Source of the DNA: Candidatus Firestoneibacteriota bacterium | GTDB lineage: Bacteria > Oederibacteriota > D2-FULL-39-29 > CAIOVX01 | Assembly: GCA_903861835.1 (NCBI GenBank) | Contig: CAIOVX010000011.1 | Location: forward strand, 66,122-130,121 | DNA: 64,000 nt | Direction of reading: 5' to 3' | Part shown: positions 1 through 64,000 of the stretch, piece by piece | Numbering within the stretch: the stretch's first letter is position 1 | Layout: the number at the start of each line of letters is the position of its first letter | Notes under the pieces: model-generated | The model's database searches: none | Told to the model about the DNA's origin: nothing | What the model saw: only the letters and a program-made list of their open reading frames with translations | Program-made: the position numbers and the translations under genes

Positions 1-940
1 CGGTTCCGCTGCAGTGAAAGTGAACAGAGCGCTTGAACTTTGCAAGGCTGATCTGGTTACGGATATGATAAGGGAGTTTCCGGAGCTTCAGGGTATTATG
101 GGGCGTGAATACGCGAAGGTTGACGGCGAGGATTCTGAAGTAGCCGCCGCTATAGCGGAGCATTATCTGCCCAAGTTCTCGGGTGACGCGCTTCCTCAAA
201 CGGTCACCGGCAGAGTTATAAGTATTCTTGACCGCATTGACACTATCAGCGGTTGTTTTGCCATCGGACTAGTTCCGACCGGTTCCCAGGATCCTTACGG
301 CTTGCGCAGAAGCACGCTGGGAGTAATAAACGAAATTTTAAAGTTCAATATGGGCCTTTCCGTGAAAGAGCTTGTCAGTGCTTCTCTTGAAACCTACGGG
401 AGCAAGGTGAAGGGATACGCCGGAAAGATAAGCGGTGATATTCTTGAGTTCTTCAAGGGCAGGATGGATGTTATACTGCGCGAGAAAGGCCTGCGCTATG
501 ACCTCGTGAACGCAGTGCTTGCCACCGATTGCAGTAATATCACGGAGGCCTTTAAGCGGGCTGAAATTCTTGACTCGCTCGCTAAATCAGAGGGCTTCAG
601 CAACACAATTGTGACTTTCTCAAGGGTTATAAATATCATACCGAAAGAAGGAAAGCTGTCCACCGTCAAAGCTGATCTTCTAAAGGATGACTCTGAGAAA
701 AAGTTATTTGAATCCGCTTTAGCATCCGGGAAGGAGTTCGAGGTCTTGACGGTTGGCGGAAAATACGCCGAAGCTTTTGCGCTGCTTACAAAACTTACTC
801 CGGCGATTGACGCTTTCTTTACCGGCGTAATGGTTATGGATAAGGACCCCGAAGTCAAGGCGAACCGCCTTGCCCTGCTCGCGCTCATAAGTTCCATGTT
901 TCTGCAGTTGGGCGATTTCTCCAAGATAAATACCAAGTAA
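1..940 (+). CDS. glyS: Glycyl-tRNA synthetase beta subunit, C-terminal portion. The CDS is partial: its 5' end lies outside the window.
   Basis: The ORF runs from the window edge in frame (codons start at nt 2). The translation, e.g. HYLPKFSGDALPQTVTGR and DPYGLRRS, matches the GlyS anticodon-binding/C-terminal region. Confidence 0.8.
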   Translation, partial: GSAAVKVNRALELCKADLVTDMIREFPELQGIMGREYAKVDGEDSEVAAAIAEHYLPKFSGDALPQTVTGRVISILDRIDTISGCFAIGLVPTGSQDPYGLRRSTLGVINEILKFNMGLSVKELVSASLETYGSKVKGYAGKISGDILEFFKGRMDVILREKGLRYDLVNAVLATDCSNITEAFKRAEILDSLAKSEGFSNTIVTFSRVINIIPKEGKLSTVKADLLKDDSEKKLFESALASGKEFEVLTVGGKYAEAFALLTKLTPAIDAFFTGVMVMDKDPEVKANRLALLALISSMFLQLGDFSKINTK

Positions 941-967
941 AATACCGGAGTGTGCTATACTTAACCG

Positions 968-1213
968 ATGAAAATTCAATTTGACCATCCATACGTAAAG
1001 CTTGCCACTCTGAAGGCGGTCGAGCGTTACGGAACTACCACAAACATCGAGGCTAATGAACAGCTCTTGAAAAAGTTCGGCAAAACTATCTGGAGAAAAA
1101 AACAGATAGCGGCTATCCATAAGGCGTTCGGCGTTAATTTCGACAAAAACGATATAACGATGAACCTTGCGGCGGCTCTTGCGGCCCTCGAAATATTGAA
1201 AAAGGAAAAATAA
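968..1213 (+). CDS. Hypothetical small protein (81 aa)
   Basis: Intact ORF between glyS and the HAD hydrolase gene on the same strand. No recognisable motif. Confidence 0.3.
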   Translation: MKIQFDHPYVKLATLKAVERYGTTTNIEANEQLLKKFGKTIWRKKQIAAIHKAFGVNFDKNDITMNLAAALAALEILKKEK

Positions 1214-1219
1214 CCGCTG

Positions 1220-1900
1220 ATGAAATTGGTGATATTTGATGTCGATAATACCCTCACAAATACAGGCCGTACCGATCAGGATTGTTTCCTGCAGGCAGTC
1301 TCTTATGTCTTCAATGTCAAAGAAATTGACACCGACTGGTCCCACTACAAGAATGTAACGGCAATAGCCATTCTTGATCAGATACTGCGCACAAAATCCG
1401 GAAAGCCTCCCAGAAAGAGAGAAGTCTCTGATATGCGCGATGCTTTTCTGTTAAACCTGAAAGAGAGATCAAAGAAAAGACCTGCCGAGTTTGCAGAAGT
1501 TCCCGGTGCGGCGCAGATGATGACAGAACTTATGAAGAAAGGCGATTACGCCACGGCTATAGCCACCGGCAGTTTTGCGGACGGCGCGGCTTTCAAACTT
1601 GAATTCGCGAAAATTCCCTACAAGAAATACTGTATCGCTTCCGGCGCGGAATGTTTTACCAGGGAAGAGTTGATAGATATAGCCGTGACCAAGGCAAAGT
1701 CCGTTTACGGCGTGGCAAACTTCGAAAAAGTTGTCTCTGTCGGCGACGGTATCTGGGACCTTAAGACGGCCGCAAATATCGGTATGCCTTTCATCGGCGT
1801 GGGCAATAAGAGTCTGATGGAGAGCAACGGCGTGAAGTACTGGGTAAACGACTTCCGCGATCTGCCTGGTTTCTTCAATCTGCTTTCAACCGCAGTTTAA
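1220..1900 (+). CDS. HAD-superfamily hydrolase
   Basis: N-terminal motif I, FDVDNTL (DxDxT), and a later GDGxxD motif are typical of the haloacid dehalogenase fold. Confidence 0.7.
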   Translation: MKLVIFDVDNTLTNTGRTDQDCFLQAVSYVFNVKEIDTDWSHYKNVTAIAILDQILRTKSGKPPRKREVSDMRDAFLLNLKERSKKRPAEFAEVPGAAQMMTELMKKGDYATAIATGSFADGAAFKLEFAKIPYKKYCIASGAECFTREELIDIAVTKAKSVYGVANFEKVVSVGDGIWDLKTAANIGMPFIGVGNKSLMESNGVKYWVNDFRDLPGFFNLLSTAV

Positions 1901-1934
1901 AATACCTAAGTTCTAAAATCTCGGGGCCGCTAAA

Positions 1935-2858
1935 GTGCCGTTAACGGAAAGAAACATCAGGAAAGGAAAGTTATTTGGCATTTTTGCGGCTCTGACGTGG
2001 GTCACAATCTGGCCGCTTTCGAAGCTAATAACCACTAATTACTCTTCCATAAACCCGTTTTTCATAGCATTCGCCAGGTTCTTTTTCGCGGCCATAGCGA
2101 TATTTTGTATCTTTCTGATAAAGAGAGAAAGAGACTTCCTTTTAACGGTAAAAAACCACTGGCGGCTTGCCCTGCTTCTAGGTTTTTTTGGCATTTTTGG
2201 CATGGGTTCGTTCGTGGTTTTCTCAATAAAGTATACAAGTTCTGTCAATTCCGCTCTGCTGATGAATTCGAACGCCATGTTCATAATAGTATTCTCTCTC
2301 TTCATAGGGGAGAAGATTACGCCAGCCAAAGGAATCGGCGCGCTTCTCGGGGCTTTCGGCTGCTACCTGATACTTAATAATGGGTTTGCCTTCAAATTGT
2401 TTTCCAGCACAACCATGTTTGGAGATTTGCTCGCTATGGGGGCGTCTGTTTGCTGGGCTTTTTATACGGTCGTGGGCAGGGCGAAGGTGAAAAATATAAA
2501 TCCAATCCATATTTCCGCTCTGAATTTTTTCTTTGGCTCGCTGATGATCCTGGCGCTCACCTTCATACTTGGAATCCCCGCAACAGGTATATTTCAACCG
2601 GTGCCATTTTTAACTATGCTTTACATCGGCCTGGTACCAACTGCTATTGGTTTTACCATTTGGTATTACGCGCTGGAGCATGTTGAAGCAGGCACGCTCG
2701 GGATGTACCAGTTCCTGGTGCCTCTTTTAACAGCCATCATAGGTGTCTTATTTCTCAAAGAAACTTTCACGGTCTTTACTTTTATCGGAATGGTTGCAAT
2801 ACTTGGAGGGGTTATTCTTACCGGAGTTATCGGTGGTGAAAAGCCTGCCGGTGATTAG
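1935..2858 (+). CDS. DMT/EamA-family membrane transporter
   Basis: About 10 predicted TM helices in two internally repeated halves, highly hydrophobic, 307 aa, typical of EamA. Confidence 0.55.
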   Translation: MPLTERNIRKGKLFGIFAALTWVTIWPLSKLITTNYSSINPFFIAFARFFFAAIAIFCIFLIKRERDFLLTVKNHWRLALLLGFFGIFGMGSFVVFSIKYTSSVNSALLMNSNAMFIIVFSLFIGEKITPAKGIGALLGAFGCYLILNNGFAFKLFSSTTMFGDLLAMGASVCWAFYTVVGRAKVKNINPIHISALNFFFGSLMILALTFILGIPATGIFQPVPFLTMLYIGLVPTAIGFTIWYYALEHVEAGTLGMYQFLVPLLTAIIGVLFLKETFTVFTFIGMVAILGGVILTGVIGGEKPAGD

Positions 2859-2872
2859 GGATATAATGAAAA

Positions 2873-2900
2873 GGCCCCGGTCTCCCGGGGCCTTTTGTTT
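2873..2900. terminator. Rho-independent terminator hairpin between the convergent EamA and fba genes
   Basis: The perfect inverted repeat GGCCCCGG-TCTC-CCGGGGCC is followed by TTTTGTTT. Confidence 0.5.
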
Positions 2901-2940
2901 ACGTTAAGAACGTTAAGAACGTTACAAACGTTATGAACGC

Positions 2941-3849
2941 TTACTCGTGATGTTTAATCTCCGAAGCCGTTATCCCGCTCTTCGCTCCTGCTATAATCCC
3001 CTTTCCTTTGCAGCCGAAGTAGCCGATGTATTCCCTTACTCTGTCCTTCACCGCGTTCTTGCCTGGGAGGAGGATCTTTCTCATATCTTTTTCCGCAGGG
3101 TTCTTGTTGTAGGTCGCGCCGACTGCTTCAACGAAGGAGACGGAAAGCTGGGTCGCCACATTGATCTTGCAGAGCCCGTTCGCGATTCCTTCTATTATGG
3201 AAGCAGGGTCAACGCCTGAAGAGCCGTGAAGCACCAGGGGAATATTTACGACCTGGCGAATTCTCTTAAGTCTCGGTATGTCAAGCTTCGCGGTCCTGTC
3301 CTTCATTGCATGGACTGAGCCGATCGCGACTGCGAGGGAGTCTATCTTGGTGAGTTCTATGAATTTTACCGCTTCATCCGGCTGGGTCATGGCTTTCTCG
3401 ACCTGTTCAGGTGAAACCTTATCGGCTGACTGGAGTACTTTGCCGAGTTCCGCTTCTACAGGGATGCCGCAGGCGTGGGCCATTTCCGTGATTTTCGCTG
3501 TCATCCTTACGTTCTCTTCGAAAGAGAGCGCTGAGCCGTCGAACATAAGCGATGTGAAGCCGGCCCTTAAACACCTTACGTTCTGGAGATAGTCCGTGCC
3601 GTGGTCAAGGTGAAGGATCACCGGGACCGACGCAAGTTCCGCGGCCGCTTTTACTATTGCGGTCGACATTTCAAGGCCTGCGTACTTTATCGCGCCCTGG
3701 CTGACCTGGATGATTACAGGCGCTTTTTCTTCTTCCGCGGTCTCTATGATAGCTTCCACGAACTCCATATTGTTCGCGTTAAACGCGCCGATAGCGAATT
3801 TCTCCGCTTGCGCTTTGAGCAACCATTCCTTACTGTTTACTAACGGCAT
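2941..3849 (-). CDS. fba: Class II fructose/tagatose-bisphosphate aldolase
   Basis: Matches include MPLVNSKEWLLKAQAEKFAIGAFNANNMEF, the HLDHG metal-binding motif and GIPVEAELG. Length is 302 aa. Confidence 0.9.
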   Translation of the reverse strand: MPLVNSKEWLLKAQAEKFAIGAFNANNMEFVEAIIETAEEEKAPVIIQVSQGAIKYAGLEMSTAIVKAAAELASVPVILHLDHGTDYLQNVRCLRAGFTSLMFDGSALSFEENVRMTAKITEMAHACGIPVEAELGKVLQSADKVSPEQVEKAMTQPDEAVKFIELTKIDSLAVAIGSVHAMKDRTAKLDIPRLKRIRQVVNIPLVLHGSSGVDPASIIEGIANGLCKINVATQLSVSFVEAVGATYNKNPAEKDMRKILLPGKNAVKDRVREYIGYFGCKGKGIIAGAKSGITASEIKHHE

Positions 3850-3890
3850 ACTTGCCTCCTGAAAAAGAATTTAGATACCTTAGTTTGGCC

Positions 3891-3920
3891 AAAAAAAAGC
3901 CCCCTTTCGGAGGCTTTTGT
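3891..3920 (-). terminator. Putative ndk terminator (minus strand)
   Basis: On the minus strand the sequence reads GCCTCC-GAAA-GGGGGC followed by a T8 run. Confidence 0.4.
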
Positions 3921-3949
3921 TCGCTGTTTGAAGAACAGAAAAGTTAAGC

Positions 3950-4453
3950 CTACGCCCAGACCTTCATCGTGACTTCCTTAAAAGCAGCCACTTTGGAGGG
4001 ATAAACATCTACTATGACGTCTTCGGGTTTAAACCAGAGCTTTATTTCGCGTTCCGCGTCTGTTTCGTCGGAAGAAGCGTGAATGACATTTTCGAAAACG
4101 CCGGTTGTGGTAATCCTGCCGTAAGCTCCCCTGATGGATACCGGGTCTGCTTCTTCCGGATTGGTAGCTCCGGCAATTTCTCTGACTTTCTTGATGGCAT
4201 CCTTGCCCCAATAAACCATAGCGAGCACTTTGTGTCTGTCGTGATACTCGCCAAGGAGGTATTTGATAACATCTTCAAAGAAAGGTTTTTCTTTGAGATG
4301 CCGGTAGTGTTCCACCGCGAGAGCTCTGTCGACCTTAACCACTTTTGCGGCGATAATCTCGAGTTTTGTTTCTGAAAGCCTCGTTAGGATGTTCCCTGTC
4401 AGGGATTTCTTTAGTCCGTCAGGTTTTACTATTACAAGGGTTGATTGGCTCAT
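3950..4453 (-). CDS. ndk: Nucleoside diphosphate kinase
   Basis: The NDK signature is present: TLVIVKPDG, the NIIHASD-like HASSDE region, and YGRITTTG with the active-site His context. Confidence 0.9.
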   Translation of the reverse strand: MSQSTLVIVKPDGLKKSLTGNILTRLSETKLEIIAAKVVKVDRALAVEHYRHLKEKPFFEDVIKYLLGEYHDRHKVLAMVYWGKDAIKKVREIAGATNPEEADPVSIRGAYGRITTTGVFENVIHASSDETDAEREIKLWFKPEDVIVDVYPSKVAAFKEVTMKVWA

Positions 4454-4583
4454 AGGTTAATCTTATAACATACGGATTTTCCTAAGTCAACGGGAAATCT
4501 GCCGAGCGGGCAAGCTAATATTTTTCGTTGACTTTACCGCCTGGAAGTAATACTTTTGTTATATAGCAAAACGGAGGCTGTTT

Positions 4584-4865
4584 ATGAATATTGTCCACGT
4601 TGCCGGTGAGAATAAAGGAAAGGTGATGATTTACGCTCTTTCCACCTGCATTTGGTGCCGCAAGACGAAACAGCTTCTGAAAGACAAGAAAGTCTCTTTT
4701 GACTATTGCGATGTTGATCTTGAAGAAGGCGCTGAGAAAGAGGCCGCCCAGCAGGCCATCAAGAAGTGGAATCCCTCGGTCTCTTTTCCCACACTTGTTA
4801 TTGACAATAAGGATGCCGTGCTTGGCTATCAGCCTGATGAGATTAAGGAGAAACTCGGGCTATGA
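4584..4865 (+). CDS. Glutaredoxin/NrdH-like thiol-disulfide oxidoreductase (CIWC active site)
   Basis: Thioredoxin-fold layout with a CxxC (CIWC) after the first beta strand, 93 aa. The 4-nt overlap with the next gene suggests translational coupling. Confidence 0.65.
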   Translation: MNIVHVAGENKGKVMIYALSTCIWCRKTKQLLKDKKVSFDYCDVDLEEGAEKEAAQQAIKKWNPSVSFPTLVIDNKDAVLGYQPDEIKEKLGL

Positions 4866-5377
4866 TAGATGTAAAAAAGGCCCTTGCGGCTGAAGTAGAG
4901 AGAGTCTATCCGAAAATTAAAAAAGATGCCGAGGCCGGAGGCTATCACTTAAATCCTGATGTGCAGTTTGCCAAGGATCTCATCCTCGGTCTGCTGGTAA
5001 ATGAAAAGAGATATGGCTACTGGGCCTGTCCGTGCCGGCTTGCTTCAGGCATCAAGAATGAAGACCTTGATATAATCTGCCCCTGTGATTACCGCGACGC
5101 GGACCTGGCGGCTCACGAAGCTTGCTATTGCGCTCTTTATGTCTCCGCCAGAATAGGCGCCGGTAAAGAAGCGGCGGAAGCTATCCCGGACAGAAGGCCG
5201 CCGAAAGAAGATCGTGACGAGATGAAGACGAAAGCAAGGACCGAAAGAGTAAGACGGCTTCCCACCTTGCCGATATGGCGCTGCAAGGTATGCGGCTATC
5301 TATGCGCCCGGGAAGACCCACCCGATATCTGTCCGATATGCAAGGCCGGAAAAGATCGGTTCGAGGTCTTTGCCTGA
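4862..5377 (+). CDS. Ferredoxin:thioredoxin-reductase-like catalytic subunit fused to a C-terminal rubredoxin domain
   Basis: Shows the FTR catalytic-chain Cys pattern CPC...CPC...C(Y)C: WACPCR, ICPCDYR and ACYCALY. The C-terminal CKVCGY...CPICKAGK is a rubredoxin-type CxxCG...CPxCG knuckle pair. Confidence 0.65.
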   Translation: MIDVKKALAAEVERVYPKIKKDAEAGGYHLNPDVQFAKDLILGLLVNEKRYGYWACPCRLASGIKNEDLDIICPCDYRDADLAAHEACYCALYVSARIGAGKEAAEAIPDRRPPKEDRDEMKTKARTERVRRLPTLPIWRCKVCGYLCAREDPPDICPICKAGKDRFEVFA

Positions 5378-5378
5378 T

Positions 5379-5543
5379 ATGAATAAATCGGAATTTTGCT
5401 CAGAGTGCTGGTGTTGCAGGAAGGCTCGCGAGAAACCGGGAAGTTTCTGGCACGGCTTTGTAAGATTTATCTACCATACCCTCTGGTGTCCTTACTGCAA
5501 GGCTTACGAAAAGGAAACCGGCAAGAAACCCTACGGGAACTAA
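5379..5543 (+). CDS. Candidate unannotated sORF (54 aa), Cys-rich, with CSECWCC and WCPYC motifs
   Basis: Hand translation in the frame starting at the ATG at 5379, which overlaps the upstream stop by two nt. It gives MNKSEFCSECWCCRKAREKPGSFWHGFVRFIYHTLWCPYCKAYEKETGKKPYGN*. It is not in the ORF track because it is under 60 aa. There is a weak GAGG 12 nt upstream. Confidence 0.3.
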   Translation: MNKSEFCSECWCCRKAREKPGSFWHGFVRFIYHTLWCPYCKAYEKETGKKPYGN

Positions 5544-5589
5544 ACTTCAGCGGCAGGAAACAGGTTAATTGGTTTCGCCCTGATAAATC

Positions 5590-7308
5590 ATGGAGGAAGG
5601 CATGGCGGCTTTGGAAAAGGTACTGAATAAGAGCGACAAAAGCAATTCGTTGTTTGAGGCGGAGATACGGAAGATAAAAATTCCTATCTGCAAGAAATTC
5701 TTGAAAGGCGGAAAAATCTCGGCGGTTGATTTTAAGGCTTCAAAGAATTCAGTTTCCTCAAAGGACTCCACTAAAGTCTTTGCGAGTTTCCCGAACCTCA
5801 GGGAGACCGCTTCAAAAGTAATGCAGGGCGTGCGCGGCGGTAAAGTCCCTAAACTAAAAGGCAAGAGGATTGCCGTGCTCTTCTCAGGCGGACCTGCGGC
5901 CGGCGGGCATAATGTGGTCGCCGGGCTCTTTGATATGCTCACGGCTTCCAAATGCACGCTGCTCGGTGTTAAGGCCGGGCCAAAAGGGCTTATTAACGGG
6001 GAACTATTTGCGGTAAAAGCGGAAGACATAAAGAGAATAAAGAATACCGGAGGCTTTGATTATCTCGGTTCGGACAGGACAAAGATAAAGACAGAAGAGC
6101 AGTTCTCCGCGGTAAAGAAGACCTGCGTGGACAACAAACTTGACGCTATTGTTGTGGTGGGCGGAGACGATTCCAATACCAATGCTGCTGTTCTCGCGGA
6201 GTATCTCTTTAAGGGAGTCAAACCGGACGGCTCCGGCGTTCAGGTGATAGGCGTTCCCAAGACCATTGACGGGGATCTGCAGATAGGGAAATACCTGCCC
6301 ATATCTTTTGGATTTGACACTGCGACCAAGATCTTCGCCGAGATGGTGGGCAATATTCTTCAGGATACACCGTCCTCCAGAAAGTACTGGCATTTTATAA
6401 AACTGATGGGACGCGCTGCCAGCCACGTTGCTCTTGAGGTGGCGCTCCAGACAAAACCCGCGATAGCTCTTATCTCGGAAGAGGTCGCGGAAAAAAAGAT
6501 GGCTCTTGCGGATATAGTAAAGCAGATAGGCGACACCGTTATCAGCCGCGCCGGAAACAAAATGAATTATGGCGTGGTGGTCGTTCCGGAAGGGTTGATT
6601 GAATTTATTCCGGAAATGAACCTGCTGATTCACGAGCTTAATCATATTGTAGCGAGACACGAGAAAGAGACTGCGGAACTGGAACTTGCAAAGAAGATAG
6701 AGTTTGTGAGGGCAAAACTTTCCGAAGAGCACAGCAGTCTCTTCGCGAGCCTGCCGCATTACATCCAGGAGATGCTGCTCTTTGACCGCGATTCCCACGG
6801 TAACCTGCAGGTCTCTCAGATTCCGACAGAAAAGCTGCTTATTGATATGGTGAAGAAGTACGTGAAGAAAAGTGCACCTGAGACGAAATTCTCCACGCTA
6901 AACCATTTCTTCGGCTATGAAGGCAGATGCGGCGCGCCCTCGCTCTTTGACGCGGCCTATTGCTATAACCTGGGCCTTACGGCAGGAGCGGCCATTGTTA
7001 ACGGTATGACCGGTTACATTGTATCTTTCACGCAGTTAGACAAAGGAGGAGAGATCCTTGCGATCCCTCTTGTCGGCCTTTTAAACATCGAGATGAGGCA
7101 CGGCAAGGAAGAGATGGTGATAGAAAAAGCGCTTGTTAAGACTGATTCTCCTGCCTTCAGGTACTTTGCGGCTAACAGGGCAAGGTGGGGTGAAAAAGAC
7201 CTCTTTACTTCTCCAGGTCCGCGCCAGCTCTGGGGGCCTGTCTCCAACCAAATGCCGATGACAGTCGCGCTGAATCAGGGGTATGGGAAATTAGGGTTTA
7301 AAATTTAA
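5590..7308 (+). CDS. pfp: Pyrophosphate-dependent 6-phosphofructokinase, long form
   Basis: Has GGPAAGGHNVVAG, the GVPKTIDGDL catalytic motif and the MGR substrate loop. The ~570 aa length is typical of long PPi-PFKs. Confidence 0.85.
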   Translation: MEEGMAALEKVLNKSDKSNSLFEAEIRKIKIPICKKFLKGGKISAVDFKASKNSVSSKDSTKVFASFPNLRETASKVMQGVRGGKVPKLKGKRIAVLFSGGPAAGGHNVVAGLFDMLTASKCTLLGVKAGPKGLINGELFAVKAEDIKRIKNTGGFDYLGSDRTKIKTEEQFSAVKKTCVDNKLDAIVVVGGDDSNTNAAVLAEYLFKGVKPDGSGVQVIGVPKTIDGDLQIGKYLPISFGFDTATKIFAEMVGNILQDTPSSRKYWHFIKLMGRAASHVALEVALQTKPAIALISEEVAEKKMALADIVKQIGDTVISRAGNKMNYGVVVVPEGLIEFIPEMNLLIHELNHIVARHEKETAELELAKKIEFVRAKLSEEHSSLFASLPHYIQEMLLFDRDSHGNLQVSQIPTEKLLIDMVKKYVKKSAPETKFSTLNHFFGYEGRCGAPSLFDAAYCYNLGLTAGAAIVNGMTGYIVSFTQLDKGGEILAIPLVGLLNIEMRHGKEEMVIEKALVKTDSPAFRYFAANRARWGEKDLFTSPGPRQLWGPVSNQMPMTVALNQGYGKLGFKI

Positions 7309-7367
7309 ATATATCCGTTCATAACGTTTGTAAGATTTATAACGTAAACCGGAAAGACTTAAAAAAA

Positions 7368-7396
7368 AGGCCTGAGAAATCAGGCCTTTTCGTTTT
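7368..7396. terminator. Bidirectional rho-independent terminator between the convergent pfp and DEAD-box helicase genes
   Basis: The sequence AAAAAAAAGGCCTGA-GAAA-TCAGGCCTTTTCGTTTT has an A-run and a T-run flanking a perfect 8-bp stem. Confidence 0.55.
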
Positions 7397-7434
7397 GAGT
7401 TGTAAACGTTAAGAACGTTACAAACGAGATTTAA

Positions 7435-8718
7435 TTAATGTTTACTCTGGTATAAAATCTTAATCCCCGGCCCGGTATAAATATCCGAATCCTTTACTTC
7501 GGCTTTAGGCTGTCCGGGACGCGCGCCTTTAAGACCGCGCTTCCTGCCGCCCCACGAGCTTCCCGCGGAAATAGTTGAGGATAGTTTTTCCGAAGGGTAA
7601 ATAGGATGCGAAGCGAGAGGTATGGACGCGTTTATTATTTTCTCAATGCTTTTTACGTCGGCGCCCTGATCCGGAGTGGCAAGCGTAATGGCGTGTCCTT
7701 TCCTGCCGGCTCTTCCGGTCCTGCCTATGCGGTGTACATAATTTTCGGGATCATCCGGTATTTCGTAATTTATCACCAGTTCAATATCGGTAACATCAAT
7801 GCCGCGAGCGGCTATATCTGTTGCCGCGAGTATTCTGTATTTCCCTGATTTAAACCCGTCGAGCGCCTCTTTCCTCTGGGACTGGGTCCTGTCGGAATGA
7901 ATCTCTGAGGCCTTGTGGCCGAGCTGGCGGAGGGTTGAAGTTATTTTTGCGGCGGCTCTCTTGGTCCTGGTGAAAAGCAGAACCGAACCTTTATATTCAT
8001 TTAAGAGTTCGTTCAGCAATTTGTTCTTAAACTCCTTGCTGACTACGAAAAGTTCCTGAGTGACAGTCTCCGCTGCGGTGCCCGAAGGAGCTATCTCCGT
8101 GCGGACCGGCAGCTGCATGTACCTTCTCGCGATATCCACTATTCCAAACGGCATTGTTGCCGAGAAGAGCATAGTCTGTCTTTCTTTGGGGATTAATCTG
8201 ATGATCCTCTCAATCTGAGGCAGGAAACCCATATCGAGCATTCTGTCTGCTTCGTCGAGAACAAGGACCTCAACATTTTTCAGATTGACTGATTTTCTTT
8301 CAAGGTGATCATTTAACCTGCCGGGAGTCGCGATGATAATTTGAGGGTTGTGAGCGAGAGCCTCGTTCTGCCCAAACATGGAAACGCCGCCGATAAGCAC
8401 GGCAGTCTTCATTTTGAAGAGCGGGGCAAGTTTCTGAAAGGACTCTTCAACCTGGATGGCCAATTCCCTTGTCGGCACAAGCACCAGTCCGCGTCCTTTG
8501 CCGTTCGCAAGACGCTGTATCATTGGGATTGCAAAAGCAAGGGTTTTACCGGTGCCTGTTTGCGCTATGCCGATAATGTCTTTCCCTGCTATGGCCTGGG
8601 GGATTGCTTTGCTCTGGATTGGGGTCGGAACCTTGAAGTTTAACTTTTCGAGAGCATCAAAAATGCCCGGCGCTATGCCGAGCCCGTAAAAACTATCCTT
8701 TTCATTTTCCATAGGCAT
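7435..8718 (-). CDS. DEAD-box ATP-dependent RNA helicase
   Basis: Q-motif region, AQTGTGKT (motif I), DEAD (VLDEADRMLDMGF), SAT, and HRIGRTGRAG (motif VI). There is a C-terminal basic Gly/Arg tail. Confidence 0.9.
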   Translation of the reverse strand: MPMENEKDSFYGLGIAPGIFDALEKLNFKVPTPIQSKAIPQAIAGKDIIGIAQTGTGKTLAFAIPMIQRLANGKGRGLVLVPTRELAIQVEESFQKLAPLFKMKTAVLIGGVSMFGQNEALAHNPQIIIATPGRLNDHLERKSVNLKNVEVLVLDEADRMLDMGFLPQIERIIRLIPKERQTMLFSATMPFGIVDIARRYMQLPVRTEIAPSGTAAETVTQELFVVSKEFKNKLLNELLNEYKGSVLLFTRTKRAAAKITSTLRQLGHKASEIHSDRTQSQRKEALDGFKSGKYRILAATDIAARGIDVTDIELVINYEIPDDPENYVHRIGRTGRAGRKGHAITLATPDQGADVKSIEKIINASIPLASHPIYPSEKLSSTISAGSSWGGRKRGLKGARPGQPKAEVKDSDIYTGPGIKILYQSKH

Positions 8719-8800
8719 AGAATAACATTATTTAGGCGAAAAATAAAGGAATTAAAAGGATTAATGGCAGTAATCCTGTAAGAATTCGATGGGTTTTTGC

Positions 8801-8829
8801 TTGATTTTAAACGCCTAAAATGATAAAAT
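8801..8829 (+). promoter_or_regulatory. Candidate sigma70-type promoter upstream of nuoJ
   Basis: TTGATT, a 17-nt spacer, then TAAAAT, about 65 nt upstream of the nuoJ start. Confidence 0.3.
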
Positions 8830-8893
8830 CCCTAATCTTTATTAGCCTTTTTCACCCGGAAGATTCCGGAAAACCTTGTTGACGTGAGGGAAA

Positions 8894-9382
8894 ATGCTGC
8901 TTCTATTGCTCTTTGCCGCAATCGCTATAATAGCCGCGATTCTGGTAGTTTCAATGAAGAACATAATGCATTGCGCGCTCTTTCTCGCGCTCTTTCTGCT
9001 AAGTGTAGCAGGGATATTCTTCTGTCTTGACGCTGATTTCCTCGGCATAGTGCAGATACTTGTCTATGTCGGCGGAATAATCGTGCTTATACTCTTCGCA
9101 GTGATGCTCACTTCAAGGGTTTCAAGCGCTCTTTTGGAGCAGACTAACGAGCAGAAAGGCCTTGCCATAACTGCCTGCCTGCTTTTGGCCTCGGCGATAA
9201 CGGCCGCAGCATTCAGGACGCCCCTGGTAACCTCTTTTTATACTGCTGATCCGGAAGGAACCACGCGTTCCACGGGCGAGCTTCTGCTTACGGTTTACGC
9301 GCTTCCTTTTGAGATAGCTTCTGTTGTGCTTCTGGTAGCTCTTATCGGCGCAATTGTTCTTGCCGGCAAGAAGGGAGAGTAA
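8894..9382 (+). CDS. nuoJ: NADH-quinone oxidoreductase subunit J
   Basis: ND6/NuoJ-like hydrophobic sequence, e.g. IMHCALFLALFLLSVAGIF...VQILVYVGGIIVLILFAVML. Confidence 0.8.
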   Translation: MLLLLLFAAIAIIAAILVVSMKNIMHCALFLALFLLSVAGIFFCLDADFLGIVQILVYVGGIIVLILFAVMLTSRVSSALLEQTNEQKGLAITACLLLASAITAAAFRTPLVTSFYTADPEGTTRSTGELLLTVYALPFEIASVVLLVALIGAIVLAGKKGE

Positions 9383-9385
9383 GGC

Positions 9386-9691
9386 ATGATGCTTTTGCCC
9401 TTCATAGGCCTCTCGGCGATAATCTTCGCGATAGGCATTTACGGCGCGCTCACCAGAAGGAACGCCATAGGCATTCTTATGTCGCTGGAACTTATGTTTA
9501 ACGCCGCGAACATAAATCTAGTGGCCGCCAATAAATTCCTTAACCTTGAAAACAGCATCGGAATAATCTTCCCGATATTTATTATCACCATTGCCGCCGC
9601 GGAAGCCGCGGTAGGCCTCGCGATCATTCTTTCCCTTTACCGTCAAATAAAGACGGTCTATGTCGAGAAGATCAATATAATGAAATGGTAG
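9386..9691 (+). CDS. nuoK: NADH-quinone oxidoreductase subunit K
   Basis: ND4L/NuoK, 101 aa. Contains LSLELMFNAANINLVAA and the conserved Glu in TM helices. Confidence 0.85.
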   Translation: MMLLPFIGLSAIIFAIGIYGALTRRNAIGILMSLELMFNAANINLVAANKFLNLENSIGIIFPIFIITIAAAEAAVGLAIILSLYRQIKTVYVEKINIMKW

Positions 9692-9697
9692 GGTGAC

Positions 9698-11611
9698 TTG
9701 ATAAATTACGCTTACATAATACCGTTCCTGCCGCTTGCGGCCTTTGCGGTAAATATTTTCTTCGGGAAAAGGCTAAAGGGCGTTTCCGCTTATATCGGTA
9801 TTGCGGCAATTTCTGCTTCTTTCCTGATGTCGCTCGCAATCTTCTTTGCCTTCCTCGGCGGCGCGCAAAAATATGAAGTAAATCCTGAATGGCTGAATCT
9901 CGGCGCAGTAAAATTTGGAATGGGCTTTCTGGTGGACGGTATGACCTCGGTAATGCTTATTGTGGTCACTCTCGTCAGTCTGCTCGTTCAGATATATTCC
10001 ATAGGCTATATGCACGGCGACCCGAGATACCCTAGGTATTACGCGTACCTGGGGCTCTTCACTTTCTCAATGCTGCTCCTCGTCATTGCCAATAACTTCG
10101 CAATGATGTTCGTCTCCTGGGAATTGGTCGGGGTAAGTTCCTACCTGCTCATCGGTTTCTGGTACGAGAAGAAATCAGCTTCAGACGCTGGCAGGAAAGC
10201 GTTTATAACAAACAAGTTCGGAGATTTTGGTTTCTCCATCGGCATAATGATGATATTCGCTTTGTGCGGCACGCTGAATTTCGGCGAGGTCGCGGAGGCC
10301 ATATCCAAGGGGACTCTCTCAGGCAGCGCTTTGACGCTTGCGGGAATACTCGTATTCTGCGGTGCAATCGGAAAGTCGGCCCAATTCCCTCTGCATGTTT
10401 GGCTTCCTGACGCTATGGAAGGCCCAACGCCTGTTTCCGCTCTTATCCATGCCGCTACAATGGTTGCGGCCGGCGTCTATCTTGTGGCAAGGACCTATTT
10501 TCTTTATGCGGCTTCACCTGCTGCATCGGCAGTAGTTGCGTATACCGGTATTTTTACCGCCTTCTTTGCGGCTACGATGGCGCTTGCGGCAACCGATATC
10601 AAGAGAGTGCTCGCGTTCTCTACTGTAAGCCAGCTGGGCTATATGATAATGGCGCTCGGCGTCGGCGGTTTCACTGCGGGTATGTTTCACCTGACAACTC
10701 ACGCTTTCTTCAAAGCGCTGCTCTTCCTCGGCGCGGGTTCCGTGATACACGGCGCGGCTACGCAGGATATCAGGGATATGGGCGGGCTCGGCAAGCACAT
10801 GAAGATTACTATGGTGACTTTCTTCATAGCATGTCTTGCGATTGCCGGAATTCCCCCGTTCTCGGGGTTTTACAGCAAAGATGAAGTTCTTCTGGCAGCG
10901 TTCAACTACAGCAAGCCAATCTATATCGTAGCGACTTTTACCGCTTTCATGACCGCATTCTACATGTTCAGGCTATTCTTTAGGACTTTCACCGGGGAGA
11001 TGAGAACCAAGCTTCATCCCCACGAATCACCTTATTCCATGACCATCCCGCTTATGGTTCTGGCGGTTCTCTCAGTTGTAGCCGGCTGGCTCTTTGTTCA
11101 GGGGCACGCGTTTGAGTCGCTGGTGCATTTCAAAGAAGGCGCGGCGGAAGAGGGAAATGCTCTTGTTGTTTGGATTTCAATCGCGGCCTCGGTAATAGGC
11201 ATCGGACTGGCTTCTGCGATCTATGTATTTAAAGTTGTTCCGGACGGCTTCTTTAGAAATAAATTTCCCCGCATACATAAGGTGCTCATCAACAAATGGT
11301 ATGTTGACGAGTTCTATGACAAGACCGTAATCAAACCGTCGCTCAATCTGGCGCGCAGGTTGTTTTCTTTCGACGCAAAATATGTTGACGGCGCGGTGAA
11401 CCTGACAGGACTTGTAAATGTGATTATCAGCAAACTGCACAATATATTTGATAAGGCCGCGGTTGACGGCGCAGTTAACGGAGTCGCGGACGTTGCGCAA
11501 AGCGGAAGCGGGTTGCTCCGCAAGGTTCAGACCGGACTGGTGCAGAACTATATGTTTCTTCTGGTTGCGGGCGCGGCGCTGGCAGTTGTCGTTTTCTTCT
11601 TCATTAAATGA
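9698..11611 (+). CDS. nuoL: NADH-quinone oxidoreductase subunit L
   Basis: ND5/NuoL motifs WELVGVSSYLLIGFWY and HVWLPDAMEGPTPVSALIHAATMV. Length is 637 aa. Confidence 0.9.
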   Translation: MINYAYIIPFLPLAAFAVNIFFGKRLKGVSAYIGIAAISASFLMSLAIFFAFLGGAQKYEVNPEWLNLGAVKFGMGFLVDGMTSVMLIVVTLVSLLVQIYSIGYMHGDPRYPRYYAYLGLFTFSMLLLVIANNFAMMFVSWELVGVSSYLLIGFWYEKKSASDAGRKAFITNKFGDFGFSIGIMMIFALCGTLNFGEVAEAISKGTLSGSALTLAGILVFCGAIGKSAQFPLHVWLPDAMEGPTPVSALIHAATMVAAGVYLVARTYFLYAASPAASAVVAYTGIFTAFFAATMALAATDIKRVLAFSTVSQLGYMIMALGVGGFTAGMFHLTTHAFFKALLFLGAGSVIHGAATQDIRDMGGLGKHMKITMVTFFIACLAIAGIPPFSGFYSKDEVLLAAFNYSKPIYIVATFTAFMTAFYMFRLFFRTFTGEMRTKLHPHESPYSMTIPLMVLAVLSVVAGWLFVQGHAFESLVHFKEGAAEEGNALVVWISIAASVIGIGLASAIYVFKVVPDGFFRNKFPRIHKVLINKWYVDEFYDKTVIKPSLNLARRLFSFDAKYVDGAVNLTGLVNVIISKLHNIFDKAAVDGAVNGVADVAQSGSGLLRKVQTGLVQNYMFLLVAGAALAVVVFFFIK

Positions 11612-11760
11612 AAAAGATTTTTCTGGTTACACGGATTTAGAAAAGGCGTTTACGCGGATTAGAAATGGAAACTGGCAGGGTGAAGGTTTTACGTTAAGCT
11701 GCGTAATCTGTTTCGGGAATCCGAGTAATCCTGAAGAACTTGTTTCTTGAATAGTTTCAG

Positions 11761-13257
11761 TTGAAAGGAGGAAGGATGCTGTTAACACTGGTGACATTTA
11801 TTCCGTTCATCGGAGGACTGGCTCTTCTATTTATTCCGAAGGGCAAAGACAATCTCGTGAGAGGCGTAGCAACCGCTGCTGCCGCGGTCTCGCTTGTCCT
11901 GTCCGTTATTGTTCTTCTCGGCTACGATAAAAGCATAGCCGGGATGCAGTTTATTGAACAGTGCAACTGGATACCTTCCCTTAATGTCACCTATTTTCTG
12001 GGTGTCGACGGCTTAAGTATCGCGATGCTGGTGCTTACCACACTGCTCTCGCTTATCTCTGTTATTTATTCGTACAATATCACCTCCAGGGTAAAGGAAT
12101 ACTTTTTCTTTTTCCTGTTGCTTGAGACCGGAATGCTCGGAGTCTTCGTTGCGCTGGATTTCTTCCTGTTTTACGTTTTCTGGGAAATTACGCTTGTCCC
12201 GATGTACTTCCTGATAGGCATCTGGGGCGGTCCGAGGAAAGAGTATGCGGCCATCAAGTTCTTCCTTTACACGCTTTTTGGAAGCGTAATAATGCTGCTT
12301 GGGATTATCGCGCTCTATTTTACGAGCGCGCCGCATACTTTCAATATGCTTGAGCTGGCAAAACAGGCCCCGCTCTTTACGAAAATCTTTCAGAATGTTA
12401 TATACGTCGCGCTCTTCATCGGGTTTGCGATTAAGGTGCCGGTCTTCCCGTTTCACACCTGGCTGCCTGACGCCCACGTTGAAGCGCCAACCGCGGTCAG
12501 CGTAATACTTGCCGGAGTTCTGCTTAAGATGGGAACCTACGGAATGCTGCGTGTAAGCTTTAGCATACTTCCGCAGGCAGTCGCCTATTTCGCGATCCCG
12601 CTTGCCGTGCTGGCAATGATAAATATAGTTTACGGCGCCTATTGCGCGATGGCCCAGAAAGACTTAAAGAAGATGATTGCGTACTCCTCAATTAATCATA
12701 TGGGTTATGTTCTCCTTGGTATGGCGGCAATGACCACGGCCGGAATGAACGGAGCAATCTTCCAGATGTTCAATCACGGTATCATCACCGGAGCTCTCTT
12801 CCTGCTCGTCGGCGTAGTCTACGACAGGGCGCATACGAGAGATATTGAAGGTTTCGGCGGGCTTGGCTCCATAATGCCGGTCTACACCGGAATCATGATG
12901 GTTGCGGTTTTCGCTTCCCTCGGACTTCCCGGACTTGCGGGTTTCTGGTCTGAGTTCATGTGCTTCCTCGGGGCCTTCCAGGTGCAGAATACCTGGATGA
13001 AATTAATTACCGGTTTCTCGGCCATCGGCATCATTGTAACGGCTGCGTACTTCCTTGTAATGATTCAGAAAGTGTTTCTGGGACCTGTTAACGAGAAGTG
13101 GAAGGGCCTGCCGGAAATTAACACCAGAGAACTCATTGCGGTTTTGCCGCTTATCGTCATAATGATAGTCCTCGGTTTCCTGCCGAGAATAGTGATGGAG
13201 TTGTCTTCCGCGAGCGTTGCTTCAATGCTAAATACACTGGGGACCCTTAAGCCATGA
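11761..13257 (+). CDS. nuoM: NADH-quinone oxidoreductase subunit M
   Basis: ND4/NuoM motif HTWLPDAHVEAPTAVSVILAGVLLKMGTYG. The likely true start is the internal Met at about 11776. Confidence 0.9.
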   Translation: MKGGRMLLTLVTFIPFIGGLALLFIPKGKDNLVRGVATAAAAVSLVLSVIVLLGYDKSIAGMQFIEQCNWIPSLNVTYFLGVDGLSIAMLVLTTLLSLISVIYSYNITSRVKEYFFFFLLLETGMLGVFVALDFFLFYVFWEITLVPMYFLIGIWGGPRKEYAAIKFFLYTLFGSVIMLLGIIALYFTSAPHTFNMLELAKQAPLFTKIFQNVIYVALFIGFAIKVPVFPFHTWLPDAHVEAPTAVSVILAGVLLKMGTYGMLRVSFSILPQAVAYFAIPLAVLAMINIVYGAYCAMAQKDLKKMIAYSSINHMGYVLLGMAAMTTAGMNGAIFQMFNHGIITGALFLLVGVVYDRAHTRDIEGFGGLGSIMPVYTGIMMVAVFASLGLPGLAGFWSEFMCFLGAFQVQNTWMKLITGFSAIGIIVTAAYFLVMIQKVFLGPVNEKWKGLPEINTRELIAVLPLIVIMIVLGFLPRIVMELSSASVASMLNTLGTLKP

Positions 13258-14714
13258 ACATTGCGTCGCTGCGCGATTTCATATATCTGGTGCCCGAGAC
13301 TTATATCCTTTGTCTCGGTATCCTGATACTTGTTTTCGATCTTTTCATACCTGAAAAGTTCAGACGCAGGTACATAATAAACCTTTCGGTTTGGGGACTG
13401 CTCCTATCGCTCTTGCTGCTTGTTTACGCTCCCGCCAAAGGCCTGGTGCTTAGCGGAATGGTTTCAATTGATGCCTACGCAATATTCTTTAAATTTATCA
13501 TTATTCTCTCCGCCATATTCGCTTTGACTATGGCCAGGTATTACGCTCCGCTCAAGACAGAGGCAATCGGGGAGTTCTCTGCGCTCGTTGTTTTCGCGGT
13601 TCTCGGCATGATGTTCATGGCCTCTTCGAGCGACCTTTTGATGATCTTCCTCAGCGTGGAATTTGTAAGTATTGCCTTCTTTGTGCTTACCGGATTTATA
13701 AAGAACGATCCTAAGTCAGCTGAGGGCGCGCTCAAGTACTTCCTTGTAGGCGCATTTTCGGCTGGCATCTTCGTTTACGGTATGTCGCTGGTAATTACGG
13801 CGACAGGCACGACTAACCTAAAGGCCATGTCTGAAATACTGCGGGCTTCAGGCGGCTATAGCCCGTTATTTATAGCCGGATTCCTACTCATGCTTGTAGG
13901 TTTTGGCTATAAAATAGCTATGGTACCCTTTCATACCTGGGCGCCGGAAGCTTATGAAGGCGCTCCGACACCGGTAACCGCGCTGCTTTCTGCAGCTTCA
14001 AAAGCCGCGGGCTTTGCCGTGCTTCTGAGGGTCGCTTTGGCCGCTGCATTTGGCAGAGCCGACCTGGTTATGGCGCTCGCAGTGCTAGCCGCTCTCACGA
14101 TGACTGCCGGTAACCTTATGGCCCTGCAGCAGAACAATGTTAAGAGGCTGCTTGCCTACTCAGGTATTGCCCATTCAGGTTATATCCTAATGGGTATCGT
14201 CGCCGCCTGCTCGGGAGGTTCGCCTTCTCTGGGCATTACCTCGGTACTCCTTTATGCCTTTGTCTATATGCTGATGAACATAGGCGTTTTTGCCGTGATT
14301 ATCGCGTTCTATAACAAGACCGGAAGCGATGAGATTCAGTCCTATGCCGGTTTTTCCAAGAACAACCCGTATCTTGCGCTGCTGCTTGTAGTCCTTTTGG
14401 TTTCGCTTGCCGGAATACCTCCGACAGCGGGATTCATAGGGAAGTTTTACGTTTTCTCGGCTATAATACAGGCAGGCCCTAAGTTCCTTTGGCTTGCGAT
14501 TATCGGAATAATGAACAGCGTAATCGCTCTCTATTATTATTTCAGAATTGCTTACTCTGTATATTTCGGAACGGCTAAGGATGAAGCGAAGGTTGAACTT
14601 TCTACCGGACTTGCCGTCATCATTGGTCTCACGGTGCTTCTGGTCCTGTTTGTCTGTATTTATCCAGATCCGTTTATTTCCGCGGCTGCCGGATCAGTCT
14701 TAAATCTATGGTAA
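13254..14714 (+). CDS. nuoN: NADH-quinone oxidoreductase subunit N
   Basis: ND2/NuoN motif HTWAPEAYEGAPTPVTALLSAASK. It overlaps the nuoM stop. Confidence 0.85.
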   Translation: MNIASLRDFIYLVPETYILCLGILILVFDLFIPEKFRRRYIINLSVWGLLLSLLLLVYAPAKGLVLSGMVSIDAYAIFFKFIIILSAIFALTMARYYAPLKTEAIGEFSALVVFAVLGMMFMASSSDLLMIFLSVEFVSIAFFVLTGFIKNDPKSAEGALKYFLVGAFSAGIFVYGMSLVITATGTTNLKAMSEILRASGGYSPLFIAGFLLMLVGFGYKIAMVPFHTWAPEAYEGAPTPVTALLSAASKAAGFAVLLRVALAAAFGRADLVMALAVLAALTMTAGNLMALQQNNVKRLLAYSGIAHSGYILMGIVAACSGGSPSLGITSVLLYAFVYMLMNIGVFAVIIAFYNKTGSDEIQSYAGFSKNNPYLALLLVVLLVSLAGIPPTAGFIGKFYVFSAIIQAGPKFLWLAIIGIMNSVIALYYYFRIAYSVYFGTAKDEAKVELSTGLAVIIGLTVLLVLFVCIYPDPFISAAAGSVLNLW

Positions 14715-15313
14715 AGGCACTTGCAGCGTTCCTTTTTGCCGCTTTGGCGCTCCCGGTATTTCCCTCTGAGCCGCCGCAGCCTCAGGTAACTCCGGAGCGG
14801 GGTCCCTCGGCTTTTGAACTTAAAGTCGGAGAGCTTTCGGTAAAGCAGGCCGAAATATCTGGCGAGCTGCTTACGATTAAAGGTTCGGTCAGGTGGTTGT
14901 CGGAAAAAATTAACCTGGTCGCGAAAGATGTTACCGCGGAGAGAAAGTCTGCCGAACAGTTAGGACTCGATCTTTTAAAAGCGCAGGCGGATCTTGAGAA
15001 GGCAGTTAAAGAAGCGGCTTCTTTCTCGGATGACCTGGATTCTCTAAAGTCGAAACTCAGTTATCTTGAGAATGACTCGAAGGTCAGGTCGGATGATTTG
15101 AAGAGTATCCGAGAGAACCTTTCTGCCTTGAAGAAAAGCGTCGACGCTAATTCCGAGAGCCTTGTGGACTGCAGGAAAACTTGTCTCCGGCTGCAGGAAC
15201 AATTAAACAAAAGCAGCAGGCTTACGCCTGAAGATCCGGCCGGTTGGCCTTATTGGGGAGTGGCGGGGACGGCGGTAGGGGTGTTGGCGTTAATTCTCGC
15301 GATAGTGAAATAA
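14708..15313 (+). CDS. Hypothetical tail-anchored coiled-coil protein
   Basis: N-terminal hydrophobic signal-like segment, a long heptad-rich coiled-coil middle, and a C-terminal TM helix (GVAGTAVGVLALILAIV). Its start overlaps the nuoN stop. Confidence 0.4.
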   Translation: MVKALAAFLFAALALPVFPSEPPQPQVTPERGPSAFELKVGELSVKQAEISGELLTIKGSVRWLSEKINLVAKDVTAERKSAEQLGLDLLKAQADLEKAVKEAASFSDDLDSLKSKLSYLENDSKVRSDDLKSIRENLSALKKSVDANSESLVDCRKTCLRLQEQLNKSSRLTPEDPAGWPYWGVAGTAVGVLALILAIVK

Positions 15314-15355
15314 TACTAAAAAATAGTTTATAACGTAAACAACCAGGAGACTAAT

Positions 15356-16222
15356 ATGAATAGCATGACGGGTTTTGGGCGCGGAGTTAAGGAATCTAAG
15401 GGCGTCCGCTATTCAGTTGAGATTAGTTCAGTTAATCACAAGTATTTTGATATAGGTTTCCGTATGCCCGGTTCAATGAACGAATACCAGAATAAACTCC
15501 GGGAGCTGCTGCACGCGAGAATTGACCGCGGACACGTTGAAGTCAATATCTTTGCGTGGGAAAACAAGGAAGAAAAAGAAATAATTGTGAATAGTAAACT
15601 TGCGAGGAAGTATCTGAGCGCCCTTTCCGGTCTCGGCAAGGCGCTCAAACTGAAGGACGATATTTCAATTGACCAGATACTTAAGTTCAACGATATAATA
15701 AGAATCACCGAACATAAAGAAACGAGTTTTCCTGCCTTGAAAGAGGCTTTCGAGTCGGCTCTTGCAGGTTTGACAGCTTCCAGGAAAAATGAAGGCGCGA
15801 AGGTCTCGAAAGATATTAGTTCGAGGACGGTTTCGCTCTCCAGGATGCTCGATACTATAATTAAGATAAATGCCAGAATAATGCCGGAAAAGAAAAAAGC
15901 GGTAACCGAAAAACTGCAGGAGATATTCCGGGATGTAGAGAGGATAGACCAGAACAGAATCTGCGCGGAAGCCTCACTGATGGTTGAAAAGGCGGACATT
16001 TCCGAAGAGATAGCGAGACTCTCAGGGCATATTGAAGAGTTTAGACGGATAGCCGGAGAGAATAAACCTGCCGGCAGAAAACTTGATTTTCTCCTGCAGG
16101 AGTTTATGCGGGAGATTAACACCATAGGCAGCAAGTGCAACACTAATGAAATCTCCCATATAGTTGTCGCTTTCAAGGAAGAGCTGGAGAAGGTGAGGGA
16201 ACAGGTTCAGAATGTTGAATAA
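15356..16222 (+). CDS. yicC: YicC-family stress-induced protein
   Basis: Has the canonical MNSMTGFGRG N-terminus and a C-terminal DUF1732-like region. It is followed by gmk as in many genomes. Confidence 0.85.
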   Translation: MNSMTGFGRGVKESKGVRYSVEISSVNHKYFDIGFRMPGSMNEYQNKLRELLHARIDRGHVEVNIFAWENKEEKEIIVNSKLARKYLSALSGLGKALKLKDDISIDQILKFNDIIRITEHKETSFPALKEAFESALAGLTASRKNEGAKVSKDISSRTVSLSRMLDTIIKINARIMPEKKKAVTEKLQEIFRDVERIDQNRICAEASLMVEKADISEEIARLSGHIEEFRRIAGENKPAGRKLDFLLQEFMREINTIGSKCNTNEISHIVVAFKEELEKVREQVQNVE

Positions 16223-16844
16223 CAAAAAGTTCAAAGCCGCGCTTAAAAAGTGGGGCAGGAAGCACGGACGCCTCGTGGTTATTTCCTCTCCGACGGCCGG
16301 AGGCAAGACCACCGTATGCGCTGAGCTTATCAGATCCGACAGTTCCTGCGTACGTTCTGTTTCGTGCACAACTCGCCTGCCAAGGAAAGGAGAGAAGAAC
16401 GGCGTTGATTATCATTTTGTTAGCGCAAAAATATTCAAGGAAAGGATAAAGGAAGGATTTTTCCTTGAATGGGCCAGAGTCCATGACAGTTATTACGGCA
16501 CACCCCGCAAATACGCAGAGACGCTGCTCCGTAAGGGATTAAATGTAATTTTGACCATAGATGTAAAAGGCGGCAGGCAGGTTAAGGAAAACTTTAAGGA
16601 TGCCTGTTTGATATTTCTTCTGCCCCCTTCGTTCAAAGAAATGCTGGGGAGGATAAAGCGGCGGGGGACAGAGAGCCTCGAAGCGGTGGAGTTAAGACTT
16701 AAAACGGCAGAAAAAGAAATTAAAGAACTGCCGGCTTACGGCTACCTTGTGATAAACGACACTCTTAGAGAAGCTGTCGGAAGCATAAAGGCAATAATTA
16801 AAGCGGAAAATTCAAAACTGAAACCGGTAAAGGAGGAAATATAA
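16212..16844 (+). CDS. gmk: Guanylate kinase
   Basis: P-loop GGKTT and the substrate region SVSCTTRLPRKGEKNGVDYHFVS...YYGTP. Confidence 0.85.
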   Translation: MLNNKKFKAALKKWGRKHGRLVVISSPTAGGKTTVCAELIRSDSSCVRSVSCTTRLPRKGEKNGVDYHFVSAKIFKERIKEGFFLEWARVHDSYYGTPRKYAETLLRKGLNVILTIDVKGGRQVKENFKDACLIFLLPPSFKEMLGRIKRRGTESLEAVELRLKTAEKEIKELPAYGYLVINDTLREAVGSIKAIIKAENSKLKPVKEEI

Positions 16845-17056
16845 TGTCAACATTCAAACTGGAAAAGCTGCTCGATAAGGTGGACAACAAGTACATGCTG
16901 TCGGTTCTCGCGGCGAAAAGGGCGAGAGTATTAAACGACAGGAGCTTCGATTTTGACACCAAATCTACTTTTCACAAAGCGACAAGCATTGCCCTTGAAG
17001 AGACTCTTGACGGGAAAGTAAGACTGAAAGAGGAAGGCAAGAAGAAGGCGAAGTAA
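16844..17056 (+). CDS. rpoZ: DNA-directed RNA polymerase subunit omega
   Basis: 70 aa, containing NKYMLSVLAAKRARVLN. Conserved position after gmk, and it overlaps the gmk stop (TAATG). Confidence 0.8.
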   Translation: MSTFKLEKLLDKVDNKYMLSVLAAKRARVLNDRSFDFDTKSTFHKATSIALEETLDGKVRLKEEGKKKAK

Positions 17057-17077
17057 GTTCCCTTTAAAAGGACTAAC

Positions 17078-17773
17078 GTGGCCGAAAGCGCGAGGGAACA
17101 GTTGAAAAAAAGGATAAAAGAAGCCGTAGAAGTTGACGGTTATGTTTATTTCAGGGAAAAGTCCGGCAAAAAGCCTTTGGCCGGCACTCCGCTTTTTGCG
17201 GGTAAAGCCGAAGCGCTCAAAGCTCTGTACGGAAGTATTAAGGAATGCAAGAAATGCGTTCTCGGTTCCTCGCGCAAGAACTTTGTCTTTGGGGAAGGAG
17301 ATCCTGAAGCAAAACTCGTATTCATCGGAGAAGCTCCGGGCGCGACTGAAGACGAACAGGGACGTCCTTTCGTCGGAAAGGCCGGACTTCTGCTTAACAA
17401 GATCATAGAGTCAATCGGGTTTAAAAGGGAAGAGGTTTTTATCCTGAATGTGCTCAAATGCCGTCCGCCGGAGAATAGGCCTCCCGAGCCGGAAGAAGAA
17501 ATCCTATGTCTCCCTTACCTGAAAGCCCAGCTTTCAATTATCGCGCCGAAAATTATTTGCACGCTCGGAAATCCAGCCACGCATATCCTGTTAAATACTG
17601 AGATTGGTATCACCAAATTGCGCGGCACGCTTCAGGACTACTGCGGGATACCGGTTATTCCAACCTACCATCCTTCAGCCTGCCTTAGAAATCCTAATCT
17701 GAAAGTTGATGTCTGGAGCGATGTAAAGCTGCTCAGGAAGGAATATGACAGAATATGTCGAAGCGGCGATTAA
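17078..17773 (+). CDS. Family 4 uracil-DNA glycosylase (GTG start)
   Basis: Family-4 UDG motif CKKCVLGSSRKNFVFGEGDPEAKLVFIGEAPGATED and the 4Fe-4S Cys ligands. Confidence 0.8.
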   Translation: MAESAREQLKKRIKEAVEVDGYVYFREKSGKKPLAGTPLFAGKAEALKALYGSIKECKKCVLGSSRKNFVFGEGDPEAKLVFIGEAPGATEDEQGRPFVGKAGLLLNKIIESIGFKREEVFILNVLKCRPPENRPPEPEEEILCLPYLKAQLSIIAPKIICTLGNPATHILLNTEIGITKLRGTLQDYCGIPVIPTYHPSACLRNPNLKVDVWSDVKLLRKEYDRICRSGD

Positions 17774-19601
17774 CGCCCCGGGTGATATTTCTTTTACCTA
17801 TCTGATTCCTGAAGCGCTCAAGGGCAAACTCTCTCTTTTCCAGCGCGTTACCGTTCCGCTTGGAAACAGGAAAGCGCTCGCTTTTGTCACAGGTTTCCCG
17901 GCCTCCTCTGCGGTTTCTAACCTTAAGGAAATAGACTCTGTTTTTGATCCGGTCCCGGTCTTTGGTGAAAGCCTCGCCGGCTTGGCCTCCTGGATGGCAG
18001 CTGAATACGCGGCTTCACTCGGGATGTGCCTTCACACAATGCTGCCTGATAAATTAAAAACATTTCCCCCGTCGAGAGGCAAATTTCCGCCGTTGCCTGC
18101 TGCATTCAAGGACGGCTGTGGAATGAAAACTTCTGTTACCTCACTTGAATTGCCGAGGGCTAAAAGGTTAGCCGGGTATCTCAAGAGAATAAGCGAAGCC
18201 GCGGCCTCCGGCGGCAAAGCGCTCGTAATACTTCCGGAAACTGAACTTATTCCGGAATTCGCAGAGAAAGTTAAAGCTGCCGGGATTCAGGTTGTGGAAG
18301 CGCACTCGAAACTGGCGCAGGGGAAAATGTATTCGGCTCTGACCGAGATGCAGCAGGAAGGACCTCTTTGCGTTGTAGCTTCAAGACAAGGGCTCTTCTT
18401 GCCTGTGAAAGGTTTGATGCTGGCCATACTTGAGGAAGAGAACGCCTCCAGTTACAGAAGCGACGAGACGCCGAGGTTTCTTGCCAGGGATGTTTTGGTG
18501 GAGCGAGCAAAGCGTTCCGGCTTTGAAGTTATTTTAGGTTCCTACCTGCTTTCCGCCGACACCAGGCACCGTTTCCCGCCTGAAAAAAGTGAACTGTTTA
18601 AACCGGGCAGGATTACTGTAGTCGCATTTAAAAATAAGTTTAGGATGCTCTCCCCGCTTGCCTTAAAACCTCTCGAAGACGCCTTGAAATTGGGTAAGAA
18701 TACCGCCCTAATTACCACGCGAAAAGGCTATTCTACGGCAATGTTCTGCGATGAATGCGGTACGGTTATCCGTTGCGCCAAATGCGGTATACCGTTAGTT
18801 GAGCATAGAGAGGATAATACTTTGCGCTGCGGTTATTGCGGGCACAGTGAGGCCTCGCCGGATGCCTGTCCAAAGTGCAAAGGAGCGCTCCTTTCCGGTA
18901 TCGGCGACGGGGTAGAACGGGCGGAAGCCGAGGCAAAGGAACTGATTCCCGGCGTTTCTACAGTTAGGATTGATACTGATGCCCTTAAAAAAAAGTCCGA
19001 CAGGTTAGTCGCAAAATCGGCCTTCAAACTCGGCAGCGGGAAACTCGCAGTTGGCACACACCTTGCTATTGGCTGTCTGTCCGGAATGGAAGGCGGGGCA
19101 GCCGTGCTTACCGGCATTGAACACATAATGAACAGAAATGATTTTCGCGCGGTTGAACAGGCGCTCTCCTTTGTGGCTAAAGCAGCGGACACGGCGCCGG
19201 ACTCGGTAAAGTTAGTTCTACAGGTAAGGGACGGTAAGAACCCGGTGGCAAGGGCAGTACAGGGCGGTTCTGTTGAGGACTTTATGAGCGTGGAGCTTGC
19301 CCAGAGAAAGGATCTGCTTTACCCTCCTTTTGCAAGGCTTGCGTTTGTGACTTTGAGCGGGAAGACTGAAGAAGAGCTTAAGGCCGCGCTCCTGTCTTTC
19401 GGTTCCGCGCTTGAAAAAAACAACTTAGACGGTGTAGAGGTTCTTGGCCCGCTTGAACTTGGAAAGTCGTTCGGAGGCTACAGATCACAGTACCTTCTGC
19501 GCTCTTCGAAAGGCGTCGGGAGACTTATAAAAGCGGCAAAACAGGTCTTCTTTCTCGATAAGAAGTTTCGAGCGAGAATGCTGGATGTTAATATTATATA
19601 G
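17745..19601 (+). CDS. priA: PriA-like primosomal protein N' homolog with degenerate helicase/ATPase motifs
   Basis: Has a PriA-like N-terminal 3'-DNA-binding domain and the PriA Cys-rich zinc region CDECG..CAKCG..CGYCG..CPKCKG. It is collinear with PriA throughout, but Walker A is absent (LPRAKRLAGYL where GVTGSGKT is expected), DEEH is replaced by LEEEN, and the motif VI Arg finger region reads KAADTAPD. Confidence 0.65.
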   Translation: MTEYVEAAINAPGDISFTYLIPEALKGKLSLFQRVTVPLGNRKALAFVTGFPASSAVSNLKEIDSVFDPVPVFGESLAGLASWMAAEYAASLGMCLHTMLPDKLKTFPPSRGKFPPLPAAFKDGCGMKTSVTSLELPRAKRLAGYLKRISEAAASGGKALVILPETELIPEFAEKVKAAGIQVVEAHSKLAQGKMYSALTEMQQEGPLCVVASRQGLFLPVKGLMLAILEEENASSYRSDETPRFLARDVLVERAKRSGFEVILGSYLLSADTRHRFPPEKSELFKPGRITVVAFKNKFRMLSPLALKPLEDALKLGKNTALITTRKGYSTAMFCDECGTVIRCAKCGIPLVEHREDNTLRCGYCGHSEASPDACPKCKGALLSGIGDGVERAEAEAKELIPGVSTVRIDTDALKKKSDRLVAKSAFKLGSGKLAVGTHLAIGCLSGMEGGAAVLTGIEHIMNRNDFRAVEQALSFVAKAADTAPDSVKLVLQVRDGKNPVARAVQGGSVEDFMSVELAQRKDLLYPPFARLAFVTLSGKTEEELKAALLSFGSALEKNNLDGVEVLGPLELGKSFGGYRSQYLLRSSKGVGRLIKAAKQVFFLDKKFRARMLDVNII

Positions 19602-19655
19602 ATGGTCAGATGGTCAGAAGCTTAGAGGATTAGAAACGTAAAACGGGGGGATGAA

Positions 19656-20780
19656 GTGAAAAACGCCATTAAGGGTAATCAGCAAAAGAAAAACAGAAAC
19701 TTGCCGCTTTTTGCATGTGTACTTATATGCCTTATTGCTATTTTTTATCCGCAAAGAGTCAAATCAGCACTCATAGATGACCTTATCTGTCCTGATTCTG
19801 AGGTCAGGAAAAAAGCGCTTTATCGGTTTGATTCCTCCGACGCGTCCTCAAAAGAGGAAATAATCGCTAGGCTTATCGAAAGATCCTTTAACAAGGGTAA
19901 TGAGCAGTATGACTATGCGCTCGAAGACCTTAAAGCTATGGGAGCCCAGGCTATAGGCCCGGCTATAAGAACAATAAATGATATTAATCTTGCGGAAAGA
20001 GATCCGTGGGTAGCAGTTTGTCTCAACTCCGGGAAAGCAGCTGTACCGGAACTCAAGAAATATTTGGGTTCGGACGAGTTACACTCTCTCGCTGCGGCCT
20101 CCTTGCTTCTGAGGGTTGATCCGGAAATGCGCGAGGCTGCCGCTTTCATTTCAAAAAAACTTAAGGAATCCAAGACAGATAAAACGACTTTATTCTGCCT
20201 GCGGGCTTTAAGCTTGGAGACCTCACCCTCCGAAACAGAACTGCAAAGCATAATTGTCAGGCTTAAAAGTCCTGACAGTATAAGAGCTGTCGCGCTTAGT
20301 TGTCTTGACAATTTCGGGACAAAAGCCTCCTTAGCTATTCCGGAAGTTCTAAAAGTACTAAAGAGCGAAAAACAGGAAGGCAGAATATTGCCGCTCAAAG
20401 TGCTGGGCAATTGCAAGGAAGCGGCCTATGAAGCCGTACCTTATCTTTATGAGTTGGCGGCAATTGATGATATCGTCCTCCGGCTCAATGTCTTGCGGGT
20501 TATCGGCGAGATCGGAGTTGATCCAAAAGGTTCACTTCCCGTCCTCGAGGCTTCGCTTAAACACGAGGATGAGTTTGTTAGGGCGGCTGCCGCCGAAGCG
20601 GTGGGACGATTCGACAGGAAAGCATTCGGGGCTGTGCCGGTTCTTTCTGAAGCTCTTATGTCAAGCAAGCTGCTTTATACTCAGGATAAAATAATTGCGG
20701 CGCTAAGGGCTGTTGGAACAGAAGACGCGCTCGCAGCTGTTAACAGGTTTAGGAAGGAAGTAAGACAAAAGAAGAAATGA
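19656..20780 (+). CDS. HEAT/PBS-lyase-like repeat protein with N-terminal membrane anchor
   Basis: N-terminal TM helix (LPLFACVLICLIAIF) followed by repeated ~30-aa alpha-helical HEAT-like units. Confidence 0.5.
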   Translation: MKNAIKGNQQKKNRNLPLFACVLICLIAIFYPQRVKSALIDDLICPDSEVRKKALYRFDSSDASSKEEIIARLIERSFNKGNEQYDYALEDLKAMGAQAIGPAIRTINDINLAERDPWVAVCLNSGKAAVPELKKYLGSDELHSLAAASLLLRVDPEMREAAAFISKKLKESKTDKTTLFCLRALSLETSPSETELQSIIVRLKSPDSIRAVALSCLDNFGTKASLAIPEVLKVLKSEKQEGRILPLKVLGNCKEAAYEAVPYLYELAAIDDIVLRLNVLRVIGEIGVDPKGSLPVLEASLKHEDEFVRAAAAEAVGRFDRKAFGAVPVLSEALMSSKLLYTQDKIIAALRAVGTEDALAAVNRFRKEVRQKKK

Positions 20781-22588
20781 ACGGAGATAGTATGATAACT
20801 ATCCAAGATTATGTTTATAGGATGAGGGGTTTTGCCGGTAAACCTTTTATTTCCTGGAACGAAGGCGGAACCGGAGCTTCAATTGACTTCGGTCAGGCTG
20901 CGGAAATTGTCAATTCCTACTCAAAGGGGTTCCTTGAACTTGGCCTGTTACCCGGCGACAGGGTAGCCGTATTTTCAGATAATATCCCTGAATGGATCCT
21001 GATTGTGCTTGGAATAAATAATGCCGGGTTGGTAGATGTGCCGCGCGGCGAGAACTCAGATGAAGAAGAGATCAGGTATATTATTGAACACAGCCGTTCC
21101 AGATTAGTGATAGCTGCTGATGAGACTATAGCAAAAAAAGCGGCAAAATATGCGCACTCACAGGTTCTGGGTCTTTACACCGTAAAAAAAGCGATTGGCC
21201 TAAAGCATGTCTCGGAAATTAGCGGAATAGGCGCTATTAGCAATGTTAAAATCCCGCTTGTCTCCGGCAGTTCTTCCTGCAGCATAATCTATACCTCCGG
21301 AAGCACAGGCGCTCCAAAGGGAGTTGAACTTTCGCATTACAATTTTACTGAAAACGCCGAGGCCTGTACCAGAGCAATCAAGATTAATTCTGCCGATAAA
21401 TTCCTATCGATTCTGCCGGCGTGGCACGCTTTCGAAAGGATGGTAAAGCTCTTCGCGCTTTCAAGAGGTTGTGAAACCTTCTATTCATCGCCTAAGACCC
21501 TTCTAAGAGATTTGAAGGAGCAGGAACCTACTATTGTGGCCTCCGTTCCGAGAGTTTGGGAAGCCGTCTACAGCGCCGTAATGAGAAAGGCGGGTGAAAG
21601 GGGCAAGCTGAGGAAAGCTGTTTTCGAGTTTGGCGTCAAGTCGATTATTGATTCCGAAAAGAATAAAAAAGCGTTTCACACCTCCCGGTTAATAGGGCCG
21701 CTGGTGAAACCGTATTTCGATAAAAAAGTATTTTCAGAAATACGAGCACAGCTTGGAGGCAGATTCCGTTACGGCGTTTCAGGCGGCAGCAAGCTGCCTG
21801 CACATATAGATGATTTTTTTGCGGCGGCCGGAATTGAGTTGATAGAAGGTTATGGCCTTACGGAAACTTCCCCCGTGCTCGCGGCGCGCCGTCCCGGCTC
21901 AGCAGCTCTTTATACCGTAGGACCGCTTCTGGACAATGTCAGCGGCAGGATAATAGATCACGAGACCGGCAAGGAAATGCCGGCAGGCTGCGAAGGAATA
22001 CTATACGTAAAAGGTCCGAATGTAATGAAGGGGTATTATCGCGATTATGAAAATACGCGTAAAGTTCTTGACGGTGAAGGCTGGTTGGATACAGGAGACC
22101 GCGGATATTTTGACCCGGCCGGCAACCTGGTTATAACAGGAAGGGAAAAAGATATTGTAGTCCTGTCTAACGGTGAGAATGTAAATCCCGTTAAGATTGA
22201 AGAGCGACTTGCTAAAAGCGAGTTCATTGAGAGTATACTTATAACAGGACATGATTGGAAGCATATAGGCGCGCTGATAGTTCCGCACTTTGAAAAGCTT
22301 AAGGTTTGGTGCCTTGCGGCAGGTGTTAAATACAATGAAGAGAATCTCACTTTGACGCTCACAGAACCGCAGGTAAGGGAATTATTCAGGCAGGAAATAA
22401 GAAATTACATAAACCCTAAAGAAGGATTTAAGGAATACGAACTGGTTCGTGAGTTTAGGCTGTTGCCTGAGTCTTTCCTGGTAGGGAGAGAACTGACGGC
22501 CACACTAAAAATGAAGAGAAGGGTTATAGTTGAAATCTATTCGGAATATGTCAAAAACATGGGTGAAAGGGTAAATAAGGTTTTATAA
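20777..22588 (+). CDS. AMP-dependent acyl-CoA synthetase/ligase (long-chain fatty acid--CoA ligase-like)
   Basis: AMP-binding signature IIYTSGSTGAPKGVELSH, YGLTETSP, and the TGDRGY...GREKD hinge. Confidence 0.8.
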   Translation: MNGDSMITIQDYVYRMRGFAGKPFISWNEGGTGASIDFGQAAEIVNSYSKGFLELGLLPGDRVAVFSDNIPEWILIVLGINNAGLVDVPRGENSDEEEIRYIIEHSRSRLVIAADETIAKKAAKYAHSQVLGLYTVKKAIGLKHVSEISGIGAISNVKIPLVSGSSSCSIIYTSGSTGAPKGVELSHYNFTENAEACTRAIKINSADKFLSILPAWHAFERMVKLFALSRGCETFYSSPKTLLRDLKEQEPTIVASVPRVWEAVYSAVMRKAGERGKLRKAVFEFGVKSIIDSEKNKKAFHTSRLIGPLVKPYFDKKVFSEIRAQLGGRFRYGVSGGSKLPAHIDDFFAAAGIELIEGYGLTETSPVLAARRPGSAALYTVGPLLDNVSGRIIDHETGKEMPAGCEGILYVKGPNVMKGYYRDYENTRKVLDGEGWLDTGDRGYFDPAGNLVITGREKDIVVLSNGENVNPVKIEERLAKSEFIESILITGHDWKHIGALIVPHFEKLKVWCLAAGVKYNEENLTLTLTEPQVRELFRQEIRNYINPKEGFKEYELVREFRLLPESFLVGRELTATLKMKRRVIVEIYSEYVKNMGERVNKVL

Positions 22589-22627
22589 TTCTCTGTTTTT
22601 TAGCACTCAAGGAACGCCGGAGCAAAG

Positions 22628-25174
22628 ATGAGAAGTTTCGCAATAAGCCTTGTGACCGTCCTCCTGCTTTTTACAATAAATACGGCTTTCGGGCAAACCT
22701 TTCATCAAATAGGGCTTTCCGGCGGCGGCGCCACCTATTATCCGGCTATTTCTTCTGTAAATAAGAACTTAATGTTCGCGAGTTGCGATATGTCAGGTTT
22801 CTATAAAAGTCAGGATGCCGGCGGAAGCTGGAGTCTTATTGATTTTCATCAGCTAAACAGCTGCAATAAATGTTATCCTGCTTTTGATCCGACGGACCAA
22901 TCAAAAATATATACTGCCTCAAATGCAATTCTTAAATACAGCAGTGACACAGGAAGCACCTGGTCTACCGTGCGTTCGTATTCCCCGGATAGCGCGATTT
23001 ACAGGATATACGTCGACCCGTTTAACTCCGGAGTTGTCTACGCCGGGACTAACGCTGCAATATATAAAAATGCCACGAAATGCACTGACATCACGGATTC
23101 AGCCTCAGCCATTGGTTTTTATATATCCAACTCAGGCTCGAAGTACGAATTCGCTGCAACATCAAAAAACATCTGGCGCTCAGGCAACGACGGCGGAAAC
23201 TGGGCTGTTAAAAGCCCGGCCGGCCCTTCAGGCCTAAACAGTTTCTGCGGCGGAAGCAACGGCGCTACAACACGGCTGTACTGTACGGGAACTGACGGAA
23301 AAGTTTATGTTTCTATCAACAACGGTGATAACTGGGCTGCCGCCTCAACTTCAGGAATACCTTTGACTGACAGAGGTTATCTGTATTCGGTTGTCTGTGC
23401 TGAAACCAATCCTGATATTGCTTACGCTATGGTAAATAACCCCGCAGTTTCCTGGGACCTGAATATTTACAAGACTTCAGACGGCGGGAGCACCTGGACC
23501 AATGTTTTCATTGCTAATCCTTTTGCGTGGCAGTCAAGCCCGCCGGCGGATCCGCCGGGAGACAATGTGACGCTCGGTTGGCAGGCCTATGATGAACCCG
23601 GCTGGAACAGCACTTTTACTTACGGTTTTTATGTCTGCAGAACTGACCCTAATTATGTGATAGGGGCAGGAGGCGGAGAGGTTTACCTGACAACCGACGG
23701 AGGCGTTAGCTGGAACGGAGTCTATGTCAAATACGCCGACACCGGCACGCGCGGAAAGCATAAGAAATGGCAGAGCAACGGATTGAATGTTACAACTGTC
23801 TGGAATTATTACATACATCCTTTTGATTCGACTAAACATTATATCTGCTATACGGACATAGGGCTGGCTCAGAGCAATGACAGCGGCCTGACCTGGTTTT
23901 CTTCTTGGACCGGAACTCCTTTTCCTAATACTTTCTACGACCTGGCTTTTGACCCGAATTCACCTGCCATAATCTATGGAGCCGGCTCGGCAGATCACGA
24001 CATTCCCACCGGCTGGGGGCAGTCACAGGACACTCCGGATTATCCGGGCGGTCCCGTCATAAGCACCGATTATGGCAAGAGCTGGGCGGCAATGAGCTTC
24101 TCAGGTTTGACGACGAAGATCTGGACCCAGGGCACCTATCCGTATCCCTGCACCGGTATAGCGGTGGATGCCGCCGGAACAGCCCTTTATATAACTCAAT
24201 ACGGCGATGGAGTTTATAAATCCGTAAAGGCCGGAGGTCTTTGGGGCGCCTGGACCAAATTAAACGTTCCTGCGATAAACAATAATAATCATTATTATAA
24301 AATAAAAATCCATAAGGACGGCACGATATTTGCAGGTGTGGTCGGGAGGATAACTTACAGCGGGGGAACGTGGGGGTCCGGCAGCTGGCAGACTCCTGAT
24401 GCCGGCGCGGTTTATGTGTCCAAGAACGGCGGCACCACATGGAGTAATATCGCTCAGAATGTGTATTCCGGAGGTCCGCTCTTCAATACAAGGCTTTTCG
24501 AAGCAGATCCGGAGAATAGCAATATTGTTTATCTATGCGCCGCCGCCTCGCGGAACGGTTCTGATTACGGAGTGTATAAAACAGCCAACGGCGGAGTTTC
24601 CTGGACCAAGTTCACTTTTACAGGCACATATAATCAAACCTACGGAATGGCCACGCCGGAAACCATCAGCATTGACCCGTCTAACACTTCTGTGCTCTAC
24701 CTTTCCTCAAATGACAACAGCCTTTGGAAGAGTCCTGACGGAGGCATTACCTGGTCAGCTATTTCTTTCCCGTTTCTTCCAATTGATAATGTCCGTGTCG
24801 ATCCGGCAAATAACTGCATTTATGTATGCTCATATGGCAGCGGGGTTTGGACGAACTCGCAGGGAGTTGCGCCGCCGCCGCCGGATGGAACCATACCAAT
24901 AAATCCTGTAGTTTTTCCAAACCCTTTCAAGCTTTTAGGAAGCGGGAGCGTAAGGATTGCAGCAATTCCGGTTCGGCCAACAGCCGTTGAGATCTACAAC
25001 AGCAGCGGAGCGCTAGTCAGAAGACTGACAACTTTCTCGTCTGATTCGAACGGGTTTTTCACTATTTGGGACGCAAAGAACGGAAATGGAGATACGGTTG
25101 CGCGGGGAATCTATCTCTATTCAATAATAACCTCTTCGGGGAATAAGACCGGAAAGATAGGCGTAATCAAGTAA
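22628..25174 (+). CDS. Secreted BNR/Asp-box repeat beta-propeller protein with a T9SS-type (por_Secre_tail/FlgD-Ig-like) C-terminal sorting domain
   Basis: Signal peptide. At least 11 Asp-box motifs (SxDxGxTW: SQDAGGSW, SSDTGSTW, TSDGGSTW, TTDGGVSW, SNDSGLTW, STDYGKSW, SKNGGTTW, TANGGVSW, SPDGGITW and others). The last ~90 aa (FPNPF...VEIYNSSGALV...GIYLYSII...KIGVIK) match the T9SS C-terminal-domain pattern. Confidence 0.7.
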   Translation: MRSFAISLVTVLLLFTINTAFGQTFHQIGLSGGGATYYPAISSVNKNLMFASCDMSGFYKSQDAGGSWSLIDFHQLNSCNKCYPAFDPTDQSKIYTASNAILKYSSDTGSTWSTVRSYSPDSAIYRIYVDPFNSGVVYAGTNAAIYKNATKCTDITDSASAIGFYISNSGSKYEFAATSKNIWRSGNDGGNWAVKSPAGPSGLNSFCGGSNGATTRLYCTGTDGKVYVSINNGDNWAAASTSGIPLTDRGYLYSVVCAETNPDIAYAMVNNPAVSWDLNIYKTSDGGSTWTNVFIANPFAWQSSPPADPPGDNVTLGWQAYDEPGWNSTFTYGFYVCRTDPNYVIGAGGGEVYLTTDGGVSWNGVYVKYADTGTRGKHKKWQSNGLNVTTVWNYYIHPFDSTKHYICYTDIGLAQSNDSGLTWFSSWTGTPFPNTFYDLAFDPNSPAIIYGAGSADHDIPTGWGQSQDTPDYPGGPVISTDYGKSWAAMSFSGLTTKIWTQGTYPYPCTGIAVDAAGTALYITQYGDGVYKSVKAGGLWGAWTKLNVPAINNNNHYYKIKIHKDGTIFAGVVGRITYSGGTWGSGSWQTPDAGAVYVSKNGGTTWSNIAQNVYSGGPLFNTRLFEADPENSNIVYLCAAASRNGSDYGVYKTANGGVSWTKFTFTGTYNQTYGMATPETISIDPSNTSVLYLSSNDNSLWKSPDGGITWSAISFPFLPIDNVRVDPANNCIYVCSYGSGVWTNSQGVAPPPPDGTIPINPVVFPNPFKLLGSGSVRIAAIPVRPTAVEIYNSSGALVRRLTTFSSDSNGFFTIWDAKNGNGDTVARGIYLYSIITSSGNKTGKIGVIK

Positions 25175-25299
25175 AAGCCGGTGAAGAAATATTCCAAAGA
25201 AAAATGCTTTTGTGATAAAATATAAAGCAGTCTAAAAGTCATAATGCAATCAATCTTCATGTTATGTCTGTGCTAAGCGGCTAAAATCACCGATAGGTA

Positions 25300-26217
25300 A
25301 TGCGCGCGCCGCGTAGTCAAGGAATTATGAAGAAAGTTCTCTTGCTGTTGCTTCTAATAACGGCGCCTCTGGCAGCCGGCAAACTTAAGGTATTTACGAC
25401 AATTTTTCCTGTTTATGACCTTTCAAGGCAGGTCGGCGGAGAACTTTGTGAAGTATCAATGTTGATACCTCCGGGCACAGAAGCGCATTCTTACGAACCA
25501 ACACCTAAGCAGATAGCCGGGCTTGGCAAATGCGACCTTCTGATTTACACCAATCCGTATATGGAACCGTGGATAGCGAAGGCAGCGCGGGGGGCAGGGA
25601 TGAAGCCGGGGGATATAGTAAATTCCTGCGAGAATATTGTTCTGCTGAGCGCAACCAAAGGGGAAGAGCCTGATCATCAGGCTTATGAGGGAAAAGACCC
25701 TCACGCCTGGCTGGACATCGGGAATGCCGCGAAGATGACGGAAAATATTGCCTTGGCTTTTGAGAGAAAGGATCCTGCAAACGCCGCGCAGTACCGCCGC
25801 AACGCGAAGGCCTATGAAAAAGCGCTCTTTGAGTTTGATGCTGCGGCTAAAAGAGCTATCTCGGGCTTTAAAAAGAAGAACTTCTATTTTGCGGGGCATT
25901 TTGCCTACGGCTATTTCGTAAGCCGCTATGGACTGAGCTACACATCTCCTTTTAAGGGCTTTTCTCCTGACGCGGAACCTACGCCTAAAGCTCTCGCGAA
26001 GATGTCAGATGAGATAAAAAAGGACGGAGCAACCGTTATTTACAGGGAAGAGCTGCTTTCCTCTAGGCTGGCAGACGCTCTTGCAGCCGAAGGCGGTCTG
26101 ACTGTGCTTGAACTCTCGGCTGCTCATAACGTTTCCAAGAAGGAACTGGCTAAAGGTTTAACCTTGCTGTCTATCCTGCGCAGTAATCTTAGTAATCTTG
26201 AACGGGGGCTAAAGTGA
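25300..26217 (+). CDS. znuA: Metal (Zn/Mn) ABC transporter substrate-binding protein, TroA/ZnuA family
   Basis: Cluster-9 solute-binding motifs EAHSYEPTP and DPHAWLD. The likely true start is MKKVLLL at about 25327, with a signal peptide. Confidence 0.75.
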   Translation: MRAPRSQGIMKKVLLLLLLITAPLAAGKLKVFTTIFPVYDLSRQVGGELCEVSMLIPPGTEAHSYEPTPKQIAGLGKCDLLIYTNPYMEPWIAKAARGAGMKPGDIVNSCENIVLLSATKGEEPDHQAYEGKDPHAWLDIGNAAKMTENIALAFERKDPANAAQYRRNAKAYEKALFEFDAAAKRAISGFKKKNFYFAGHFAYGYFVSRYGLSYTSPFKGFSPDAEPTPKALAKMSDEIKKDGATVIYREELLSSRLADALAAEGGLTVLELSAAHNVSKKELAKGLTLLSILRSNLSNLERGLK

Positions 26218-26996
26218 GCGTTGTTGATTTCAAGAAGGTAACATATATCGCTTCCGGTAAAGCGGTCTTAGATAATATTAGTTTTACGGTCTCTGAAGGC
26301 AATTTTGTCGGTATTGTCGGCCAGAACGGCAGCGGGAAGACGACTCTCATTAAGACTCTTCTGGGCTTGTTTAAGCAGGCTTCCGGAGAGGTGAAACTAT
26401 TCGGGGTTGACCCCGTTCGTTTCAAAGACTGGAGAAAAGTAGGCTATATACCGCAAAAAGTCATTACCGGAGATAACAGATTTCCTCTTACTGTCTCCGA
26501 AGCTGTTGGTTTGGGATTGCTTTCAGGAATGAAAAACCCAAAAACGTTAAACTCTGCGGGCAGGGCCAAAGTTTTAGCTACGCTAAAAGCCCTTGATATA
26601 ACTGAAATAGCGGAGAAACTCGTTGGAAGGTTATCGGGAGGGCAGCAGCAGCGTGTGATGTTGGCCAGGGCTCTTGTGAATGACCCGGAACTTCTCGTGC
26701 TGGATGAACCGACAGCTGCGCTCGATGTCTCGGCGGGAGAAGCTTTTATGAAATTAATCAGAGACCTCAACGAAAAAAGGAAGGTCACGGTTCTTTTGGT
26801 AACCCACGATATCGCAAACATAGGCAAATACGCCGATAAGATGCTCTATATCGATAATAAGATGGTTTTTTATGGCACCTTTGGGGATTTTTGCATCTCC
26901 CCGGATGCGGCGCTTTATTTCGGAAAGTATGCCCAGCACATCATCTGCCACAGGCATGATCACGAAAAGGCGGAAGGAGTCACGCGCGGTGCTTGA
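26214..26996 (+). CDS. znuC: Metal ABC transporter ATP-binding protein
   Basis: Walker A GQNGSGKTT, ABC signature LSGGQQQRV, and Walker B LLVLDEPT. Confidence 0.8.
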   Translation: MSVVDFKKVTYIASGKAVLDNISFTVSEGNFVGIVGQNGSGKTTLIKTLLGLFKQASGEVKLFGVDPVRFKDWRKVGYIPQKVITGDNRFPLTVSEAVGLGLLSGMKNPKTLNSAGRAKVLATLKALDITEIAEKLVGRLSGGQQQRVMLARALVNDPELLVLDEPTAALDVSAGEAFMKLIRDLNEKRKVTVLLVTHDIANIGKYADKMLYIDNKMVFYGTFGDFCISPDAALYFGKYAQHIICHRHDHEKAEGVTRGA

Positions 26997-27795
26997 AGCT
27001 TTACACTACGCTTTTATACAGAAGGCGCTGCTTGCCGGGGCCTTTATCTCGGTGCTCTGCGCCGTCCTCGGGGTATTTCTGGTATTAAAGAAATTCTCGC
27101 TTATAGGCGACGGGCTCTCGCACGTTACCTTTTTTTCGATTGCTCTCGGTCTCTTCTTTAAGACCTCACCGCTCTATGTCTCAGTGCCGGTAGTTGCTGT
27201 CTCTTCACTCGGCATTCTCAAACTAACGGAGAAGGGGAAAGTCTTCGGCGACACCGCTATAGGAATTGTCTCTTCATTGGGCATAGCGGGAGGAATAATA
27301 ATTGCCAGTCTCTCCGGCGGGTTCAATGTTGACCTGATGAGTTACCTGTTCGGCAGCATCCTTACAATACAGTGGGCAGAGGTAGCTCTCTCGGTAGCCC
27401 TTTCGGCTCTCGTCATCGCTCTGGTTATCTTTTACTATCATGATCTGGTAGCCGCGACTTTTGACGAAGAATCAGCAAAAGTAATGGGTATAAACACCGG
27501 GCGAGTGAACAAGGTGCTGGTGCTCCTGACCTCGCTTACAGTGGTTCTTTCGATGCGCATAGTCGGAATTATGCTGGTTTCGAGTTTCCTGATAATCCCG
27601 GCGGCTTCTGCCCTGCAGCTGGGGCTTAGTTTCAGGTCGACCATACTGGCCGCTGCTGCTTTCGGTTTTGTTTCCGTCATAAGCGGGATATTTATTTCCT
27701 ATGCGGCTGATCTTCCGGCAGGAGCTTCTATAGTTATGGTAAGTTTTATACTATTCTGCGCGGCCTTTGGGCTGAGGAAGGTGACCGGAAAATGA
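26989..27795 (+). CDS. znuB: Metal ABC transporter permease
   Basis: Polytopic ZnuB-like permease. The GTG at 26989 overlaps the znuC stop (GTGCTTGA) and gives the typical VLEALHYAFIQ N-terminus. The tracked ATG at 26872 would overlap znuC by 125 nt. Confidence 0.7.
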   Translation: MLEALHYAFIQKALLAGAFISVLCAVLGVFLVLKKFSLIGDGLSHVTFFSIALGLFFKTSPLYVSVPVVAVSSLGILKLTEKGKVFGDTAIGIVSSLGIAGGIIIASLSGGFNVDLMSYLFGSILTIQWAEVALSVALSALVIALVIFYYHDLVAATFDEESAKVMGINTGRVNKVLVLLTSLTVVLSMRIVGIMLVSSFLIIPAASALQLGLSFRSTILAAAAFGFVSVISGIFISYAADLPAGASIVMVSFILFCAAFGLRKVTGK

Positions 27796-29015
27796 GAGAA
27801 AAAAATGAAGCCGTAGAGCGTCTCCTGCAGGTTGGCATAGCCCTTTCAAGCATAGAGAACCTTGAGAGCCTGCTTGATCTTATATTGAGGGAAGCTCAGG
27901 AATTAATGGGCTGCGACGGAGCTTCAATATTTCTTGTAAAAGAAGAAAAGCTTATCTTTAAGGCAATGCGCTCAGGCACCTATTTCCGGATGTGGGGCGA
28001 AGAAAAGACCAGGGCCGTTTTCAAGGCCTTTGAAATGCCTCTCACAAAAAACAGTATAGCAGGGTATGTTGCTTTAACCTCTTCCGGCTTGAATATTCCT
28101 GATGTTTCGAGTATTCCGGCAGGAGAACATTACAGATACGATCCTACTCTTGATGAAAAATACGGCTACAGGACGGTCTCTTTGCTGGTTATCCCCATAA
28201 AGAATAAGCAGAGCAAAGTCATAGGCGTGTTGGAACTTATAAACGCGATTGTTGAGGAAAAGGTAACGCAGTTTTCTGACGCAGACCGGGAGATCGCGGA
28301 ATCCTTCTCTTCGCAGGCAGGTGTCGCTATTCAGAACACCAGTCTCACGGAACAACTTCGTGAAGCCAATTTTGACACCATTTTCCGCCTGTCGGTGGCT
28401 GCGGAATACAGAGACAAAGAGACCTCCAACCATATCAAGCGTGTAAGCTATTACGCGAGGCTTATAGCGGAAAAACTCAGAATTTGTACCGAGGACTGCA
28501 CTCTCCTGTTCTGGGCTGCTCCTATGCATGATATTGGTAAACTCGGTATTCCGGATTCTATCCTGCAAAAACCCGGGCCTCTGACTCCTGAAGAGCGAAA
28601 AATAATGGAAAAGCATCCGGTAATCGGCGCTAAAGTGCTCAAGGACTCAAAGGTACCGGTCATTTTGAAGTCGAAGGTCGTGGCACTGACACACCATGAA
28701 AAATATGACGGCACCGGATATCCCCTGAAAATGAAAGGCAACGCTATACCGGTTGAAGGCCGGATTGTCGCGCTGGCGGATGTATTTGACGCGCTCACGA
28801 GCAAGCGGGTTTATAAAGCGCAGATGCCTGAAGAGCAGGCGCTTAAGATTATGAAAGAAGGCAGGGGCGTTCACTTTGATCCGGAAATGCTGGATTGCTT
28901 TCTTGGGAATCTGCCGGCTGTGCGGGAAATCAGAGACAGGTTTGAGGATAAGCCGGAAGATTTTGACAAGCTCAAGGATGTCGGGAACGAAGACCTGAGC
29001 GAATTGCTTAAATAA
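27792..29015 (+). CDS. GAF-domain HD-GYP phosphohydrolase (probable c-di-GMP phosphodiesterase)
   Basis: N-terminal GAF-like sensor. C-terminal HD-GYP motifs HDIGKLGIPD and HHEKYDGTGYP. Confidence 0.75.
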   Translation: MREKNEAVERLLQVGIALSSIENLESLLDLILREAQELMGCDGASIFLVKEEKLIFKAMRSGTYFRMWGEEKTRAVFKAFEMPLTKNSIAGYVALTSSGLNIPDVSSIPAGEHYRYDPTLDEKYGYRTVSLLVIPIKNKQSKVIGVLELINAIVEEKVTQFSDADREIAESFSSQAGVAIQNTSLTEQLREANFDTIFRLSVAAEYRDKETSNHIKRVSYYARLIAEKLRICTEDCTLLFWAAPMHDIGKLGIPDSILQKPGPLTPEERKIMEKHPVIGAKVLKDSKVPVILKSKVVALTHHEKYDGTGYPLKMKGNAIPVEGRIVALADVFDALTSKRVYKAQMPEEQALKIMKEGRGVHFDPEMLDCFLGNLPAVREIRDRFEDKPEDFDKLKDVGNEDLSELLK

Positions 29016-29037
29016 TTAACTGTTCATCGGAGGCACT

Positions 29038-29994
29038 GTGAAAGCAATTGTAACCGGAGGCGCCGGATTCATCGGCAGCTGCCTGATAGCAAAACTCAAC
29101 GCGGAAGGCGTTGATGACATAATCGCAGTAGACCGGATAGGTTCGTCAGCAAGCTGGAAGAATCTTACGGGCAAGCGGATAAGCGACTATCTCGACATAG
29201 ACGCCCTTCCGGAATACTTGAAAACGAATAAACCCGGGCTAATATTGCATATGGGAGCCTGTTCGGCAACAACTGAGACGGATGTCTCATATTTAATGGA
29301 GAATAACTACCGCTATACCAGAATGCTCGCGGAATACTCGGCGGAAAAAAAAGTTCACTTCCTGTACGCTTCTTCGGGAGCTACTTATGGGGACGGGAAA
29401 TGCGGGTATAGCGATTCGAATGAAGTTTCAGCCAGGCTGAAGCCGCTGAATGCCTACGGGTACTCAAAACAACTTTTTGATCTTTTCGCCATAAATTCGG
29501 GTCTTGATAAGAAGATTACCGGCTTTAAATTCTTCAATGTTTTCGGGCCAAATGAATATCACAAAGGCGATATGCGCAGTGTTATAGCAAAGGCGTACCC
29601 CTCCATACTTGCCGGAGAGAAGATGAAACTTTTCAAGTCTTACCTGGAAGATTACAAGGACGGCGAGCAAAAAAGGGATTTTGTTTATATTAAAGACGCC
29701 GTTGAAATGGTTTGGTATTTCATTGAGCATCGAGAGAAGAAAGGAATCTTCAATGTAGGGACAGGAAAGGCGAGAAGCTGGAATGATCTCGCGAAAGCTA
29801 TGTTTTCTGCAGCCGGAAAGGCGCCTCAGATAGAATACATAGAGATGCCTGAAACTCTCAGGGATAAATATCAGTATTTCACGCAAGCTGACATTTCAAA
29901 ACTGCAAGAGAGCGGCTGCGCTCATAAATGTATGGAGCTTGAAGAATCTGTAAAAGATTATGCGTCCTATCTTGCAACCGGCAGATATATCTAA
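29038..29994 (+). CDS. hldD: ADP-L-glycero-D-manno-heptose-6-epimerase
   Basis: The N-terminus MKAIVTGGAGFIGSCLIAKLNAEGVDDIIAVD and the SDR-type YxxxK region are collinear with HldD/RfaD. Length is 318 aa. Confidence 0.7.
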   Translation: MKAIVTGGAGFIGSCLIAKLNAEGVDDIIAVDRIGSSASWKNLTGKRISDYLDIDALPEYLKTNKPGLILHMGACSATTETDVSYLMENNYRYTRMLAEYSAEKKVHFLYASSGATYGDGKCGYSDSNEVSARLKPLNAYGYSKQLFDLFAINSGLDKKITGFKFFNVFGPNEYHKGDMRSVIAKAYPSILAGEKMKLFKSYLEDYKDGEQKRDFVYIKDAVEMVWYFIEHREKKGIFNVGTGKARSWNDLAKAMFSAAGKAPQIEYIEMPETLRDKYQYFTQADISKLQESGCAHKCMELEESVKDYASYLATGRYI

Positions 29995-30026
29995 TAGGCG
30001 CGAAAGCAGTGTTAACGGGAGGTTAA

Positions 30027-31067
30027 TTGGCTAAATATTTCATTTCCGGGGGCTCGGGATTCCTGGGTGTAAACCTTATCAGATACCTTTTGGATAAAGG
30101 GGAAGAGGTTGTTTCCTACGATGTTCTGCCTTTCGATTACCCTGATGCAAAGGACAGGATTACTCATATAGTCGGTGACATAAGGGACACGGGACTTACG
30201 GCGAGGTCAATGCAGGGCTGCGACATAGCGGTTCACACTGCTGCCGCGCTTCCGCTCTACAGCAGCCGCGATATCATGACCACCGATGTTGACGGCACGA
30301 GGAATATGCTCAGCGGAGCTTTTAGTAACGGCATCAAACGGTTTGTGCACATTTCTTCTACCGCAGTGTACGGTATTCCTGACCATCATCCTCTGCTCGA
30401 AAACGATAAGCTTGAAGGCGTGGGGCCTTACGGAAAGGCCAAGATACTTGCCGAAGAACTCTGTCTTGAATACAGAAAGAAGGGGATGTGCGTCCCGATA
30501 ATCAGGCCTAAGTCTTTTGTGGGGCCTGAACGTCTTGGGGTTTTCGCGCTCTTTTATGACTGGGCCAAGGATGGGCGGGGCTTTCCTATGATTGGGAGCG
30601 GCAATAACCGCTATCAGCTCCTGGATGTCTTTGACCTTTGCGCTGCCATCTATCTGGCTGCAACCAAAGAGGAAAGCATAGCTAACGATACTTACAACAT
30701 CGGGGCTAAAATATTCACGACGATGAAAGAAGATTACCAGGCTGTACTGGACAAGGCCGGATTCGGGAAGAAGATAAAGGGTTTTCCTGCCTGGCCGTTA
30801 ATAGCCGCGCTCAGAGTGCTGGAATTCTTTAAACTCTCTCCGCTTTATAAATGGGTATACGAAACGGCTTCAAAGGATTCTTTTGTTTCAATTGAAAAGG
30901 CCGAGAAGAAACTCGGTTTTGCTCCTAAATTCTCTAATAAAGACGCCCTGCTCAGGAACTATGAATGGTATCTTTCCAACCTTAAGAGCTTTGAAGGGAA
31001 GGAAGGGGTTTCGCACCGCGCTCCCTGGAAACAAGGGGTTCTTGGATTTGTAAAACTGCTTTTCTAA
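30027..31067 (+). CDS. NAD-dependent epimerase/dehydratase family protein (TTG start)
   Basis: Rossmann motif ISGGSGFLG and extended SDR architecture. Sits next to hldD. Confidence 0.7.
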   Translation: MAKYFISGGSGFLGVNLIRYLLDKGEEVVSYDVLPFDYPDAKDRITHIVGDIRDTGLTARSMQGCDIAVHTAAALPLYSSRDIMTTDVDGTRNMLSGAFSNGIKRFVHISSTAVYGIPDHHPLLENDKLEGVGPYGKAKILAEELCLEYRKKGMCVPIIRPKSFVGPERLGVFALFYDWAKDGRGFPMIGSGNNRYQLLDVFDLCAAIYLAATKEESIANDTYNIGAKIFTTMKEDYQAVLDKAGFGKKIKGFPAWPLIAALRVLEFFKLSPLYKWVYETASKDSFVSIEKAEKKLGFAPKFSNKDALLRNYEWYLSNLKSFEGKEGVSHRAPWKQGVLGFVKLLF

Positions 31068-31106
31068 CCCAAAATCAGCCCGCCGCTAAAAAGGAAGAAA
31101 TGATAA

Positions 31107-33965
31107 ATGACTTTAAACTTTCATAAAGAAGCTGAACGGATACTCTCTCTTGAAACGAAGAGCCGCGTGAATACTCTCGGCGGCTACGGACCTTCCGGCG
31201 AAGTGATCTACGAGAAACACCCCTTCGGGTGTCCTTCTACGCTTATGACCAGCCGCGACAACGGCAAAGCCGTCTTTATGACAAACGGTTCGGTATCCTT
31301 TGAGGTCAAAACAAAAGAAGGAATGGAAGTCACCGTGCTAGCCGGCAGTTTCGACTCGAACGAAAAACACGAGACGGGCGCCCCTTCGGCAAATATCTGG
31401 CTCTCTCTCGAGGCGGGAAAAAAACAGCGGATAACCTCATTAATAAACCCTGGCTGCAACCTTAACTGCGCCCCCGTGTCTATGAAGACAGTCAAAATAG
31501 GCGACCCCGGCAGGGCTATGTGGTATGCCTATGAATTTAGGACAGAGACCGGTGATCGTTTTAGCACGGCAGTAAAATATTCTTTTATAGCCTCAAAACA
31601 CGGCCCGGCCTTTATTCGACAGGGATATATAAAAAACCTCGGGAAAAAACAGCTTAGGGGAGACCTTTGGGCGTATTTCAACATGCAAGGAACTCAGAAA
31701 TTTGTCTACAATAAGGCGCTCTGGTATGACACGGGGATGGCCGTCACTCCGGGAGAGACTGTGGTTTCCTGCCGCGTTCCTTACACCGAGATACTTCAAC
31801 TGAAACGTGTTTCCGGGAAAGCAAGCGGCGGCATAATCATAAAAGAAGCCACCTGCGATTACACGGGTTTTATAGGTGACTCCTCTGCTTTCGCGCTTCT
31901 TCCGCAGGCCGTGCTAAAGGGAAGAATATTAAACGCTTCCGGCAGGAACTTAAACAGGTTTTCTGTCCCGACAGTATCTGCAGTCAGGGCTGTCTTTAAC
32001 CTGGCGCCCGGGAAAAGCGGTGTTTTTGAAGAGAGTTTGCAATACATGACCGATCCCGGTATTGTCGCGAGCTTTAAGTCAGGCTCTTCCTGTCGTTATC
32101 CGGGATATAAAAATGTTGAGAAGGCGTTTTCTTCAGCCGCCAAAAAACTTCTCAAGACCACTCTTGATGCCCGACGCCTCATAAATGGAAAAAAGCCGTC
32201 CGCTGAGGGCTCAAGGCCGGCCTTTGAAATAGAATTCCCGGAGTCCGGGGTGGTTACTGAATATGCAAGGTCTGTTTGGACCGGTGTACAGGAGCTTTAC
32301 GAGAACTGCAGAGCGCATGGTTCTATGCTTGCAGATGGAATTGAGCTTGGTACCAGAGACCGCGGTCAGGATATGTGGCCAAAGATGAAGGAAGACGCCG
32401 CACGCGTCAGAATTGACCTGATCCATGCTCTAAGTTTCAGGTATGTCACGGTAAAGCACGGACATAAATGGTCAGTGCCTCTGACCAGGTTAGAGAAACT
32501 GCACGGCATGTTCCCGCGTCAGTTCCCGAGCCGGTGGTTTGATAGGTCAAAGGCCGTGATGAATGATAACCGCCCATATAATGACAGCGCGGTATGGCTT
32601 TTGAATTCTCTAAGGAAATATGTCAATGAAACCGGAGACCTTGGAATCCTTGAAGAAAAAGTAAAGTGCGTGCGGCTTACAAATCCGGAGCAGCCTGAAC
32701 AATCCGGAATAGCCGGACTTGATGAAACCCTTAGCATTGCCGAAACAGTTCTTGAGATACTTGAAGGCTATGGGCGCCACGCCAAAGATTCTCCTTACGG
32801 GATGGTCCAGATGATGTACGGCGACTGGTGCGATCCTGTGGATATGATGGGCACTTCAATTCCGGGAGACTCTTCAACTAGAGGAAAAGGACGGGGAGTC
32901 AGCGTCAGATTGAGCGCGCATGTTTTTAACAGTATGGTTGAGTTTATAGACATTTTCGGCTCCAAAAGTATTACCGGCAAGGCGTCCGCTGACTTCAGGA
33001 CGCGAGTAGAGAAACTCAAGCAGACCGCAAACGGGATCCGGAAAAACATTATCAGCTTCGGCTGGGAAGGCGGAAAGCTGGGGGCTTTTCTTGACGCGAT
33101 TCACGAGTTCAGGAAAGACGGGACAATACCGGACTATGCTGCCGGAGAGACAGGGTACACGATAGGCTCGCTGAAAGACAGGGAATTTGACGGGATTGAA
33201 CGCCGCGAGCTGCTTACACAGGCGCACTGCATTCCCTTACTGATGAAAAAGAGGGGATACCTGGAGGAAGTAAAGAATGGCTCGGGCATGCTTAAACAGT
33301 TGCTGCGTACGGTTGACGCAGTCCTCTACGACAAAGAATTAGGTTTCAAACTCTTCAGTCCCCCTATCTCAAATGACGTAAATTCTTTGAAACTTGTGGG
33401 CCGGATGGGAATGATACCCGCAGGAACCGCAGAAAACGGAGAGTACCACCACGCCCAGCTGATGATGGATTTCTTCAGGCTGAGTGTGCCCGGAGAGGCA
33501 GACACCGTCTGGTCGCAATTTAAGGCCATTATTTCGGCAACCAGAGATGAGTCTCTTGGCGGACCTTTTGATATGCCGTCAACTTCCTACGCGTCTGATC
33601 CGGATGATCCACATTATGGTAAGGGAATGTATTTCGGGCTCTCAGGTTCCACGGACTGGATTATAGAGTTCCTGCAGGAAATAGCCGGGGTCAGGCTCTC
33701 CCTGAATGATTCCGGCAGTCCGGCGATAGAGGTTAAGCCGAGGCTTCCGGCTGAACTTAAAGGCAGGTTGGTCTTTAGAAGAATAATTCACAAGGCGGCA
33801 GGAACCGGGTTTGAAATGATACCGTTAGAACTGAAGATATCGAGCGCGAGCGGCCTGACTGAAAAAATGAAGTCAGTGAAAATTAACGGGAAATCGTGTG
33901 AGAGGGCTGTTGTTGAATCGTTAAAAGGTGTCAAAGAGGTCAAAATTGATATTATTTACTGCTGA
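31107..33965 (+). CDS. Large glycoside hydrolase/phosphorylase-like protein, possibly GH94-like with an (alpha/alpha)6 barrel
   Basis: 952 aa. The GDWCDPVDMMG motif resembles the GDWND catalytic region of GH94 phosphorylases, but the family assignment is uncertain. Located in a sugar-nucleotide context. Confidence 0.35.
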   Translation: MTLNFHKEAERILSLETKSRVNTLGGYGPSGEVIYEKHPFGCPSTLMTSRDNGKAVFMTNGSVSFEVKTKEGMEVTVLAGSFDSNEKHETGAPSANIWLSLEAGKKQRITSLINPGCNLNCAPVSMKTVKIGDPGRAMWYAYEFRTETGDRFSTAVKYSFIASKHGPAFIRQGYIKNLGKKQLRGDLWAYFNMQGTQKFVYNKALWYDTGMAVTPGETVVSCRVPYTEILQLKRVSGKASGGIIIKEATCDYTGFIGDSSAFALLPQAVLKGRILNASGRNLNRFSVPTVSAVRAVFNLAPGKSGVFEESLQYMTDPGIVASFKSGSSCRYPGYKNVEKAFSSAAKKLLKTTLDARRLINGKKPSAEGSRPAFEIEFPESGVVTEYARSVWTGVQELYENCRAHGSMLADGIELGTRDRGQDMWPKMKEDAARVRIDLIHALSFRYVTVKHGHKWSVPLTRLEKLHGMFPRQFPSRWFDRSKAVMNDNRPYNDSAVWLLNSLRKYVNETGDLGILEEKVKCVRLTNPEQPEQSGIAGLDETLSIAETVLEILEGYGRHAKDSPYGMVQMMYGDWCDPVDMMGTSIPGDSSTRGKGRGVSVRLSAHVFNSMVEFIDIFGSKSITGKASADFRTRVEKLKQTANGIRKNIISFGWEGGKLGAFLDAIHEFRKDGTIPDYAAGETGYTIGSLKDREFDGIERRELLTQAHCIPLLMKKRGYLEEVKNGSGMLKQLLRTVDAVLYDKELGFKLFSPPISNDVNSLKLVGRMGMIPAGTAENGEYHHAQLMMDFFRLSVPGEADTVWSQFKAIISATRDESLGGPFDMPSTSYASDPDDPHYGKGMYFGLSGSTDWIIEFLQEIAGVRLSLNDSGSPAIEVKPRLPAELKGRLVFRRIIHKAAGTGFEMIPLELKISSASGLTEKMKSVKINGKSCERAVVESLKGVKEVKIDIIYC

Positions 33966-34000
33966 TTGGCTAAGCGCAGGTAATGAGTTATAATATGAAA

Positions 34001-34029
34001 TTGCTAAAAGAGCAGGAAATTGCTATAAT
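34001..34029 (+). promoter_or_regulatory. Candidate promoter for tRNA-Arg
   Basis: TTGCTA, a 17-nt spacer, then TATAAT, ending 8 nt before the tRNA 5' end. Confidence 0.4.
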
Positions 34030-34037
34030 TCAACAGC

Positions 34038-34111
<74 letters not shown>

Positions 34112-34180
34112 TATAAAGCTAAGAGCAAACAACGGACGTTAAATTATAAAACAGGTCTTTAACCGGTACGAGGAGAGCGC

Positions 34181-34615
34181 ATGAAAAAGATAATTACGGT
34201 TTTTCTGATGCTCCTGTCGGTCTCAGTCATTGCCCAAACAGCGGATGATTTCTTCAAGCGCGGTATTGAGGCGGCGCACCACGGCCAACCGGATAATGCC
34301 ATAGAAAACCTTAAGAAGGCGCTGGAACTTTCCCCCGGCCTTGCCGATTATCACCTGAATCTCGGTGTCCTGTATGCCAATAAAAAAGATTATGACAATG
34401 CGATTTTGGAGATTAGGGCTTCAATTAATGCCAATCCCTCAAACGTAATGGCACATTATGTGATGGCCCTGCTTATGGAAAAGAAAAGGGAGAGAGAAAA
34501 AGCTGTCTCGGAGTGGGAAACTGTTCTAAGGCTAAAGCCTGCTGATGACCTTCAGAATACCGCGGAGAAGCATATAAGACACCTAAAAGAGCGTATGAAT
34601 GAAAGGGCTCAATAG
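34181..34615 (+). CDS. Secreted TPR-repeat protein
   Basis: Signal peptide followed by 3-4 TPR-like units (..AIENLKKALEL.P..A.YH.NLGVLY...). Confidence 0.5.
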   Translation: MKKIITVFLMLLSVSVIAQTADDFFKRGIEAAHHGQPDNAIENLKKALELSPGLADYHLNLGVLYANKKDYDNAILEIRASINANPSNVMAHYVMALLMEKKREREKAVSEWETVLRLKPADDLQNTAEKHIRHLKERMNERAQ

Positions 34616-35170
34616 ATGAAAAAAATCATTCTTGTTTGCCTGTCGCTCTTTATGCTCTTAGGCTGCGCCGTGAGATATTCCGTGAAGAAAGGGTACGATT
34701 TTACAAAAGTCAAACGCATAGCAGTGTGCGAGTTTTCGGGCACCTCCGTTCTTGCAAATTCAGGTGATATAGTAGCCGATGAGTTTGTGCTGCAGATGAT
34801 AGAGAAAGGGTACAATGTTATAGAGCGCAGCAAGGTGAATCTTTTGATCAGAGAAAGGAATCTTGATTCTACGGATTATGGAAGGCTCGGCAAGTTGTTG
34901 GGCGTTGATGCGATACTTACCGGCTCGGTAACCAAGTATGCGGAAGATGCAAGCCGAATGATTTATTATACCGATTCCAGCGGGGTATTGCGTTCCGAGG
35001 CAACTATTTCACGCGCTGTTGTAGGCGTCTCAGCCAGATTGATAGACGTTAATACCGGTGAAGTCGTATGGACCGCCAGGAATGATGATGAAGCGTTCGA
35101 TATTCAGAATGCCGTGAGCTTTGTGGTAGCGGGCTTGCTGGATTCCTTCAAAGCTATAAAACTGCAATAA
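34616..35170 (+). CDS. Lipoprotein, CsgG/LpoB/TolB-N-like fold
   Basis: Lipobox LLGC. Pattern KRIAV.EF......ADEF.LQMIEKGYNVIERS....L..E......GKLLGVDAILTGSVT is typical of this fold. Confidence 0.45.
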   Translation: MKKIILVCLSLFMLLGCAVRYSVKKGYDFTKVKRIAVCEFSGTSVLANSGDIVADEFVLQMIEKGYNVIERSKVNLLIRERNLDSTDYGRLGKLLGVDAILTGSVTKYAEDASRMIYYTDSSGVLRSEATISRAVVGVSARLIDVNTGEVVWTARNDDEAFDIQNAVSFVVAGLLDSFKAIKLQ

Positions 35171-35181
35171 TTCGGGAAAAA

Positions 35182-36264
35182 ATGGACAAACTGCGATTTT
35201 ACAACTGGTTGCGCCTGATCGGAATATTCCTTTCCATTCTTTTCTTATTATATCTTGCCTATATTATGCGTGAAGTGCTTATGCCTTTTTTTGTCGCTGC
35301 TCTAATCGTGTACATATTAAACCCGGTTGCCGATTATTTTGAGGGCAGAGGGCTTAGAAGAAGCGCCGTAGTTACCGTGCTCTTTCTTTCGCTTATCGCT
35401 ATAATAACAGTAGGTGTCTGCCTCTCGTGGGGTTCTCTAATGGGCGAGTTTGATTATCTTAAAGTCAACCTGCCCAAATACCTGCTAAGCATTAAAGGTT
35501 CGCTCCTGCAAACTGCGGGCATGCTTGAGAAACGGTTGGACTTTTTGCCGAAGGGTTTCTTTTCCGTAATCATAGAGGATAAATTTAAACAGAACCCCGG
35601 CAGTGTCATCTCGGCTGCTCCCGGCCTTATAATTTCCGCCGTTGGCTTTATTATGTCTTCCATAATAGTTCTTTTTACCGTCTTCTTTTTACTTAAAGAC
35701 GGCAAGCTGCTGCGCAAGAGCCTTATACGCGCGGTACCAAATCGCTATTTTGAAATAACGCTTACAATCCTTGACGAGGTTAATACCGCTGTGGGAAATT
35801 ACATCCGCGGCCAGATTACGGATTGCTTAATCATCGGTGCGCTTTCTACAATAGGGCTGGCGCTGATCGGCTTTAAGTACGCCATCCTGGTCGGGGCTAT
35901 CGTCGGCCTCATGAACATGATTCCGTATCTTGGCCCGCTTACCGGAATGATAGCCGGTTTTATGATGGCCCTAATTGACGGGAATTCCCTGCCGATGGGT
36001 TTGAGAGTATTGCTTATCCTTTCTATAGTAAAATTAATAGACGATGCGCTGGTAAATCCGATGGTTGTCGGAAGTTCCGTTGAACTCCATCCGCTGGTAG
36101 TTATATTGTGTATTGCGGTCGGAGAAGCGTTACTCGGAGTTGTTGGTATGCTTATAGCAGTTCCTGTCTTCTGCGCGCTCAAGGCTACATTTGAAGTTCT
36201 GCATAAGGGCTTAATAACCTACGGTATCTGGGAAGGGCAGGGAGCGGAGACGGCAGGAAAATGA
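35182..36264 (+). CDS. AI-2E family transporter (PerM/YhhT-like)
   Basis: 360 aa, about 8 TM helices, with conserved AI-2E family regions (NYIRGQ..., MNMIPYLGP). Confidence 0.7.
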   Translation: MDKLRFYNWLRLIGIFLSILFLLYLAYIMREVLMPFFVAALIVYILNPVADYFEGRGLRRSAVVTVLFLSLIAIITVGVCLSWGSLMGEFDYLKVNLPKYLLSIKGSLLQTAGMLEKRLDFLPKGFFSVIIEDKFKQNPGSVISAAPGLIISAVGFIMSSIIVLFTVFFLLKDGKLLRKSLIRAVPNRYFEITLTILDEVNTAVGNYIRGQITDCLIIGALSTIGLALIGFKYAILVGAIVGLMNMIPYLGPLTGMIAGFMMALIDGNSLPMGLRVLLILSIVKLIDDALVNPMVVGSSVELHPLVVILCIAVGEALLGVVGMLIAVPVFCALKATFEVLHKGLITYGIWEGQGAETAGK

Positions 36265-36713
36265 CCCACGAAGATTTCATGCTTGAAGCTCTAAAAGAAG
36301 CCCGGAAAGGCAACGCGAAAGGTGAAGTCCCGGTAGGCGCTGTCATTGTGCTTCAAGGAAAAATAATTGCCAGGGCGCACAGCCTTGTCCGCAGTAAGAA
36401 AGACCCCACGGCTCACGCCGAGATACTCGCGATCAGGAAGGCAGCCGTTAAAAATAAATACGAAAGGCTTAACGGCGCTGATATGTATGTAACACTTGAA
36501 CCTTGCGCCATGTGCGCAGGGGCCATGGTGCTCTCGAGGATAGAACGGCTGTATTTCGGCGCAAGCGAACCGAATACAGGAGCTGCCGGAAGCGTTTTTA
36601 ATGTAGTCTCAGATCCGCATCACAATCACAGAATAAAAACCTTCAAGGCTGTGCTTGAGTCTGAAAGCAGCGAGCTGCTTAGAGGCTTCTTCAAAGATAA
36701 GAGGAAGAAATGA
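36261..36713 (+). CDS. tadA: tRNA-specific adenosine deaminase
   Basis: CDA-fold zinc motifs HAEILAIRKA and PCAMCAGAM. Length is 150 aa. Confidence 0.9.
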   Translation: MTHEDFMLEALKEARKGNAKGEVPVGAVIVLQGKIIARAHSLVRSKKDPTAHAEILAIRKAAVKNKYERLNGADMYVTLEPCAMCAGAMVLSRIERLYFGASEPNTGAAGSVFNVVSDPHHNHRIKTFKAVLESESSELLRGFFKDKRKK

Positions 36714-39070
36714 GAACCAAAACCGCGGCATACACCGGAGCGGGGTTGCTCATAGCGGCTCTTTCATTCTATCTGCTTACCGTCTGTCCGGTAGTCTATG
36801 TGGGTGATACCGGCGAACTGGTTTCGGCGGCCTATACTCTGGGTATACCGCATCCTCCGGGCTATCCTCTATTCTGTCTTTCCGGCAAAGCCCTGACCTG
36901 CCTGCCTGCCGGGAGTATTGCTTTCAGAGTGAACCTGCTTGCCGCTTTAATGGCAGCGCTCGCTGTCTTGATGTTCTTCCTGCTTTCAAAAAGAGTTTTT
37001 AAAGTTGAGGGAAACTTTAAGGTACTCCTTCTGTTGCTCCTTAGCTTTGTTGCAGCCTCTTCAAGAGTATTCTGGAACCAGTCCGGCATGGCAAAAGGCG
37101 CCCTCTATACTATGACTGCATTTTTGCTCCTATCCTCGGTCTTTGCTTTGGAAGCGTGGAGAAAAAACGGCAGGAATAAGCACTTTATTGTTGCCGCTTT
37201 TCTGGCAGGTCTTTCTGTTGTAAGCCATCAGACGGCGCTGGTCTTTCTTCCGGCCTTTGCAATTTACACGGTTTTTATCTCCATTGAAAAGAAAACTCAC
37301 TATACGGTTTTTATTTTGGGAGCGGCTGCGTTCTCGGCCGGCCTTTCCGTATTCTTTTACCTTATGCTAAGCGCGGCCGGCTACCCTGCCGTAAACTGCG
37401 GCAATCCTTCAACTATTCAGGGAATGCTGCAGCATGTTCTGCGCTCGCAATACGGCGGGCTTACGAAATACCCCAGATCCTTCGAACTCTTTGCTCAAGA
37501 ATTGAGAGCCTGTTTTATAATCTTTACGGCGCAGTTCCCTGTTTGGGTCCTATTTCTGCCGTTCTTAGGTATTCTAGTTTCATGGAGAAAGCAGCTGCCC
37601 CTGCGCTTACTTTCCGCGATTATTATAACAGCCCTCGTTTTCGGACTAATGCTCGGCACTGTCTATGATATTACGGCGGCGATGCTGGAGACTACTGCGG
37701 TTTTTATGCTCCCGGCTTATTTCTTCCTGTGGCTCTGGGCATATCCGGGAGCCGAAAAACTGCTTGGAGACAAGAAACCGGTCTATCTGAAGCTTCTTCT
37801 CTTGCTGCTTGCAATTTCTGCCGTGTTTTACAATGTCTGCGTAAACGGCTCCTATAATGATAAGAGCTCCAATCTCATGGCCGAGAGATATGCGGTTGAC
37901 ACGCTCAGGTCATGTCCCCGTGATTCGGTTATCTTTATGTCGGAAGACAGTCCTATGTATCAGTTGCTTTACGCGAAGACGGTGAACGGAGCTAGACCGG
38001 ATGTTAAGATAGTCGATGAGACAGCAACGGCTTTCAGGACGGTCCTTAGAGAAAGCGACAGAGGTGTTGTTTTTAAGGGTGAAGTATTAAGGCGGGCCTC
38101 GGAATATATGCAGAGCGCGCTTAAGAACGGAATACCTGTACTTTGCACCTCGGAAAGCTCCTTCCTTAACACAAGCAAGTCGGAGCGAACTCCTTCAGGG
38201 CTGCTGTATTTGATGAAAGGCCCTAATATGCGTTCCGGACCCGTAACGGATTTTTGGGAGAACTGCGAGATCCCGGAACCTTCGCCAAAAAGCGATGTCT
38301 TTAACAAAGACATGTACGCCCGGTATCATTTCATGAAGGCGGAAAGCCTCTTTGAGCGCGGAAATAAAAAAAGTTTTATTGAGGAAATGAAAAAAGCGGA
38401 AAGTCTCTCTCGGGATATGGACTGGGTCCGTTCAGAGATGGCTATCATTTACGGAAACAGAGGATTTAAGGCAGAGAGCCTCTCAGCCTATGAGTCAGCC
38501 GCGGCTCTTTTTAGGAATTCTGCCGAAAGAAGGAATAACCTCGCTAATGCCTACCTTGCCGCCGGGCGGATAGCCGAAGCCACAAAGGAATTTGAAGCCG
38601 CCTGCGCTCTGGATAAGAACCTCGCAGCGCCTCGTCATAATCTCGGCAATGCCTATCTCGCGGCCGGAAAGAGAGAAGAGGCGCGAGCTGTTTACGAAGA
38701 AGCCGCGCGGCTTGGTCAGAAGGAAAGCCTTGACGCTCTGAATAACCTTGCCGGCGATCTTGAGAAAAAAGGAATGAATGAGCAGGCCTTTCAGGAATAC
38801 ATTCATATACTTGCAATAGACAAAGGATATGTTTTTGCCTGGATTAACGCGGGAAATATATTTTACAGCCAGAACAAGCTTGATGACGCCATCCGCTTCT
38901 ATTCAAACGCGGCGGCAGTCAGGCCTGATTACCCTGAAGGCTATTTCAATCTTGGAGTTGCGTACTACAAGAAAGGAGACCTTGCCTCGGCTAAGCAGTA
39001 TTGGCAAAAGACATTGCAGATAGCTCCGGCGCACGCAGGAGCGCTTAATGCGGTTAAATTGGTAAAGTAG
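36710..39070 (+). CDS. DUF2723 (TMEM260-like) GT-C-fold membrane protein fused to C-terminal TPR repeats (paralog 1)
   Basis: N-terminal polytopic domain (about 11 TM helices) with the conserved YVGDTGE...HPPGYPLF loop motif. The C-terminal ~300 aa is made of TPR units. Its start overlaps the tadA stop. Confidence 0.6.
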   Translation: MRTKTAAYTGAGLLIAALSFYLLTVCPVVYVGDTGELVSAAYTLGIPHPPGYPLFCLSGKALTCLPAGSIAFRVNLLAALMAALAVLMFFLLSKRVFKVEGNFKVLLLLLLSFVAASSRVFWNQSGMAKGALYTMTAFLLLSSVFALEAWRKNGRNKHFIVAAFLAGLSVVSHQTALVFLPAFAIYTVFISIEKKTHYTVFILGAAAFSAGLSVFFYLMLSAAGYPAVNCGNPSTIQGMLQHVLRSQYGGLTKYPRSFELFAQELRACFIIFTAQFPVWVLFLPFLGILVSWRKQLPLRLLSAIIITALVFGLMLGTVYDITAAMLETTAVFMLPAYFFLWLWAYPGAEKLLGDKKPVYLKLLLLLLAISAVFYNVCVNGSYNDKSSNLMAERYAVDTLRSCPRDSVIFMSEDSPMYQLLYAKTVNGARPDVKIVDETATAFRTVLRESDRGVVFKGEVLRRASEYMQSALKNGIPVLCTSESSFLNTSKSERTPSGLLYLMKGPNMRSGPVTDFWENCEIPEPSPKSDVFNKDMYARYHFMKAESLFERGNKKSFIEEMKKAESLSRDMDWVRSEMAIIYGNRGFKAESLSAYESAAALFRNSAERRNNLANAYLAAGRIAEATKEFEAACALDKNLAAPRHNLGNAYLAAGKREEARAVYEEAARLGQKESLDALNNLAGDLEKKGMNEQAFQEYIHILAIDKGYVFAWINAGNIFYSQNKLDDAIRFYSNAAAVRPDYPEGYFNLGVAYYKKGDLASAKQYWQKTLQIAPAHAGALNAVKLVK

Positions 39071-39234
39071 ACGGTGGACGGATGGCAGTGGACAGCTAGA
39101 CGATGCACAATGGCTTCTAATAAACCTGCGTAAGAGTATGGAGTGCAACGTCAATGACGTTGCGCTATAGGGTGCATCGTTGCAAATGGCAGATGCTCGG
39201 ATGTTCGCAAAACATAATTGATGAGAACAACCAG

Positions 39235-41607
39235 CTACTTTAAAGAACGGAGGGCGGATCGTATATATTCATTCCCAGGATTCTCTTTTAGAAGCCCTTC
39301 AAGGAATTCAACGCCGGACTTTGTATCGTTGAGCTGCCTGATAACCATAAGTAGATTAGAGACAGCATCCTTGTAGTTTGGGTCAAGCCTGACCGCGGTT
39401 TTATAGGCAGAGGATGCGTCTTGAAACCGTCCGAGACTGTAAAGCGAAGCCCCGACCGCGTTCCAGCCGTAAGCAAAATTCGGGTTTAAGGCCACAGTTT
39501 TCGCGTAAAAGTCGAGAGCCCGCTTGAAATCACCTGTCCCGAAAAAAGTATTTCCCAGCGCGTAGTAAGCATCGGTGTATGTGGGATTTAATTCAACGCA
39601 TTTGGTGAAACAGTTCTCGGCTTCCTTAATATTCTTTTTTGCCAGGTGAGTCACTCCGAGATTGAAGTAGGACTTGAAGTATTTGCCGTCAAGCTCTATC
39701 GCTTTTTGGTATTCCGCGATGGATTCGTCAAGTTTGCCTGCTCCGTAGTACGCGGTCCCAAGATTATTGTACAGGTCGGCCGAGACAGCCCCGCCCTTAA
39801 TGACATTCTCGTAGAAGGGGATTGCTTTGTCGGGCGATATTCGCGCGACGGCCTGCCCGATAGAGTTCTGGATCATGGGACTGTCGTAGGAAGTGTCCAT
39901 TGCTTTCAGGTATTCCTGCATTGCGTCTTTTGAACGCCCCTGCGCGGCGAACTGGTCTCCGTTCGTCATATAATACTGCCCGATGAGCTCGCGGCAGAAA
40001 TAGTCCATATAGATGCTTTTGTCTCCCAGGCCCTTGAGGGAGTAATTGAAGTGTTTCCCGGAAGTTCCTCCCCCGACCCTTTTGAGAATGCCCTCATAGT
40101 GCAGCCTCAGGTCATCCATATTGTCGATATTGCTTCCTGGGTAGCAATAGATGACGCGCCCGGAGGTATTTACTATCTGCCGCTGTACCTCGTTGAGCCT
40201 TTTTTGGTAAATACCGGTAGCCATTCTGAGGAAATCCTCGCCGTAAATATTCTTGAAGACTCTTCCGTAATCATCAAAAATCTCAAGATCCTCTCTGGCC
40301 TTCTCTACCATATGAAGATACGCAGGGATAAATGTGGGGTTATCTCCCGAGAGAAAGAGTACTGCGCCTTTTTCCGGAGTCTTAAGGATATTAATTCCGA
40401 AATCATAGGCAATGGTGTTGCGGCTCCTGTCAATGAGACGGTAATTTTGGGCCAGCGGAAGCAGCATGCAGATGGCCGCAGCTGCGGTTATTAAAATGCC
40501 AATATTTCCGCCGCGCGCAAGGTCAAGAAAGAAGAGGATTCCGAAGAAAAGCCAGGCCGCGCACACCAGATAGGAGGGTATGAAGAATACTTCGTTAACA
40601 TACAGATCCATCGCGCTCCATTTAAAGTTGCTCATGAGGATTAGGCCGAGGCTGGTGAGAAGGAAAGTTATTAAAAGGATGAGGAAGATTCCTCTGCCCG
40701 CTTTTTTGTAACAATACCACGCGCCCGGGATAATAAGCCAGATTGTGAATGCGGAAAACTGAGTGGTCATGAATTTAAGATAAGTCCAGAGCTGCCCAAG
40801 GAATACAGAGAAGCTTCTTGCTTCAAACCCCAAGGCATATTGTTTCCTGAGAACATGATTGAGAAAGTTGTAAAAACTAGCGGGGTGCCCCCAATCAATA
40901 GGAGGGTTTGCGGCTGACCTGAGAGGCAAATACATGTAGATTAAGAGAGCAAAAGCAAGCGCGAGAGTGCCGCAGTAGAGACCCTGTGTTGTGATGCTAA
41001 ACGCTCTTTGTACACGGTCCTTTATTCCTGAGGTGACGAGGTATAGAGCGTAAAGGATTACGAAGGGAATAAGGGGCACAATTGTATTGTGATTTGCAAG
41101 TCCAAAGCCGGAAATCACCGCCAGTAATGTCAGGTTTTTTAGCCGGTATATTCCGGTATCTTTCTTTATTTTTAGAAGCATCAGTAACAGTAAGGCGGTG
41201 ATGAAGGCATTAAGCCCGTATAGCCCGCCTTTGGTCATTAGGGCCTGGGACCAGAACGTTCTTGAAAAAGCAAAAGCAAGGGATGCGAATGCCGCCGCCA
41301 AAGAAAGAGTAAGGCTGCCGGCGAAGGACGAGAGGAAAAGATACAGTGTTGACACAGCCAGTGCCGAGAAGACCGCAGCCGTAAGATTAACCCTTAAAGC
41401 AATTGTGCCTGCAGGAATAAATGACATTATTTTGCCTGACATGCAATAGAGCGGGTATCCCGGCGGATGAGCTATGCCCAGAGTGTAGGCCGCGGCTATC
41501 ATTTCTCCTGAATCTCCGACATAGACAGTAGGGCATACGGTTAGAAGGTAGGCTATGAACGCAGTCATAAAGACAAGAGACGGTATGGACTGCTTTAGTT
41601 TGGTCAT
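39235..41607 (-). CDS. DUF2723 (TMEM260-like) GT-C-fold membrane protein fused to TPR repeats (paralog 2)
   Basis: Same architecture and N-terminal motif (YVGDSGEMIAAAYTLGIAHPPGYPLY), with C-terminal TPR units. Confidence 0.6.
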   Translation of the reverse strand: MTKLKQSIPSLVFMTAFIAYLLTVCPTVYVGDSGEMIAAAYTLGIAHPPGYPLYCMSGKIMSFIPAGTIALRVNLTAAVFSALAVSTLYLFLSSFAGSLTLSLAAAFASLAFAFSRTFWSQALMTKGGLYGLNAFITALLLLMLLKIKKDTGIYRLKNLTLLAVISGFGLANHNTIVPLIPFVILYALYLVTSGIKDRVQRAFSITTQGLYCGTLALAFALLIYMYLPLRSAANPPIDWGHPASFYNFLNHVLRKQYALGFEARSFSVFLGQLWTYLKFMTTQFSAFTIWLIIPGAWYCYKKAGRGIFLILLITFLLTSLGLILMSNFKWSAMDLYVNEVFFIPSYLVCAAWLFFGILFFLDLARGGNIGILITAAAAICMLLPLAQNYRLIDRSRNTIAYDFGINILKTPEKGAVLFLSGDNPTFIPAYLHMVEKAREDLEIFDDYGRVFKNIYGEDFLRMATGIYQKRLNEVQRQIVNTSGRVIYCYPGSNIDNMDDLRLHYEGILKRVGGGTSGKHFNYSLKGLGDKSIYMDYFCRELIGQYYMTNGDQFAAQGRSKDAMQEYLKAMDTSYDSPMIQNSIGQAVARISPDKAIPFYENVIKGGAVSADLYNNLGTAYYGAGKLDESIAEYQKAIELDGKYFKSYFNLGVTHLAKKNIKEAENCFTKCVELNPTYTDAYYALGNTFFGTGDFKRALDFYAKTVALNPNFAYGWNAVGASLYSLGRFQDASSAYKTAVRLDPNYKDAVSNLLMVIRQLNDTKSGVEFLEGLLKENPGNEYIRSALRSLK

Positions 41608-41661
41608 AAGTTAAAATATCATATAAACTGCGTGTTTGAAAGAAAAAATAGAGGTTGGCGG

Positions 41662-41689
41662 TTGCATTAGCCAAAAAATTTGCTATAAT
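41662..41689 (+). promoter_or_regulatory. Candidate promoter for ssrA
   Basis: TTGCAT, a 16-nt spacer, then TATAAT, about 110 nt upstream of the mature tmRNA 5' end. Confidence 0.35.
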
Positions 41690-41798
41690 GCACCTGTAGT
41701 TTCTCCGTTCCTTGAGATTCCTGGAGCAATTTGTTTTTATTGTCTGTTTTTGAATTTAATTAGTAATTAGCAATTAGTAATCAGCAATTGTTTCAACT

Positions 41799-42143
41799 GG
41801 GGGTGTACGGATTCGACGGGGGTATTGAACTGCGTGACGCATGCAGAGGTGCTGTCAACCTCTTTAAACAGGCGGCAAAAAACAATCGCTAACAACAACT
41901 TAGCGCTGGCTGCTTAAGTAGCCACGTTCTGCGGGCCTTGCCTGCGTGGTTTGCAGAACGCCATATTAGCAGGCTAGGGCCGGCTTTGTACTCAGGGAAG
42001 AAGGCCCGAAACAAAACCTGAGTTTGCCGTTGCGGACCCTGTCTTTGGGGGACGCGGCGTCGAGACTAAAACAAAGAACAAGCATGTAGTGTCAGGCACG
42101 GATGTACTTTCGGACGCGGGTTCAATTCCCGCCACCTCCACCA
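41799..42143 (+). ncRNA. ssrA: tmRNA (SsrA), one-piece, tag ending ...ANNNLALAA*
   Basis: The 5' GGGGGTGTACGGATTCGACGGGG and the 3' tRNA-like end GGACGCGGGTTCAATTCCCGCCACCTCCACCA form an acceptor stem with a G3-U wobble, a T-arm GCGGG/TTCAATT/CCCGC and a terminal CCA. The internal ORF GCT AAC AAC AAC TTA GCG CTG GCT GCT TAA encodes ANNNLALAA. Confidence 0.85.
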
Positions 42144-42510
42144 TTAAATACGATTACTAATTGCTGATTGCTAATTGCTAATTAAAATCAAAAACTCCCG
42201 GGATTTGAAGGATTGTTACGGTAGTGTCAGGCACGGATGTACTTTCGGACCGGGTTCGACTATAGTACTTGCGAGCGATGAGCAGCGAAGCCGCGAGTCG
42301 GGTGCGAGCAAGTGTTCCCGCCACCTCCACCATTAAATACGATTACTAATTGCTGATTGCTAATTGCTAATTAAAATCAAAAACTCCCGGGATTTGAAGG
42401 ATTGTTACGGTAGTGTCAGGCACGGATGTACTTTCGGACCGGGTTCGACTATGGTACTTGCGAGCGACGAGCAGCGAAACCGCGAGTCGGTGCGAGCAAG
42501 TGTTCCGGTA
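42144..42510 (+). repeat. Two tandem ~189-nt units, each carrying a partial copy of the tmRNA 3' end with a ~57-nt insertion in the T-loop. The units are flanked by heptamer microrepeats.
   Basis: Unit 1 is 42144-42332 and unit 2 is 42333-~42510. They are about 97% identical to each other. Each contains GTAGTGTCAGGCACGGATGTACTTTCGGAC, identical to tmRNA nt 42086-42116, then CGGGTTC, a 57-nt insert, then TCCCGCCACCTCCACCA (unit 2 is truncated before this). TAATTGC-type 7-mer tandem repeats lie before the tmRNA and between units. AATAACT 7-mers follow unit 2. Confidence 0.8.
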
Positions 42511-42585
42511 TAAAGGCAATAACTAATAACTGATAACTAATAACTAATAGCTAATAAAGGTCAAAAACTTTGGGTTGGTGAGTTT

Positions 42586-44175
42586 TTATGGTTGCTTAAC
42601 GGGTGGTGTCGGAAAAATTACTTCCGACAATTGGTTTGAGTTGAAGAAGAATAGTCTGCCTTCCTTGAAGATTAAAGCGCCGTATTTCTGGCGTCTCTGC
42701 GACTGCAGGTCAAGTTTTGCTTTGGCTACTAGCCCGCCTTTGTTCAGCGCGAAAACAGCTGATTCAAGGGCGTCGTAAACATAGAAATTGCCCTCCGTGC
42801 CTGCTGCCACTGAAACCGGCCATTTGCTCTCGAAACTGAAAGACATCAGGGCTTTTCCGGAAGGATCCAGCATAATAAAACTTTTGTTGAGCGTATTTAT
42901 CACGCCTATATTTAAGACTGCATCTACTGCGAGCGGTCCGGGATTGAAATATTCTCCGGGTTTTATCTCCTGCAAGGTTTTTCCTGCCGTATCAAGTTTC
43001 CTTATCAGGTTTCTGCCGGTCTCCGATACATAGACAGCGTCGTCAGGACCGACTGCCAACTGCAGCGGCCAGTCAAATCCCTTAAAATCTGAAAGGAATT
43101 TACCGCCGGCATCGAAGCTCTCTATTCTTCCGTTAAAGGAGTCTGAGACATAGATATTCCCTTTTGCGTCAAGGCCGATTCCTTTAGCCCCGCAAAAAAG
43201 GCCGGGCCCTGTGCCGTGCCCGCCGAAAGCCGCTGAGATGCCATCTTTCGAAACTTTCATGTAAAAGTCTCCGCTGAAGTCGGTGCAATACACCTCACCG
43301 TCTTTTCCCGCGGCCGCAGCGAAAATCTTATATGCCCAAAGGTCTCTGTGTCCTTCTGTTTTAAACGTTATTTCTTTGCCTGCGGAATTTAGCTCAACGG
43401 TTCCTTTTTCATCGTCATTTACCGCTATATCGCCCTGCTTGTTGATGGCAATAAGAGTAGGACGGTTATAGTAGAACCTGTTTTTATAGTAATTCTTGAA
43501 TTTGCCGTCAGCAGCATAAATCTTTACCGACCTATCAAGAAAGTCGCAGATATAAATGCTTCCGTCGGGATGCAGAGCCGCGTCGGAAACGGAGAGAAGT
43601 TTTTCAGAGAACTTGACGAGGAAGGCGCCGTCTTTGCTGTATCGTTTTACACAAATATTGCCCGGGTCGGTAACAAAAATTGAGTTGTTGCTGCCCTTGA
43701 AGATATGAAACGGATTGAGAAAATCCGAGTCTCCGTATCCTCGTTTTCCGAACTTGAAGAGGAAGGAACCTTCCTTATCAAAAACTTTTATGCAATTGTT
43801 CCCTGTATCGGATACCACTATGCGGCCGGCTTCATCGCAAAAGACCCCGAGAGGTCTGAGCAGGGAGGAGTCCGAGTTGCCTTTACCGCCGAAAGAGCTT
43901 ACAAGCTGGCCTTTATCGTCCAATATCTTGATTGTCGAATTGCCGCTGTCGGCGACGAGAAGATTTCCGCCCGGAAGGATGTCTAGCCCGAACGGCCGGA
44001 ATAAGTCCTCGGCTACGGTATTAACTTTTCCGTCAGCCCGTATTTCTATTTGATCACGTGTCAGCAGGCATATTTCGTTTTTACCGGTCAGATACATGGA
44101 ATTATAATGCGCCAACGCAGGAAAAGAAATCAGCGCCAGTATGAAGGCAACAAACTTATTCATTTCTGACCGCAC
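42586..44175 (-). CDS. Secreted NHL-repeat beta-propeller protein
   Basis: Signal peptide (ALISFPALA). Multiple NHL-like ~40-aa repeats (..G.FC/D..G.IYV.D..N.RI..FD..G.F...FG..G). Confidence 0.65.
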   Translation of the reverse strand: MRSEMNKFVAFILALISFPALAHYNSMYLTGKNEICLLTRDQIEIRADGKVNTVAEDLFRPFGLDILPGGNLLVADSGNSTIKILDDKGQLVSSFGGKGNSDSSLLRPLGVFCDEAGRIVVSDTGNNCIKVFDKEGSFLFKFGKRGYGDSDFLNPFHIFKGSNNSIFVTDPGNICVKRYSKDGAFLVKFSEKLLSVSDAALHPDGSIYICDFLDRSVKIYAADGKFKNYYKNRFYYNRPTLIAINKQGDIAVNDDEKGTVELNSAGKEITFKTEGHRDLWAYKIFAAAAGKDGEVYCTDFSGDFYMKVSKDGISAAFGGHGTGPGLFCGAKGIGLDAKGNIYVSDSFNGRIESFDAGGKFLSDFKGFDWPLQLAVGPDDAVYVSETGRNLIRKLDTAGKTLQEIKPGEYFNPGPLAVDAVLNIGVINTLNKSFIMLDPSGKALMSFSFESKWPVSVAAGTEGNFYVYDALESAVFALNKGGLVAKAKLDLQSQRRQKYGALIFKEGRLFFFNSNQLSEVIFPTPPVKQP

Positions 44176-45520
44176 CCCAGTTTGATTTGAAATTTATGAG
44201 TTTGTTCTTGCCGTCCCTAACCGTTATCTCAATAATATCCTCAGGCTTAAGGTCGCTGCCGGAGAGCTTTGCTTTCAGAAACTGCCCTCCTGTCTCGGCC
44301 TGAGGCGGAAGCGGGTATTTGAGCCCGTTTATGAGCAGTTCAAGTTCTGTTCTAATGCTCGTTCTTCTGTCGGTAAGGAAGGCATTAATATTAATATTTA
44401 AAGCGGCGTCTTTGCGCACATTAAGAGCGCATTCTTTTGTGGCTTTGATGAATCCCCCGGTTGAGTTTAAAGGATACCAGTACTCGCTCCAGGAAACTGA
44501 TTTTCCGGGCTGCATTACGGTATAATCGTCCTGGGATTCGGTCAAGCCCGCGAAGAGTTCATAATAGATCTTCGGGTTAGAGGAATACATTTTGACAGGT
44601 GGATTGTTTCTCTGAAAACACCAGAGTTTAGAACCTTTTGCCGTTTCATGCGGGAAAACGCGTACAATACCTTCGTGCTTTCCCCGGTCGTAACTTCCGA
44701 GAAAATCTTCCTGCTGTTTTAATTGGAATAAACCCTGTTGATCATCCCAATTTGAGAAAAAGCTGTAGTCGACTCCGTCATAAATAGGCCAGCCAATAAC
44801 CTGGCGCATTGGCCAGCCGTACATATCCCCGTGCATAACCATCCTGTCTGCAGGGAAAGTAAATTCAACCTCATCGGTTTGTTCCATGCTGCAGCAGAGC
44901 CAGTAATAAAATCTTCTGGAATAGGGAGTGGGATTCTCAATTGTTATCTTGAATTCAACATAGGAAGCTTCCTCGCGGATAATGTTCTCGACTGTGAGTT
45001 TTAAATCAGTCTCGAGGTCCGTCATCCAGGTGATAAAAGAAACGCTGCCGTCCTGGTTTTTGCGGGTATAGTAATCCCACGGAATTGTGTCAGAAGGCGA
45101 GTGCGCGTAGGAAGGGAAGCCGTGTTTGAAGCCGCCGAGAACGGTAATGTAGCCTGCTCCCCGTGAATAGAGTGTGGCAGGTTTTGTGGAAGCGGTATCA
45201 TACAGAACCTCCTTCCCGGAGAGTTTGTCGAAGAGCTTGTAAAGCCTGCCGCCGTGGGAGGGAAGAAATGTCGCCTTTATGCGCTCGTTTTCTATTGCTA
45301 CAGTTTTAAAATCCTTTTTCGCTGAGATACCTACCGGGAAAGTTTCATCAGGCAGGTCAATCCTCGGATAAGGATAGCATTGCTCCCAGGGCCCTGAAGG
45401 ATATAAGAAGTTTTCAAATTTGTAGGTTGTGATAGAGGTCTTGTCTTCGGAAATGGTTACATCCGCGAAAACAGAGAGGTATAGTATAGATACAAGCGCC
45501 GCAAGCAAGAACCTTCTCAT
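44156..45520 (-). CDS. Secreted hypothetical protein, possibly with a galactose-mutarotase-like fold
   Basis: Signal peptide. The weak pattern KATFLPSHGGRLYKLFDKLSGKEVLY resembles aldose-epimerase-like beta-sandwich folds. Its start codon overlaps the stop of the upstream DUF2723-TPR gene, so they are co-operonic. Confidence 0.4.
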   Translation of the reverse strand: MRRFLLAALVSILYLSVFADVTISEDKTSITTYKFENFLYPSGPWEQCYPYPRIDLPDETFPVGISAKKDFKTVAIENERIKATFLPSHGGRLYKLFDKLSGKEVLYDTASTKPATLYSRGAGYITVLGGFKHGFPSYAHSPSDTIPWDYYTRKNQDGSVSFITWMTDLETDLKLTVENIIREEASYVEFKITIENPTPYSRRFYYWLCCSMEQTDEVEFTFPADRMVMHGDMYGWPMRQVIGWPIYDGVDYSFFSNWDDQQGLFQLKQQEDFLGSYDRGKHEGIVRVFPHETAKGSKLWCFQRNNPPVKMYSSNPKIYYELFAGLTESQDDYTVMQPGKSVSWSEYWYPLNSTGGFIKATKECALNVRKDAALNININAFLTDRRTSIRTELELLINGLKYPLPPQAETGGQFLKAKLSGSDLKPEDIIEITVRDGKNKLINFKSNWGAVRNE

Positions 45521-48093
45521 TAATTTCCTTTTCGTACCTTTTCTATATTAAGCCGGGCGTTAGTGTAACTTGGTGACACCTTTAGGGCTTTTTCCCAGGC
45601 GGCAATAGCCTTTACATTATCGCCAAGTATACCATAAGAGATGCCCAGATTGTTCCAGTCATCTGCGCTATTGGGGCGCAGCTTGGCTATATTAAGATAG
45701 CATTCCGGAGCTTTGTCGGCGTGCCCTGACTCTGTATAGGATATCGCGAGGCTTGTCCAGGCCTGAACCATTGCAGGATTTATGTTGAGTGCCTTAAGGT
45801 ATGCATTAATAGCGTTTTGATAATCCTTCTGTCCATAATAAACAAATCCCATTCCATAGTAGCTCTCTGCAATGTTAGGGTTCACGGTAAGAGACCTGTT
45901 GAAGGCGCTTAGAGCTTCTGAGGGCTTCTTCAGCTGCGCTAAGGCCACGCCGAGGTTTGTGAGCATCTCGGCGGAGCCGGGTTCAAGTTTTAGTCCGAGC
46001 TCGTAATTTATGACGGCGTTTTCAGGATCACTCTTATCAAGATATACATTGCCTATCATAAAATACATTTTAGAACTGTAGGGATTTACTGATAGAGCCT
46101 GCCGGTAGGCGTGGAGCGCTCCTTCAGGGACATTTGCTTGCCGGTATACGGCGCCCAGGTTGTAAAGATAGGCGTCCTTCCCTGAAATTGATATGGCTTT
46201 TGTGTAATACTCTATCGCTTTCTGAAAAAGGCCCTTCTTGTAGTTTATAATGCCAAGGTTGTTGTAGCCGTCGGCGAATCTGGGATTTATCTGAACCGCT
46301 TTTTGCGCGTATTTTTCGGCGTCCTCAAGCATGCCCTTGTTTATATAAGAGATGGCGATATCGTTCTGTATCATATCCATATCAAAGCCTGCTTCAAGCG
46401 CTTGTTTGTAAAGCCCTTCCGCTTCTTCATTGCCGCCTGTCTCAAAGGCGGCCTCGGCGAGGTTAAAATAAAAGAGCGCTATAACTTCCCGGGAAAGAAA
46501 ATCTTTGTAAAATGAAGGGTCTGAGTAAGACTCAATGTGATAGCGGTTCCGGTCGAAAATGCCGGGCTTGCGCCTGCCGTCTTTCATAATCTCGAAGATC
46601 ATACCGTAGGACCTGACTGTAAGGTTGGGCAGAGAGTGTACAGAGGTGCCGGATACGCAATAAATATGACCCTTGAAAGAGTTTATCGTATTCCATTCCA
46701 CTTCATTTATCCGCTTCGTATAGGTGCCAAAGTCGGTCTGGCCGCGAATTTCCTCGCCGTAAATATTTTCAAATACATTGCCGGTCTCATCATATACCGT
46801 GAGATCAGGTCTGAGTTTTTCTACCTTTTTCAAATAGCAGGTAATAAATGTGGAGTTGTCGCCGGCTACAAACAGGAGGGAATTTTTCTCCGGAGTCCTT
46901 AAGACATTCTTACCGTACACGAGAGCGCAATCATTTCTGCTTTTGTCGGCCCGGTAGTAGTTTGAAGCCAGCGGGAAAAGCGCGCAGACGGCTGAGACTA
47001 ACAGGAGGTATACGCCGGCTCGCGGGTACATTTCCTTCAGAAAGAAGAATCCTGCAACTCCAAAGATGCAAATCATAAGAAATGAGGGGATAAGGAAAGG
47101 ATCTACAATGTATAAGTCGTGGCTGTTAAGGAGATAATTGGAGAAGTATATAATTCCGGCGCTGGTCATCAGGAATATGGCGGTCGACAGAAAAAAAAGT
47201 TTCTTGTTCTTTTTGAAAAAGTAAAGCGCGCCTAAGGGCGCTAGCAGGGCTGTCAAACTGTTCTGTTTATAGAGCGCCTTAAAGTAACCGAAGGTTTGGT
47301 CTAGCATGTGCGCAAGAGTCCGGTCGTTGGGATCGGGAAGTTTGTACTGCTGTCTGGTAACGTGTCTCCAGAAGTTATCGAAAGTCGAAGGGTTGCCCCA
47401 GTTGATAGCCGGTCCGGCAGAGGCCCGTAAGGGCAGGTAAAGATAAATAAGCGCGGCCGTTAAGATTGAGAAAAACATAAAGCTCAAAGAGTATTTTATG
47501 GCCCGGCTTAAGCCGTGTTTATAAGAGTTGAGGAAAACAAAGAGTACAAAGACCGCTGTGAGCGGAACCATGGTGTTATGGTTCGCAAGACCTAAACCGA
47601 AGAACACGCCCGCCTGCAGAATATCCTTGTCGTTTTTAGAGAAACCAATTTTATAAATTATTAGGATGAGCAGCAGCGCGTTAAGTTCGTACAGGCCGCC
47701 CTTGGCCATAAGAGCCTGGTTCCAGAAAGTGAAGGAGAATACCGCCGAGAAAACCCCGGCAAGCGCCATTAGGTTGTCTGAAAAGGACCTGACTTTGACG
47801 CTCTTCTTCAAAAGAACAAAGAGGAAGAGCGAGGCTAATGCGGCGAGTGTTCCGGATAGTAAGTTAACTCTTGACGCGATATTTGAGACAGGAATATATG
47901 TGAACAGTTTACCAAGTATTGTAAAGAGTGGGTACCCCGGCGGATGCGGGATGCCGAGGTAATATGAGGCAGTTATCATTTCGCCTGAGTCGCCTACATA
48001 GATTGTGCAGCAGTAGGTGAGAAGGTAGATGATAAAAGGCAGCAAGAACGCAGCAAGCGTGAAATAGCTTGAGTATTTCGAGCGCGTTTCCAT
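45520..48093 (-). CDS. DUF2723 (TMEM260-like) GT-C-fold membrane protein fused to TPR repeats (paralog 3, 857 aa)
   Basis: N-terminal motif YVGDSGEMITASYYLGIPHPPGYPLF, about 11 TM helices, and a C-terminal array of about 9 TPR units. First gene of a three-gene minus-strand operon. Confidence 0.6.
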   Translation of the reverse strand: METRSKYSSYFTLAAFLLPFIIYLLTYCCTIYVGDSGEMITASYYLGIPHPPGYPLFTILGKLFTYIPVSNIASRVNLLSGTLAALASLFLFVLLKKSVKVRSFSDNLMALAGVFSAVFSFTFWNQALMAKGGLYELNALLLILIIYKIGFSKNDKDILQAGVFFGLGLANHNTMVPLTAVFVLFVFLNSYKHGLSRAIKYSLSFMFFSILTAALIYLYLPLRASAGPAINWGNPSTFDNFWRHVTRQQYKLPDPNDRTLAHMLDQTFGYFKALYKQNSLTALLAPLGALYFFKKNKKLFFLSTAIFLMTSAGIIYFSNYLLNSHDLYIVDPFLIPSFLMICIFGVAGFFFLKEMYPRAGVYLLLVSAVCALFPLASNYYRADKSRNDCALVYGKNVLRTPEKNSLLFVAGDNSTFITCYLKKVEKLRPDLTVYDETGNVFENIYGEEIRGQTDFGTYTKRINEVEWNTINSFKGHIYCVSGTSVHSLPNLTVRSYGMIFEIMKDGRRKPGIFDRNRYHIESYSDPSFYKDFLSREVIALFYFNLAEAAFETGGNEEAEGLYKQALEAGFDMDMIQNDIAISYINKGMLEDAEKYAQKAVQINPRFADGYNNLGIINYKKGLFQKAIEYYTKAISISGKDAYLYNLGAVYRQANVPEGALHAYRQALSVNPYSSKMYFMIGNVYLDKSDPENAVINYELGLKLEPGSAEMLTNLGVALAQLKKPSEALSAFNRSLTVNPNIAESYYGMGFVYYGQKDYQNAINAYLKALNINPAMVQAWTSLAISYTESGHADKAPECYLNIAKLRPNSADDWNNLGISYGILGDNVKAIAAWEKALKVSPSYTNARLNIEKVRKGN

Positions 48094-48156
48094 TTAAATA
48101 GAATACAAAATAAGTCTTTATAATACAAGGTAAAACAATGAGAATTCAAAATCATA

Positions 48157-48184
48157 TTGACAGAATCGTGAAAAGTAGTATAAT
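48157..48184 (+). promoter_or_regulatory. Near-consensus sigma70 promoter upstream of the Rrf2 regulator gene
   Basis: TTGACA, a 16-nt spacer, then TATAAT. It is followed by the inverted repeat CACTAC-N16-GTAGTG (48185-48212), a candidate operator. Confidence 0.5.
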
Positions 48185-48220
48185 CACTACTATGATGATA
48201 GACTTGGTAGTGAACGAAAT

Positions 48221-48661
48221 ATGAGAATATCCTTCAAGGGCGATTATGCGCTTAAGACTTTGCTTGATCTTGCGCTAAGGATAGATGCAGGACCGGTCAA
48301 GATATTTGAAATTGCAAAGCGGCAGGATATTCCGCTTAAGTATCTTGAACAGCTGCTTTTGCAATTAAAAGGAGCAGGCTTTGTAAACAGCAAGAGAGGC
48401 CAAGACGGGGGTTACTTTCTTGCGAGGCCTGCCGGGCGAATTACGCTTGGCGAAGTAATAAGGGTAATGGAAGGGTTTACTTCTCCGATTACGTGTGTAA
48501 GCCGGAGCTGTTTCGCCCGCTGCACGGATGAGAATAAGTGCCCTTTTCGAGCGACCTGGGAAAAGGTCAGGGATAGCGTAAACGCTATTGTCGATACTAC
48601 GACGATAGCAGATATAGCGCAAAAGGCCGTGAAAGGTGTTGAGGAAGACTATAACATCTGA
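48221..48661 (+). CDS. Rrf2-family transcriptional regulator
   Basis: N-terminal wHTH (GDYALKTLLDLAL...IPLKYLEQLLLQLKGAGFVNSKRGQDGGYFLARP) and a C-terminal Cys cluster (CVSRSCFARC...C) typical of IscR/NsrR-like Rrf2 proteins. Confidence 0.75.
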   Translation: MRISFKGDYALKTLLDLALRIDAGPVKIFEIAKRQDIPLKYLEQLLLQLKGAGFVNSKRGQDGGYFLARPAGRITLGEVIRVMEGFTSPITCVSRSCFARCTDENKCPFRATWEKVRDSVNAIVDTTTIADIAQKAVKGVEEDYNI

Positions 48662-48925
48662 TGGTTGGAAGGTTAGAGGCTCAGAGGTGTAGATGCGCAG
48701 TAAGTCGGAGGTAAGAAGATCGGATGCGTAAAATCGGTAGACGGTGGACAGAGGACCGAAGGCGGAGGACGGAAGGCAGAAGACAGAAGACAGAAGACAG
48801 AGGACAGAGGACAGTAGACGGGAGGCAGAGGACTGCTGGATGTTTGGATGATTGGAAGGTTGGATGCTCAAAGGCTTTCAGGGTTTGATGCGGGCTGAGG
48901 GTCGAGCTAAAGCGGAGGCTGGATA
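48662..48925. repeat. Purine-strand (GA-rich) tract with tandem heptamers GAAGACA/GAGGACA
   Basis: About 250 nt with almost no pyrimidines on the plus strand. Heptamers are GAAGACA x3, GAGGACA x2 and related GGAGGAC/GGAAGGC units. Overlapping minus-strand ORFs give low-complexity Ser/Leu/Cys translations. Confidence 0.7.
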
Positions 48926-48928
48926 AAG

Positions 48929-50101
48929 ATGAATGATGACAAAAGAGAGCCCATAAAAGAGAGCCCGAACGGAATAGTGGAAACCAGGTACTATGACTTC
49001 GACTCATTGACGCTTGAGAGCGGCGAAATGCTTTCTCCGGTCAAACTTGCCTATGAAACTTACGGCAGTCTGAATGAGGCAAAAGATAATGCCATACTGC
49101 TGTGCCACGCTTTAAGCGGCGACGCGCATGCGGCAGGATATCATACCGGAGATAAAAAACCCGGTTGGTGGGAGTTTATTATCGGTCCGGGAAGAGCTTT
49201 TGACACGAATAAATACTTTGTCGTCTGTTCAAATGTTATCGGCAGCTGTAACGGTTCCACTGGGCCGGCTTCAATAAATCCAAAGACAGGCAAGAAATAT
49301 GGCATGGATTTTCCGGCAGTATCGATAAGAGATATGGTCAATGCTCAGGCAAAGTTAATGGATTATCTGGGGATTGATAGGTTATTCTCGGTAGCCGGCG
49401 GGTCAATGGGCGGTATGCAGGTGCTGGAATGGGCCTATTCTTACCCTGAGCGCGTGAAGACAGCAATTCCCATAGCTACCACTTTCAGGCACTCCGCCCA
49501 GCAAATAGCATTTAATGTTCTTGGAAGAATAGCGATACAGGACGACCCTGCGTGGAAAAAAGGCGAATACAGCGAAAGTGAAGCTGCGCTTTTGCGCCCG
49601 ATTGGGGCTCTGCAGCCTGCCTCCGGTCTTGGTTTGGCGAGAATGATAGGGCACATTACCTATATGAGCGACGAGGCTATGGAGAGAAAGTTCGGCCGGG
49701 AAGTCAGGAAATTAGACAGCTCCGGTAAACCGATTGACTCTGTATTTGAAGTTGAAAGCTTTCTGCGCCATCAGGGCGTTACTTTTGTGAAGCGTTTTGA
49801 CGCCAATACCTATATCTACATTACGAAAGCTCTGGATAACTTCAACCTCGGGAGCAACCAGGAACTTACCGAACATTTTACAGGCTCGAGGACAAAGTTT
49901 CTGGTTATTTCTTATTCGCATGACTGGATTTATCCCGCGAAGCAGTCAAAAGAAATAGTCAAGGTTCTGAAATACAGCTGGGCAGATGTGACCTATTGCG
50001 AAATATTGCAGGATTACGGCCACGATGCCTTTCTGATTGAACATGCTGAACAGGGCGTTCTTGTGAGCAACTTTCTCGAGAACGTAAGGAAGGGTGAATA
50101 G
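48929..50101 (+). CDS. metX: Homoserine O-acetyltransferase
   Basis: Alpha/beta-hydrolase MetX motifs: ILLCHALSGDAHAAGYH, the GGSMGGMQ nucleophile elbow, and C-terminal HDAFL. Confidence 0.9.
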   Translation: MNDDKREPIKESPNGIVETRYYDFDSLTLESGEMLSPVKLAYETYGSLNEAKDNAILLCHALSGDAHAAGYHTGDKKPGWWEFIIGPGRAFDTNKYFVVCSNVIGSCNGSTGPASINPKTGKKYGMDFPAVSIRDMVNAQAKLMDYLGIDRLFSVAGGSMGGMQVLEWAYSYPERVKTAIPIATTFRHSAQQIAFNVLGRIAIQDDPAWKKGEYSESEAALLRPIGALQPASGLGLARMIGHITYMSDEAMERKFGREVRKLDSSGKPIDSVFEVESFLRHQGVTFVKRFDANTYIYITKALDNFNLGSNQELTEHFTGSRTKFLVISYSHDWIYPAKQSKEIVKVLKYSWADVTYCEILQDYGHDAFLIEHAEQGVLVSNFLENVRKGE

Positions 50102-50680
50102 ATGGAAAGATTTGATTACATAATAATAGCTGATATGGTCAAGAATGGTTCTAAAGTCCTTGATCTCGGGTCGGGAGATGGCAGACTACTCCGCCACCTT
50201 ATGGATTACAATGAAGTAAAAGGAGTCGGCATTGAGTCTGACGAAAAAGTTATTTATGAGAGCGTAAGGAACGGCGTTACGGTCGAGCATGCAGATATTG
50301 ATGAAGCCTTGAAGGATTTCTCTAAAGGCTTCTTTGATTACGTCATAATTAACTTCACGCTCCAGGAAACGAGGCATCCGAACCTGGTGATTCGCGAAGC
50401 GTTGCGTGTCGGGAAGAAAGTCATAGTCTCATTTCCTAATTTCGCCTATTACAAGGTCAGGTTTTCACTTGGAATACTGGGCAAAACTCCCAGGACCGCC
50501 GCGCTGCCTTACAGGTGGGATGAATCGCCCAACCTGCACTACTTTACGATAAAAGATTTTGAGATCTTCTGTAAAGAGGAAAAGAAGGTGATTGAGAGGT
50601 TTGTAGGTTTTACGGGTCACAGCCGGATACCCTTTTGCCAGAACCTTCTTGCCGAAAAAGCGGTTTTTATGATAGCATAG
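50102..50680 (+). CDS. metW: Methionine biosynthesis protein MetW
   Basis: Methyltransferase-like LDLGSGDGRLL motif. Its start overlaps the metX stop (TAGATG), the classic metXW pairing. Confidence 0.8.
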   Translation: MERFDYIIIADMVKNGSKVLDLGSGDGRLLRHLMDYNEVKGVGIESDEKVIYESVRNGVTVEHADIDEALKDFSKGFFDYVIINFTLQETRHPNLVIREALRVGKKVIVSFPNFAYYKVRFSLGILGKTPRTAALPYRWDESPNLHYFTIKDFEIFCKEEKKVIERFVGFTGHSRIPFCQNLLAEKAVFMIA

Positions 50681-50684
50681 ACCT

Positions 50685-50963
50685 ATGAGGATAAAAGTAT
50701 TAATTCCGGCGTATTTCCGTCACTTAACGGCCGAAAAAGCAGAGATACTCTGCGCTGTGCCTACCGCAAAAGCCAACCTGAAGCATTTATTCGACGAATT
50801 AGAGAAGCTGCACCCGGGACTTAAGTCTGCTGTATTTGGCAGCGACGGCAGGCCGAAAAGATTCTCGGGGCTGCTGATCAATTCAAGACCCTATCAAAAT
50901 ATTTATGCCGAACTTGTTGATAACGATATTGTTGAAGTTACTTCGGTTGTGGTCCAGGAATAA
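50685..50963 (+). CDS. Hypothetical small protein, possibly a beta-grasp/MoaD-ThiS-like fold (no C-terminal GG)
   Basis: 92-aa ORF immediately after metW. Assignment is weak. Confidence 0.3.
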   Translation: MRIKVLIPAYFRHLTAEKAEILCAVPTAKANLKHLFDELEKLHPGLKSAVFGSDGRPKRFSGLLINSRPYQNIYAELVDNDIVEVTSVVVQE

Positions 50964-50993
50964 ATAATGCCGGAAAGTATTCAGGGAGCCTAA

Positions 50994-51671
50994 ATGAAAC
51001 CCGTGATAGAACTGAGGAATATAACCAAGATTTATCTGACAGGCAACGTTGAATTTGCGGCGCTCAAATCCGTGAATTTAACGGTGCAGGAAGGGGATTT
51101 CACGGCCATTATGGGCCACTCAGGGTCAGGAAAATCGACCTGCATGAATATAATAGGCTGCCTTGACCGGCCTACTTCCGGCGAATATTTATTCGGCGGC
51201 GAGAACGTAAGCAAGCTATCCGATTCACAGCTCGCAGAAGTGAGAAATAAAAAGATTGGTTTTGTTTTCCAGTCCTTTAATTTGCTGGCAAGAACGTCGG
51301 CGGTCCAGAATGTGGAACTGCCGCTGGTCTATTCGGGAGCAAAGAACAGAAGACAGAAGGCCGAGAGCGCGCTCATCAGCGTCGGGCTCGCAGAGAAATT
51401 TGCCAACAAACCGAACGAACTTTCCGGCGGGCAGCAACAGAGAGTTGCAATAGCCCGCGCGCTTGTGAATGATCCGCCTGTAATTCTTGCGGATGAGCCG
51501 ACAGGGAATCTTGATTCGAAATCAGGTGAAGAGATAATGAAGATATTTAAAGCGTTAAATGAAAAAGGTAAGACAATAGTGTTGATTACTCACGAACCGG
51601 ATATCGCGGCTTTTGCCAAAAAACGCGTTTATTTTAAGGATGGGGAAATAATAAAGACAGAGGGGGAATGA
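50994..51671 (+). CDS. ABC transporter ATP-binding protein (LolD/MacB-ATPase type)
   Basis: Walker [10 protein letters not shown], signature [15 protein letters not shown], Walker [12 protein letters not shown]. Confidence 0.85.
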
Positions 51672-52972
51672 TGAAACTCGCTAAACTGCTTGCGGCGCTT
51701 GCGCTCTGCTCGGTATCTTTAGCCGCAGGGTTGAGTCTTGAAGAATGCGTGCAGTCTGCTGTAGAAAACAATAATGATATTAAGGCGCTAAAAAGCGCTT
51801 TTGAAGCCAGCGCGGCCAGGACCAACCAGGTCCGTGCCGCTTACTTTCCGCAATTGAACGGTTCCGTTGGTTTCAATCGAACCGTAACCCCGCTGGCAAC
51901 GAGTTTTGGTTCACTGCTTTCAAGTATTCCCGGTATCGGCAGCACTTCGGATGTAATTACCTATTCTGCCGGCGTTTCTGCTCAAATGATTATTTATGAT
52001 TTTGGCAGGACCGGGGCGGCCGAGAAGCAGGCATATGCCGGAGAGCAATCAGCGCTGCTTCGCTATGAGCAGAAAAAACAGGAAATTGCTTACGCCGTAA
52101 AAAAGGCCTACTACGGGGTTCTGCAGTCCGTGGAACTTCTGAAACTTTCTGAAGTGACAAAAAAAGAGATGAAAAGTTTATACGATTCAGTCAGGGAGAG
52201 GCAGGGACAGGGTATGGCAACGCCGGTTGATGCCTTAAACGCCGAATCCGAGTACGTGAAATATTCAGCCGAAACCTCCAAGGCAAAGCGCGGAGCGGAG
52301 CTGGCAGCGGATTCGCTCGCAGTCCTGCTTGGTAAGAAAGCGGGTGAGAACGTTCGCCTTGCTGAGGAAGCTCTCCCGGCCGTCGAAAGCTCGCCGCTTG
52401 GCATAAAGAACCTGGATAAATGTTTTGAGTATGCTCGAAATAACCGGTTAGACTTTCAGGTATCGGCGCTTTTAATCGCTTCTGCAGACGCATCTGTCTC
52501 AGGCGCTTGTTCCGACTGGTTGCCTTCGCTCTCAGGCACCGCAAGGTATGACCTTTCAGGCCAACAGCTTCCTCTTGATCAGGGCGGATATTCTTACGGG
52601 ATAAATCTAAATCTACCGCTTTTCTCCGGTTTTTCCAGCAGCGCAAAGCTGGCTGCAGCCGAGGCTGATAAGAAGAACGCCGAATCCTCCGCTGCGGCGC
52701 TGCGGGAGTCGCTCTTGCTTCAGGTGAAGACAAATTACTACGGTGTTCTGGATAAAGGCGAAGATGCCTACACGGCAGGCAAAAAAGAAGAGTATCTTGT
52801 GCGCAATTATGAGGGTATGAAAGCGAAGTATGACGCCGGGCTAGCGAGCATAACTGACCTCATAGACGCCGAATCAAAAAAGGCGGCAGGCGTTACGGAC
52901 AGCCGGCAGTCGCTCTTTAATTACAGGATGCAGTTGAATGAACTTGAATACTCTATCGGAGGGGTAAAGTAA
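51668..52972 (+). CDS. TolC-family outer membrane efflux protein
   Basis: Signal peptide. Two tandem ~200-aa repeats with TolC-like coiled-coil/beta-barrel periodicity. 434 aa. Confidence 0.75.
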   Translation: MMKLAKLLAALALCSVSLAAGLSLEECVQSAVENNNDIKALKSAFEASAARTNQVRAAYFPQLNGSVGFNRTVTPLATSFGSLLSSIPGIGSTSDVITYSAGVSAQMIIYDFGRTGAAEKQAYAGEQSALLRYEQKKQEIAYAVKKAYYGVLQSVELLKLSEVTKKEMKSLYDSVRERQGQGMATPVDALNAESEYVKYSAETSKAKRGAELAADSLAVLLGKKAGENVRLAEEALPAVESSPLGIKNLDKCFEYARNNRLDFQVSALLIASADASVSGACSDWLPSLSGTARYDLSGQQLPLDQGGYSYGINLNLPLFSGFSSSAKLAAAEADKKNAESSAAALRESLLLQVKTNYYGVLDKGEDAYTAGKKEEYLVRNYEGMKAKYDAGLASITDLIDAESKKAAGVTDSRQSLFNYRMQLNELEYSIGGVK

Positions 52973-53919
52973 TGAAGAAACCTGTTATTGCGGGACTTGC
53001 GGTTGTCGCTTTAGGCGTTATTTTTTTCACGCTGGGCTGTGTCGGAAACGGCGGGCAGGAAGTAAACACCGTGAAAGCGGTAAGAGGTAACCTGACCGTC
53101 AAAGTCCAGTCGACCGGAACAGTGAGATCAAATAATGAAGCAAAATTGACAACCGTTTCTTCGGGGAGGGTAAGCGATATCTTTGTTGCTGAGAATGAGC
53201 CGGTTGCGAAAGATAAAGTCCTGTTGAAACTTGATTCAACGGCCCAGGCCGAAAAGGATTATAAAAGAGCGGCAGCGCTTGCCTCGAAAGGCTTTATGCC
53301 TTCCCAGTCGGCCGAGCAGGCTAAAGAACTGTGGAAGAACACCTATATAGCGGCTCCATTTAGCGGCACGATTGTTAAGAAATTTGTCGAAGTCGGTGAA
53401 ACCATTTACGGCGGCAACCAGGCCTTCTTGCTTGCCGATTTAAATGAAATGACTGTCGAGAGCAACATTGATGAATCTGACATAGGCCAGGTCAGCGCCG
53501 GTCAGGACGCCGAGGTAGTACTGGACGCGTACAAAGACACAAAACTTCACGGCAAAGTAACCTTTATTGCAAGGAGCAGTCTTGAGGTGAAGGAGAAGGG
53601 TATAACCTACCTGGTCAAGATAAAGCTCGATCCTTCGGAAAAAACGTTAAGGCTCGGAATGACAGGCGATGTTTATATTAATGCGGCCACCAAGCCGGCG
53701 GTAATAATACTTCCGTATACAGCTATAGGCGACGATAAGGACGGCAGGTATGTGCTGGCTGTTGAAAAGGACAAGGCTGTCAGGAAAACAGTTCAAACGG
53801 GCCTGGAAAGTTACGACAGCACGGAGATAGTCTCCGGGATTAAAGAAGGGGAGACAGTGATAGAGAATAATCTTTCAAAGGTCAAAGCCGGAGCGAAAGT
53901 AAGGGCCGCAAAAAAATGA
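52972..53919 (+). CDS. Periplasmic adaptor subunit (HlyD/MacA family)
   Basis: N-terminal membrane anchor, a biotinyl/lipoyl-like beta-hairpin (GTV...KVLLKLD) and a C-terminal beta-barrel domain. Confidence 0.75.
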   Translation: MKKPVIAGLAVVALGVIFFTLGCVGNGGQEVNTVKAVRGNLTVKVQSTGTVRSNNEAKLTTVSSGRVSDIFVAENEPVAKDKVLLKLDSTAQAEKDYKRAAALASKGFMPSQSAEQAKELWKNTYIAAPFSGTIVKKFVEVGETIYGGNQAFLLADLNEMTVESNIDESDIGQVSAGQDAEVVLDAYKDTKLHGKVTFIARSSLEVKEKGITYLVKIKLDPSEKTLRLGMTGDVYINAATKPAVIILPYTAIGDDKDGRYVLAVEKDKAVRKTVQTGLESYDSTEIVSGIKEGETVIENNLSKVKAGAKVRAAKK

Positions 53920-55130
53920 ACCTAAAGGAAAGCCTCTTCATATCCTACAAAAACATCTCTTCCAACAAAGTAAGATCAATACTCACAATGCTCGGAATAA
54001 TTATCGGTGTTATGTCCATAGTCCTGCTCATTTCCGTCATCGCGGGTACCCAGGATAAAATAGAAGGCGAGATCAGGTCAATGGGCTCAAATGTGCTTAT
54101 GTGCATTCCCGGGAATTCCGAAGAGATGCACGGGCCGCCCGGCACCATGACTGTCAATAAATTCAAACTTAAGTTCGTTGACCTCATCGAGACAAAGAGC
54201 AGCTTCGGGGTTAAAGCCACTCCGGTAGCGATAAATGTCGGGAGTATCGTAAAATACAAGAGCAAAAGCAAGAATGACGTTATGCTTGCCGGGACCTACT
54301 CAAACTTTCCTTATGTGCGTAACTGGAACGTGGCAACGGGCAACTATTTCAGGGATGAAGATGTAAGGTCGGCCCGCAAGGTCTGCGTAATCGGCGAGAC
54401 GGTGGTTAAGGACCTTTACGGAGGGAATGACCCTATAGGCAAAGAAATAATGCTGGCGGGCAACAGGTTTACGGTCATCGGGGTAACAGAAAAAAAAGGA
54501 CGTACTATGGGACAGGACAGCGACAATCTTGCCGCCATGCCTATAACCACGCTGCATGAACTTCTCGGCACGCAGCAAATCAATCAGATACTTGTTAAAG
54601 TCCCGGATCCCGGCAATGTTACGAAGGCCTTCGGCGAAATAAAAAAAGTTATGCTCACCCAACTGGATAAGCAGGATTTCACGTTGAGAAGTTCCAGCGA
54701 ACTGCTTAATACTTTCATGATATTTACAAATATTCTGAGCGTGGTAATGGGCTGTGTCGCGGGTATTGCGCTTTTTGTGGGCGGCATTGGCATAATGAAT
54801 ATCATGCTGGTAACCGTGAAGGAGCGCACGCGGGAAATCGGTATTCGCAAGGCGGTTGGAGCCAGATACAGCGATATCCTGATTCAGTTCATCAGCGAGG
54901 CCGTGATTCTTTCGGTCAGCGGCGGGGTTATCGGCATCCTAATTTCGATTGGGCTAATCTCCGGGGTGATGGCAGTGCTCGGGGACAAGATGCCGATGCC
55001 GTTAAAAGCCAATACAACATCTATCATAGTCGCGTTCCTTTTCTCGACGGCAGTCGGAGTCTTCTTCGGCACCTATCCGGCCGTTAAGGCGGCGAAGACG
55101 GATCCGATAGTGGCTCTAAGGTATGAATAA
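53916..55130 (+). CDS. ABC transporter permease, FtsX/MacB-type with periplasmic domain (paralog 1)
   Basis: TM1, a ~220-aa periplasmic domain, then the 3-TM FtsX domain with GGIGIMNIMLVTVKERTREIGIRKAVGA. Confidence 0.75.
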   Translation: MNLKESLFISYKNISSNKVRSILTMLGIIIGVMSIVLLISVIAGTQDKIEGEIRSMGSNVLMCIPGNSEEMHGPPGTMTVNKFKLKFVDLIETKSSFGVKATPVAINVGSIVKYKSKSKNDVMLAGTYSNFPYVRNWNVATGNYFRDEDVRSARKVCVIGETVVKDLYGGNDPIGKEIMLAGNRFTVIGVTEKKGRTMGQDSDNLAAMPITTLHELLGTQQINQILVKVPDPGNVTKAFGEIKKVMLTQLDKQDFTLRSSSELLNTFMIFTNILSVVMGCVAGIALFVGGIGIMNIMLVTVKERTREIGIRKAVGARYSDILIQFISEAVILSVSGGVIGILISIGLISGVMAVLGDKMPMPLKANTTSIIVAFLFSTAVGVFFGTYPAVKAAKTDPIVALRYE

Positions 55131-55302
55131 AATAAAAAGTTTGTAACGTTTGTAATGTTCTTAACGTTCTTAACGTTCATAACGTAAAGCAATAAATACG
55201 AGTATTGCGGAGCAAATAGGCGTATTTTGAAATATGCGAATTACGTTATAAACCTTACAAACGTTATGAACGTTAGAAACGAATTAGTGTTTTGGAGTTC
55301 TC

Positions 55303-56505
55303 GTGAACTTAATTGAAAGCCTTAAACTTGCCATATCCAGCCTAAAAATGAACAAGATGAGGACCTTCCTCACCCTGCTTGGTATTGTTATCGGCGTTAT
55401 GGCAATAATACTCCTTGTCTCGGTAATCACCGGTTCAAGATCGAAGATTGAAGATGAAATGCAGGCCATGGGTACGAACATGCTAACGGTAATACCCGGA
55501 AACAGCGAGGCGCAGATGGGGCCGCCAGGAACCTATACAACGAACCGCCTAAAGATGCGTCATGTGGACCTAATAAACAACAAGAGCGCTTTCGGCGCCG
55601 ATGCCTGCCCCGAATACGACATTATGGGAGTGAACGTAAAGTACAAGAACGAGAGCCGGAATGTAAGTTTTGTTTCCGGGATGGGGAGCAATTTTGAGAA
55701 GGTATTCACCTGGAAGATTGATAAAGGGGCTTTCTTTAGAGAGGAAGACGTTAAGGCGGCAAGAAAAGTCGCTATAATAGGAGTGACTGTTGTTAAGAAT
55801 ATCTTCAAAGGAGTTAACCCCACAGGTAAATATATTTCAGTCAGGGGAATAAAGTTTAGGGTAATAGGCGTAATGGAAGAGAAGGGGAGTTTCTTCGGCA
55901 TGGACATGGACGACGCTATCTATATGCCTATCACGACAGCGCAAAATCTTGGAGGCTCGGATGATGTCCACCAGATAACGGTACGCATCCCTGACCCGAA
56001 ACAGATTGACTTCGCCAAGGCTGACACCAAAAGACTGCTTTTAACAATGCTTGACAAAAACGACTTTTCCGTCATGACCCAGGGTGAATCCCTGGACATG
56101 CTTAAAGACATTATGTCCGTAATGGAACTTATTACCTATGTTATCGCGATGATTTCACTGCTGGTCGGGGGCATTGGTATAATGAATATCATGCTTGTCA
56201 CCGTGACAGAACGGACCAGAGAGATAGGCATAAGAAAGGCGGTAGGGGCGTCGGCCGGGAATATTCTCGCGCAGTTTATCGTGGAAGCTGTAATAGTGTC
56301 AGTAACCGGAGGGCTAATCGGAATATTAATTTCCATAACTATTCTGGCTATACTCACTCCTATGATACCTTTCCCGGTTAAAGCTTCGGGAGTTTCAATT
56401 ATTGTTTCATTTGTATTCTCCTCTTTGATAGGAATATTTTTCGGGACCTATCCCGCGGTCAAGGCCTCAAAAATAGATCCGATTGCGGCGATGAGATACG
56501 AGTAG
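55303..56505 (+). CDS. ABC transporter permease, FtsX/MacB-type (paralog 2)
   Basis: Same architecture. GGIGIMNIMLVTVTERTREIGIRKAVGA. About 45% identical to paralog 1 by eye. Confidence 0.75.
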   Translation: MNLIESLKLAISSLKMNKMRTFLTLLGIVIGVMAIILLVSVITGSRSKIEDEMQAMGTNMLTVIPGNSEAQMGPPGTYTTNRLKMRHVDLINNKSAFGADACPEYDIMGVNVKYKNESRNVSFVSGMGSNFEKVFTWKIDKGAFFREEDVKAARKVAIIGVTVVKNIFKGVNPTGKYISVRGIKFRVIGVMEEKGSFFGMDMDDAIYMPITTAQNLGGSDDVHQITVRIPDPKQIDFAKADTKRLLLTMLDKNDFSVMTQGESLDMLKDIMSVMELITYVIAMISLLVGGIGIMNIMLVTVTERTREIGIRKAVGASAGNILAQFIVEAVIVSVTGGLIGILISITILAILTPMIPFPVKASGVSIIVSFVFSSLIGIFFGTYPAVKASKIDPIAAMRYE

Positions 56506-56549
56506 TTAACAAAAAGTTTGTAAGGTTTGTAAGGTTAATAAGGTTCATA

Positions 56550-57380
56550 ATGTCAAGAGAGTTAAAGCCCATTTTTAAGTGCCGGGCCGGTAAAATTGCA
56601 GCAGGGAGGGGTCAATACATGGCAGAAGAAGAAAAAGTGACAAAGAAAACATCCGTTGCTTTTGGAATTCTAAAATGGGGCGGGATAACAGCCGGAGTGC
56701 TTGTACTCGCGGCGGCAGTTTTTATTCTGCCAATGGCAAGGACTATGATGAGCTTCCGGCCCGCGCCGACAGGCGCCGTGACTCCGGAGTTCTTCGCGGT
56801 AAACAACAAGTTCGTAGATTTCTTCGTCTTCAAGTCAGGCGATGAGTTGTTTTGTTTTGACGCGGGTAACAGCGTCGCGCAAGTCCTGGAAGGATTCAAG
56901 GAACTCGGGCTGGAGCCCTCTAAAGTAAAGGCGGTTTTTCTGACTCATTCCGACGGCGATCACGTAAACGGGCTTCCCGCATTTGTAAACGCGGCAGTTT
57001 ACCTTCCTGCGGCGGAGGAACCGCTGGTGACGGGGACAAAGAAAAGGCATTTTATGTTTATGGAAAGAATAAATACCCTGCCGGTTTTAAAGTACACGCT
57101 TATCAAGGACGGGGAAAGAGTGAAAATAGGGAAAGGCGTATGCGAGGCGATCCTCACGCCCGGACATACGATAGGTTCAACCTCATTTCTTGTTAACGGG
57201 AAATATCTGATAGTCGGAGACCTTGCGATAATAAAAAACGGCAAACTTGTTGCGATGCCCAAGCCTCCTTCGGAAGCTCCGGCTGTCATAGCAGAATCGT
57301 TAAAGAAAGTGGAAGCATTCAAGGGTGTTGAATATGTGGCAACGGCGCATGCCGGAGTTTTGAAATTGCAAAAGAATTAG
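56550..57380 (+). CDS. Membrane-anchored MBL-fold metallo-hydrolase
   Basis: N-terminal TM helix, then the beta-lactamase-fold motif THSDGDHVNG (HxHxDH) with downstream His/Asp ligands. The true start may be the ATG at 56619 (MAEEEK). Confidence 0.65.
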   Translation: MSRELKPIFKCRAGKIAAGRGQYMAEEEKVTKKTSVAFGILKWGGITAGVLVLAAAVFILPMARTMMSFRPAPTGAVTPEFFAVNNKFVDFFVFKSGDELFCFDAGNSVAQVLEGFKELGLEPSKVKAVFLTHSDGDHVNGLPAFVNAAVYLPAAEEPLVTGTKKRHFMFMERINTLPVLKYTLIKDGERVKIGKGVCEAILTPGHTIGSTSFLVNGKYLIVGDLAIIKNGKLVAMPKPPSEAPAVIAESLKKVEAFKGVEYVATAHAGVLKLQKN

Positions 57381-57404
57381 TTTGGAATAGACGGCTGTAG
57401 AACA

Positions 57405-57745
57405 AAATTCGAAATTCGAAGTACGAAATTCGAAACAAAACAGGATTAAGCACCAAATCACAAGCACCAGGCACCAGAAGTTCAAGCACCAAATCTCAAG
57501 CATCAAGCACCAAAGGTTCAAGCACCAAATCTCAAGCACCAAGCACCAAATAAACACCAAAACGCAAAAACATAAGAAAACAAAGAACCTAGTATTTCTA
57601 TTTTTCGTTTTTCTGTCTTTTTGTCTTTATTTGGGATTTGGTGCTTGTGATTTGTAATTTAGTCTTAAGTGATTTGGTGCTTGTGATTTGTGATTTAGTC
57701 TTAGGTGATTTGGAGCTTGAGATTTGCGGTTTGAAGCAATTACTA
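57405..57745. repeat. About 340-bp imperfect palindrome built from short tandem repeats (CAAGCACCAAATC units and their reverse complements)
   Basis: The left arm, 57448-57550, carries five or more copies of AAGCACCAAATC(T/A)CAAGCACC. The right arm, 57634-57730, carries the reverse complement GATTTGGTGCTTGTGATTTG x3. The centre, 57550-57634, is A-rich then T-rich and self-complementary. GAAATTC x3 lies at the left edge. Confidence 0.8.
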
Positions 57746-57764
57746 AATTACAGGGAGAATATTT

Positions 57765-58898
57765 ATGAAAGAACTTCTGAAGGCATTCGCTAAGGCGGCA
57801 GAGCGCGGCCTGAAAAGGCTTCTGCTGGGCGTGATTTCGCTTTTGTTTAGGCGCAGAGGACGGAGCGCTCCGTTCGGCCCTTACGGAAAAATACTGGTGG
57901 CAATACCGGAAAACTCTCTCGGGGATATGATTTCAAAGACGGCGCTCATTGAGACGCTCAAAGCTTCCTTTCCTGACGCGCTTATTGACGTGCTGGTCTT
58001 GCGGAACTCGAACAGGATGGTGCTTCAGGGCAATACTTCCGTGAACGGGATACTCTACTGTGAAACCGATAACTGGCACAAGGTAGTCTTCAGCCTGAGA
58101 CTGCTTAAACTGGCTCTGAACCTGCGGAAGGAAAAATATGATCTTGCGGTGACGCCGAGCAATGACAACCTCCGCTGCGCGCTTTTCTGCCGCCTTTGCG
58201 GAGCCAAGAGGAGCGCGGGGTTTACGCACAGCGGGGGCAGGCGTAACTATACTGATATCTTCCTTACCGATACCTTTGATGAGAAAGACCTCCATTTTGT
58301 GGAGAAGAACAAAAAACTGGGAGCTTTCGTGGCCGGCAGGTTCGCCGTGGAAAGGCCTCCGGTAATGCCGCTTGCAAAGGAAGAAATAGAGTATGCCGCC
58401 AATTTCTGGAAGGATAAGGGCGTGGAAGAAGGAGCTATTCTGCTCGCAATTCACCCTTTCTACGGGCCTTTTATCGAGAAGGGTTATCCTGCCGAGAAGT
58501 TTGGCGAGGCGTGGAAGCTTATCAAGGAAAAGATACCCGGGATTAAACTGGCGGTATTTTGGGGGCACACGGAACTGCAGGCTATGGATAAGATTAAGGA
58601 ACTCGCAAAGGGAGGCATCCTGATAGATGATGTTGATTTCAGGCGGCTCGCGGCGCTCCTTGCGCGTCCGGATCTTTTCATCTGCTGCAACACCGGTACC
58701 AGCCACCTCGCGAGCCTTTCTGACACCCCCGTGCTTCTGCTTTGTGAAAAGACTCTCGCCTGGCAGTTTGACCCCTGGGGTTCAAAGAATTCGGTGCTGC
58801 GGACTGACACTTTATATTGCTCAAATATAAAGCCTGCCGAGGTTGCCTTAAAGGCGGTTGAAATGCTGCAGAAGTATTCCGCGAAGAAAATTGGCTGA
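57765..58898 (+). CDS. Glycosyltransferase family 9 (ADP-heptose:LPS heptosyltransferase-like)
   Basis: GT-B architecture with the GT9-type C-terminal motif ICCNTGTSHLA. 377 aa. Confidence 0.6.
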   Translation: MKELLKAFAKAAERGLKRLLLGVISLLFRRRGRSAPFGPYGKILVAIPENSLGDMISKTALIETLKASFPDALIDVLVLRNSNRMVLQGNTSVNGILYCETDNWHKVVFSLRLLKLALNLRKEKYDLAVTPSNDNLRCALFCRLCGAKRSAGFTHSGGRRNYTDIFLTDTFDEKDLHFVEKNKKLGAFVAGRFAVERPPVMPLAKEEIEYAANFWKDKGVEEGAILLAIHPFYGPFIEKGYPAEKFGEAWKLIKEKIPGIKLAVFWGHTELQAMDKIKELAKGGILIDDVDFRRLAALLARPDLFICCNTGTSHLASLSDTPVLLLCEKTLAWQFDPWGSKNSVLRTDTLYCSNIKPAEVALKAVEMLQKYSAKKIG

Positions 58899-59034
58899 TT
58901 TTTGGCGTGAAAAACGCCTTCATATCTGAATCGCTTGCCGAAAAAATCCTCAAACCTGCAGAAAAACTTTGATGTCTAAACGCGTATTTGCTTAACTACT
59001 CCCCTGATGAAATTTGTTTTTCAAAAGGAGGGGT

Positions 59035-60090
59035 ATGCGTAAAACTGTGTTCAGCGCATTTTTCGTTCTCTGGTATCTCGCGTGCGGAGCGTCGGTGCCG
59101 ATGCTCATTAATTATCCGGGAAAACTCACCAATAAAGACGGAAGCCCAGTCACTGCTTCAAAAAATATTTCGTTCTCTTTCTATGATTCGGAGACGGGCG
59201 GCTCTCAAAAGTGGTCCGGGTCATATCAAGTAGATGTCTCCAAAGGCGTTTTCAATGTTTTGCTGGGCTCCGGTCTTTATCCGTTTGGTTCAACCGTGGA
59301 TTTCTCGCAGGACTACTGGCTTGAAATGAAAGTCGAGGGCGAGACTCTAATCCCGCGTCAGAGAATATCAAGCGTTGTTTATGCCCTCCGTTCCGAATAC
59401 TGCAACAGGGCTGACACGCCGATGGTAATCTCCGGCTGCGGTGATATAGACGAGAATGTATCAGAGAAATGCTACTTTGTGCTTTCAAAGGTTCCAAGAA
59501 GCATCACACTGTACTTGTACGGGGAGAGGTTTAATACTCAATACTATACTGAATTGGCAGCGCATAGTCACAGTGGCAATACAGAAGGAGAGTCGAATGG
59601 ACACACGCATTTAGTCTCTCACGACCATTCATTGATATTTTATAATCCTACAGGGGAAGGTTGCACAGCAGTTCGTGGAGCAGATTTCGCTCCCAGTGCT
59701 TCAAAATCACTTAGAGGTGTGATATCTGCAGAGACACCAATATCCGCAAATGTTAGTGAAGATCATAAACACGCTTACACTACTAGCACCGTAGGTGTGA
59801 GTTCAGGATATTCAATTGGAGCTCAAAGCAAGAGTTACTTGAACGATATGCGTGTTTTCCTGGACGGTATAAATGTTTCAAATGAAGTAACTGGTTCGTT
59901 GCTTAGCAAAACAGCATTATCAAAATTTGGTGATGGCACAAGTTTACATAGCATTAATTCAAGTATTGGGTCAGGTGCAATTGATATGACAGCCTTAATC
60001 TCTTCAATAGGGCAGCATTTTTTGGTATTCAAGCAAGCTGGTGCTAATCAGGGGGGTAGAATTAGATATTACCTCCATGTATTATACTAA
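59035..60090 (+). CDS. Exported hypothetical protein (351 aa) with an AT-rich C-terminal half
   Basis: The ATG at 59035 is preceded by AAAGGAGGGG, whereas the tracked ORF uses an upstream TTG. Signal peptide MRKTVFSAFFVLWYLACGA. GC content falls sharply after about nt 59500. Confidence 0.45.
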   Translation: MRKTVFSAFFVLWYLACGASVPMLINYPGKLTNKDGSPVTASKNISFSFYDSETGGSQKWSGSYQVDVSKGVFNVLLGSGLYPFGSTVDFSQDYWLEMKVEGETLIPRQRISSVVYALRSEYCNRADTPMVISGCGDIDENVSEKCYFVLSKVPRSITLYLYGERFNTQYYTELAAHSHSGNTEGESNGHTHLVSHDHSLIFYNPTGEGCTAVRGADFAPSASKSLRGVISAETPISANVSEDHKHAYTTSTVGVSSGYSIGAQSKSYLNDMRVFLDGINVSNEVTGSLLSKTALSKFGDGTSLHSINSSIGSGAIDMTALISSIGQHFLVFKQAGANQGGRIRYYLHVLY

Positions 60091-60169
60091 TAAATGCAAA
60101 TTAAAAATTCCGACATAGAAACCGCCTAAGCATTATGCATGAGGCAGCTCAATGGCTCCTTGAAACCGC

Positions 60170-60197
60170 TTGACTTTTACAGACTGGATATGTATAA
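60170..60197 (+). promoter_or_regulatory. pyr operon promoter with extended -10
   Basis: TTGACT, a 16-nt spacer, then (TG)TATAAT. Confidence 0.5.
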
Positions 60198-60204
60198 TAC
60201 ATAA

Positions 60205-60240
60205 GACCTTTAAATCCGGTCCTGTGAGACCGAGGAAGGT
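60205..60240 (+). promoter_or_regulatory. Putative PyrR-binding anti-antiterminator hairpin in the pyrR leader
   Basis: CCTTTAAATCCGGTCCTGTGAGACCGAGGAAGG carries the UCC...GAGG elements of the PyrR binding loop between complementary flanks CCTT/AAGG. Confidence 0.35.
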
Positions 60241-60273
60241 AAAAAATGAAACTGCACAGCAGACATAGTTTTA

Positions 60274-60311
60274 GCCTTAAGACAGGAAACCTGTTTTAAG
60301 GCTTTTTTTTT
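60274..60311 (+). terminator. Intrinsic terminator (attenuator) in the pyrR leader
   Basis: A 13-bp stem GCCTTAAGACAGG-AAA-CCTGTTTTAAGGC followed by a T9 run, 65 nt upstream of the pyrR ATG. Confidence 0.6.
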
Positions 60312-60376
60312 AACAAGTGATTACGCAGATTACGAAATGAGATTTCACAGATTAGAGCGAGTTGAGGAGTAGGGCT

Positions 60377-60910
60377 ATGAACGGGAAATCGAAGATACTG
60401 CTTGACGGGCCGGCGATAGAAAAAACAATTGCCAGGCTTGCCCATGAAGTCATAGAGAAGAACGAGCTCGAAGAGGTTGCTTTAATCGGCATCAGAAGCC
60501 GCGGGGATCACATTGCCGCCAGGATTGCAAAAAAAATTGAGGCTATTTCCGGAAGAAAAATATTGGTGGGCGCGATTGATATAACTTTTTACCGCGATGA
60601 TATCGGACTCAAGATACCTAAGTCAGCCCAGCCAACTGATGTTAAATTCCCGATAAACGGCAAAAATATTATACTGGTTGATGATGTCCTTTTCACCGGC
60701 AGGAGCACAAGAGCGGCGATGGACGCGCTCCTTGATTTCGGGCGGCCGAAAAGGATACAGCTGCTGGTCCTTGTTGACAGAGGGCATAAGCAGCTGCCCA
60801 TCCACGCCGATTATGTAGGCAAGAACATTCCCACATCATTGAAGGAAACTGTAGATATAAAAGTGACTGAGGTTGACGGCGAGGACAGCGTTACCATAAG
60901 CGAAAATTAG
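60377..60910 (+). CDS. pyrR: Bifunctional pyrimidine operon regulator/uracil phosphoribosyltransferase
   Basis: The ATG at 60377 is preceded by GAGGAG. PRTase motif ILVDDVLFTGRSTRAAMDAL. The PyrR-specific N-terminus MNGKSKILLDGPAIEKTIARLAHEV. Confidence 0.85.
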   Translation: MNGKSKILLDGPAIEKTIARLAHEVIEKNELEEVALIGIRSRGDHIAARIAKKIEAISGRKILVGAIDITFYRDDIGLKIPKSAQPTDVKFPINGKNIILVDDVLFTGRSTRAAMDALLDFGRPKRIQLLVLVDRGHKQLPIHADYVGKNIPTSLKETVDIKVTEVDGEDSVTISEN

Positions 60911-60937
60911 AAGAGTCCCGCCGCCGGGAGCAAGAGG

Positions 60938-61885
60938 ATGCCATTCAAAAGAAAGCACCTCATAGGCCTTGAAGATCTGACGCCGGAAGAAATTAAGTCA
61001 CTGCTTGACACGGCTGAAGCCTTCAAGAGTATCTCCAACCGCCAGGTAAAAAAAGTGCCGTCCCTCAGAGGGCGTACGGTCGTAAATCTTTTCTTCGAGA
61101 ACTCCACCAGAACGCGGACCTCCTTTGAACTTGCGGCAAAGCGCTTAAGCGCGGATGTTATCAACTTCTCTGTTTCAACAAGCAGTGTTTCAAAAGGTGA
61201 AACTCTTATAGACACGGCACGCACCATTGAGGCTCTTGAGTCCGATATGGTAGTGGTAAGGCATTCCTGTTCCGGGGTCCCCCTACTGCTTTCAAATGTC
61301 CTCAGGTCCTCGATTATAAATGCCGGCGACGGAATGCACGAGCATCCCACCCAGGGACTGCTTGATATGCTGACCATCCGGGACAAAAAGAAAAAAATAG
61401 AAGGTTTGAAGGTGGTTATTTCCGGCGATATAGCGCACAGCAGGGTTGCACGTTCAAATATTTACGGGCTTACAAAGATGGGCGCCAAAGTGACCCTGGT
61501 TGGCCCGCCGACGCTTCTGCCGAAAGATATCGACCGGCTTGATGTAAAGGTTGAAAACGATTTGCGGCATGCGGTAAAAGACGCTGATGTGATCTATATG
61601 CTCCGCATACAGTTGGAAAGGCAGAAAAGAAGCCTTTTCCCTTCTATTCGCGAATACTCAATGTTCTTCGGGCTTGATGAATCTGTCCTCAAGCTTGCAA
61701 AACCTGACGCAATGGTTATGCACCCGGGCCCGATGAATCGCGGGGTGGAAATCTCCCCGGAAGTTGCTGACTGCAAACAGTCTGTAATAAATGATCAGGT
61801 GACCAACGGCATTGCCGCAAGAATGGCGGTGCTCTTTCTTCTCGCGGGAGGTGAGGCCAATGAAATTGCTGCTTACGGGGGGTGA
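60938..61885 (+). CDS. pyrB: Aspartate carbamoyltransferase catalytic subunit
   Basis: STRTRTSFE carbamoyl-phosphate binding motif, [12 protein letters not shown]. Confidence 0.9.
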
Positions 61886-63146
61886 AGTAGTTGACCCGGC
61901 AAATAAAGTCAGAGGAAGGTTTGACCTCCTGATTGAGGATGGAAAGATAACTAAAGTGGGAAAAGATATCAGGGCAGACGGCGCCAAAATATTGGATGTC
62001 TCCGGAAAAATTATTAGTCCCGGCCTCATCGATATGCATGTTCACCTGCGTGAACCCGGTTTCGAGTATAAAGAAACCATAGAAACCGGCACCAGGGCCG
62101 CGCTTGCCGGAGGCGTAACGACTGTCGCCTGCATGCCCAACACGGAGCCGGTGATAGACAACGCCGCCGTGGTTGAACTCGTAATCTCAAAAGCAAAAAG
62201 CGAAGGAGTCATAAATGTTCTGCCAATCGCGAGCATAACCAAAGGCGCGAAAGGAGAGGAAGTCTCTGAGCTCGGCAGTCTGGCCAAGAGCGGAGCCATA
62301 GCTTTCTCCGATGACGCGGCTCCGGTTATGAACGCTGAACTTATGCGCCGCGCGATGGAATACGCGAGCCAGTTTGACCTTCCGGTTATAACCCACTGCG
62401 AAGACAAGAATATGACCTTAGACGGAGTGATGAACGAGAGTTTTACTTCAACTGTGTTGGGCCTTCGCGGCATGCCTGATATCGCGGAAAGCATAATGGC
62501 CTACAGAAATATTGAGATAGCAAATTATACGGGTGCTAAGGTTCATATCGCGCATGTAAGCTGCAAAGCAACCGTGGATGTAATAAGGTGGGCAAAAAAA
62601 ACCGGGCTTAACGTTACCTGTGAGACCGCGCCGCATTACTTTACTCTGACTGATGAAGCGGTTAAGAGTTATGATACAAACACTAAAATGAATCCTCCGC
62701 TCCGTACAAAGGAAGATGTGGAAGCAGTAATAGAGGGTTTGGTTGACGGAACCATAGATTGTATAGCGACAGACCATGCCCCGCACGGAAGAATAGATAA
62801 AGAGGTTGAGTTCAACACAGCTTCTTTCGGTATAATCGGGCTCGAAACCTTGCTGCCTTTGGCAATTACTGAATTAGTAATAACGAAGCGCCTCACCCTT
62901 GAACAGGCCATAGAAAAACTTTCCGTAAGGCCTGCGGCAATACTTGGGATAAAAAAAGGCAGCCTGAAGATCGGAGAGGACGCCGATATTACGGTTTTTG
63001 ATATGGAAAATGAATATGCGGTTGATACTTCGAAATTCTTCTCCAAGAGCAAGAATTCGCCCTTTAACGGCAGAAAACTCAAAGGGGAAATATCCGCCGT
63101 CATAGTCGGCGGAACTCTAAAATTCAAGGATGGTAAGATACTGTGA
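61860..63146 (+). CDS. pyrC: Dihydroorotase
   Basis: [12 protein letters not shown] start with the metal-binding [10 protein letters not shown] motif. Cyclic amidohydrolase fold. It overlaps the pyrB 3' end by 26 nt. The tracked ORF begins at an upstream in-frame ATG inside pyrB. Confidence 0.85.
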
Positions 63147-64000
63147 AAGCAAAGTTGAAAAAAGCATTTCTCGCTCTTGAAGACGGGTTGGTCTTTGAAG
63201 GCACGGCATTCGGCGCTGAGGGTGAATTCTTCGGCGAATCTGTTTTCAATACCAGTATAACCGGATACCAGGAAATATTAACTGACCCCTCATATTGCGG
63301 ACAGATAGTAACCATGACTTACCCTATGATCGGTAACTACGGCATTAACGAAGAGGATATGGAGTCCATAAAGCCCAGGGTAAGCGGTTTCGTTGTTAAA
63401 GAATACAGCAAAATTGTCAGCAACTGGCGCGCGAATATCAGCCTGGGTAAATACTTGGAAAAGAATAATATTATAGGCATTGAAGGCATTGACACCCGCA
63501 TGCTTGTAAAACATTTGCGCACCTTTGGCGCGAAGAAAGCCGTAATTTCCACGGTTGATTTCGACAAGAATAGACTGGTAAAAAAAGCAAAAGACTCGCC
63601 GTCAATCGTAGGCGTTGATATGGTAGAGAAAGTGACCTGCAAAAAGGCTTATACCTGGAACGAACCTCTCTATGATTACGAAAAGGAAGGCAAAGCCGAA
63701 GAGCAGCTGCAGCTTTTTGAAGATCAGCGTAAGAGAAAGAATCACAATGTAGTTGTGTTAGATTGCGGCGCGAAGCACAATATTATGCGTTACCTGGTTT
63801 CTATGGGCTGCAAGGTTACGGTTGTGCCGGCCTTTACCAAGGCAGAAGACATCCTGGCGCTAAATCCTGAGGGTATCATGCTCTCAAACGGTCCCGGTGA
63901 CCCTGAGGCTGTAACCTATGTTGTTGATACGGTGAGGCGGCTTATCGGGAAGAAGCCAATTTTTGGCATCTGTCTCGGGCACCAAATGCTCGGACTGGCT
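63143..64000 (+). CDS. carA: Carbamoyl-phosphate synthase small (glutamine amidotransferase) subunit, 5' portion
   Basis: The GTG at 63143 overlaps the pyrC stop (GTGA). Hand translation [69 protein letters not shown] matches the CarA N-terminal domain. It runs off the window end, so it is missing from the ORF track. Confidence 0.85.
   Translation, partial: MKAKLKKAFLALEDGLVFEGTAFGAEGEFFGESVFNTSITGYQEILTDPSYCGQIVTMTYPMIGNYGINEEDMESIKPRVSGFVVKEYSKIVSNWRANISLGKYLEKNNIIGIEGIDTRMLVKHLRTFGAKKAVISTVDFDKNRLVKKAKDSPSIVGVDMVEKVTCKKAYTWNEPLYDYEKEGKAEEQLQLFEDQRKRKNHNVVVLDCGAKHNIMRYLVSMGCKVTVVPAFTKAEDILALNPEGIMLSNGPGDPEAVTYVVDTVRRLIGKKPIFGICLGHQMLGLA

What the first reader, a model, noticed from the sequence alone, without database searches (positions are those of the whole stretch)
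4584..5543. Compact thiol-redox cassette: Grx-like protein, FTR-like catalytic subunit fused to rubredoxin, and a hidden Cys-rich sORF
The 171-aa protein carries the ferredoxin:thioredoxin reductase catalytic-chain Cys pattern (CPC-x16-CPC-x8-C-Y-C, with the usual His of CHC replaced by Tyr) fused to a rubredoxin knuckle pair. No FTR variable subunit is present. FTR-like proteins with rubredoxin as a built-in electron donor are known from a few anaerobes but remain little studied. It is translationally coupled on both sides. Upstream (4-nt overlap) is a CIWC glutaredoxin/NrdH-like protein, a likely disulfide substrate. Downstream, the ATG overlaps the FTR-like stop by two nt, starting a 54-codon ORF absent from the track. 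That ORF is rich in Cys: CSECWCC plus WCPYC, a Grx-type CPYC preceded by a Trx-type Trp.
Basis: partly seen in the sequence, partly recalled or inferred. Interest (0 to 1): 0.6.

Follow-up and report, generated by a model that had tools for sequence, protein, structure and literature searches.

The report
Known redox gene pair plus mini-protein
This is a well-known two-gene system for reducing protein disulfide bonds in anaerobes (a glutaredoxin-like protein and its iron-sulfur reductase), but in this bacterial group it has picked up a third, real and conserved gene for a 54-residue cysteine-rich protein that belongs to a large family nobody has characterised.

Summary
The window is from Candidatus Firestonebacteria.

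**Reductase.** The 171-aa protein is a ferredoxin:disulfide reductase (FDR). It matches the solved Methanosarcina acetivorans FDR (PDB 4TPU) at E = 7e-62. All ten ligand Cys are invariant in homologs, and CYC instead of CHC is normal for this family. The family is large (at least 8000 clusters), not rare.

**Glutaredoxin-like protein.** The CIWC protein is the cognate partner:
- It sits directly upstream of FDR in five other lineages.
- It matches Methanosarcina Grx structures at E = 1e-28.
- A natural Grx-FTRc fusion has been solved (7PWE).
- FDR to NrdH-like electron transfer is published.

**sORF (5379-5543).** It is a real gene:
- It has the same length and position in four species-level relatives.
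- dN/dS is 0.06-0.23 in its frame and 0.4-6.7 in the other frames.
- Conservation collapses at its stop codon.

It belongs to an uncurated family of about 2600 clusters. Members are typically 65-70 aa with invariant CxxCxxC...CPxC, and the predicted fold is all-helical. It is not a Trx/Grx fold.

Outside this clade the family never lies near FDR (0 of 83 loci). A functional link to FDR is therefore plausible but unproven.

**Corrections.** The real spacing is CPC-x14-CPC-x12-CYC. The sORF ATG lies 1 nt after the FDR stop and does not overlap it.

The parts
4454..4583 (+). Divergent intergenic region between ndk (-) and the Grx-like gene. It presumably holds the operon promoter and carries a strong Shine-Dalgarno (GGAGG, 6 nt before ATG 4584).
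   Evidence: Read directly from the sequence. The consensus scan found no high-scoring sigma-70 site here, so the promoter is inferred, not shown.
4584..4865 (+). Glutaredoxin-like protein, 93 aa, active site C22-I-W-C25. It is the cognate disulfide carrier of FDR.
   Evidence: Pfam PF00462 E = 8e-14. PDB 3NZN and 5CAX Methanosarcina 'glutaredoxin' at E = 1e-28 and 7e-26, both with CVWC. YALSTCxWC is invariant in the Grx genes upstream of FDR in the three further lineages aligned. dN/dS 0.02-0.04.
4862..5377 (+). Ferredoxin:disulfide reductase (FDR), 171 aa. The start overlaps the Grx stop by 4 nt (ATGA).
   Evidence: PDB 4TPU (M. acetivorans FDR) E = 6.8e-62 over aa 10-170. At least 8000 homolog clusters. 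dN/dS 0.02-0.11.
4916..5173 (+). FTR-catalytic-like domain (aa 19-104) with C56-P-C58, C73-P-C75 and C88-Y-C90. By homology these form the [4Fe-4S] site and the redox-active disulfide.
   Evidence: Pfam PF02943 E = 3e-18. All six Cys are invariant and Y89 is nearly invariant in 32 homologs.
5276..5365 (+). Rubredoxin-like domain (aa 139-168) with knuckles C141-x2-C144 and C157-P-x-C160, plus an invariant C148.
   Evidence: Pfam PF21349 E = 1.1e-14. The Cys are invariant in 32 homologs.
5379..5543 (+). Gene for a 54-aa Cys-rich mini-protein. Family-invariant residues are C7, C10, C13, R17, C37, C40 and A42; C12 is an extra, clade-specific Cys. The ATG lies 1 nt after the FDR stop.
   Evidence: Same length and position in four species-level variants. 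dN/dS 0.06-0.23 in this frame against 0.4-6.7 in the other frames. Four-way nucleotide conservation drops at its stop codon. Family of 2578 clusters with no Pfam, NCBIfam or PDB match. AF2 gives four helices at pLDDT 78.
5602..7308 (+). PPi-type phosphofructokinase. This is a neighbouring gene and is not claimed as part of the system. No terminator separates it from the sORF in this window.
   Evidence: Pfam PFK E = 1e-42. No terminator-like site between 5543 and 5602. Relative L001 has a terminator-like hairpin between the sORF and PFK. The alignment with relatives supports a start at 5602.

Best explanation
The locus is a Grx-FDR thiol-reducing module of a known and widespread kind, with a third gene added in one Firestonebacteria clade.

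**Proposed mechanism**
1. A low-potential donor (ferredoxin in Methanosarcina) reduces the Fe(Cys)4 rubredoxin-like domain of FDR.
2. Electrons pass to the [4Fe-4S] cluster and its adjacent redox-active disulfide in the FTRc-like domain (CPC/CPC/CYC).
3. That site reduces the CIWC disulfide of the co-translated glutaredoxin-like protein.
4. The Grx-like protein then reduces target disulfides. The targets are unknown here. In Methanosarcina barkeri the target is the class III ribonucleotide reductase.

Steps 1-4 are inferred from homology to characterised proteins. None of them was shown here.

**The third gene**
It encodes a real 54-aa helical protein from a large uncharacterised family defined by CxxCxxC(x3)R...CPxCxA. 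It most likely binds a metal centre; Fe-S versus Zn is unresolved. It starts 1-2 nt after the FDR stop, so it is probably made by termination-reinitiation in step with FDR.

My preferred reading is that in this clade it serves as an accessory redox partner of FDR, either as an electron-input adaptor or as a Cys-rich client kept reduced. That link is an inference from gene order in one clade only.
For: **FDR identity**
- Pfam FeThRed_B plus a rubredoxin-like domain.
- PDB 4TPU at E = 7e-62, which also has CYC.
- All ten ligand Cys invariant in 32 homologs.

**Grx partnership**
- Grx lies directly upstream of FDR in L100, L101, L102, L103 and L105.
- The CxWC motif is invariant.
- Methanosarcina Grx structures match at E = 1e-28.
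- PDB 7PWE is a Grx-FTRc fusion.
- One source names a homolog 'ferredoxin:glutaredoxin reductase'.
- FDR reduces a Trx-like protein in M. acetivorans and feeds the M. barkeri class III RNR through NrdH (PMC6262447, PMC9176816 Table 1).

**sORF is a gene**
- Four variants, all 54 aa, all 1-2 nt after the FDR stop.
- Omega is 0.06-0.23, and 12-19 of 18-27 differences per pair fall at third codon positions.
- The upstream frame is broken in L006, which fixes the ATG as the start.
- Conservation falls at the stop codon.
- Distant homologs share five invariant Cys.

**sORF belongs with Grx-FDR rather than PFK**
- L001 has a terminator-like hairpin after the sORF.
Against: **Against a functional link between the mini-protein and FDR**
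- In 79 metagenome loci plus four others that carry distant family members, no FDR or Grx lies within the flanks held, up to 5 kb each side.
- Their same-strand neighbours are heterogeneous, with no redox enrichment.
- In 5 of 5 FDR loci outside the clade, no family member is nearby.

**Other weaknesses**
- The protein is basic (net about +5), unlike typical acidic ferredoxins.
- Metal binding is inferred from the Cys pattern alone.
- The AF2 models are only moderately confident (pLDDT 77-78) and have no fold match in the PDB.
- No expression data were available.
Confidence: 0.8

Rival explanations
1. Passenger gene. The mini-protein has a function of its own, unrelated to FDR (for example a small metalloprotein or a regulator). 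It simply landed between FDR and PFK in an ancestor of this clade, and the tight spacing reflects genome compaction only.
For: The family is widespread with variable neighbours and is never near FDR or Grx elsewhere. Canonical members are very highly conserved across phyla, which suggests a self-contained role. FDR loci in other lineages lack it.
Against: The 1-2 nt spacing after the FDR stop is kept in all four variants. The clade's copy is remodelled: the N-terminal helix is lost and Cys12, Trp11 and Trp36 are gained, which fits adaptation to a new partner. L001 has a terminator-like hairpin after the sORF, which would put the sORF in the Grx-FDR transcript.
Confidence: 0.4
2. The sORF product is a miniature thiol-disulfide oxidoreductase that uses WCPYC as a Grx/Trx-type active site and acts as another substrate or carrier in the chain.
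For: CPxC lies at the N-terminus of a predicted helix, which is the geometry of redox-active CxxC motifs. There are weak sub-threshold matches to Thioredoxin_7 and Thioredoxin_2 (E = 0.1) and to mycoredoxin (E = 0.04) over about 18 residues.
Against: At 54 aa and predicted all-helical, it cannot form a Trx fold. W36 is absent from the wider family. The motif is CSYC in L011 and CAYC in P0134. Three further Cys and an Arg are invariant, pointing to a multi-Cys site. The Pfam matches are far below their cut-offs.
Confidence: 0.1
3. The sORF is not translated. Its conservation reflects a nucleotide-level element, such as an RNA structure or the PFK leader or promoter.
For: The 3' half of the sORF (5469-5528) is the most conserved stretch of the locus at nucleotide level (83-90% four-way identity). 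dS in the sORF (0.4-0.9) is lower than in Grx and FDR (0.6-2.8). No terminator precedes PFK in the window.
Against: Differences fall mainly at third codon positions, and omega is far below 1 only in the sORF frame. Distant protein homologs exist in other phyla in unrelated contexts. There is no Rfam match. The predicted hairpin shows no covariation. The downstream intergenic region is variable and has indels.
Confidence: 0.03

Closest known systems
Ferredoxin:disulfide reductase (FDR) of Methanosarcina acetivorans (MA1659; PDB 4TPU; Kumar et al. 2015; Prakash et al. 2018, both as cited in PMC6262447)
   Same: The architecture is the same: an FTRc-like domain followed by a C-terminal rubredoxin-like domain. 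It matches at E = 7e-62 over the full length and has CPC/CPC/CYC with Tyr. No variable subunit is encoded next to it.
   Different: This one is bacterial (Firestonebacteria). Its electron donor and targets are untested. A 54-aa Cys-rich gene is coupled to its 3' end, which is not a feature described for FDR loci.
FDR / NrdH-like glutaredoxin / class III ribonucleotide reductase system of Methanosarcina barkeri (Wei et al. 2015, cited in PMC9176816 and PMC6262447)
   Same: A Grx/NrdH-like CxxC protein is paired with FDR as its reductase. The window's Grx is a close relative of the Methanosarcina Grx structures 3NZN and 5CAX (E = 1e-28 and 7e-26; CVWC versus CIWC).
   Different: No nrdD or nrdG was seen among the genes examined around the pair; the immediate neighbours are ndk, fba and PPi-PFK. 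The physiological target here is unknown.
Plant/cyanobacterial ferredoxin:thioredoxin reductase (FTR heterodimer)
   Same: The catalytic domain is homologous (PF02943), with six Cys in three C-x-C pairs.
   Different: The third pair is CYC, not CHC. The spacing is x14/x12, not x16/x8. A rubredoxin domain is fused. No variable-subunit gene is adjacent. The partner is a Grx-like protein, not a canonical WCGPC thioredoxin.
PDB 7PWE, deposited as 'ferredoxin-thioredoxin reductase subunit B' (196 aa): a natural Grx-like-FTRc fusion
   Same: Its N-terminal 84 aa align with the window's Grx (E = 8e-12) and residues 81-191 align with the FDR catalytic domain (E = 8e-33). This Rosetta-stone fusion supports the Grx-FDR partnership.
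   Different: It is a single chain without a rubredoxin domain. Its active site is CGFC rather than CIWC.
Single-cluster ferredoxins and alpha-helical ferredoxin domains (CxxCxxC...CP motif). This is a resemblance for the mini-protein only.
   Same: It has three Cys spaced CxxCxxC plus a distant Cys-Pro, in a helical context. One family member gives a weak Fer4_17 match (E = 0.002).
   Different: It has a fifth invariant Cys and an invariant Arg at the position where the fourth Cys of the classic motif would be. It is basic rather than acidic. It has no significant sequence or fold match to any ferredoxin.

Membership tests
FDR (FTRc-like + rubredoxin ferredoxin:disulfide reductase) | FTR catalytic-chain domain (PF02943) above the curated cut-off | tested here: met
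   66.3 bits against a cut-off of 22, E = 3e-18
FDR (FTRc-like + rubredoxin ferredoxin:disulfide reductase) | Six Cys in three C-x-C pairs (cluster ligands plus redox-active disulfide) | tested here: met
   C56, C58, C73, C75, C88 and C90 are present and invariant in 32 homologs
FDR (FTRc-like + rubredoxin ferredoxin:disulfide reductase) | C-terminal rubredoxin-like domain with two Cys knuckles | tested here: met
   PF21349 E = 1e-14. C141, C144, C157 and C160 are invariant
FDR (FTRc-like + rubredoxin ferredoxin:disulfide reductase) | Full-length homology to the structurally characterised FDR | tested here: met
   PDB 4TPU E = 6.8e-62, aa 10-170 against 4-171
FDR (FTRc-like + rubredoxin ferredoxin:disulfide reductase) | [4Fe-4S] and Fe(Cys)4 cofactors; ferredoxin-dependent disulfide reductase activity | not testable with these tools
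   Needs purified protein, spectroscopy and activity assays
Classical FTR heterodimer (plant/cyanobacterial type) | CHC third motif and CPC-x16-CPC-x8-CHC spacing | tested here: not met
   The motif is CYC and the spacing is x14/x12
Classical FTR heterodimer (plant/cyanobacterial type) | Variable subunit (FTRv) as partner | tested here: inconclusive
   None of the adjacent genes is FTRv-like. The rest of the genome is not available.
FDR-associated glutaredoxin-like protein (Methanosarcina Grx/NrdH-like type) | Glutaredoxin fold domain with a CxxC active site | tested here: met
   PF00462 at 52 bits against a cut-off of 22.9. C22-I-W-C25. E = 1e-28 to PDB 3NZN
FDR-associated glutaredoxin-like protein (Methanosarcina Grx/NrdH-like type) | Encoded directly upstream of, or fused to, an FTRc-like reductase | tested here: met
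   4-nt overlap here. The same order is seen in five other lineages. Fusion in 7PWE
FDR-associated glutaredoxin-like protein (Methanosarcina Grx/NrdH-like type) | Membership of the curated NCBIfam models YruB (TIGR02196) or NrdH (TIGR02194) | tested here: not met
   52.4 bits against a cut-off of 88.55, and 35.1 against 85.75. It is related to both but is a member of neither model.
   54 aa. AF2 predicts four helices and no strands. The Thioredoxin_7 and Thioredoxin_2 matches have E = 0.1, far below their cut-offs
Uncharacterised 5-Cys mini-protein family (defined here) | C-x2(3)-C-x2-C-x3-R ... C-P-x-C-x-A signature in a protein of about 54-70 aa | tested here: met
   C7, C10, C13, R17, C37, C40 and A42 are invariant in 14- and 122-sequence alignments. 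The family HMM scores the window ORF at E = 1e-22 (though the model includes this sequence). The independent search reached distant members at E = 4e-6 to 4e-4.
[4Fe-4S] ferredoxin-like proteins (considered for the sORF product) | CxxCxxC plus a distal Cys-Pro ligating one cubane, with detectable ferredoxin homology | tested here: inconclusive
   The motif is present. There is no significant Pfam, PDB or fold match. Cofactor content is not testable here.

The most novel reading that the evidence does not exclude
The 54-aa protein is a previously unrecognised third component of an FDR system. It would be a helical mini-metalloprotein, possibly a minimal [4Fe-4S] carrier using CxxCxxC...CP, that docks on FDR's rubredoxin domain as a dedicated electron-input partner or is its dedicated client. 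Its roughly 2600-cluster family would then be a new class of small redox proteins across anaerobic candidate phyla.
Probability: 0.2. Interest if true: 0.65.

Novelty: new variant of a known kind. Interest (0 to 1): 0.42.

Why it matters
The Grx-FDR pair itself adds little. It extends a characterised ferredoxin-dependent thiol-reducing system to Firestonebacteria and shows again that the pairing is conserved across many phyla.

The value lies in the small gene:
- It is a clear case of a real, selected 54-codon gene that gene callers miss in some relatives.
- It gives the first functional hint for a large, strongly conserved family of 5-Cys mini-proteins that has no Pfam, NCBIfam or PDB entry. 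The hint is translational coupling to a disulfide reductase.
- If the link holds, it would add a component to FTR-like redox chains in anaerobes.
- If it does not hold, the family is still a well-defined target for characterising a small metalloprotein.

Tried and rejected
**RNA element instead of a gene.** Rejected. There is no Rfam match in 3800-6200. RNAalifold on four species gave a hairpin without covariation.

**Alternative reading frames.** Rejected. The 76-codon ORF at 5396-5626 is interrupted in L001 and L011, and omega is at least 0.4 in both other frames.

**A longer sORF starting upstream inside FDR.** Rejected. That frame carries stop codons in L006.

**Conserved three-gene cassette across taxa.** Rejected. 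Only the Grx-FDR pair is conserved.

**Guilt by association for the mini-protein family.**
- Clustering of neighbour ORFs in 83 loci found no recurrent partner.
- A Pfam survey of 52 same-strand neighbours was equally heterogeneous.
- A suspected shared context (DUF5989 and carbamoyltransferase near both L017 and L100) did not hold up. The adjacent large proteins are not homologous.

**Zinc-ribbon, rubredoxin, ZAS anti-sigma and Trx assignments for the mini-protein.**
- Only scattered sub-threshold Pfam and NCBIfam hits were found.
- The HxxxCxxC pattern in this copy is not conserved in the family.

**Fold searches.**
- Foldseek against the PDB gave nothing for either model.

**Selenocysteine variants of the conserved Cys.** None were found in 85 loci. 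The CPxC positions were fixed by the search pattern, so this check is weak for those two Cys.

**Second copy in the window.** None.

**Primary papers.** Wei 2015 and Prakash 2018 are not held in the library. They are cited only through papers that reference them.
Full report
**1. What is in the sequence**

ORF listing and direct reading confirm three co-oriented ORFs:
- 4584-4865: 93 aa with C22-I-W-C25.
- 4862-5377: 171 aa.
- 5379-5543: 54 aa, MNKSEFCSECWCCRKAREKPGSFWHGFVRFIYHTLWCPYCKAYEKETGKKPYGN.

The Grx stop and the FDR start overlap by 4 nt (ATGA).

- The FDR stop is TGA at 5375-5377 and the sORF ATG is at 5379, so there is a 1-nt spacer (TGAtATG) and no overlap.
- The Cys spacing is CPC-x14-CPC-x12-CYC, not x16/x8, which is the plant FTR spacing.

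Pfam assigns Glutaredoxin (E = 8e-14) to the first protein. It assigns FeThRed_B (E = 3e-18, aa 19-104) plus a rubredoxin-like domain (RUBY_RBDX, E = 1e-14, aa 139-168) to the second. It assigns nothing significant to the third. NCBIfam agrees.

The neighbours are housekeeping genes: EamA, class II FBP aldolase (-), ndk (-), then the three genes, a PPi-type PFK, a DEAD-box helicase (-) and a complex I operon. Related contigs come from Candidatus Firestonebacteria MAGs.

**2. The 171-aa protein is an ordinary member of a known, large family**

- It matches PDB 4TPU, the ferredoxin:disulfide reductase (FDR) of Methanosarcina acetivorans, at E = 6.8e-62 over its whole length. That protein also has CYC.
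- A protein search returned 8000 scored hits, which is the cap. Nearly all listed hits have the same two domains, and one source calls a homolog 'ferredoxin:glutaredoxin reductase'.
- In a 32-sequence alignment at 55-85% identity, C56, C58, C73, C75, C88, C90, C141, C144, C157 and C160 are invariant and Y89 is nearly invariant.

The claim that such proteins are known from only a few anaerobes is not supported.

The literature reached through PMC6262447 and PMC9176816 says:
- FDRs are Fe-S enzymes of archaea and bacteria related to FTRc (Balsera 2013).
- One has been structurally characterised (Kumar 2015).
- FDR reduces a Trx-like protein in M. acetivorans (Prakash 2018).
- FDR delivers electrons through a glutaredoxin-like NrdH to the M. 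barkeri class III RNR (Wei 2015).

**3. The Grx-like protein is the cognate partner**

- In five FDR loci from other lineages (L100, L101 Saganbacteria-type, L102, L103, L105; FDR 64-68% identical), a PF00462 gene lies directly upstream of FDR, overlapping it or within a few nt.
- The three of these Grx proteins that I aligned with the clade's four share an invariant YALSTC-x-WC motif.
- The window's Grx matches two Methanosarcina 'glutaredoxin' structures, 3NZN and 5CAX (both CVWC), at E = 1e-28 and 7e-26.
- PDB 7PWE is a single chain whose N-terminus aligns with this Grx and whose C-terminus aligns with the FTRc domain. It is a Rosetta-stone fusion.

The protein scores below the curated cut-offs of the YruB and NrdH NCBIfam models, so I do not file it under either.

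**4. The sORF is a real gene**

- The one close protein homolog (P0001, 85% identical by BLASTP, 54 aa) is called in syntenic contigs immediately after FDR.
- In contigs whose FDR is 80% identical, no gene was called, but the ORF is there: 54 codons with a 2-nt spacer.
- A fourth variant (L011) came from the genome scan.
- A contig whose FDR is 77% identical also has a called 54-aa ORF 1 nt after FDR, but no DNA was available for it.

Nei-Gojobori estimates for the six pairs of the four variants:

| Region | dN/dS |
|---|---|
| sORF, its own frame | 0.06-0.23 |
| sORF region, the two other frames | 0.4-6.7 |
| Grx | 0.02-0.04 |
| FDR (aa 1-115) | 0.02-0.11 |

- In the sORF frame, 12-19 of the 18-27 differences per pair fall at third codon positions.
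- The alternative 76-codon ORF (5396-5626) is broken in L001 and L011.
- The frame upstream of the ATG carries stop codons in L006, which fixes the start.
- Four-way nucleotide identity is 67-90% inside the sORF and collapses, with indels, right after its stop.
- There is no Rfam match, and a predicted hairpin shows no covariation.

**5. The sORF belongs to a large uncharacterised family**

- A two-sequence profile searched against 1.84 billion representatives found 12 further small proteins (61-87 aa; 11 of them inspected) matching positions 4-53 at E = 7e-6 to 4e-4.
- A 14-sequence profile then found 2578 clusters, typically 65-70 aa. None of the 120 listed has a Pfam domain. Named sources include Omnitrophota, Latescibacteria, KSB1, Kiritimatiellia, Verrucomicrobia and Anaerolineae.
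- Invariant columns are C7, C10, C13, R17, C37, C40 and A42 (window numbering). P38 and several aromatic and basic positions are nearly invariant.
- Canonical members are strikingly alike across phyla: ITEKDRxMAQxCxECPVCxxARxKQKGxAFWFVKxIEGxxCPYCKAYEKVYGRKAHEP.
- The Firestonebacteria copy is a divergent, shortened form (33-48% identical). It lacks the N-terminal helix and has gained C12, W11 and W36.
CWCC and the 'Trx-type Trp' are specific to this clade, and CPYC is CSYC in L011 and CAYC in P0134.
- AlphaFold2 with the family alignment predicts four short helices for both the window protein (pLDDT 77.7) and a canonical member (77.2).
- Foldseek finds no PDB analogue. Profile searches of PDB, Pfam and NCBIfam find nothing significant.

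The protein cannot form a Trx/Grx fold. The pattern CxxCxxC plus a distal CP-x-C recalls a single-cluster ferredoxin site with one extra Cys, but the protein is basic and has no detectable ferredoxin homology. I therefore call it a probable metal or cluster-binding mini-protein and leave Fe-S versus Zn open.

**6. Is it functionally tied to FDR?**

For a link:
- The 1-2 nt spacing after the FDR stop is kept in all four variants, which suggests termination-reinitiation.
- The copy in this clade has been remodelled.
- A terminator-like hairpin follows the sORF in L001, which would place the sORF in the Grx-FDR transcript and not with PFK.

Against a link:
- In 79 metagenome loci (L021-L099) and four other loci with distant family members, tblastn with the window's FDR and Grx finds nothing within the flanks held, up to 5 kb each side.
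- Neighbour clustering and a Pfam survey of 52 same-strand neighbours show no recurrent partner and no redox enrichment.
- The five FDR loci outside the clade have no family member nearby.

The three-gene arrangement is a lineage-specific addition to a two-gene module. I put a true functional partnership at roughly 0.35-0.4, an unrelated passenger gene at about 0.4, and the rest on other roles.

**7. Mechanism**

Inferred by homology: a low-potential donor reduces the rubredoxin-like Fe(Cys)4 site. Electrons pass to the [4Fe-4S] cluster and redox-active disulfide of the FTRc-like domain, then to the CIWC disulfide of the Grx-like protein, and then to targets. The targets are unknown here; the immediate neighbours (ndk, fba, PFK) do not include nrdD.

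Shown here:
- the domain content;
- the invariant ligand Cys;
- conserved gene order and overlap;
- homology to the characterised proteins.

The mini-protein's role as an electron-input adaptor or a client of this chain is a hypothesis.

**8. Verdict**

The FDR-Grx core is already known and widespread. The new element is a real, selected small gene from a large uncurated 5-Cys helical family, coupled to FDR only in this clade. I rate the locus a new variant of a known kind, of moderate interest.

Noticed in passing
window 5590-5610: The PFK ORF is listed from ATG 5590 (572 aa). Alignment with relatives (568 aa) and a GGAGG 5 nt before ATG 5602 suggest the true start is 5602. That makes the sORF-PFK spacer 58 nt.
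   Followed up: partly
L001 4166-4355 (between the sORF and PFK in a relative): This relative has a 190-nt intergenic insert with two GC-rich hairpins. One is terminator-like on the + strand (4282-4295 followed by a T-run). The window, L006 and L011 have much shorter spacers (about 50-70 nt). Operon structure may therefore differ between close relatives.
   Followed up: partly
window 5469-5528: The 3' half of the sORF is the most conserved stretch of the whole locus at nucleotide level (83-90% four-way identity). dS in the sORF (0.4-0.9) is lower than in Grx and FDR (0.6-2.8). This may mean extra synonymous constraint, or it may be small-sample noise.
   Followed up: partly
proteins P0006-P0034 (FDR homologs, 211-220 aa): A large subgroup of FDR homologs (about 56-64% identical) carries two tandem rubredoxin-like domains. 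In P0007 the WRCKVCGYLCARDEPP...CPVCKAKKDRFERF module is duplicated.
   Followed up: no
window 5303-5305 (FDR Cys148): A fifth Cys in the rubredoxin-like domain (GYLC148AR) is invariant in 32 homologs, although it is not one of the four knuckle ligands.
   Followed up: no
proteins P0122, P0125 (646 and 567 aa): Two long, acidic repeat proteins carry 7-9 copies of a G(D/E)CWCCKR motif that matches sORF positions 3-17. This is probably an unrelated Cys-rich repeat that shares the CWCC(K/R) string.
   Followed up: no
L035 1566-2696: One metagenome locus has the mini-protein domain in frame at the C-terminus of a 376-aa ORF whose N-terminal part resembles, by eye, a metallo-beta-lactamase fold (not scanned against Pfam). 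A homologous ORF precedes the sORF in L082, in a different frame. This may be a fusion or a missing stop codon.
   Followed up: partly
L016 378-536, L017 3353-3511, L100 5065-5223: DUF5989 and carbamoyltransferase genes occur near mini-protein homologs (L016, L017) and also near an FDR locus (L100). The adjacent large proteins are not homologous, so this is probably coincidence.
   Followed up: yes
L010 and L012 (same MAG, CAITPB01 contigs 132 and 264): One Firestonebacteria MAG holds two different Grx-FDR-sORF alleles on two contigs. This suggests a mixed-strain bin rather than paralogs.
   Followed up: no

What the first reader, a model, noticed from the sequence alone, without database searches (positions are those of the whole stretch)
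36710..48093. Three paralogous DUF2723/TMEM260-like GT-C membrane proteins fused to TPR arrays, one co-operonic with secreted beta-propeller proteins
Within 11.4 kb there are three ~800-aa proteins of identical architecture: about 11 TM helices with a conserved YVGD(S/T)GE...HPPGYPL(F/Y) first-loop motif, then 8-9 TPR units. The N-terminal domain is the DUF2723 family to which human TMEM260 belongs. TMEM260 was recently characterised as a protein O-mannosyltransferase. The GT-C-plus-TPR layout also parallels eukaryotic TMTC O-mannosyltransferases. Paralog 3 (45520-48093) is translationally coupled (ATGA overlap) to a secreted protein of unknown fold (44156-45520) and then to a secreted NHL-repeat beta-propeller (42586-44175). 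That arrangement fits a glycosyltransferase followed by its substrates or partners. The window also encodes a BNR beta-propeller with an Ig-like C-terminal domain, hldD, an epimerase and a GT9 heptosyltransferase, so sugar-nucleotide supply is nearby. Bacterial members of this family are functionally uncharacterised. A tripled, TPR-guided periplasmic protein-glycosylation system is a plausible novel function. This is speculative.
Basis: partly seen in the sequence, partly recalled or inferred. Interest (0 to 1): 0.75.

Follow-up and report, generated by a model that had tools for sequence, protein, structure and literature searches.

The report
Three bacterial TMEM260-like glycosyltransferases with TPR arrays
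A Firestonebacteria genome carries three old, conserved copies of a membrane sugar-transferase closely related to the human protein O-mannosyltransferase TMEM260, but the idea that one copy glycosylates the two secreted proteins encoded next to it is not backed by comparison with related genomes.

Summary
Three genes (36710-39070 +, 39235-41607 -, 45520-48093 -) encode 786-857 aa proteins with the same layout: an 11-helix GT-C domain, a Rossmann-like domain and 7-9.5 TPRs. All three match Pfam PF11028 (E 1e-26 to 1e-32). P3 matches the solved human TMEM260 structure (9RQL, E 1e-28). The five residues essential in human TMEM260 (D52, H67, R264, Y267, catalytic base D441) are kept in all three paralogues and in at least 77 of 81 homologues. 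The model (pLDDT 94) matches Pmt4, ALG12, ArnT and PglB, and its TPR matches OGT.

The three genes are 1:1 orthologues across Firestonebacteria, from a phylum-specific expansion. Similar tandem arrays occur in other phyla. The family is large (about 15,000 clusters) and experimentally untouched in bacteria. Most likely these are periplasmic polyprenyl-phosphate-sugar protein O-glycosyltransferases. This is a new member of a known kind.

The parts
36710..39070 (+). P1: TMEM260-like (GT117) GT-C membrane domain, Rossmann-like domain and about 7 TPRs. It is the most divergent of the three paralogues. Its start overlaps the tadA stop (ATGA).
   Evidence: PF11028 E 6.7e-28, PMT_2 29.7 bits, many TPR families. 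Key residues D33, H48, R245, Y248, D413. Orthologues in L006 (38%), L019 (39%) and L025 (85%).
36800..36868 (+). P1 first periplasmic loop, the sugar-recognition motif VGDTGE...HPPGYP (residues 31-53). It holds the equivalents of human D52 and H67.
   Evidence: Roles of D52 and H67 from bioRxiv 10.64898/2026.03.17.711096.
39235..41607 (-). P2: same architecture, convergent with P1.
   Evidence: PF11028 E 2.8e-32. Key residues D32, H47, R254, Y257, D422. Orthologues in L006 (42%) and L019 (46%), in the same convergent pairing with the P1 orthologue.
41452..41520 (-). P2 sugar-recognition motif VGDSGE...HPPGYP (residues 30-52).
45520..48093 (-). P3: same architecture with the longest TPR array (about 9.5 repeats). 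First gene of the P3-DUF5107-NHL transcription unit.
47929..47997 (-). P3 sugar-recognition motif VGDSGE...HPPGYP (residues 33-55). D35 corresponds to human D52 and H50 to human H67.
   Evidence: Residue-by-residue alignment to 9RQL. D is present in 80/81 and H in 81/81 homologues.
46858..46860 (-). P3 D412 in the Rossmann-like domain (AGDN), aligned with human D441, the proposed catalytic base.
   Evidence: alignment. D is present in 80/81 homologues. D441A is inactive in human TMEM260.
44156..45520 (-). Secreted DUF5107 protein with a galactose-mutarotase-like beta-supersandwich. It overlaps the P3 stop by 1 nt (TAATG).
42586..44175 (-). Secreted NHL-repeat beta-propeller. The likely start is the ATG at 44163, giving 525 aa. 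It overlaps the DUF5107 stop.
   Evidence: NHL E 3.9e-25, DUF5128 6-bladed propeller. Sub-threshold ScyF similarity. It always follows DUF5107 in L012, L013 and L014, and does so in L011 across an ISL3 insertion.
36261..36713 (+). Context: tadA-type deaminase, translationally coupled to P1. The tadA-P1 adjacency is conserved in Firestonebacteria.
   Evidence: Pfam dCMP_cyt_deam_1 / MafB19-deam. ATGA junction. tadA lies directly upstream of the P1 orthologue in L019 and nearby in L006.
41799..42143 (+). Context: tmRNA gene between P2 and the NHL gene. It is a synteny anchor also found between the P3 and P2 orthologues in L006.
   Evidence: Rfam RF00023 200 bits, ARAGORN. L006 tmRNA at 6015-6360.

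Best explanation
P1, P2 and P3 are bacterial members of the TMEM260 family (CAZy GT117, Pfam PF11028). Each is an inner-membrane GT-C glycosyltransferase with 11 transmembrane helices, followed by a periplasmic Rossmann-like 'palm' and a TPR 'finger' superhelix.

Proposed mechanism, by homology to the human enzyme:
1. The membrane domain binds a polyprenyl-phosphate-hexose, probably undecaprenyl- or another polyprenyl-phosphate-mannose because bacteria lack dolichol. The contacts are the loop Asp and His (P3 D35, H50) and the Arg/Tyr of the donor-loading loop (R247, Y250).
2. The TPR array grips an extended, unfolded stretch of an exported protein.
3. The Rossmann-like domain Asp (D412) deprotonates a Ser/Thr hydroxyl, which receives a single sugar with inversion.

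The three genes are old, non-redundant paralogues that arose inside the Firestonebacteria lineage. They differ most in the acceptor-reading Rossmann-like and TPR parts, so they most likely serve different client proteins, as TMTC1-4 and TMEM260 do in animals.

The DUF5107 (mutarotase-like) and NHL genes downstream of P3 are a separate, mobile two-gene module. It landed between P3 and the tmRNA gene in this sub-lineage and is now co-transcribed. A functional link is possible but not indicated.

Status of each step:
- Shown: homology, fold, conservation of catalytic residues, orthology and context.
- Inferred: topology, donor identity, protein (rather than glycan) acceptor, and client diversification.
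For: Family, fold and catalytic residues:
- Pfam PF11028 is well above threshold in all three.
- phmmer to the solved human TMEM260 (9RQL) gives E 1e-28 over 428 residues, extending into the Rossmann-like domain.
- The alignment places P3 D35, H50, R247, Y250 and D412 on human D52, H67, R264, Y267 and D441. Mutating any of these abolishes human activity (bioRxiv 10.64898/2026.03.17.711096).
- The same residues are present in P1 and P2. Among 81 homologues they occur in 80, 81, 77, 79 and 80 sequences respectively.
- The AF2 model has pLDDT 94 and pTM 0.87, with helices, then a beta/alpha domain at 389-530, then 19 TPR helices.
- A TPR Asn at P3 N612 is kept in 73/81 homologues. NLG-type motifs recur in the TPR regions, as in the Asn ladder needed for human activity.

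Orthology and expansion:
- The three genes in L006 are 1:1 orthologues of P3, P2 and P1 (46, 42 and 38% identity), in the same order and orientation, with the tmRNA gene between.
- A P2/P1 orthologue pair with tadA upstream occurs in L019.
- All Firestonebacteria copies form one NJ clade apart from other phyla.
- Divergence is greatest in the Rossmann-like and TPR parts.

Family size:
- 15,035 50%-identity clusters at E<=1e-3 and 8,868 at E<=1e-10.
- At least 569 confirmed loci across many phyla.
Against: - No biochemical data exist for any bacterial member.
- The donor sugar is unknown. Human R355, which contacts mannose, is not conserved (Pro in P3), although R355A keeps about 20% activity in human TMEM260.
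- No polyprenyl-phosphate-sugar synthase (GT2) or flippase lies in the window, and none is enriched next to family members. GT2 appears in only 3 of the 101 flanking genes of the second batch and is not among the families listed for the first 143.
- No acceptor was identified. The human IPT-domain sequon core (GPxx[GA]GGxx[ST]) does not occur in any frame of the window.
- Bacterial TPR domains also scaffold polysaccharide machineries, so a TPR array alone does not prove a protein acceptor.
- The periplasmic orientation is inferred from homology and helix count, not measured.
Confidence: 0.6

Rival explanations
1. One reading: P3 is a dedicated glycosyltransferase whose substrates or partners are the co-transcribed secreted DUF5107 and NHL proteins. 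The operon would be a self-contained glycosylation cassette.
For: - The gene overlaps imply co-transcription and probable translational coupling: P3/DUF5107 by 1 nt and DUF5107/NHL by 8 nt.
- Both downstream proteins have N-terminal hydrophobic signal-like segments, so they would meet a periplasmic enzyme.
- The same order, TPR protein then DUF5107 then NHL, is kept in L014, a relative at 56-58% identity.
- DUF5107 has a sugar-binding type fold and is fused to TPRs in other organisms (5CD6, P0127).
Against: - P3 orthologues at 46-47% identity (L006, L008) have no DUF5107 or NHL neighbour.
- The DUF5107-NHL pair sits between dciA and gyrB in L012/L013, and beside GDSL-lipase and ilv genes with an ISL3 insertion in L009-L011. 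No TMEM260-like gene is adjacent in either case.
- 0 of 79 loci from other genomes have DUF5107 within 10 kb.
- No beta-propeller family is enriched among 244 flanking genes.
- The mutarotase-like fold suggests an enzyme or lectin rather than a passive client.
Confidence: 0.12
2. The three proteins are GT-C enzymes that decorate a non-protein envelope acceptor (lipid A/LPS core, a capsular or other periplasmic glycan, or peptidoglycan), as ArnT, the Aft enzymes and the GT-C parts of 'three-component' glycan-modifying systems do. The TPR array would serve as a scaffold to envelope machinery.
For: - TPR domains occur in bacterial polysaccharide export proteins, with sub-threshold NCBIfam similarity to PgaA, BcsC and LapB.
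- LPS-core genes (GT9, heptose epimerase-like) are in the wider window.
- Other GT-C (PMT_2) and GT1/GT2 genes are occasionally adjacent in other phyla.
- Three-component systems are described in PMC11127046.
Against: - The closest relative by sequence, by a wide margin, is a protein O-mannosyltransferase. 9RQL was the only PDB hit to the N-terminal 543 residues at E<=1.
- The acceptor-side catalytic Asp of the Rossmann-like domain, which contacts the peptide Thr in the human ternary complex, is kept in 80/81 homologues.
- The TPR is OGT-like with Asn-ladder positions.
- No GT2 or GtrA partners are clustered with these genes.
Confidence: 0.22
3. One or more of the paralogues are catalytically dead and act as TPR-based chaperones or adaptors, or as obligatory partners of an active paralogue, as in Pmt1-Pmt2 heterodimers.
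For: - P1 is clearly more divergent: 32% identity in the TM part and 22% in the Rossmann-like domain.
- P1 has SEDS instead of (S/A)GDN around the catalytic Asp.
- Fungal PMTs work as obligate dimers (PMC12705809, abstract).
Against: - All five essential residues are intact in all three paralogues.
- Each paralogue has been kept as a 1:1 orthologue over deep divergence.
- Human TMEM260 was solved as a single chain.
Confidence: 0.05

Closest known systems
Human TMEM260 (CAZy GT117; PDB 9RQL/9RQM/9RQN), an ER protein O-mannosyltransferase for IPT domains of plexins, cMET and RON
   Same: - Direct sequence homology: E 1e-28 over about 430 residues.
- The same three-part layout: 11-helix GT-C, Rossmann-like domain, TPR.
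- All five residues whose mutation abolishes activity are conserved (D52, H67, R264, Y267, D441).
- The catalytic side faces the topological equivalent of the ER lumen (periplasm). This is inferred.
   Different: - TPR array of 7-9.5 repeats instead of a five-helix TPR.
- R355 is not conserved.
- The donor must be a bacterial polyprenyl phosphate sugar, not dolichyl-P-Man (established knowledge; not tested).
- No IPT sequon is found in the window.
- Three or more paralogues per genome instead of one.
- Activity and acceptors are unknown.
Metazoan TMTC1-4 (GT105), GT-C plus long TPR O-mannosyltransferases for cadherins
   Same: Overall logic: a GT-C membrane domain followed by a long luminal TPR array, present as several non-redundant paralogues (PMC7801869, PMC11292533).
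   Different: - No sequence-level membership. No TMTC-specific Pfam family was hit.
- TMTCs lack the Rossmann-like domain with a catalytic Asp that defines the TMEM260 mechanism (describes this division of labour as distinguishing TMEM260 from other GT-Cs).
PMT/POMT family (GT39), including actinobacterial Pmt
   Same: - Loop Asp in the first extracytoplasmic loop.
- Polyprenyl-phosphate-mannose donor. Actinobacterial Pmt is the only established bacterial protein O-mannosyltransferase (PMC8698208, PMC12331936).
   Different: - Only 7-10% identity in the structural alignment.
- The Pfam PMT_2 match is marginal for P1 (29.7 bits against a 26.1 cutoff) and absent for P2 and P3.
- PMTs carry MIR domains, not Rossmann-like plus TPR.
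OGT / SPINDLY TPR domains
   Different: The OGT catalytic domain is a soluble GT-B that uses a nucleotide sugar. It is unrelated to the GT-C part here.
BDI_1685 of Parabacteroides distasonis (PDB 5CD6), a DUF5107-TPR protein, and galactose mutarotases
   Different: - It has no TPR of its own.
- It belongs to a small Firestonebacteria-restricted subfamily; only 6-7 clusters were found by the word-indexed search.
- 5CD6 itself has no assigned function.

Membership tests
TMEM260-like / CAZy GT117 (Pfam PF11028) | Pfam PF11028 match above the gathering score | tested here: met
   98.1, 112.4 and 92.4 bits for P1, P2 and P3 against a cutoff of 24.2.
TMEM260-like / CAZy GT117 (Pfam PF11028) | Sequence homology to the solved TMEM260 over the GT-C module, the variable module and the start of the Rossmann-like domain | tested here: met
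   9RQL E 7.5e-29, P3 residues 14-441 aligned to TMEM260 31-470. It was the only PDB hit to the N-terminal 543 aa.
TMEM260-like / CAZy GT117 (Pfam PF11028) | GT-C fold with 11 transmembrane helices | tested here: met
   [not shown]
TMEM260-like / CAZy GT117 (Pfam PF11028) | Sugar-recognition motif with Asp (D52) and His (H67) in the first extracytoplasmic loop | tested here: met
   VGD(S/T)GE and HPPGYP are present in all three, with the same 15-residue spacing as in human TMEM260. D is kept in 80/81 and H in 81/81 homologues.
TMEM260-like / CAZy GT117 (Pfam PF11028) | Donor-loading loop Arg (R264) and Tyr (R267 equivalent, Y267) | tested here: met
   HV(L/T)RxQY is present in all three. R is kept in 77/81 and Y in 79/81 homologues.
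TMEM260-like / CAZy GT117 (Pfam PF11028) | Rossmann-like domain carrying the catalytic base (D441) | tested here: met
   The Asp aligns in the HMMER alignment: P1 D413, P2 D422, P3 D412. It is kept in 80/81 homologues. The model shows a beta/alpha domain at 389-530.
TMEM260-like / CAZy GT117 (Pfam PF11028) | TMH10 Arg (R355) contacting mannose | tested here: not met
   It aligns to Pro in P3, and the position is not conserved among the three paralogues. In human TMEM260, R355A retains about 20% activity, so it is not strictly essential. The change may signal a different sugar.
TMEM260-like / CAZy GT117 (Pfam PF11028) | C-terminal TPR acceptor-binding domain with an Asn ladder | tested here: met
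   [not shown]
TMEM260-like / CAZy GT117 (Pfam PF11028) | Transfer of mannose from polyprenyl-P-Man to Ser/Thr of IPT-type acceptors | not testable with these tools
   There is no biochemical assay available here. The human sequon core is absent from all frames of the 64-kb window, which is uninformative about the rest of the genome.
TMTC (GT105) | TMTC-specific membrane-domain signature | tested here: not met
   The Pfam scan at E<=0.01 lists no TMTC-specific family for P1-P3. The resemblance is architectural only.
PMT_2 clan / GT39-GT83 | Pfam PF13231 above the gathering score | tested here: inconclusive
   P1 scores 29.7 bits against a cutoff of 26.1. P2 and P3 are not listed. This fits clan-level relatedness only.
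Three-component extracytoplasmic glycosylation systems (GT2 polyprenyl-P-sugar synthase, flippase and GT-C) | Genes for the GT2 synthase and a GtrA-like flippase clustered with the GT-C | tested here: not met
   There is none in the 64-kb window. Among 244 genes flanking 78 family loci, GT2 appears 3 times in the second batch and is not listed for the first, and GtrA is not among the listed families.
Glycosyltransferase-substrate operon (P3 with DUF5107/NHL) | Conserved co-occurrence of the GT gene with the putative client genes across genomes | tested here: not met
   Linked only in the window species and L014. Unlinked in L006, L008, L009-L013. 0/79 wider loci carry DUF5107.

The most novel reading that the evidence does not exclude
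Firestonebacteria, and by extension the many mostly uncultivated phyla that carry this family (about 15,000 clusters), run a sequon-directed periplasmic protein O-glycosylation pathway that is the prokaryotic counterpart, and possibly the ancestor, of the animal TMEM260 pathway. In this reading, lineage-specific arrays of paralogues each read a different client class through their TPR and Rossmann-like grooves. In this sub-lineage P3 would have recruited a mutarotase-like protein and an NHL propeller as dedicated clients or glycan-handling partners.
Probability: 0.15. Interest if true: 0.7.

Novelty: new member of a known kind. Interest (0 to 1): 0.4.

Why it matters
Outside Actinobacteria, protein O-mannosylation by GT-C enzymes is essentially unexplored in bacteria. 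These genes keep every residue that the 2026 cryo-EM and mutagenesis work showed to be essential in human TMEM260. The mechanistic hypothesis is therefore unusually concrete: polyprenyl-phosphate-sugar donor, extended peptide acceptor, and Asp base in the Rossmann-like domain. The family is large and spread over many phyla, with repeated local expansions. If it is active on proteins, it would be a widespread and unrecognised periplasmic glycosylation route. It would also be a tractable bacterial model for an enzyme mutated in a human congenital heart and kidney syndrome. The locus itself does not hand over a substrate, which limits its immediate value.

Tried and rejected
- The afdb50 library was not available.
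- I searched all six frames of the window for the human TMEM260 acceptor sequon and its core GPxx[GA]GGxx[ST]. There were no matches.
- I looked for a donor-synthesis partner (GT2, GtrA) in the window and next to 78 family loci. Nothing was enriched. The most frequent neighbours were other TPR proteins, response regulators, DUF4159 and other PMT_2-type GT-Cs.
- I considered that DUF5107-NHL is a genomic island integrated at the tmRNA gene, because partial copies of the tmRNA 3' end lie nearby. The copies are a local 189-bp tandem repeat directly after the tmRNA (42126-42506) and do not flank the two genes. The island model is therefore not supported as stated.
- Word-indexed homologue searches for the DUF5107 protein, with a single sequence and with a profile, found only 6-7 clusters. 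This left a shallow alignment and a medium-confidence model (pLDDT 68, pTM 0.71). The fold assignment rests on that model plus the direct sequence hit to 5CD6.
- NCBIfam has no model for the TMEM260-like domain or for this DUF5107 protein.
- Literature searches for DUF2723, GT117, TMEM260-like, bacterial GT-C plus TPR, DUF5107 and Firestonebacteria found no functional study of bacterial members.
- The first attempt at a tree timed out. The NJ tree that ran has no bootstrap support values.

Full report
**What is there**

The window comes from a Candidatus Firestonebacteria genome. Contigs carrying the identical P3 protein occur in freshwater metagenomes and in MAG GCA_903855845.1. The nearest named homologues are all Firestonebacteria.

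The three large ORFs are at the stated coordinates:
- P1, 36710-39070 (+), 786 aa
- P2, 39235-41607 (-), 790 aa
- P3, 45520-48093 (-), 857 aa

Each matches Pfam PF11028 'Protein O-mannosyl-transferase TMEM260-like' (E 7e-28, 3e-32, 4e-26) at the N-terminus and numerous TPR families at the C-terminus. They are 27-35% identical overall.

P3 is followed by a DUF5107 protein (44156-45520; PF17128, E 1e-34) and an NHL beta-propeller (42586-44175). The P3/DUF5107 junction is TAATG, a 1-nt overlap, not ATGA. The NHL ATG overlaps the DUF5107 stop by 8 nt. The true ATGA overlap is between a tadA-type deaminase gene (36261-36713) and P1. A tmRNA gene (41799-42143) lies between P2 and the NHL gene.

**Are they TMEM260-type glycosyltransferases?**

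Yes, on every test I could run.
- Against PDB sequences, the N-terminal 543 residues of P3 hit only human TMEM260 (9RQL/9RQM/9RQN). The match is E 7.5e-29, P3 residues 14-441 against TMEM260 31-470.
- The 2026 cryo-EM preprint (bioRxiv 10.64898/2026.03.17.711096) describes TMEM260 as an 11-helix GT-C 'wrist', a Rossmann-like 'palm' and a TPR 'finger' domain.
- In that work D52 and H67 (sugar-recognition motif), R264 and Y267 (donor-loading loop) and D441 (Rossmann-like domain, proposed catalytic base) are each required for activity. R355A retains about 20%.
- Counting along the HMMER alignment, these map to P3 D35, H50, R247, Y250 and D412. R355 maps to a Pro.
- The same five residues are present in P1 (D33, H48, R245, Y248, D413) and P2 (D32, H47, R254, Y257, D422).
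- In an 81-sequence alignment they occur in 80, 81, 77, 79 and 80 sequences respectively.
- An AlphaFold2 model of P3 is very confident (pLDDT 94, pTM 0.87). It shows the helical membrane part, a beta/alpha domain at 389-530 and 19 TPR helices.
The homology extends to the acceptor-side catalytic Asp that is specific to TMEM260.
- TMEM260 is CAZy family GT117 (PMC10214176, PMC11292533).

**How the three copies relate**

In another Firestonebacteria genome (L006, the RIFOXYA2_FULL_40 lineage) three TMEM260-TPR genes are again clustered. They are 1:1 best matches of P3 (46%), P2 (42%) and P1 (38%), in the same order and orientation. A tmRNA gene again lies after the P3 orthologue.

A third MAG (JBDRBU) shows the following:
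- the convergent P2/P1 orthologue pair with tadA directly upstream of the P1 orthologue (L019)
- its P3 orthologue on another contig (L008)
- a fourth paralogue (L060)

In a neighbour-joining tree of 107 N-terminal domains, all 17 Firestonebacteria sequences form one clade that excludes other phyla (no bootstrap). The copies are therefore an old expansion within the phylum and have been kept as distinct genes.

Divergence is greatest in the Rossmann-like and TPR parts. P2 vs P3 is 42/41/29% and P1 vs the others about 32/22/24% for TM / Rossmann-like / TPR. Different acceptor specificities would produce this pattern.

**Is a tripled array unusual?**

No.
- The genome scan found more than 569 confirmed loci in many phyla, including Hydrogenedentota, Elusimicrobiota, Armatimonadota, Acidobacteriota, Spirochaetia, Planctomycetota, Bacteroidota, Proteobacteria and CPR groups.
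- Of the 79 loci retrieved, 15 carry two or more copies within 10 kb and six carry three. These include several Elusimicrobia/Endomicrobia loci with three co-directional genes. One Armatimonadota locus (L026) carries eight in tandem.
- An exhaustive HMMER search gives 15,035 50%-identity clusters at E<=1e-3 and 8,868 at E<=1e-10.

**The substrate-operon idea**

This is where the finding fails its own test.
- P3 orthologues at 46-47% identity are followed by the tmRNA gene and efp (L006) or by a sigma-70 gene (L008), not by DUF5107 or NHL.
- DUF5107 and NHL travel together without any TMEM260-like neighbour. In L012/L013 they sit between dnaN-recF-dciA and gyrB.
- In L009-L011 DUF5107 sits next to a GDSL lipase and ilv genes. 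In L011 an ISL3 transposase is inserted between DUF5107 and the NHL gene.
- Only L014 (DUF5107 58%, upstream TPR protein 56% to P3) repeats the window's arrangement.
- With local HMMs, 0 of 79 wider loci contain DUF5107 and 4 of 79 contain any NHL-like ORF.
- A Pfam scan of 244 genes flanking 78 loci shows no enriched family. The commonest are TPR proteins (about 9), response regulators (8), DUF4159 (5), other PMT_2-type GT-Cs (at least 5) and GT2 (3).

The simplest reading is that a DUF5107-NHL module was inserted between P3 and the tmRNA gene in this sub-lineage and came under P3's promoter.

**The downstream proteins**

The NHL protein has only sub-threshold similarity to the scytonemin protein ScyF. 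Both proteins have N-terminal hydrophobic segments consistent with export.

**The rest of the window**

The window is otherwise housekeeping: glyS, aldolase, ndk, PFK, nuo subunits, gmk, priA, a Zn ABC transporter, a MacB-type efflux system and pyrimidine genes.

The two NAD-dependent epimerases (29038-31067) and the GT9 heptosyltransferase (57765-58898) are typical LPS-core genes, separated from the paralogues by unrelated genes. No GT2 polyprenyl-phosphate-sugar synthase is present. The BNR/sortilin protein's C-terminal domain is a T9SS sorting signal.

**Most likely mechanism**

By homology, each paralogue would work as follows:
1. It sits in the inner membrane and binds a polyprenyl-phosphate-hexose in the membrane domain (Asp/His loop, Arg/Tyr loop).
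2. It holds an extended segment of an exported polypeptide along the TPR and Rossmann-like groove.
3. It uses the Rossmann-like domain Asp as the base for attack of a Ser/Thr hydroxyl on the anomeric carbon.

Shown here are the homology, fold, residue conservation and gene history. Inferred are the periplasmic orientation, the donor identity (loss of R355 leaves the sugar open), the protein nature of the acceptor and paralogue-specific clients. I put about 0.6 on this. About 0.2 goes to a non-protein envelope acceptor, about 0.1 to the dedicated P3/DUF5107/NHL cassette, and a few percent to non-catalytic roles.

**Novelty**

The existence of 'distant homologs in bacteria' was noted when TMEM260 was identified (PMC10214176). 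Pfam already names the family after TMEM260, and NCBI labels these proteins DUF2723 or TPR proteins. I found no experimental work on any bacterial member.

The locus is therefore a well-preserved new member of a known enzyme kind, in a large uncharacterised bacterial branch. It has a longer TPR array than the human enzyme. The specific novel claim, a GT plus substrates cassette, is not supported.

Noticed in passing
window 42126-42506 (after tmRNA 41799-42143): A 189-bp tandem repeat (2.0 copies, 97% identical) begins inside the 3' end of the tmRNA gene. Each unit re-creates the tmRNA 3' end (…gtagtgtcaggcacggatgtactttcgga…cccgccacctccacca) with about 60 nt inserted in the T-arm region. Copy number differs between metagenome contigs of the same species: the NHL-to-P2 spacer is 790 bp in L001/L003 and 979 bp in L002 and the window. 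These could be integration scars or a slippage product.
   Followed up: partly
L026:4521-19609 (Armatimonadota MAG JBDRKI010000046.1): Eight TMEM260-like ORFs lie in one co-directional tandem array, seven full-length with E around 1e-156 to 1e-168 and one short. This is the largest expansion seen. Three-gene co-directional arrays recur in Elusimicrobia/Endomicrobia (L023, L036, L045, L051, L073) and FCPU426 (L057).
   Followed up: partly
window 22628-25174 (+): An 848-aa sortilin/BNR-repeat protein ends in a T9SS type A sorting domain (TIGR04183, 26.9 bits against a cutoff of 23; PorZ-like C-terminus). This implies type IX secretion cargo in a Firestonebacteria genome.
   Followed up: no
L009:9343-10569 and L011:2771-3997: An ISL3-family transposase gene overlaps the end of the DUF5107 gene. 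In L011 it separates DUF5107 from the NHL gene (L011:4177-5441).
   Followed up: no
window 36261-36713 / 36710; L019:7006-7467 / 4506-6998: The essential tRNA-adenosine deaminase gene tadA is translationally coupled (ATGA) to P1, and the tadA-P1 adjacency is conserved in another Firestonebacteria MAG. It is an odd operon partner for a membrane glycosyltransferase.
   Followed up: partly
window 48120-48196: A perfect sigma-70 consensus (TTGACA-16-TATAAT, 48157-48184, + strand) precedes the Rrf2-family regulator gene (48221-48661). That gene is divergent from P3. A weaker promoter-like site (48149-48120, - strand) faces P3. The Rrf2 gene is adjacent to P3 in all same-species contigs but not in L006 or L008.
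   Followed up: no
window 31107-33965 (+): A 952-aa protein has only a weak GH94-superfamily catalytic-domain match (E 8e-11) and no NCBIfam hit. It lies just downstream of the two epimerase genes.
   Followed up: no
window 44156-45520 (-), alignment A5: The mutarotase-like DUF5107 protein keeps a small set of invariant polar and aromatic residues across distant homologues (H140, E195, N196, W207, N257, E321, W344, E346). This suggests a real sugar-binding or catalytic site.
   Followed up: no

What the first reader, a model, noticed from the sequence alone, without database searches (positions are those of the whole stretch)
41750..42585. Intact tmRNA followed by two tandem ~189-nt pseudo-copies of its 3' end, all embedded in heptamer microrepeats
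Each downstream unit reproduces about 31 nt of the tmRNA immediately preceding the T-arm, plus the split T-arm and acceptor 3' strand (including CCA in unit 1). A ~57-nt insertion sits in the T-loop. The two units are nearly identical to each other (a few SNPs: tatagt/tatggt, gatgag/gacgag, aagcc/aaacc). A cryptic alternative stem (CCCGG...CCGGG) brackets the tmRNA-derived part. 7-nt tandem repeats (TAATTAG/CAATTAG upstream; ATTGCTA between units; AATAACT after the last unit) flank every unit. Duplicated tmRNA 3' ends are the classic footprint (attL/attR) of integrase-mediated insertion of genomic islands or phage at ssrA. Here the copies are tandem with no cargo between them. That points to serial integration and excision scars, an amplified att site, or a structured repeat RNA derived from the tmRNA end. 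None of these is described for this arrangement.
Basis: seen in the sequence. Interest (0 to 1): 0.7.

Follow-up and report, generated by a model that had tools for sequence, protein, structure and literature searches.

The report
Recombining repeats of tmRNA gene tail
Downstream of an intact tmRNA gene in a Candidatus Firestonebacteria genome lies a real array, variable in copy number, of 189-nt units built from the gene's own 3' end, its trailer and one conserved hairpin; it is best read as an old insertion scar amplified by local duplication and recombination, not as a second tmRNA or an active phage attachment site.

Summary
An intact tmRNA lies at 41799-42143 (Rfam 200 bits). It is followed by one complete 189-nt unit (42221-42409) and one truncated unit (42410-42506). 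Each unit carries a 55-nt insert, mostly a 50-nt hairpin I, in the T-loop.

New findings:
- The organism is Candidatus Firestonebacteria.
- A near-identical strain (L001) lacks exactly one 189-nt unit. Related species carry 0 or 1 unit, and some carry a second module type, E1.
- Hairpin I followed by a tmRNA fragment starting in the T-loop (TTCC...) also occurs in a distant relative (L018). I is as conserved as the tmRNA and shows compensatory changes.
- The heptamers are the arms of a roughly 70-bp leader/trailer duplex that encloses the tmRNA gene.

Best reading, in three layers:
1. An old island-type insertion in the ssrA T-loop left a cargo-less relic.
2. A tandem duplication created the trailer-to-tmRNA junction, which no T-loop crossover can make.
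3. Homologous recombination between the repeats changes copy number.

No integrase, cargo, or phage or plasmid match was found. No second or permuted tmRNA was found. I rate it a new variant of a known kind, of moderate interest.

The parts
41662..41690 (+). Putative ssrA promoter (TTGCAT, 16 nt, TATAAT)
   Evidence: Read from the sequence. Conserved in L002 and L003. The consensus scan did not call it, so this is an inference.
41703..41798 (+). Leader; 5' arm of the leader/trailer duplex (TAATTAG/CAATTAG heptamers at 41757-41789)
   Evidence: 58-nt inverted repeat with the trailer, whose core is 26 nt at 96% complementarity. Duplex energy -48 kcal/mol against -11 +/- 3 for shuffles. In the full fold the whole leader pairs with the whole of F1.
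41799..42143 (+). Intact tmRNA gene (ssrA), tag ANNNLALAA
   Evidence: ARAGORN; Rfam RF00023, 200 bits, full length.
42144..42220 (+). Trailer F1, copy a; 3' arm of the duplex (ATTGCTA heptamers at 42153-42183)
   Evidence: Its 3' end coincides with the end of complementarity to the leader.
42221..42260 (+). Unit 1: copy of the 30 nt that precede the tmRNA T-arm, plus the T-arm 5' half (CGGGTTCGAC)
   Evidence: 100% identical 30-mer. The C after TTCGA matches palindrome g of the related species, not the tmRNA T-loop.
42261..42314 (+). Unit 1: TATA plus hairpin I (42265-42314), lying in the T-loop position
42315..42332 (+). Unit 1: T3, comprising the last two T-loop bases, the T-stem 3' strand, the acceptor 3' strand and CCA
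   Evidence: Exact second copy of TTCCCGCCACCTCCACCA.
42333..42409 (+). Unit 1: trailer F1, copy b (100% identical to copy a)
42410..42506 (+). Unit 2 (truncated): 30-mer, T-arm 5' half, TATG, hairpin I (42454-42502), then TTCC
   Evidence: This unit is identical to the single unit of strain L001.
42507..42585 (+). F2: diverged paralogue of the trailer (AATAACT heptamers at 42518-42557) preceded by a decayed T3
   Evidence: 75% identity to F1 in register. Leader/F2 duplex -29.6 kcal/mol against -14.5 +/- 3.3 for shuffles. F2 is the only trailer arm in form A species, where it pairs with the leader.
42607..42629 (+). Terminator-like hairpin on the + strand, inside the 3' end of the convergent NHL-repeat gene; a possible end of the ssrA transcript
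   Evidence: Conserved with G-U variants in L012 and L009. Assigning it as the terminator is an inference.

Best explanation
**Model: a three-layer history, with only the first gene copy working as tmRNA.**

1. **Old insertion (inferred by analogy).** In an ancestor of this Firestonebacteria clade, an integrating element entered the ssrA T-loop. As such elements do, it supplied a new tmRNA 3' end (T3) and displaced the original T3 and its trailer. The element has decayed to a cargo-less relic, E1 (about 160-225 nt). E1 consists of T3, a hairpin that pairs with the CCA end, an 18-nt palindrome made of the T-arm 5' half (g), an AT-rich spacer, and hairpin I lying directly against the displaced T3.
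2. **Tandem duplication (inferred from junctions).** The segment from 30 nt before the T-arm to the end of the trailer was duplicated in tandem. A deletion between the T-arm half and palindrome g then produced the unit seen here: 30-mer, T-arm half, hairpin I, T3, trailer.
3. **Ongoing recombination (polymorphism shown, mechanism inferred).** RecA-type recombination or slippage between the long perfect repeats (I, T3 plus trailer, and the 30-mer) adds and removes modules. This gives 0, 1 or 2 units in different genomes.

The parts that stay conserved are the trailer arm and hairpin I. I infer that they are kept because they belong to the tmRNA precursor. The leader and trailer form a roughly 70-bp duplex around the gene, which looks like an RNase III-type processing stem. 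Hairpin I sits at the foot of that stem in the ancestral arrangement, possibly as a processing or 3'-exonuclease barrier element.
For: **Copy number varies between genomes**
- L001 equals the window minus exactly 189 nt, plus 1 SNP.
- Form A has no unit (L003, L010, L012). Form B has E1 plus one unit (L009 and L017, independent samples). Form C is L001 and form D is the window.
- Forms A, C and D all derive from B by recombination between direct repeats.
- All forms share the same decayed junction, I-TTCCGGT.

**The unit is built from local sequence**
- F1 and F2 are paralogues through GGATTGTTACGG.
- The F1-to-30-mer junction is head-to-tail.
- The unit's T-arm half carries the C of palindrome g.

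**The deep layer is old**
- L018/L019 (flanking protein 46% identical) have tmRNA, a CCA hairpin, palindrome g, I, and then TTCCCGCCA.
- The layout matches the published definition of island ends (PMC4383910). It also matches the Dehalococcoides ssrA islands, which have a 20-bp repeat starting mid T-loop and a conserved motif just upstream (PMC3146451).

**No mobility machinery was found**
- Flanking genes are syntenic housekeeping genes and there is no integrase.
- There is no match in viral contigs, phages or plasmids.
- In the metagenome scan, I was found in Firestonebacteria only next to ssrA.

**The conserved parts look like RNA elements**
- I is as conserved as the tmRNA: 88.5% against 91.9% (window vs L012) and 81% against 79% (window vs L018). 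Coding flanks are 60-75% identical.
- Three stem pairs change on both sides between L018 and the rest. The unit-1 SNP gives a G-U pair.
- Leader/F1 duplex is -48 kcal/mol, and leader/F2 is about -30 kcal/mol in both the window and L012.
- The CCA-pairing hairpin is kept with unrelated sequences in four lineages.
Against: - The old 'island' is inferred only from its scar. No related element with an integrase was found.
- In L018 the two trailer hairpins look somewhat alike (UUUUUUA...UAAAAAA). That could mean even the first event was a local duplication.
- The 4 differences between the two units all fall in the 54 nt of TATA plus I (p about 0.007 if spread evenly). Simple recent duplication does not predict this. 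It needs gene conversion of the other parts, or hairpin-prone mutation.
- Covariation in I rests on one divergent lineage and 7 distinct sequences.
- There is no transcript evidence. The promoter, the terminator and RNase III cleavage are all inferred.
- A strain of the same species (L016) has unrelated DNA next to this locus. This leaves open that integration is still active here.
Confidence: 0.52

Rival explanations
1. The 159-203-nt modules are cargo-less, non-autonomous integrative mini-elements. Their attP is 'hairpin I + T3'. An integrase encoded elsewhere inserts them one after another into the ssrA T-loop. Each insertion replaces the tmRNA 3' end and trailer, with the newest module nearest the gene.
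For: - Every module starts with the 18-nt T3 block, which begins in the T-loop, and ends with the conserved hairpin I.
- The observed orders (tm-E1, tm-E2, tm-E1-E2, tm-E2-E2) are all what serial insertion at the intact gene would give.
- The architecture parallels the Dehalococcoides ssrA islands. Those include 'cis-mobilizable' islands without their own integrase (PMC3146451).
- I is more conserved than the flanking genes.
- L016 shows strain-variable DNA beside the locus.
Against: - The join between trailer F1 and the 30-mer inside E2 cannot be made by a T-loop crossover. The contents of E2 are copies of the host leader complement and of the tmRNA itself.
- No integrase lies within about 15 kb.
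- No copy of I or of the unit was found in viral contigs, phages or plasmids. In the metagenome scan, no Firestonebacteria copy lay away from ssrA.
- Excising the last module would destroy the tmRNA, because the displaced T3 has decayed.
- Repeats of 130 nt or more are enough for ordinary homologous recombination.
Confidence: 0.2
2. The units are themselves selected functional RNAs. Examples would be stable processed fragments, decoys for tmRNA-binding or processing factors, or alternative 3' ends and trailer arms for the precursor. Their number is tuned by selection.
For: - Hairpin I is conserved and has compensatory changes and a G-U-preserving SNP on the + strand.
- Each complete unit brings a second perfect trailer arm that can pair with the leader at -48 kcal/mol.
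- The 30-mer and the tail of F1 form the CCCGG/CCGGG-closed hairpin, which mimics tmRNA helix 2.
Against: - Folding energies of the units are no better than shuffled sequence (z = +0.76 and -0.58).
- The units lack the 5' acceptor strand, so they cannot form a tRNA-like domain.
- The unit is absent in some species, and a near-identical strain has one unit fewer.
- No promoter-like site lies in the array.
- There is no significant Rfam match.
Confidence: 0.12
3. The second unit is an assembly artefact: a mis-threaded repeat, or a chimera of co-occurring strains.
For: - Closely related Firestonebacteria co-occur in the same samples.
- Contigs very often break in or next to this tmRNA.
Against: - Unit 1 has its own SNPs and a junction (I-T3) that does not exist in the one-unit form.
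- The same junction is assembled independently in another species from two samples (L009, L017).
- The exact repeat length (about 135 nt) is below k=141.
Confidence: 0.04

Closest known systems
Tandem ssrA-specific genomic islands of Dehalococcoides (PMC3146451), and tRNA/tmRNA-gene islands in general as defined in Islander (PMC4383910)
   Same: [quoted passage not shown]
- A conserved element-end motif lies immediately upstream of each repeat.
- Several modules sit in tandem, and their number differs between strains.
- Some modules have no integrase of their own.
   Different: - There is no cargo here. Modules are 159-224 nt, against kilobases in the known islands.
- No integrase was found.
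- The repeated unit contains copies of the host's own leader complement and of tmRNA sequence 5' of the crossover.
- It also contains a head-to-tail duplication junction.
- Copy-number change is explained by homologous recombination.
tmRNA genes interrupted in the T-loop by group I introns (PMC11915505)
   Same: A clean insertion in the T-loop. The two halves would rebuild the T-arm exactly, with no loss or duplication.
   Different: - The insert is 55 nt with no intron core. The only Rfam Intron_gpI match scores 16.4 bits against a gathering score of 50, and it lies mostly outside the insert.
- The base before the insert is A, not U.
- The interrupted copies are pseudo-copies. The working gene is uninterrupted.
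Leader/trailer processing stems of rRNA operons (RNase III substrates; established knowledge)
   Same: Long-range complementarity between the leader and trailer of a stable RNA gene, about 70 bp, enclosing the mature RNA.
   Different: - It encloses a tmRNA.
- It is built from 7-nt tandem repeats.
- Cleavage is untested.
- I found no paper describing such a stem for tmRNA, but the search was shallow.
Circularly permuted (two-piece) tmRNA genes, thought to arise through tandem duplication of ssrA (PMC11915505 for the gene form; the origin model is from my own knowledge)
   Same: Tandem duplication involving the 3' (acceptor) part of ssrA.
   Different: - Only the last 60 nt or so are duplicated, and no 5' acceptor strand follows.
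- The Rfam tmRNA_permuted match is 25.5 bits against a gathering score of 47.
- The standard one-piece gene is intact.

Membership tests
Integrated genomic island or prophage at ssrA (attL/attR) | Displaced direct repeat of the tmRNA 3' end that starts at a canonical crossover sublocation (T-loop) | tested here: met
   TTCCCGCCACCTCCACCA occurs at 42126 and 42315. The same block follows I in L009/L017, and a decayed one follows I in L018.
Integrated genomic island or prophage at ssrA (attL/attR) | Integrase gene within the element, usually next to the tmRNA-proximal end | tested here: not met
   Only 132-141 nt lie between repeats. Neighbouring genes are DUF2723/TPR, NHL, DUF5107, ABC efflux and similar.
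Integrated genomic island or prophage at ssrA (attL/attR) | Foreign cargo between the repeats | tested here: not met
   The unit consists of T3, the complement of the leader, the tmRNA 30-mer, the T-arm half and I. All are locally derived. GC content is flat across the region.
Integrated genomic island or prophage at ssrA (attL/attR) | Matching attP in a phage, plasmid or free element | tested here: not met
   No match in IMG/VR, INPHARED phages or PLSDB plasmids. Phages of this candidate phylum may simply be unsampled.
Group I intron in the tmRNA T-loop | Catalytic core recognised by the intron covariance model; U at position -1 | tested here: not met
   16.4 bits against a gathering score of 50, at 42482-42677. 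The insert is 55 nt and is preceded by A.
Second, permuted or two-piece tmRNA | Score above the Rfam gathering threshold; both acceptor strands present | tested here: not met
   tmRNA_permuted 25.5 and 28.7 bits against 47. ARAGORN finds one tmRNA only. No GGGGGTG 5' strand follows the units.
Dispersed palindromic repeats (REP, RPE, MITE or PATE type) | Many copies scattered in the genome | tested here: not met
   The I core occurs only twice in the 64-kb window even with 3 mismatches allowed. In JGI metagenomes it occurs in Firestonebacteria only beside ssrA. Whole genomes were not scanned.
Integron cassette / attC | RYYYAAC ... GTTRRRY core sites, with IntI nearby | tested here: not met
   By inspection of 42255-42320 no such core sites are present. 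No integrase is nearby.
RNase III-type leader/trailer processing stem | Long duplex between the leader and trailer of a stable RNA | tested here: met
   (computed only).
RNase III-type leader/trailer processing stem | Cleavage within the duplex in vivo | not testable with these tools
   Needs RNA end mapping.
Hammerhead ribozyme (considered because of GAUGAG...GAAAC...GUC in I) | CUGANGA and GAA cores with three helices | tested here: not met
   C3 and U4 are replaced, stem II has at most 2 bp, and L018 changes A6. No Rfam match at E up to 10.

The most novel reading that the evidence does not exclude
The modules are a new kind of cargo-less, non-autonomous integrative mini-element. Each would be an 18-nt tmRNA 3' block plus a conserved hairpin serving as its attachment site. 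A T-loop-specific recombinase acting in trans would move them, and each move would re-tail the tmRNA gene.

Alternatively, or in addition, hairpin I and the heptamer-built leader/trailer duplex would define a previously undescribed way of making tmRNA in a candidate phylum.
Probability: 0.15. Interest if true: 0.75.

Novelty: new variant of a known kind. Interest (0 to 1): 0.38.

Why it matters
- ssrA is a classic landing site for mobile DNA, and its displaced 3' fragments are used to map islands automatically. This locus shows that such fragments can persist and multiply without any cargo, through local duplication and recombination. Island-finding software could misread them as tandem islands, and they can break metagenome assemblies.
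- The locus also points to two clade-specific features of tmRNA biogenesis that could be tested: a roughly 70-bp leader/trailer duplex built from 7-nt repeats, and a hairpin as conserved as the tmRNA itself.
- If the minority reading is right, these would be the smallest known integrative modules.

Tried and rejected
**Readings of insert I that were rejected**
- Hammerhead: the core does not fit and Rfam finds nothing.
- Group I intron remnant: 16 bits, with the wrong base before the insert.
- Integron attC: no core sites.
- Dispersed palindromic element (REP/PATE type): not dispersed.
- Small ORF across I (20-21 codons ending RASVPV): the start is missing in unit 1, and a 1-nt indel puts the frame out of register between species. 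So it is not coding.
- Promoter in front of I (TATAAT or TATAGT is conserved 0-6 nt upstream): no usable -35 element, the spacer is deleted in the window's units, and the scan finds nothing.

**Readings of the whole array that were rejected**
- Permuted or second tmRNA: below threshold.
- Unequal crossing-over between the 30-mers as the source of the second unit: it would give a unit without I, which is not what is seen.

**Searches that led nowhere**
- A search for the island seen in strain L016 through its 46-residue RhuM-like fragment found nothing, and Pfam gave no hit.
- Three of the look-ups gave no usable locus: L020 (contig too short), L021-L023 and L035 (no synteny). Three further look-ups returned records with no DNA held.
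- A 31-of-32-nt match to the I core in contigs L008 and L013 lies on an animal contig (rhodopsin-type receptor). I set it aside as unexplained.
Full report
**1. What is in the window**

ARAGORN and Rfam agree on one intact tmRNA at 41799-42143 on the + strand, with tag ANNNLALAA, 200 bits and a full-length match. I use these names for the pieces that follow:
- **a**: the 30 nt before the T-arm, GTAGTGTCAGGCACGGATGTACTTTCGGAC.
- **T5**: the T-arm 5' half plus most of the loop.
- **T3**: TTCCCGCCACCTCCACCA, that is the last two loop bases, the T-stem 3' strand, the acceptor 3' strand and CCA.
- **F1**: the 77-nt trailer.
- **I**: a 50-nt hairpin.
- **F2**: a diverged trailer.

The layout is:

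| Segment | Coordinates |
|---|---|
| tmRNA, ending in a-T5-T3 | to 42143 |
| F1 (copy a) | 42144-42220 |
| a | 42221-42250 |
| T5' | 42251-42260 |
| TATA | 42261-42264 |
| I | 42265-42314 |
| T3 | 42315-42332 |
| F1 (copy b) | 42333-42409 |
| a | 42410-42439 |
| T5' | 42440-42449 |
| TATG | 42450-42453 |
| I | 42454-42502 |
| TTCC | 42503-42506 |
| F2 | 42507-42585 |

Tandem Repeats Finder gives a period of 189, 2.0 copies and 97% matches.

The T-loop insert is 55 nt, not 57. No second, permuted or two-piece tmRNA is present. The best permuted-model match scores 25.5 bits against a gathering score of 47.

**2. The heptamers are the two arms of a long duplex around the gene**

- The upstream TAATTAG/CAATTAG array is the reverse complement of the downstream ATTGCTA array. 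The inverted repeat is 58 nt, with a core of 26 nt at 96%.
- In a fold of 41695-42225 the whole leader (41703-41798) pairs with the whole of F1, leaving one roughly 20-nt bulge. That is about 70 bp (z = -9 for the shorter fold).
- Duplex energy is -48 kcal/mol for leader with either F1 copy, against -11 +/- 3 for shuffles. It is -29.6 kcal/mol for leader with F2.
- F1 ends exactly where complementarity to the start of the leader ends.

**3. Organism and context**

The flanking DUF2723/TPR protein finds Candidatus Firestonebacteria genomes at 87%, 84%, 78% and 46% identity. The neighbours are syntenic housekeeping-type genes: three DUF2723/TPR paralogues, DUF5107, an NHL-repeat protein, a deaminase, a transporter, and MacB-type efflux genes. 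There is no integrase or transposase within about 15 kb, and GC content is flat.

**4. Related loci show the array is polymorphic**

| Form | Loci | Structure after the tmRNA |
|---|---|---|
| C | L001 (near-identical strain; flanking protein 100% identical) | the window minus exactly 189 nt, with one other SNP; keeps the unit-2 version of I |
| A | L003, L012, L010 (species at about 78%) | E1, then TTCCGGT-F2 |
| B | L009, L017 (two independent samples) | E1 followed by T3-F1-a-T5'-TATA-I, then F2 |
| D | the window | two units |

In form A, E1 runs as follows: tmRNA-CCA, a hairpin that pairs with the CCA end, the palindrome TCGAACCCGCGGGTTCGA (g), an AT-rich spacer, then I.

Written as modules that each start with T3 and end with I:
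- E1 = T3, hairpin, g, spacer, I (159-161 nt).
- E2 = T3, F1, a, T5', I (189 nt here, 203 nt in L009).

The forms are then tm-E1 (A), tm-E1-E2 (B), tm-E2 (C) and tm-E2-E2 (D).

A distant relative, L018/L019 (NHL protein 46% identical), has a 224-nt E1-like module. Its I is followed by TTCCCGCCA and a T-run. More distant lineages have no I and no T3 repeat (L005 and L032-L034). L032-L034 do have other heptamer arrays around their tmRNA.

**5. How the forms relate**

Forms A, C and D can each be derived from B by recombination between direct repeats:
- I x I deletion gives A.
- T3 x T3 deletion gives C.
- I x I unequal exchange followed by T3 x T3 deletion gives D.
- D gives C by loss of one unit.

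All forms share the same decayed junction, I-TTCCGGT.

Three observations show that E2 was built locally and not brought in:
- F1 is a paralogue of F2 over its whole length, through GGATTGTTACGG, and it is the complement of the host leader.
- The join of the end of F1 to 'a' is a head-to-tail duplication junction. A crossover in the T-loop cannot create it.
- T5' reads CGGGTTCGAC. The C is that of palindrome g (GGGTTCGACgacc), not the T of the tmRNA loop. So the right part of E2 descends from the g-spacer-I part of E1 by deletion.

Repeats of 130 nt or more at 100% identity are ample for ordinary homologous recombination.

**6. The deepest layer**

In every member of the clade, a T3 fragment that starts exactly in the T-loop lies just after I, downstream of an intact gene whose own T3 is followed by a different trailer. 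This is the published signature of an integrated element. The element restores the gene, and the displaced fragment marks its far end (PMC4383910).

The closest described case is Dehalococcoides. There, tandem ssrA islands are bounded by a 20-bp ssrA repeat that begins mid T-loop, and a conserved 15-bp motif lies just upstream of each repeat. Some of those islands lack an integrase (PMC3146451).

Here the 'island' is only 160-225 nt with no gene. I read it as a relic. That step is an inference by analogy. A purely local origin is not excluded, because the two trailer hairpins of L018 resemble each other and palindrome g looks like a fold-back copying product.

**7. Is anything conserved for a reason?**

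Percent nucleotide identity to the window:

| Comparison | I | tmRNA | Coding flanks |
|---|---|---|---|
| window vs L012 | 88.5% | 91.9% | 71-75% |
| window vs L018 | 81% | 79% | 60% |

- Between L018 and the others, two pairs of the middle stem change on both sides (A-U to G-C and C-G to U-A). So does one pair of the outer stem (UUGC/GCAA to CUGC/GCAG).
- The unit-1 SNP (C to T) keeps a G-U pair on the + strand.
- That is suggestive, but it rests on 7 distinct sequences and one divergent lineage.
- The hairpin that pairs with the CCA end is kept in four lineages with unrelated sequences: L012, L009/L010 (with an A-U to G-C change relative to L012), L018 and L032.
- In form A the predicted fold pairs the leader with F2, heptamer by heptamer, around tmRNA plus E1.

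Together these points suggest that the region from the leader to the trailer arm is one precursor RNA. I would then sit at the foot of the long stem. Cleavage, termination and any role of I are untested. The unit as a whole does not fold better than shuffled sequence.

**8. Tests of the attachment-site idea**

- The 30-mer, the I core and a relaxed I pattern have no match in IMG/VR.
- The whole array has no match in INPHARED phages or PLSDB plasmids.
- In the JGI metagenome scan the I core was found in Firestonebacteria only beside ssrA. Other hits were chance matches in coding DNA, plus one odd match on an animal contig.
- These are absences in collections that may not sample phages of this phylum.
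- One hint in the other direction: contig L016, from the same species, has unrelated DNA in place of the array side, starting at window position 42677, with Vsr-like and RhuM-like fragments recognised by eye. The contig ends there.

**9. Verdict**

It is best explained by an old insertion scar at the ssrA T-loop that was later duplicated in tandem. It now expands and contracts by homologous recombination. Its conserved pieces are probably retained because they are part of the tmRNA precursor.

I put about 0.5 on this composite model, 0.2 on trans-mobilised mini-elements, 0.12 on the units being functional RNAs in their own right, and 0.04 on an assembly artefact.

It is a new variant of a known kind of feature. 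Interest is moderate. The points worth following up are the leader/trailer duplex built from heptamers and the conserved hairpin I.

Noticed in passing
window 2897-2939, 7316-7349, 7404-7426, 55136-55281, 56513-56550: A family of 9-nt tandem arrays (ACGTTAAGA / ACGTTACAA / GTTTGTAAC) lies in several intergenic regions, often beside canonical terminators. The arrays occur in inverted pairs that bracket genes; for example, 55243-55274 and 56513-56544 bracket the MacB-type gene at 55303-56505. They may be the mRNA counterpart of the tmRNA leader/trailer arms, or a phylum-specific repeat class.
   Followed up: partly
window 57405-57735: A roughly 330-nt intergenic region made of 7-, 14- and 36-nt periodic repeats (AAGCACCAAATCTCAAGCACC...). 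Its two halves are reverse complements, so it is a very long imperfect hairpin, located between a metallo-beta-lactamase-fold gene and a heptosyltransferase gene.
   Followed up: no
window 48739-48866: A purine-rich GGACAGA array (about 12 copies) followed by TGGATGAT repeats, upstream of the hydrolase gene at 48929.
   Followed up: no
L016 4241-4578 (same species; corresponds to window positions left of 42677): In another assembly of the same species, the NHL gene is truncated and is followed by unrelated DNA instead of F2 and the array. That DNA contains a Vsr-like start and a RhuM-like 46-residue fragment, both recognised by eye with no Pfam hit. This may be a strain-specific island next to ssrA. 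The contig ends there.
   Followed up: partly
L008 4873-4904 and L013 3065-3096: A 31-of-32-nt match to the core of hairpin I (gtgcgagcgatgagcagcgaagccTcgagtcg) lies on contigs that encode a rhodopsin-family receptor, so they are presumably from an animal genome. The match is far too good for chance under uniform composition, and it is unexplained.
   Followed up: partly
L024-L031, L002 (species with 87% identical flanking protein): All 22 contigs read for this sister species end within about 100-340 nt upstream of the flanking gene. Many of them end 25 nt into the tmRNA. Contigs L009, L010 and L017 start at the 30-mer. The near-identical tmRNA shared by co-occurring species, together with the local repeats, acts as an assembly breaker. 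The array is therefore under-sampled in public assemblies.
   Followed up: yes
L032 1327-1950 (also L033): In a more distant Firestonebacteria lineage, the tmRNA is flanked by different heptamers: TTTAGAA upstream and two TCGATTC/TCGAGAT hairpin-forming arrays downstream. It is followed by a gene of the 23S-rRNA-intervening-sequence protein family (PF05635) on the same strand.
   Followed up: no
window 36710-39070, 39235-41607, 45520-48093: Three paralogous DUF2723 (TMEM260-like) glycosyltransferase-TPR genes surround the ssrA locus. The arrangement is conserved in relatives.
   Followed up: no
window 42261-42314 versus 42450-42502: All four differences between the two units fall in the 54 nt of TATA/TATG plus hairpin I, and none fall in the other 135 nt (p about 0.007 if spread evenly). 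Either the tmRNA-like parts are homogenised by gene conversion, or the hairpin is mutation-prone.
   Followed up: partly
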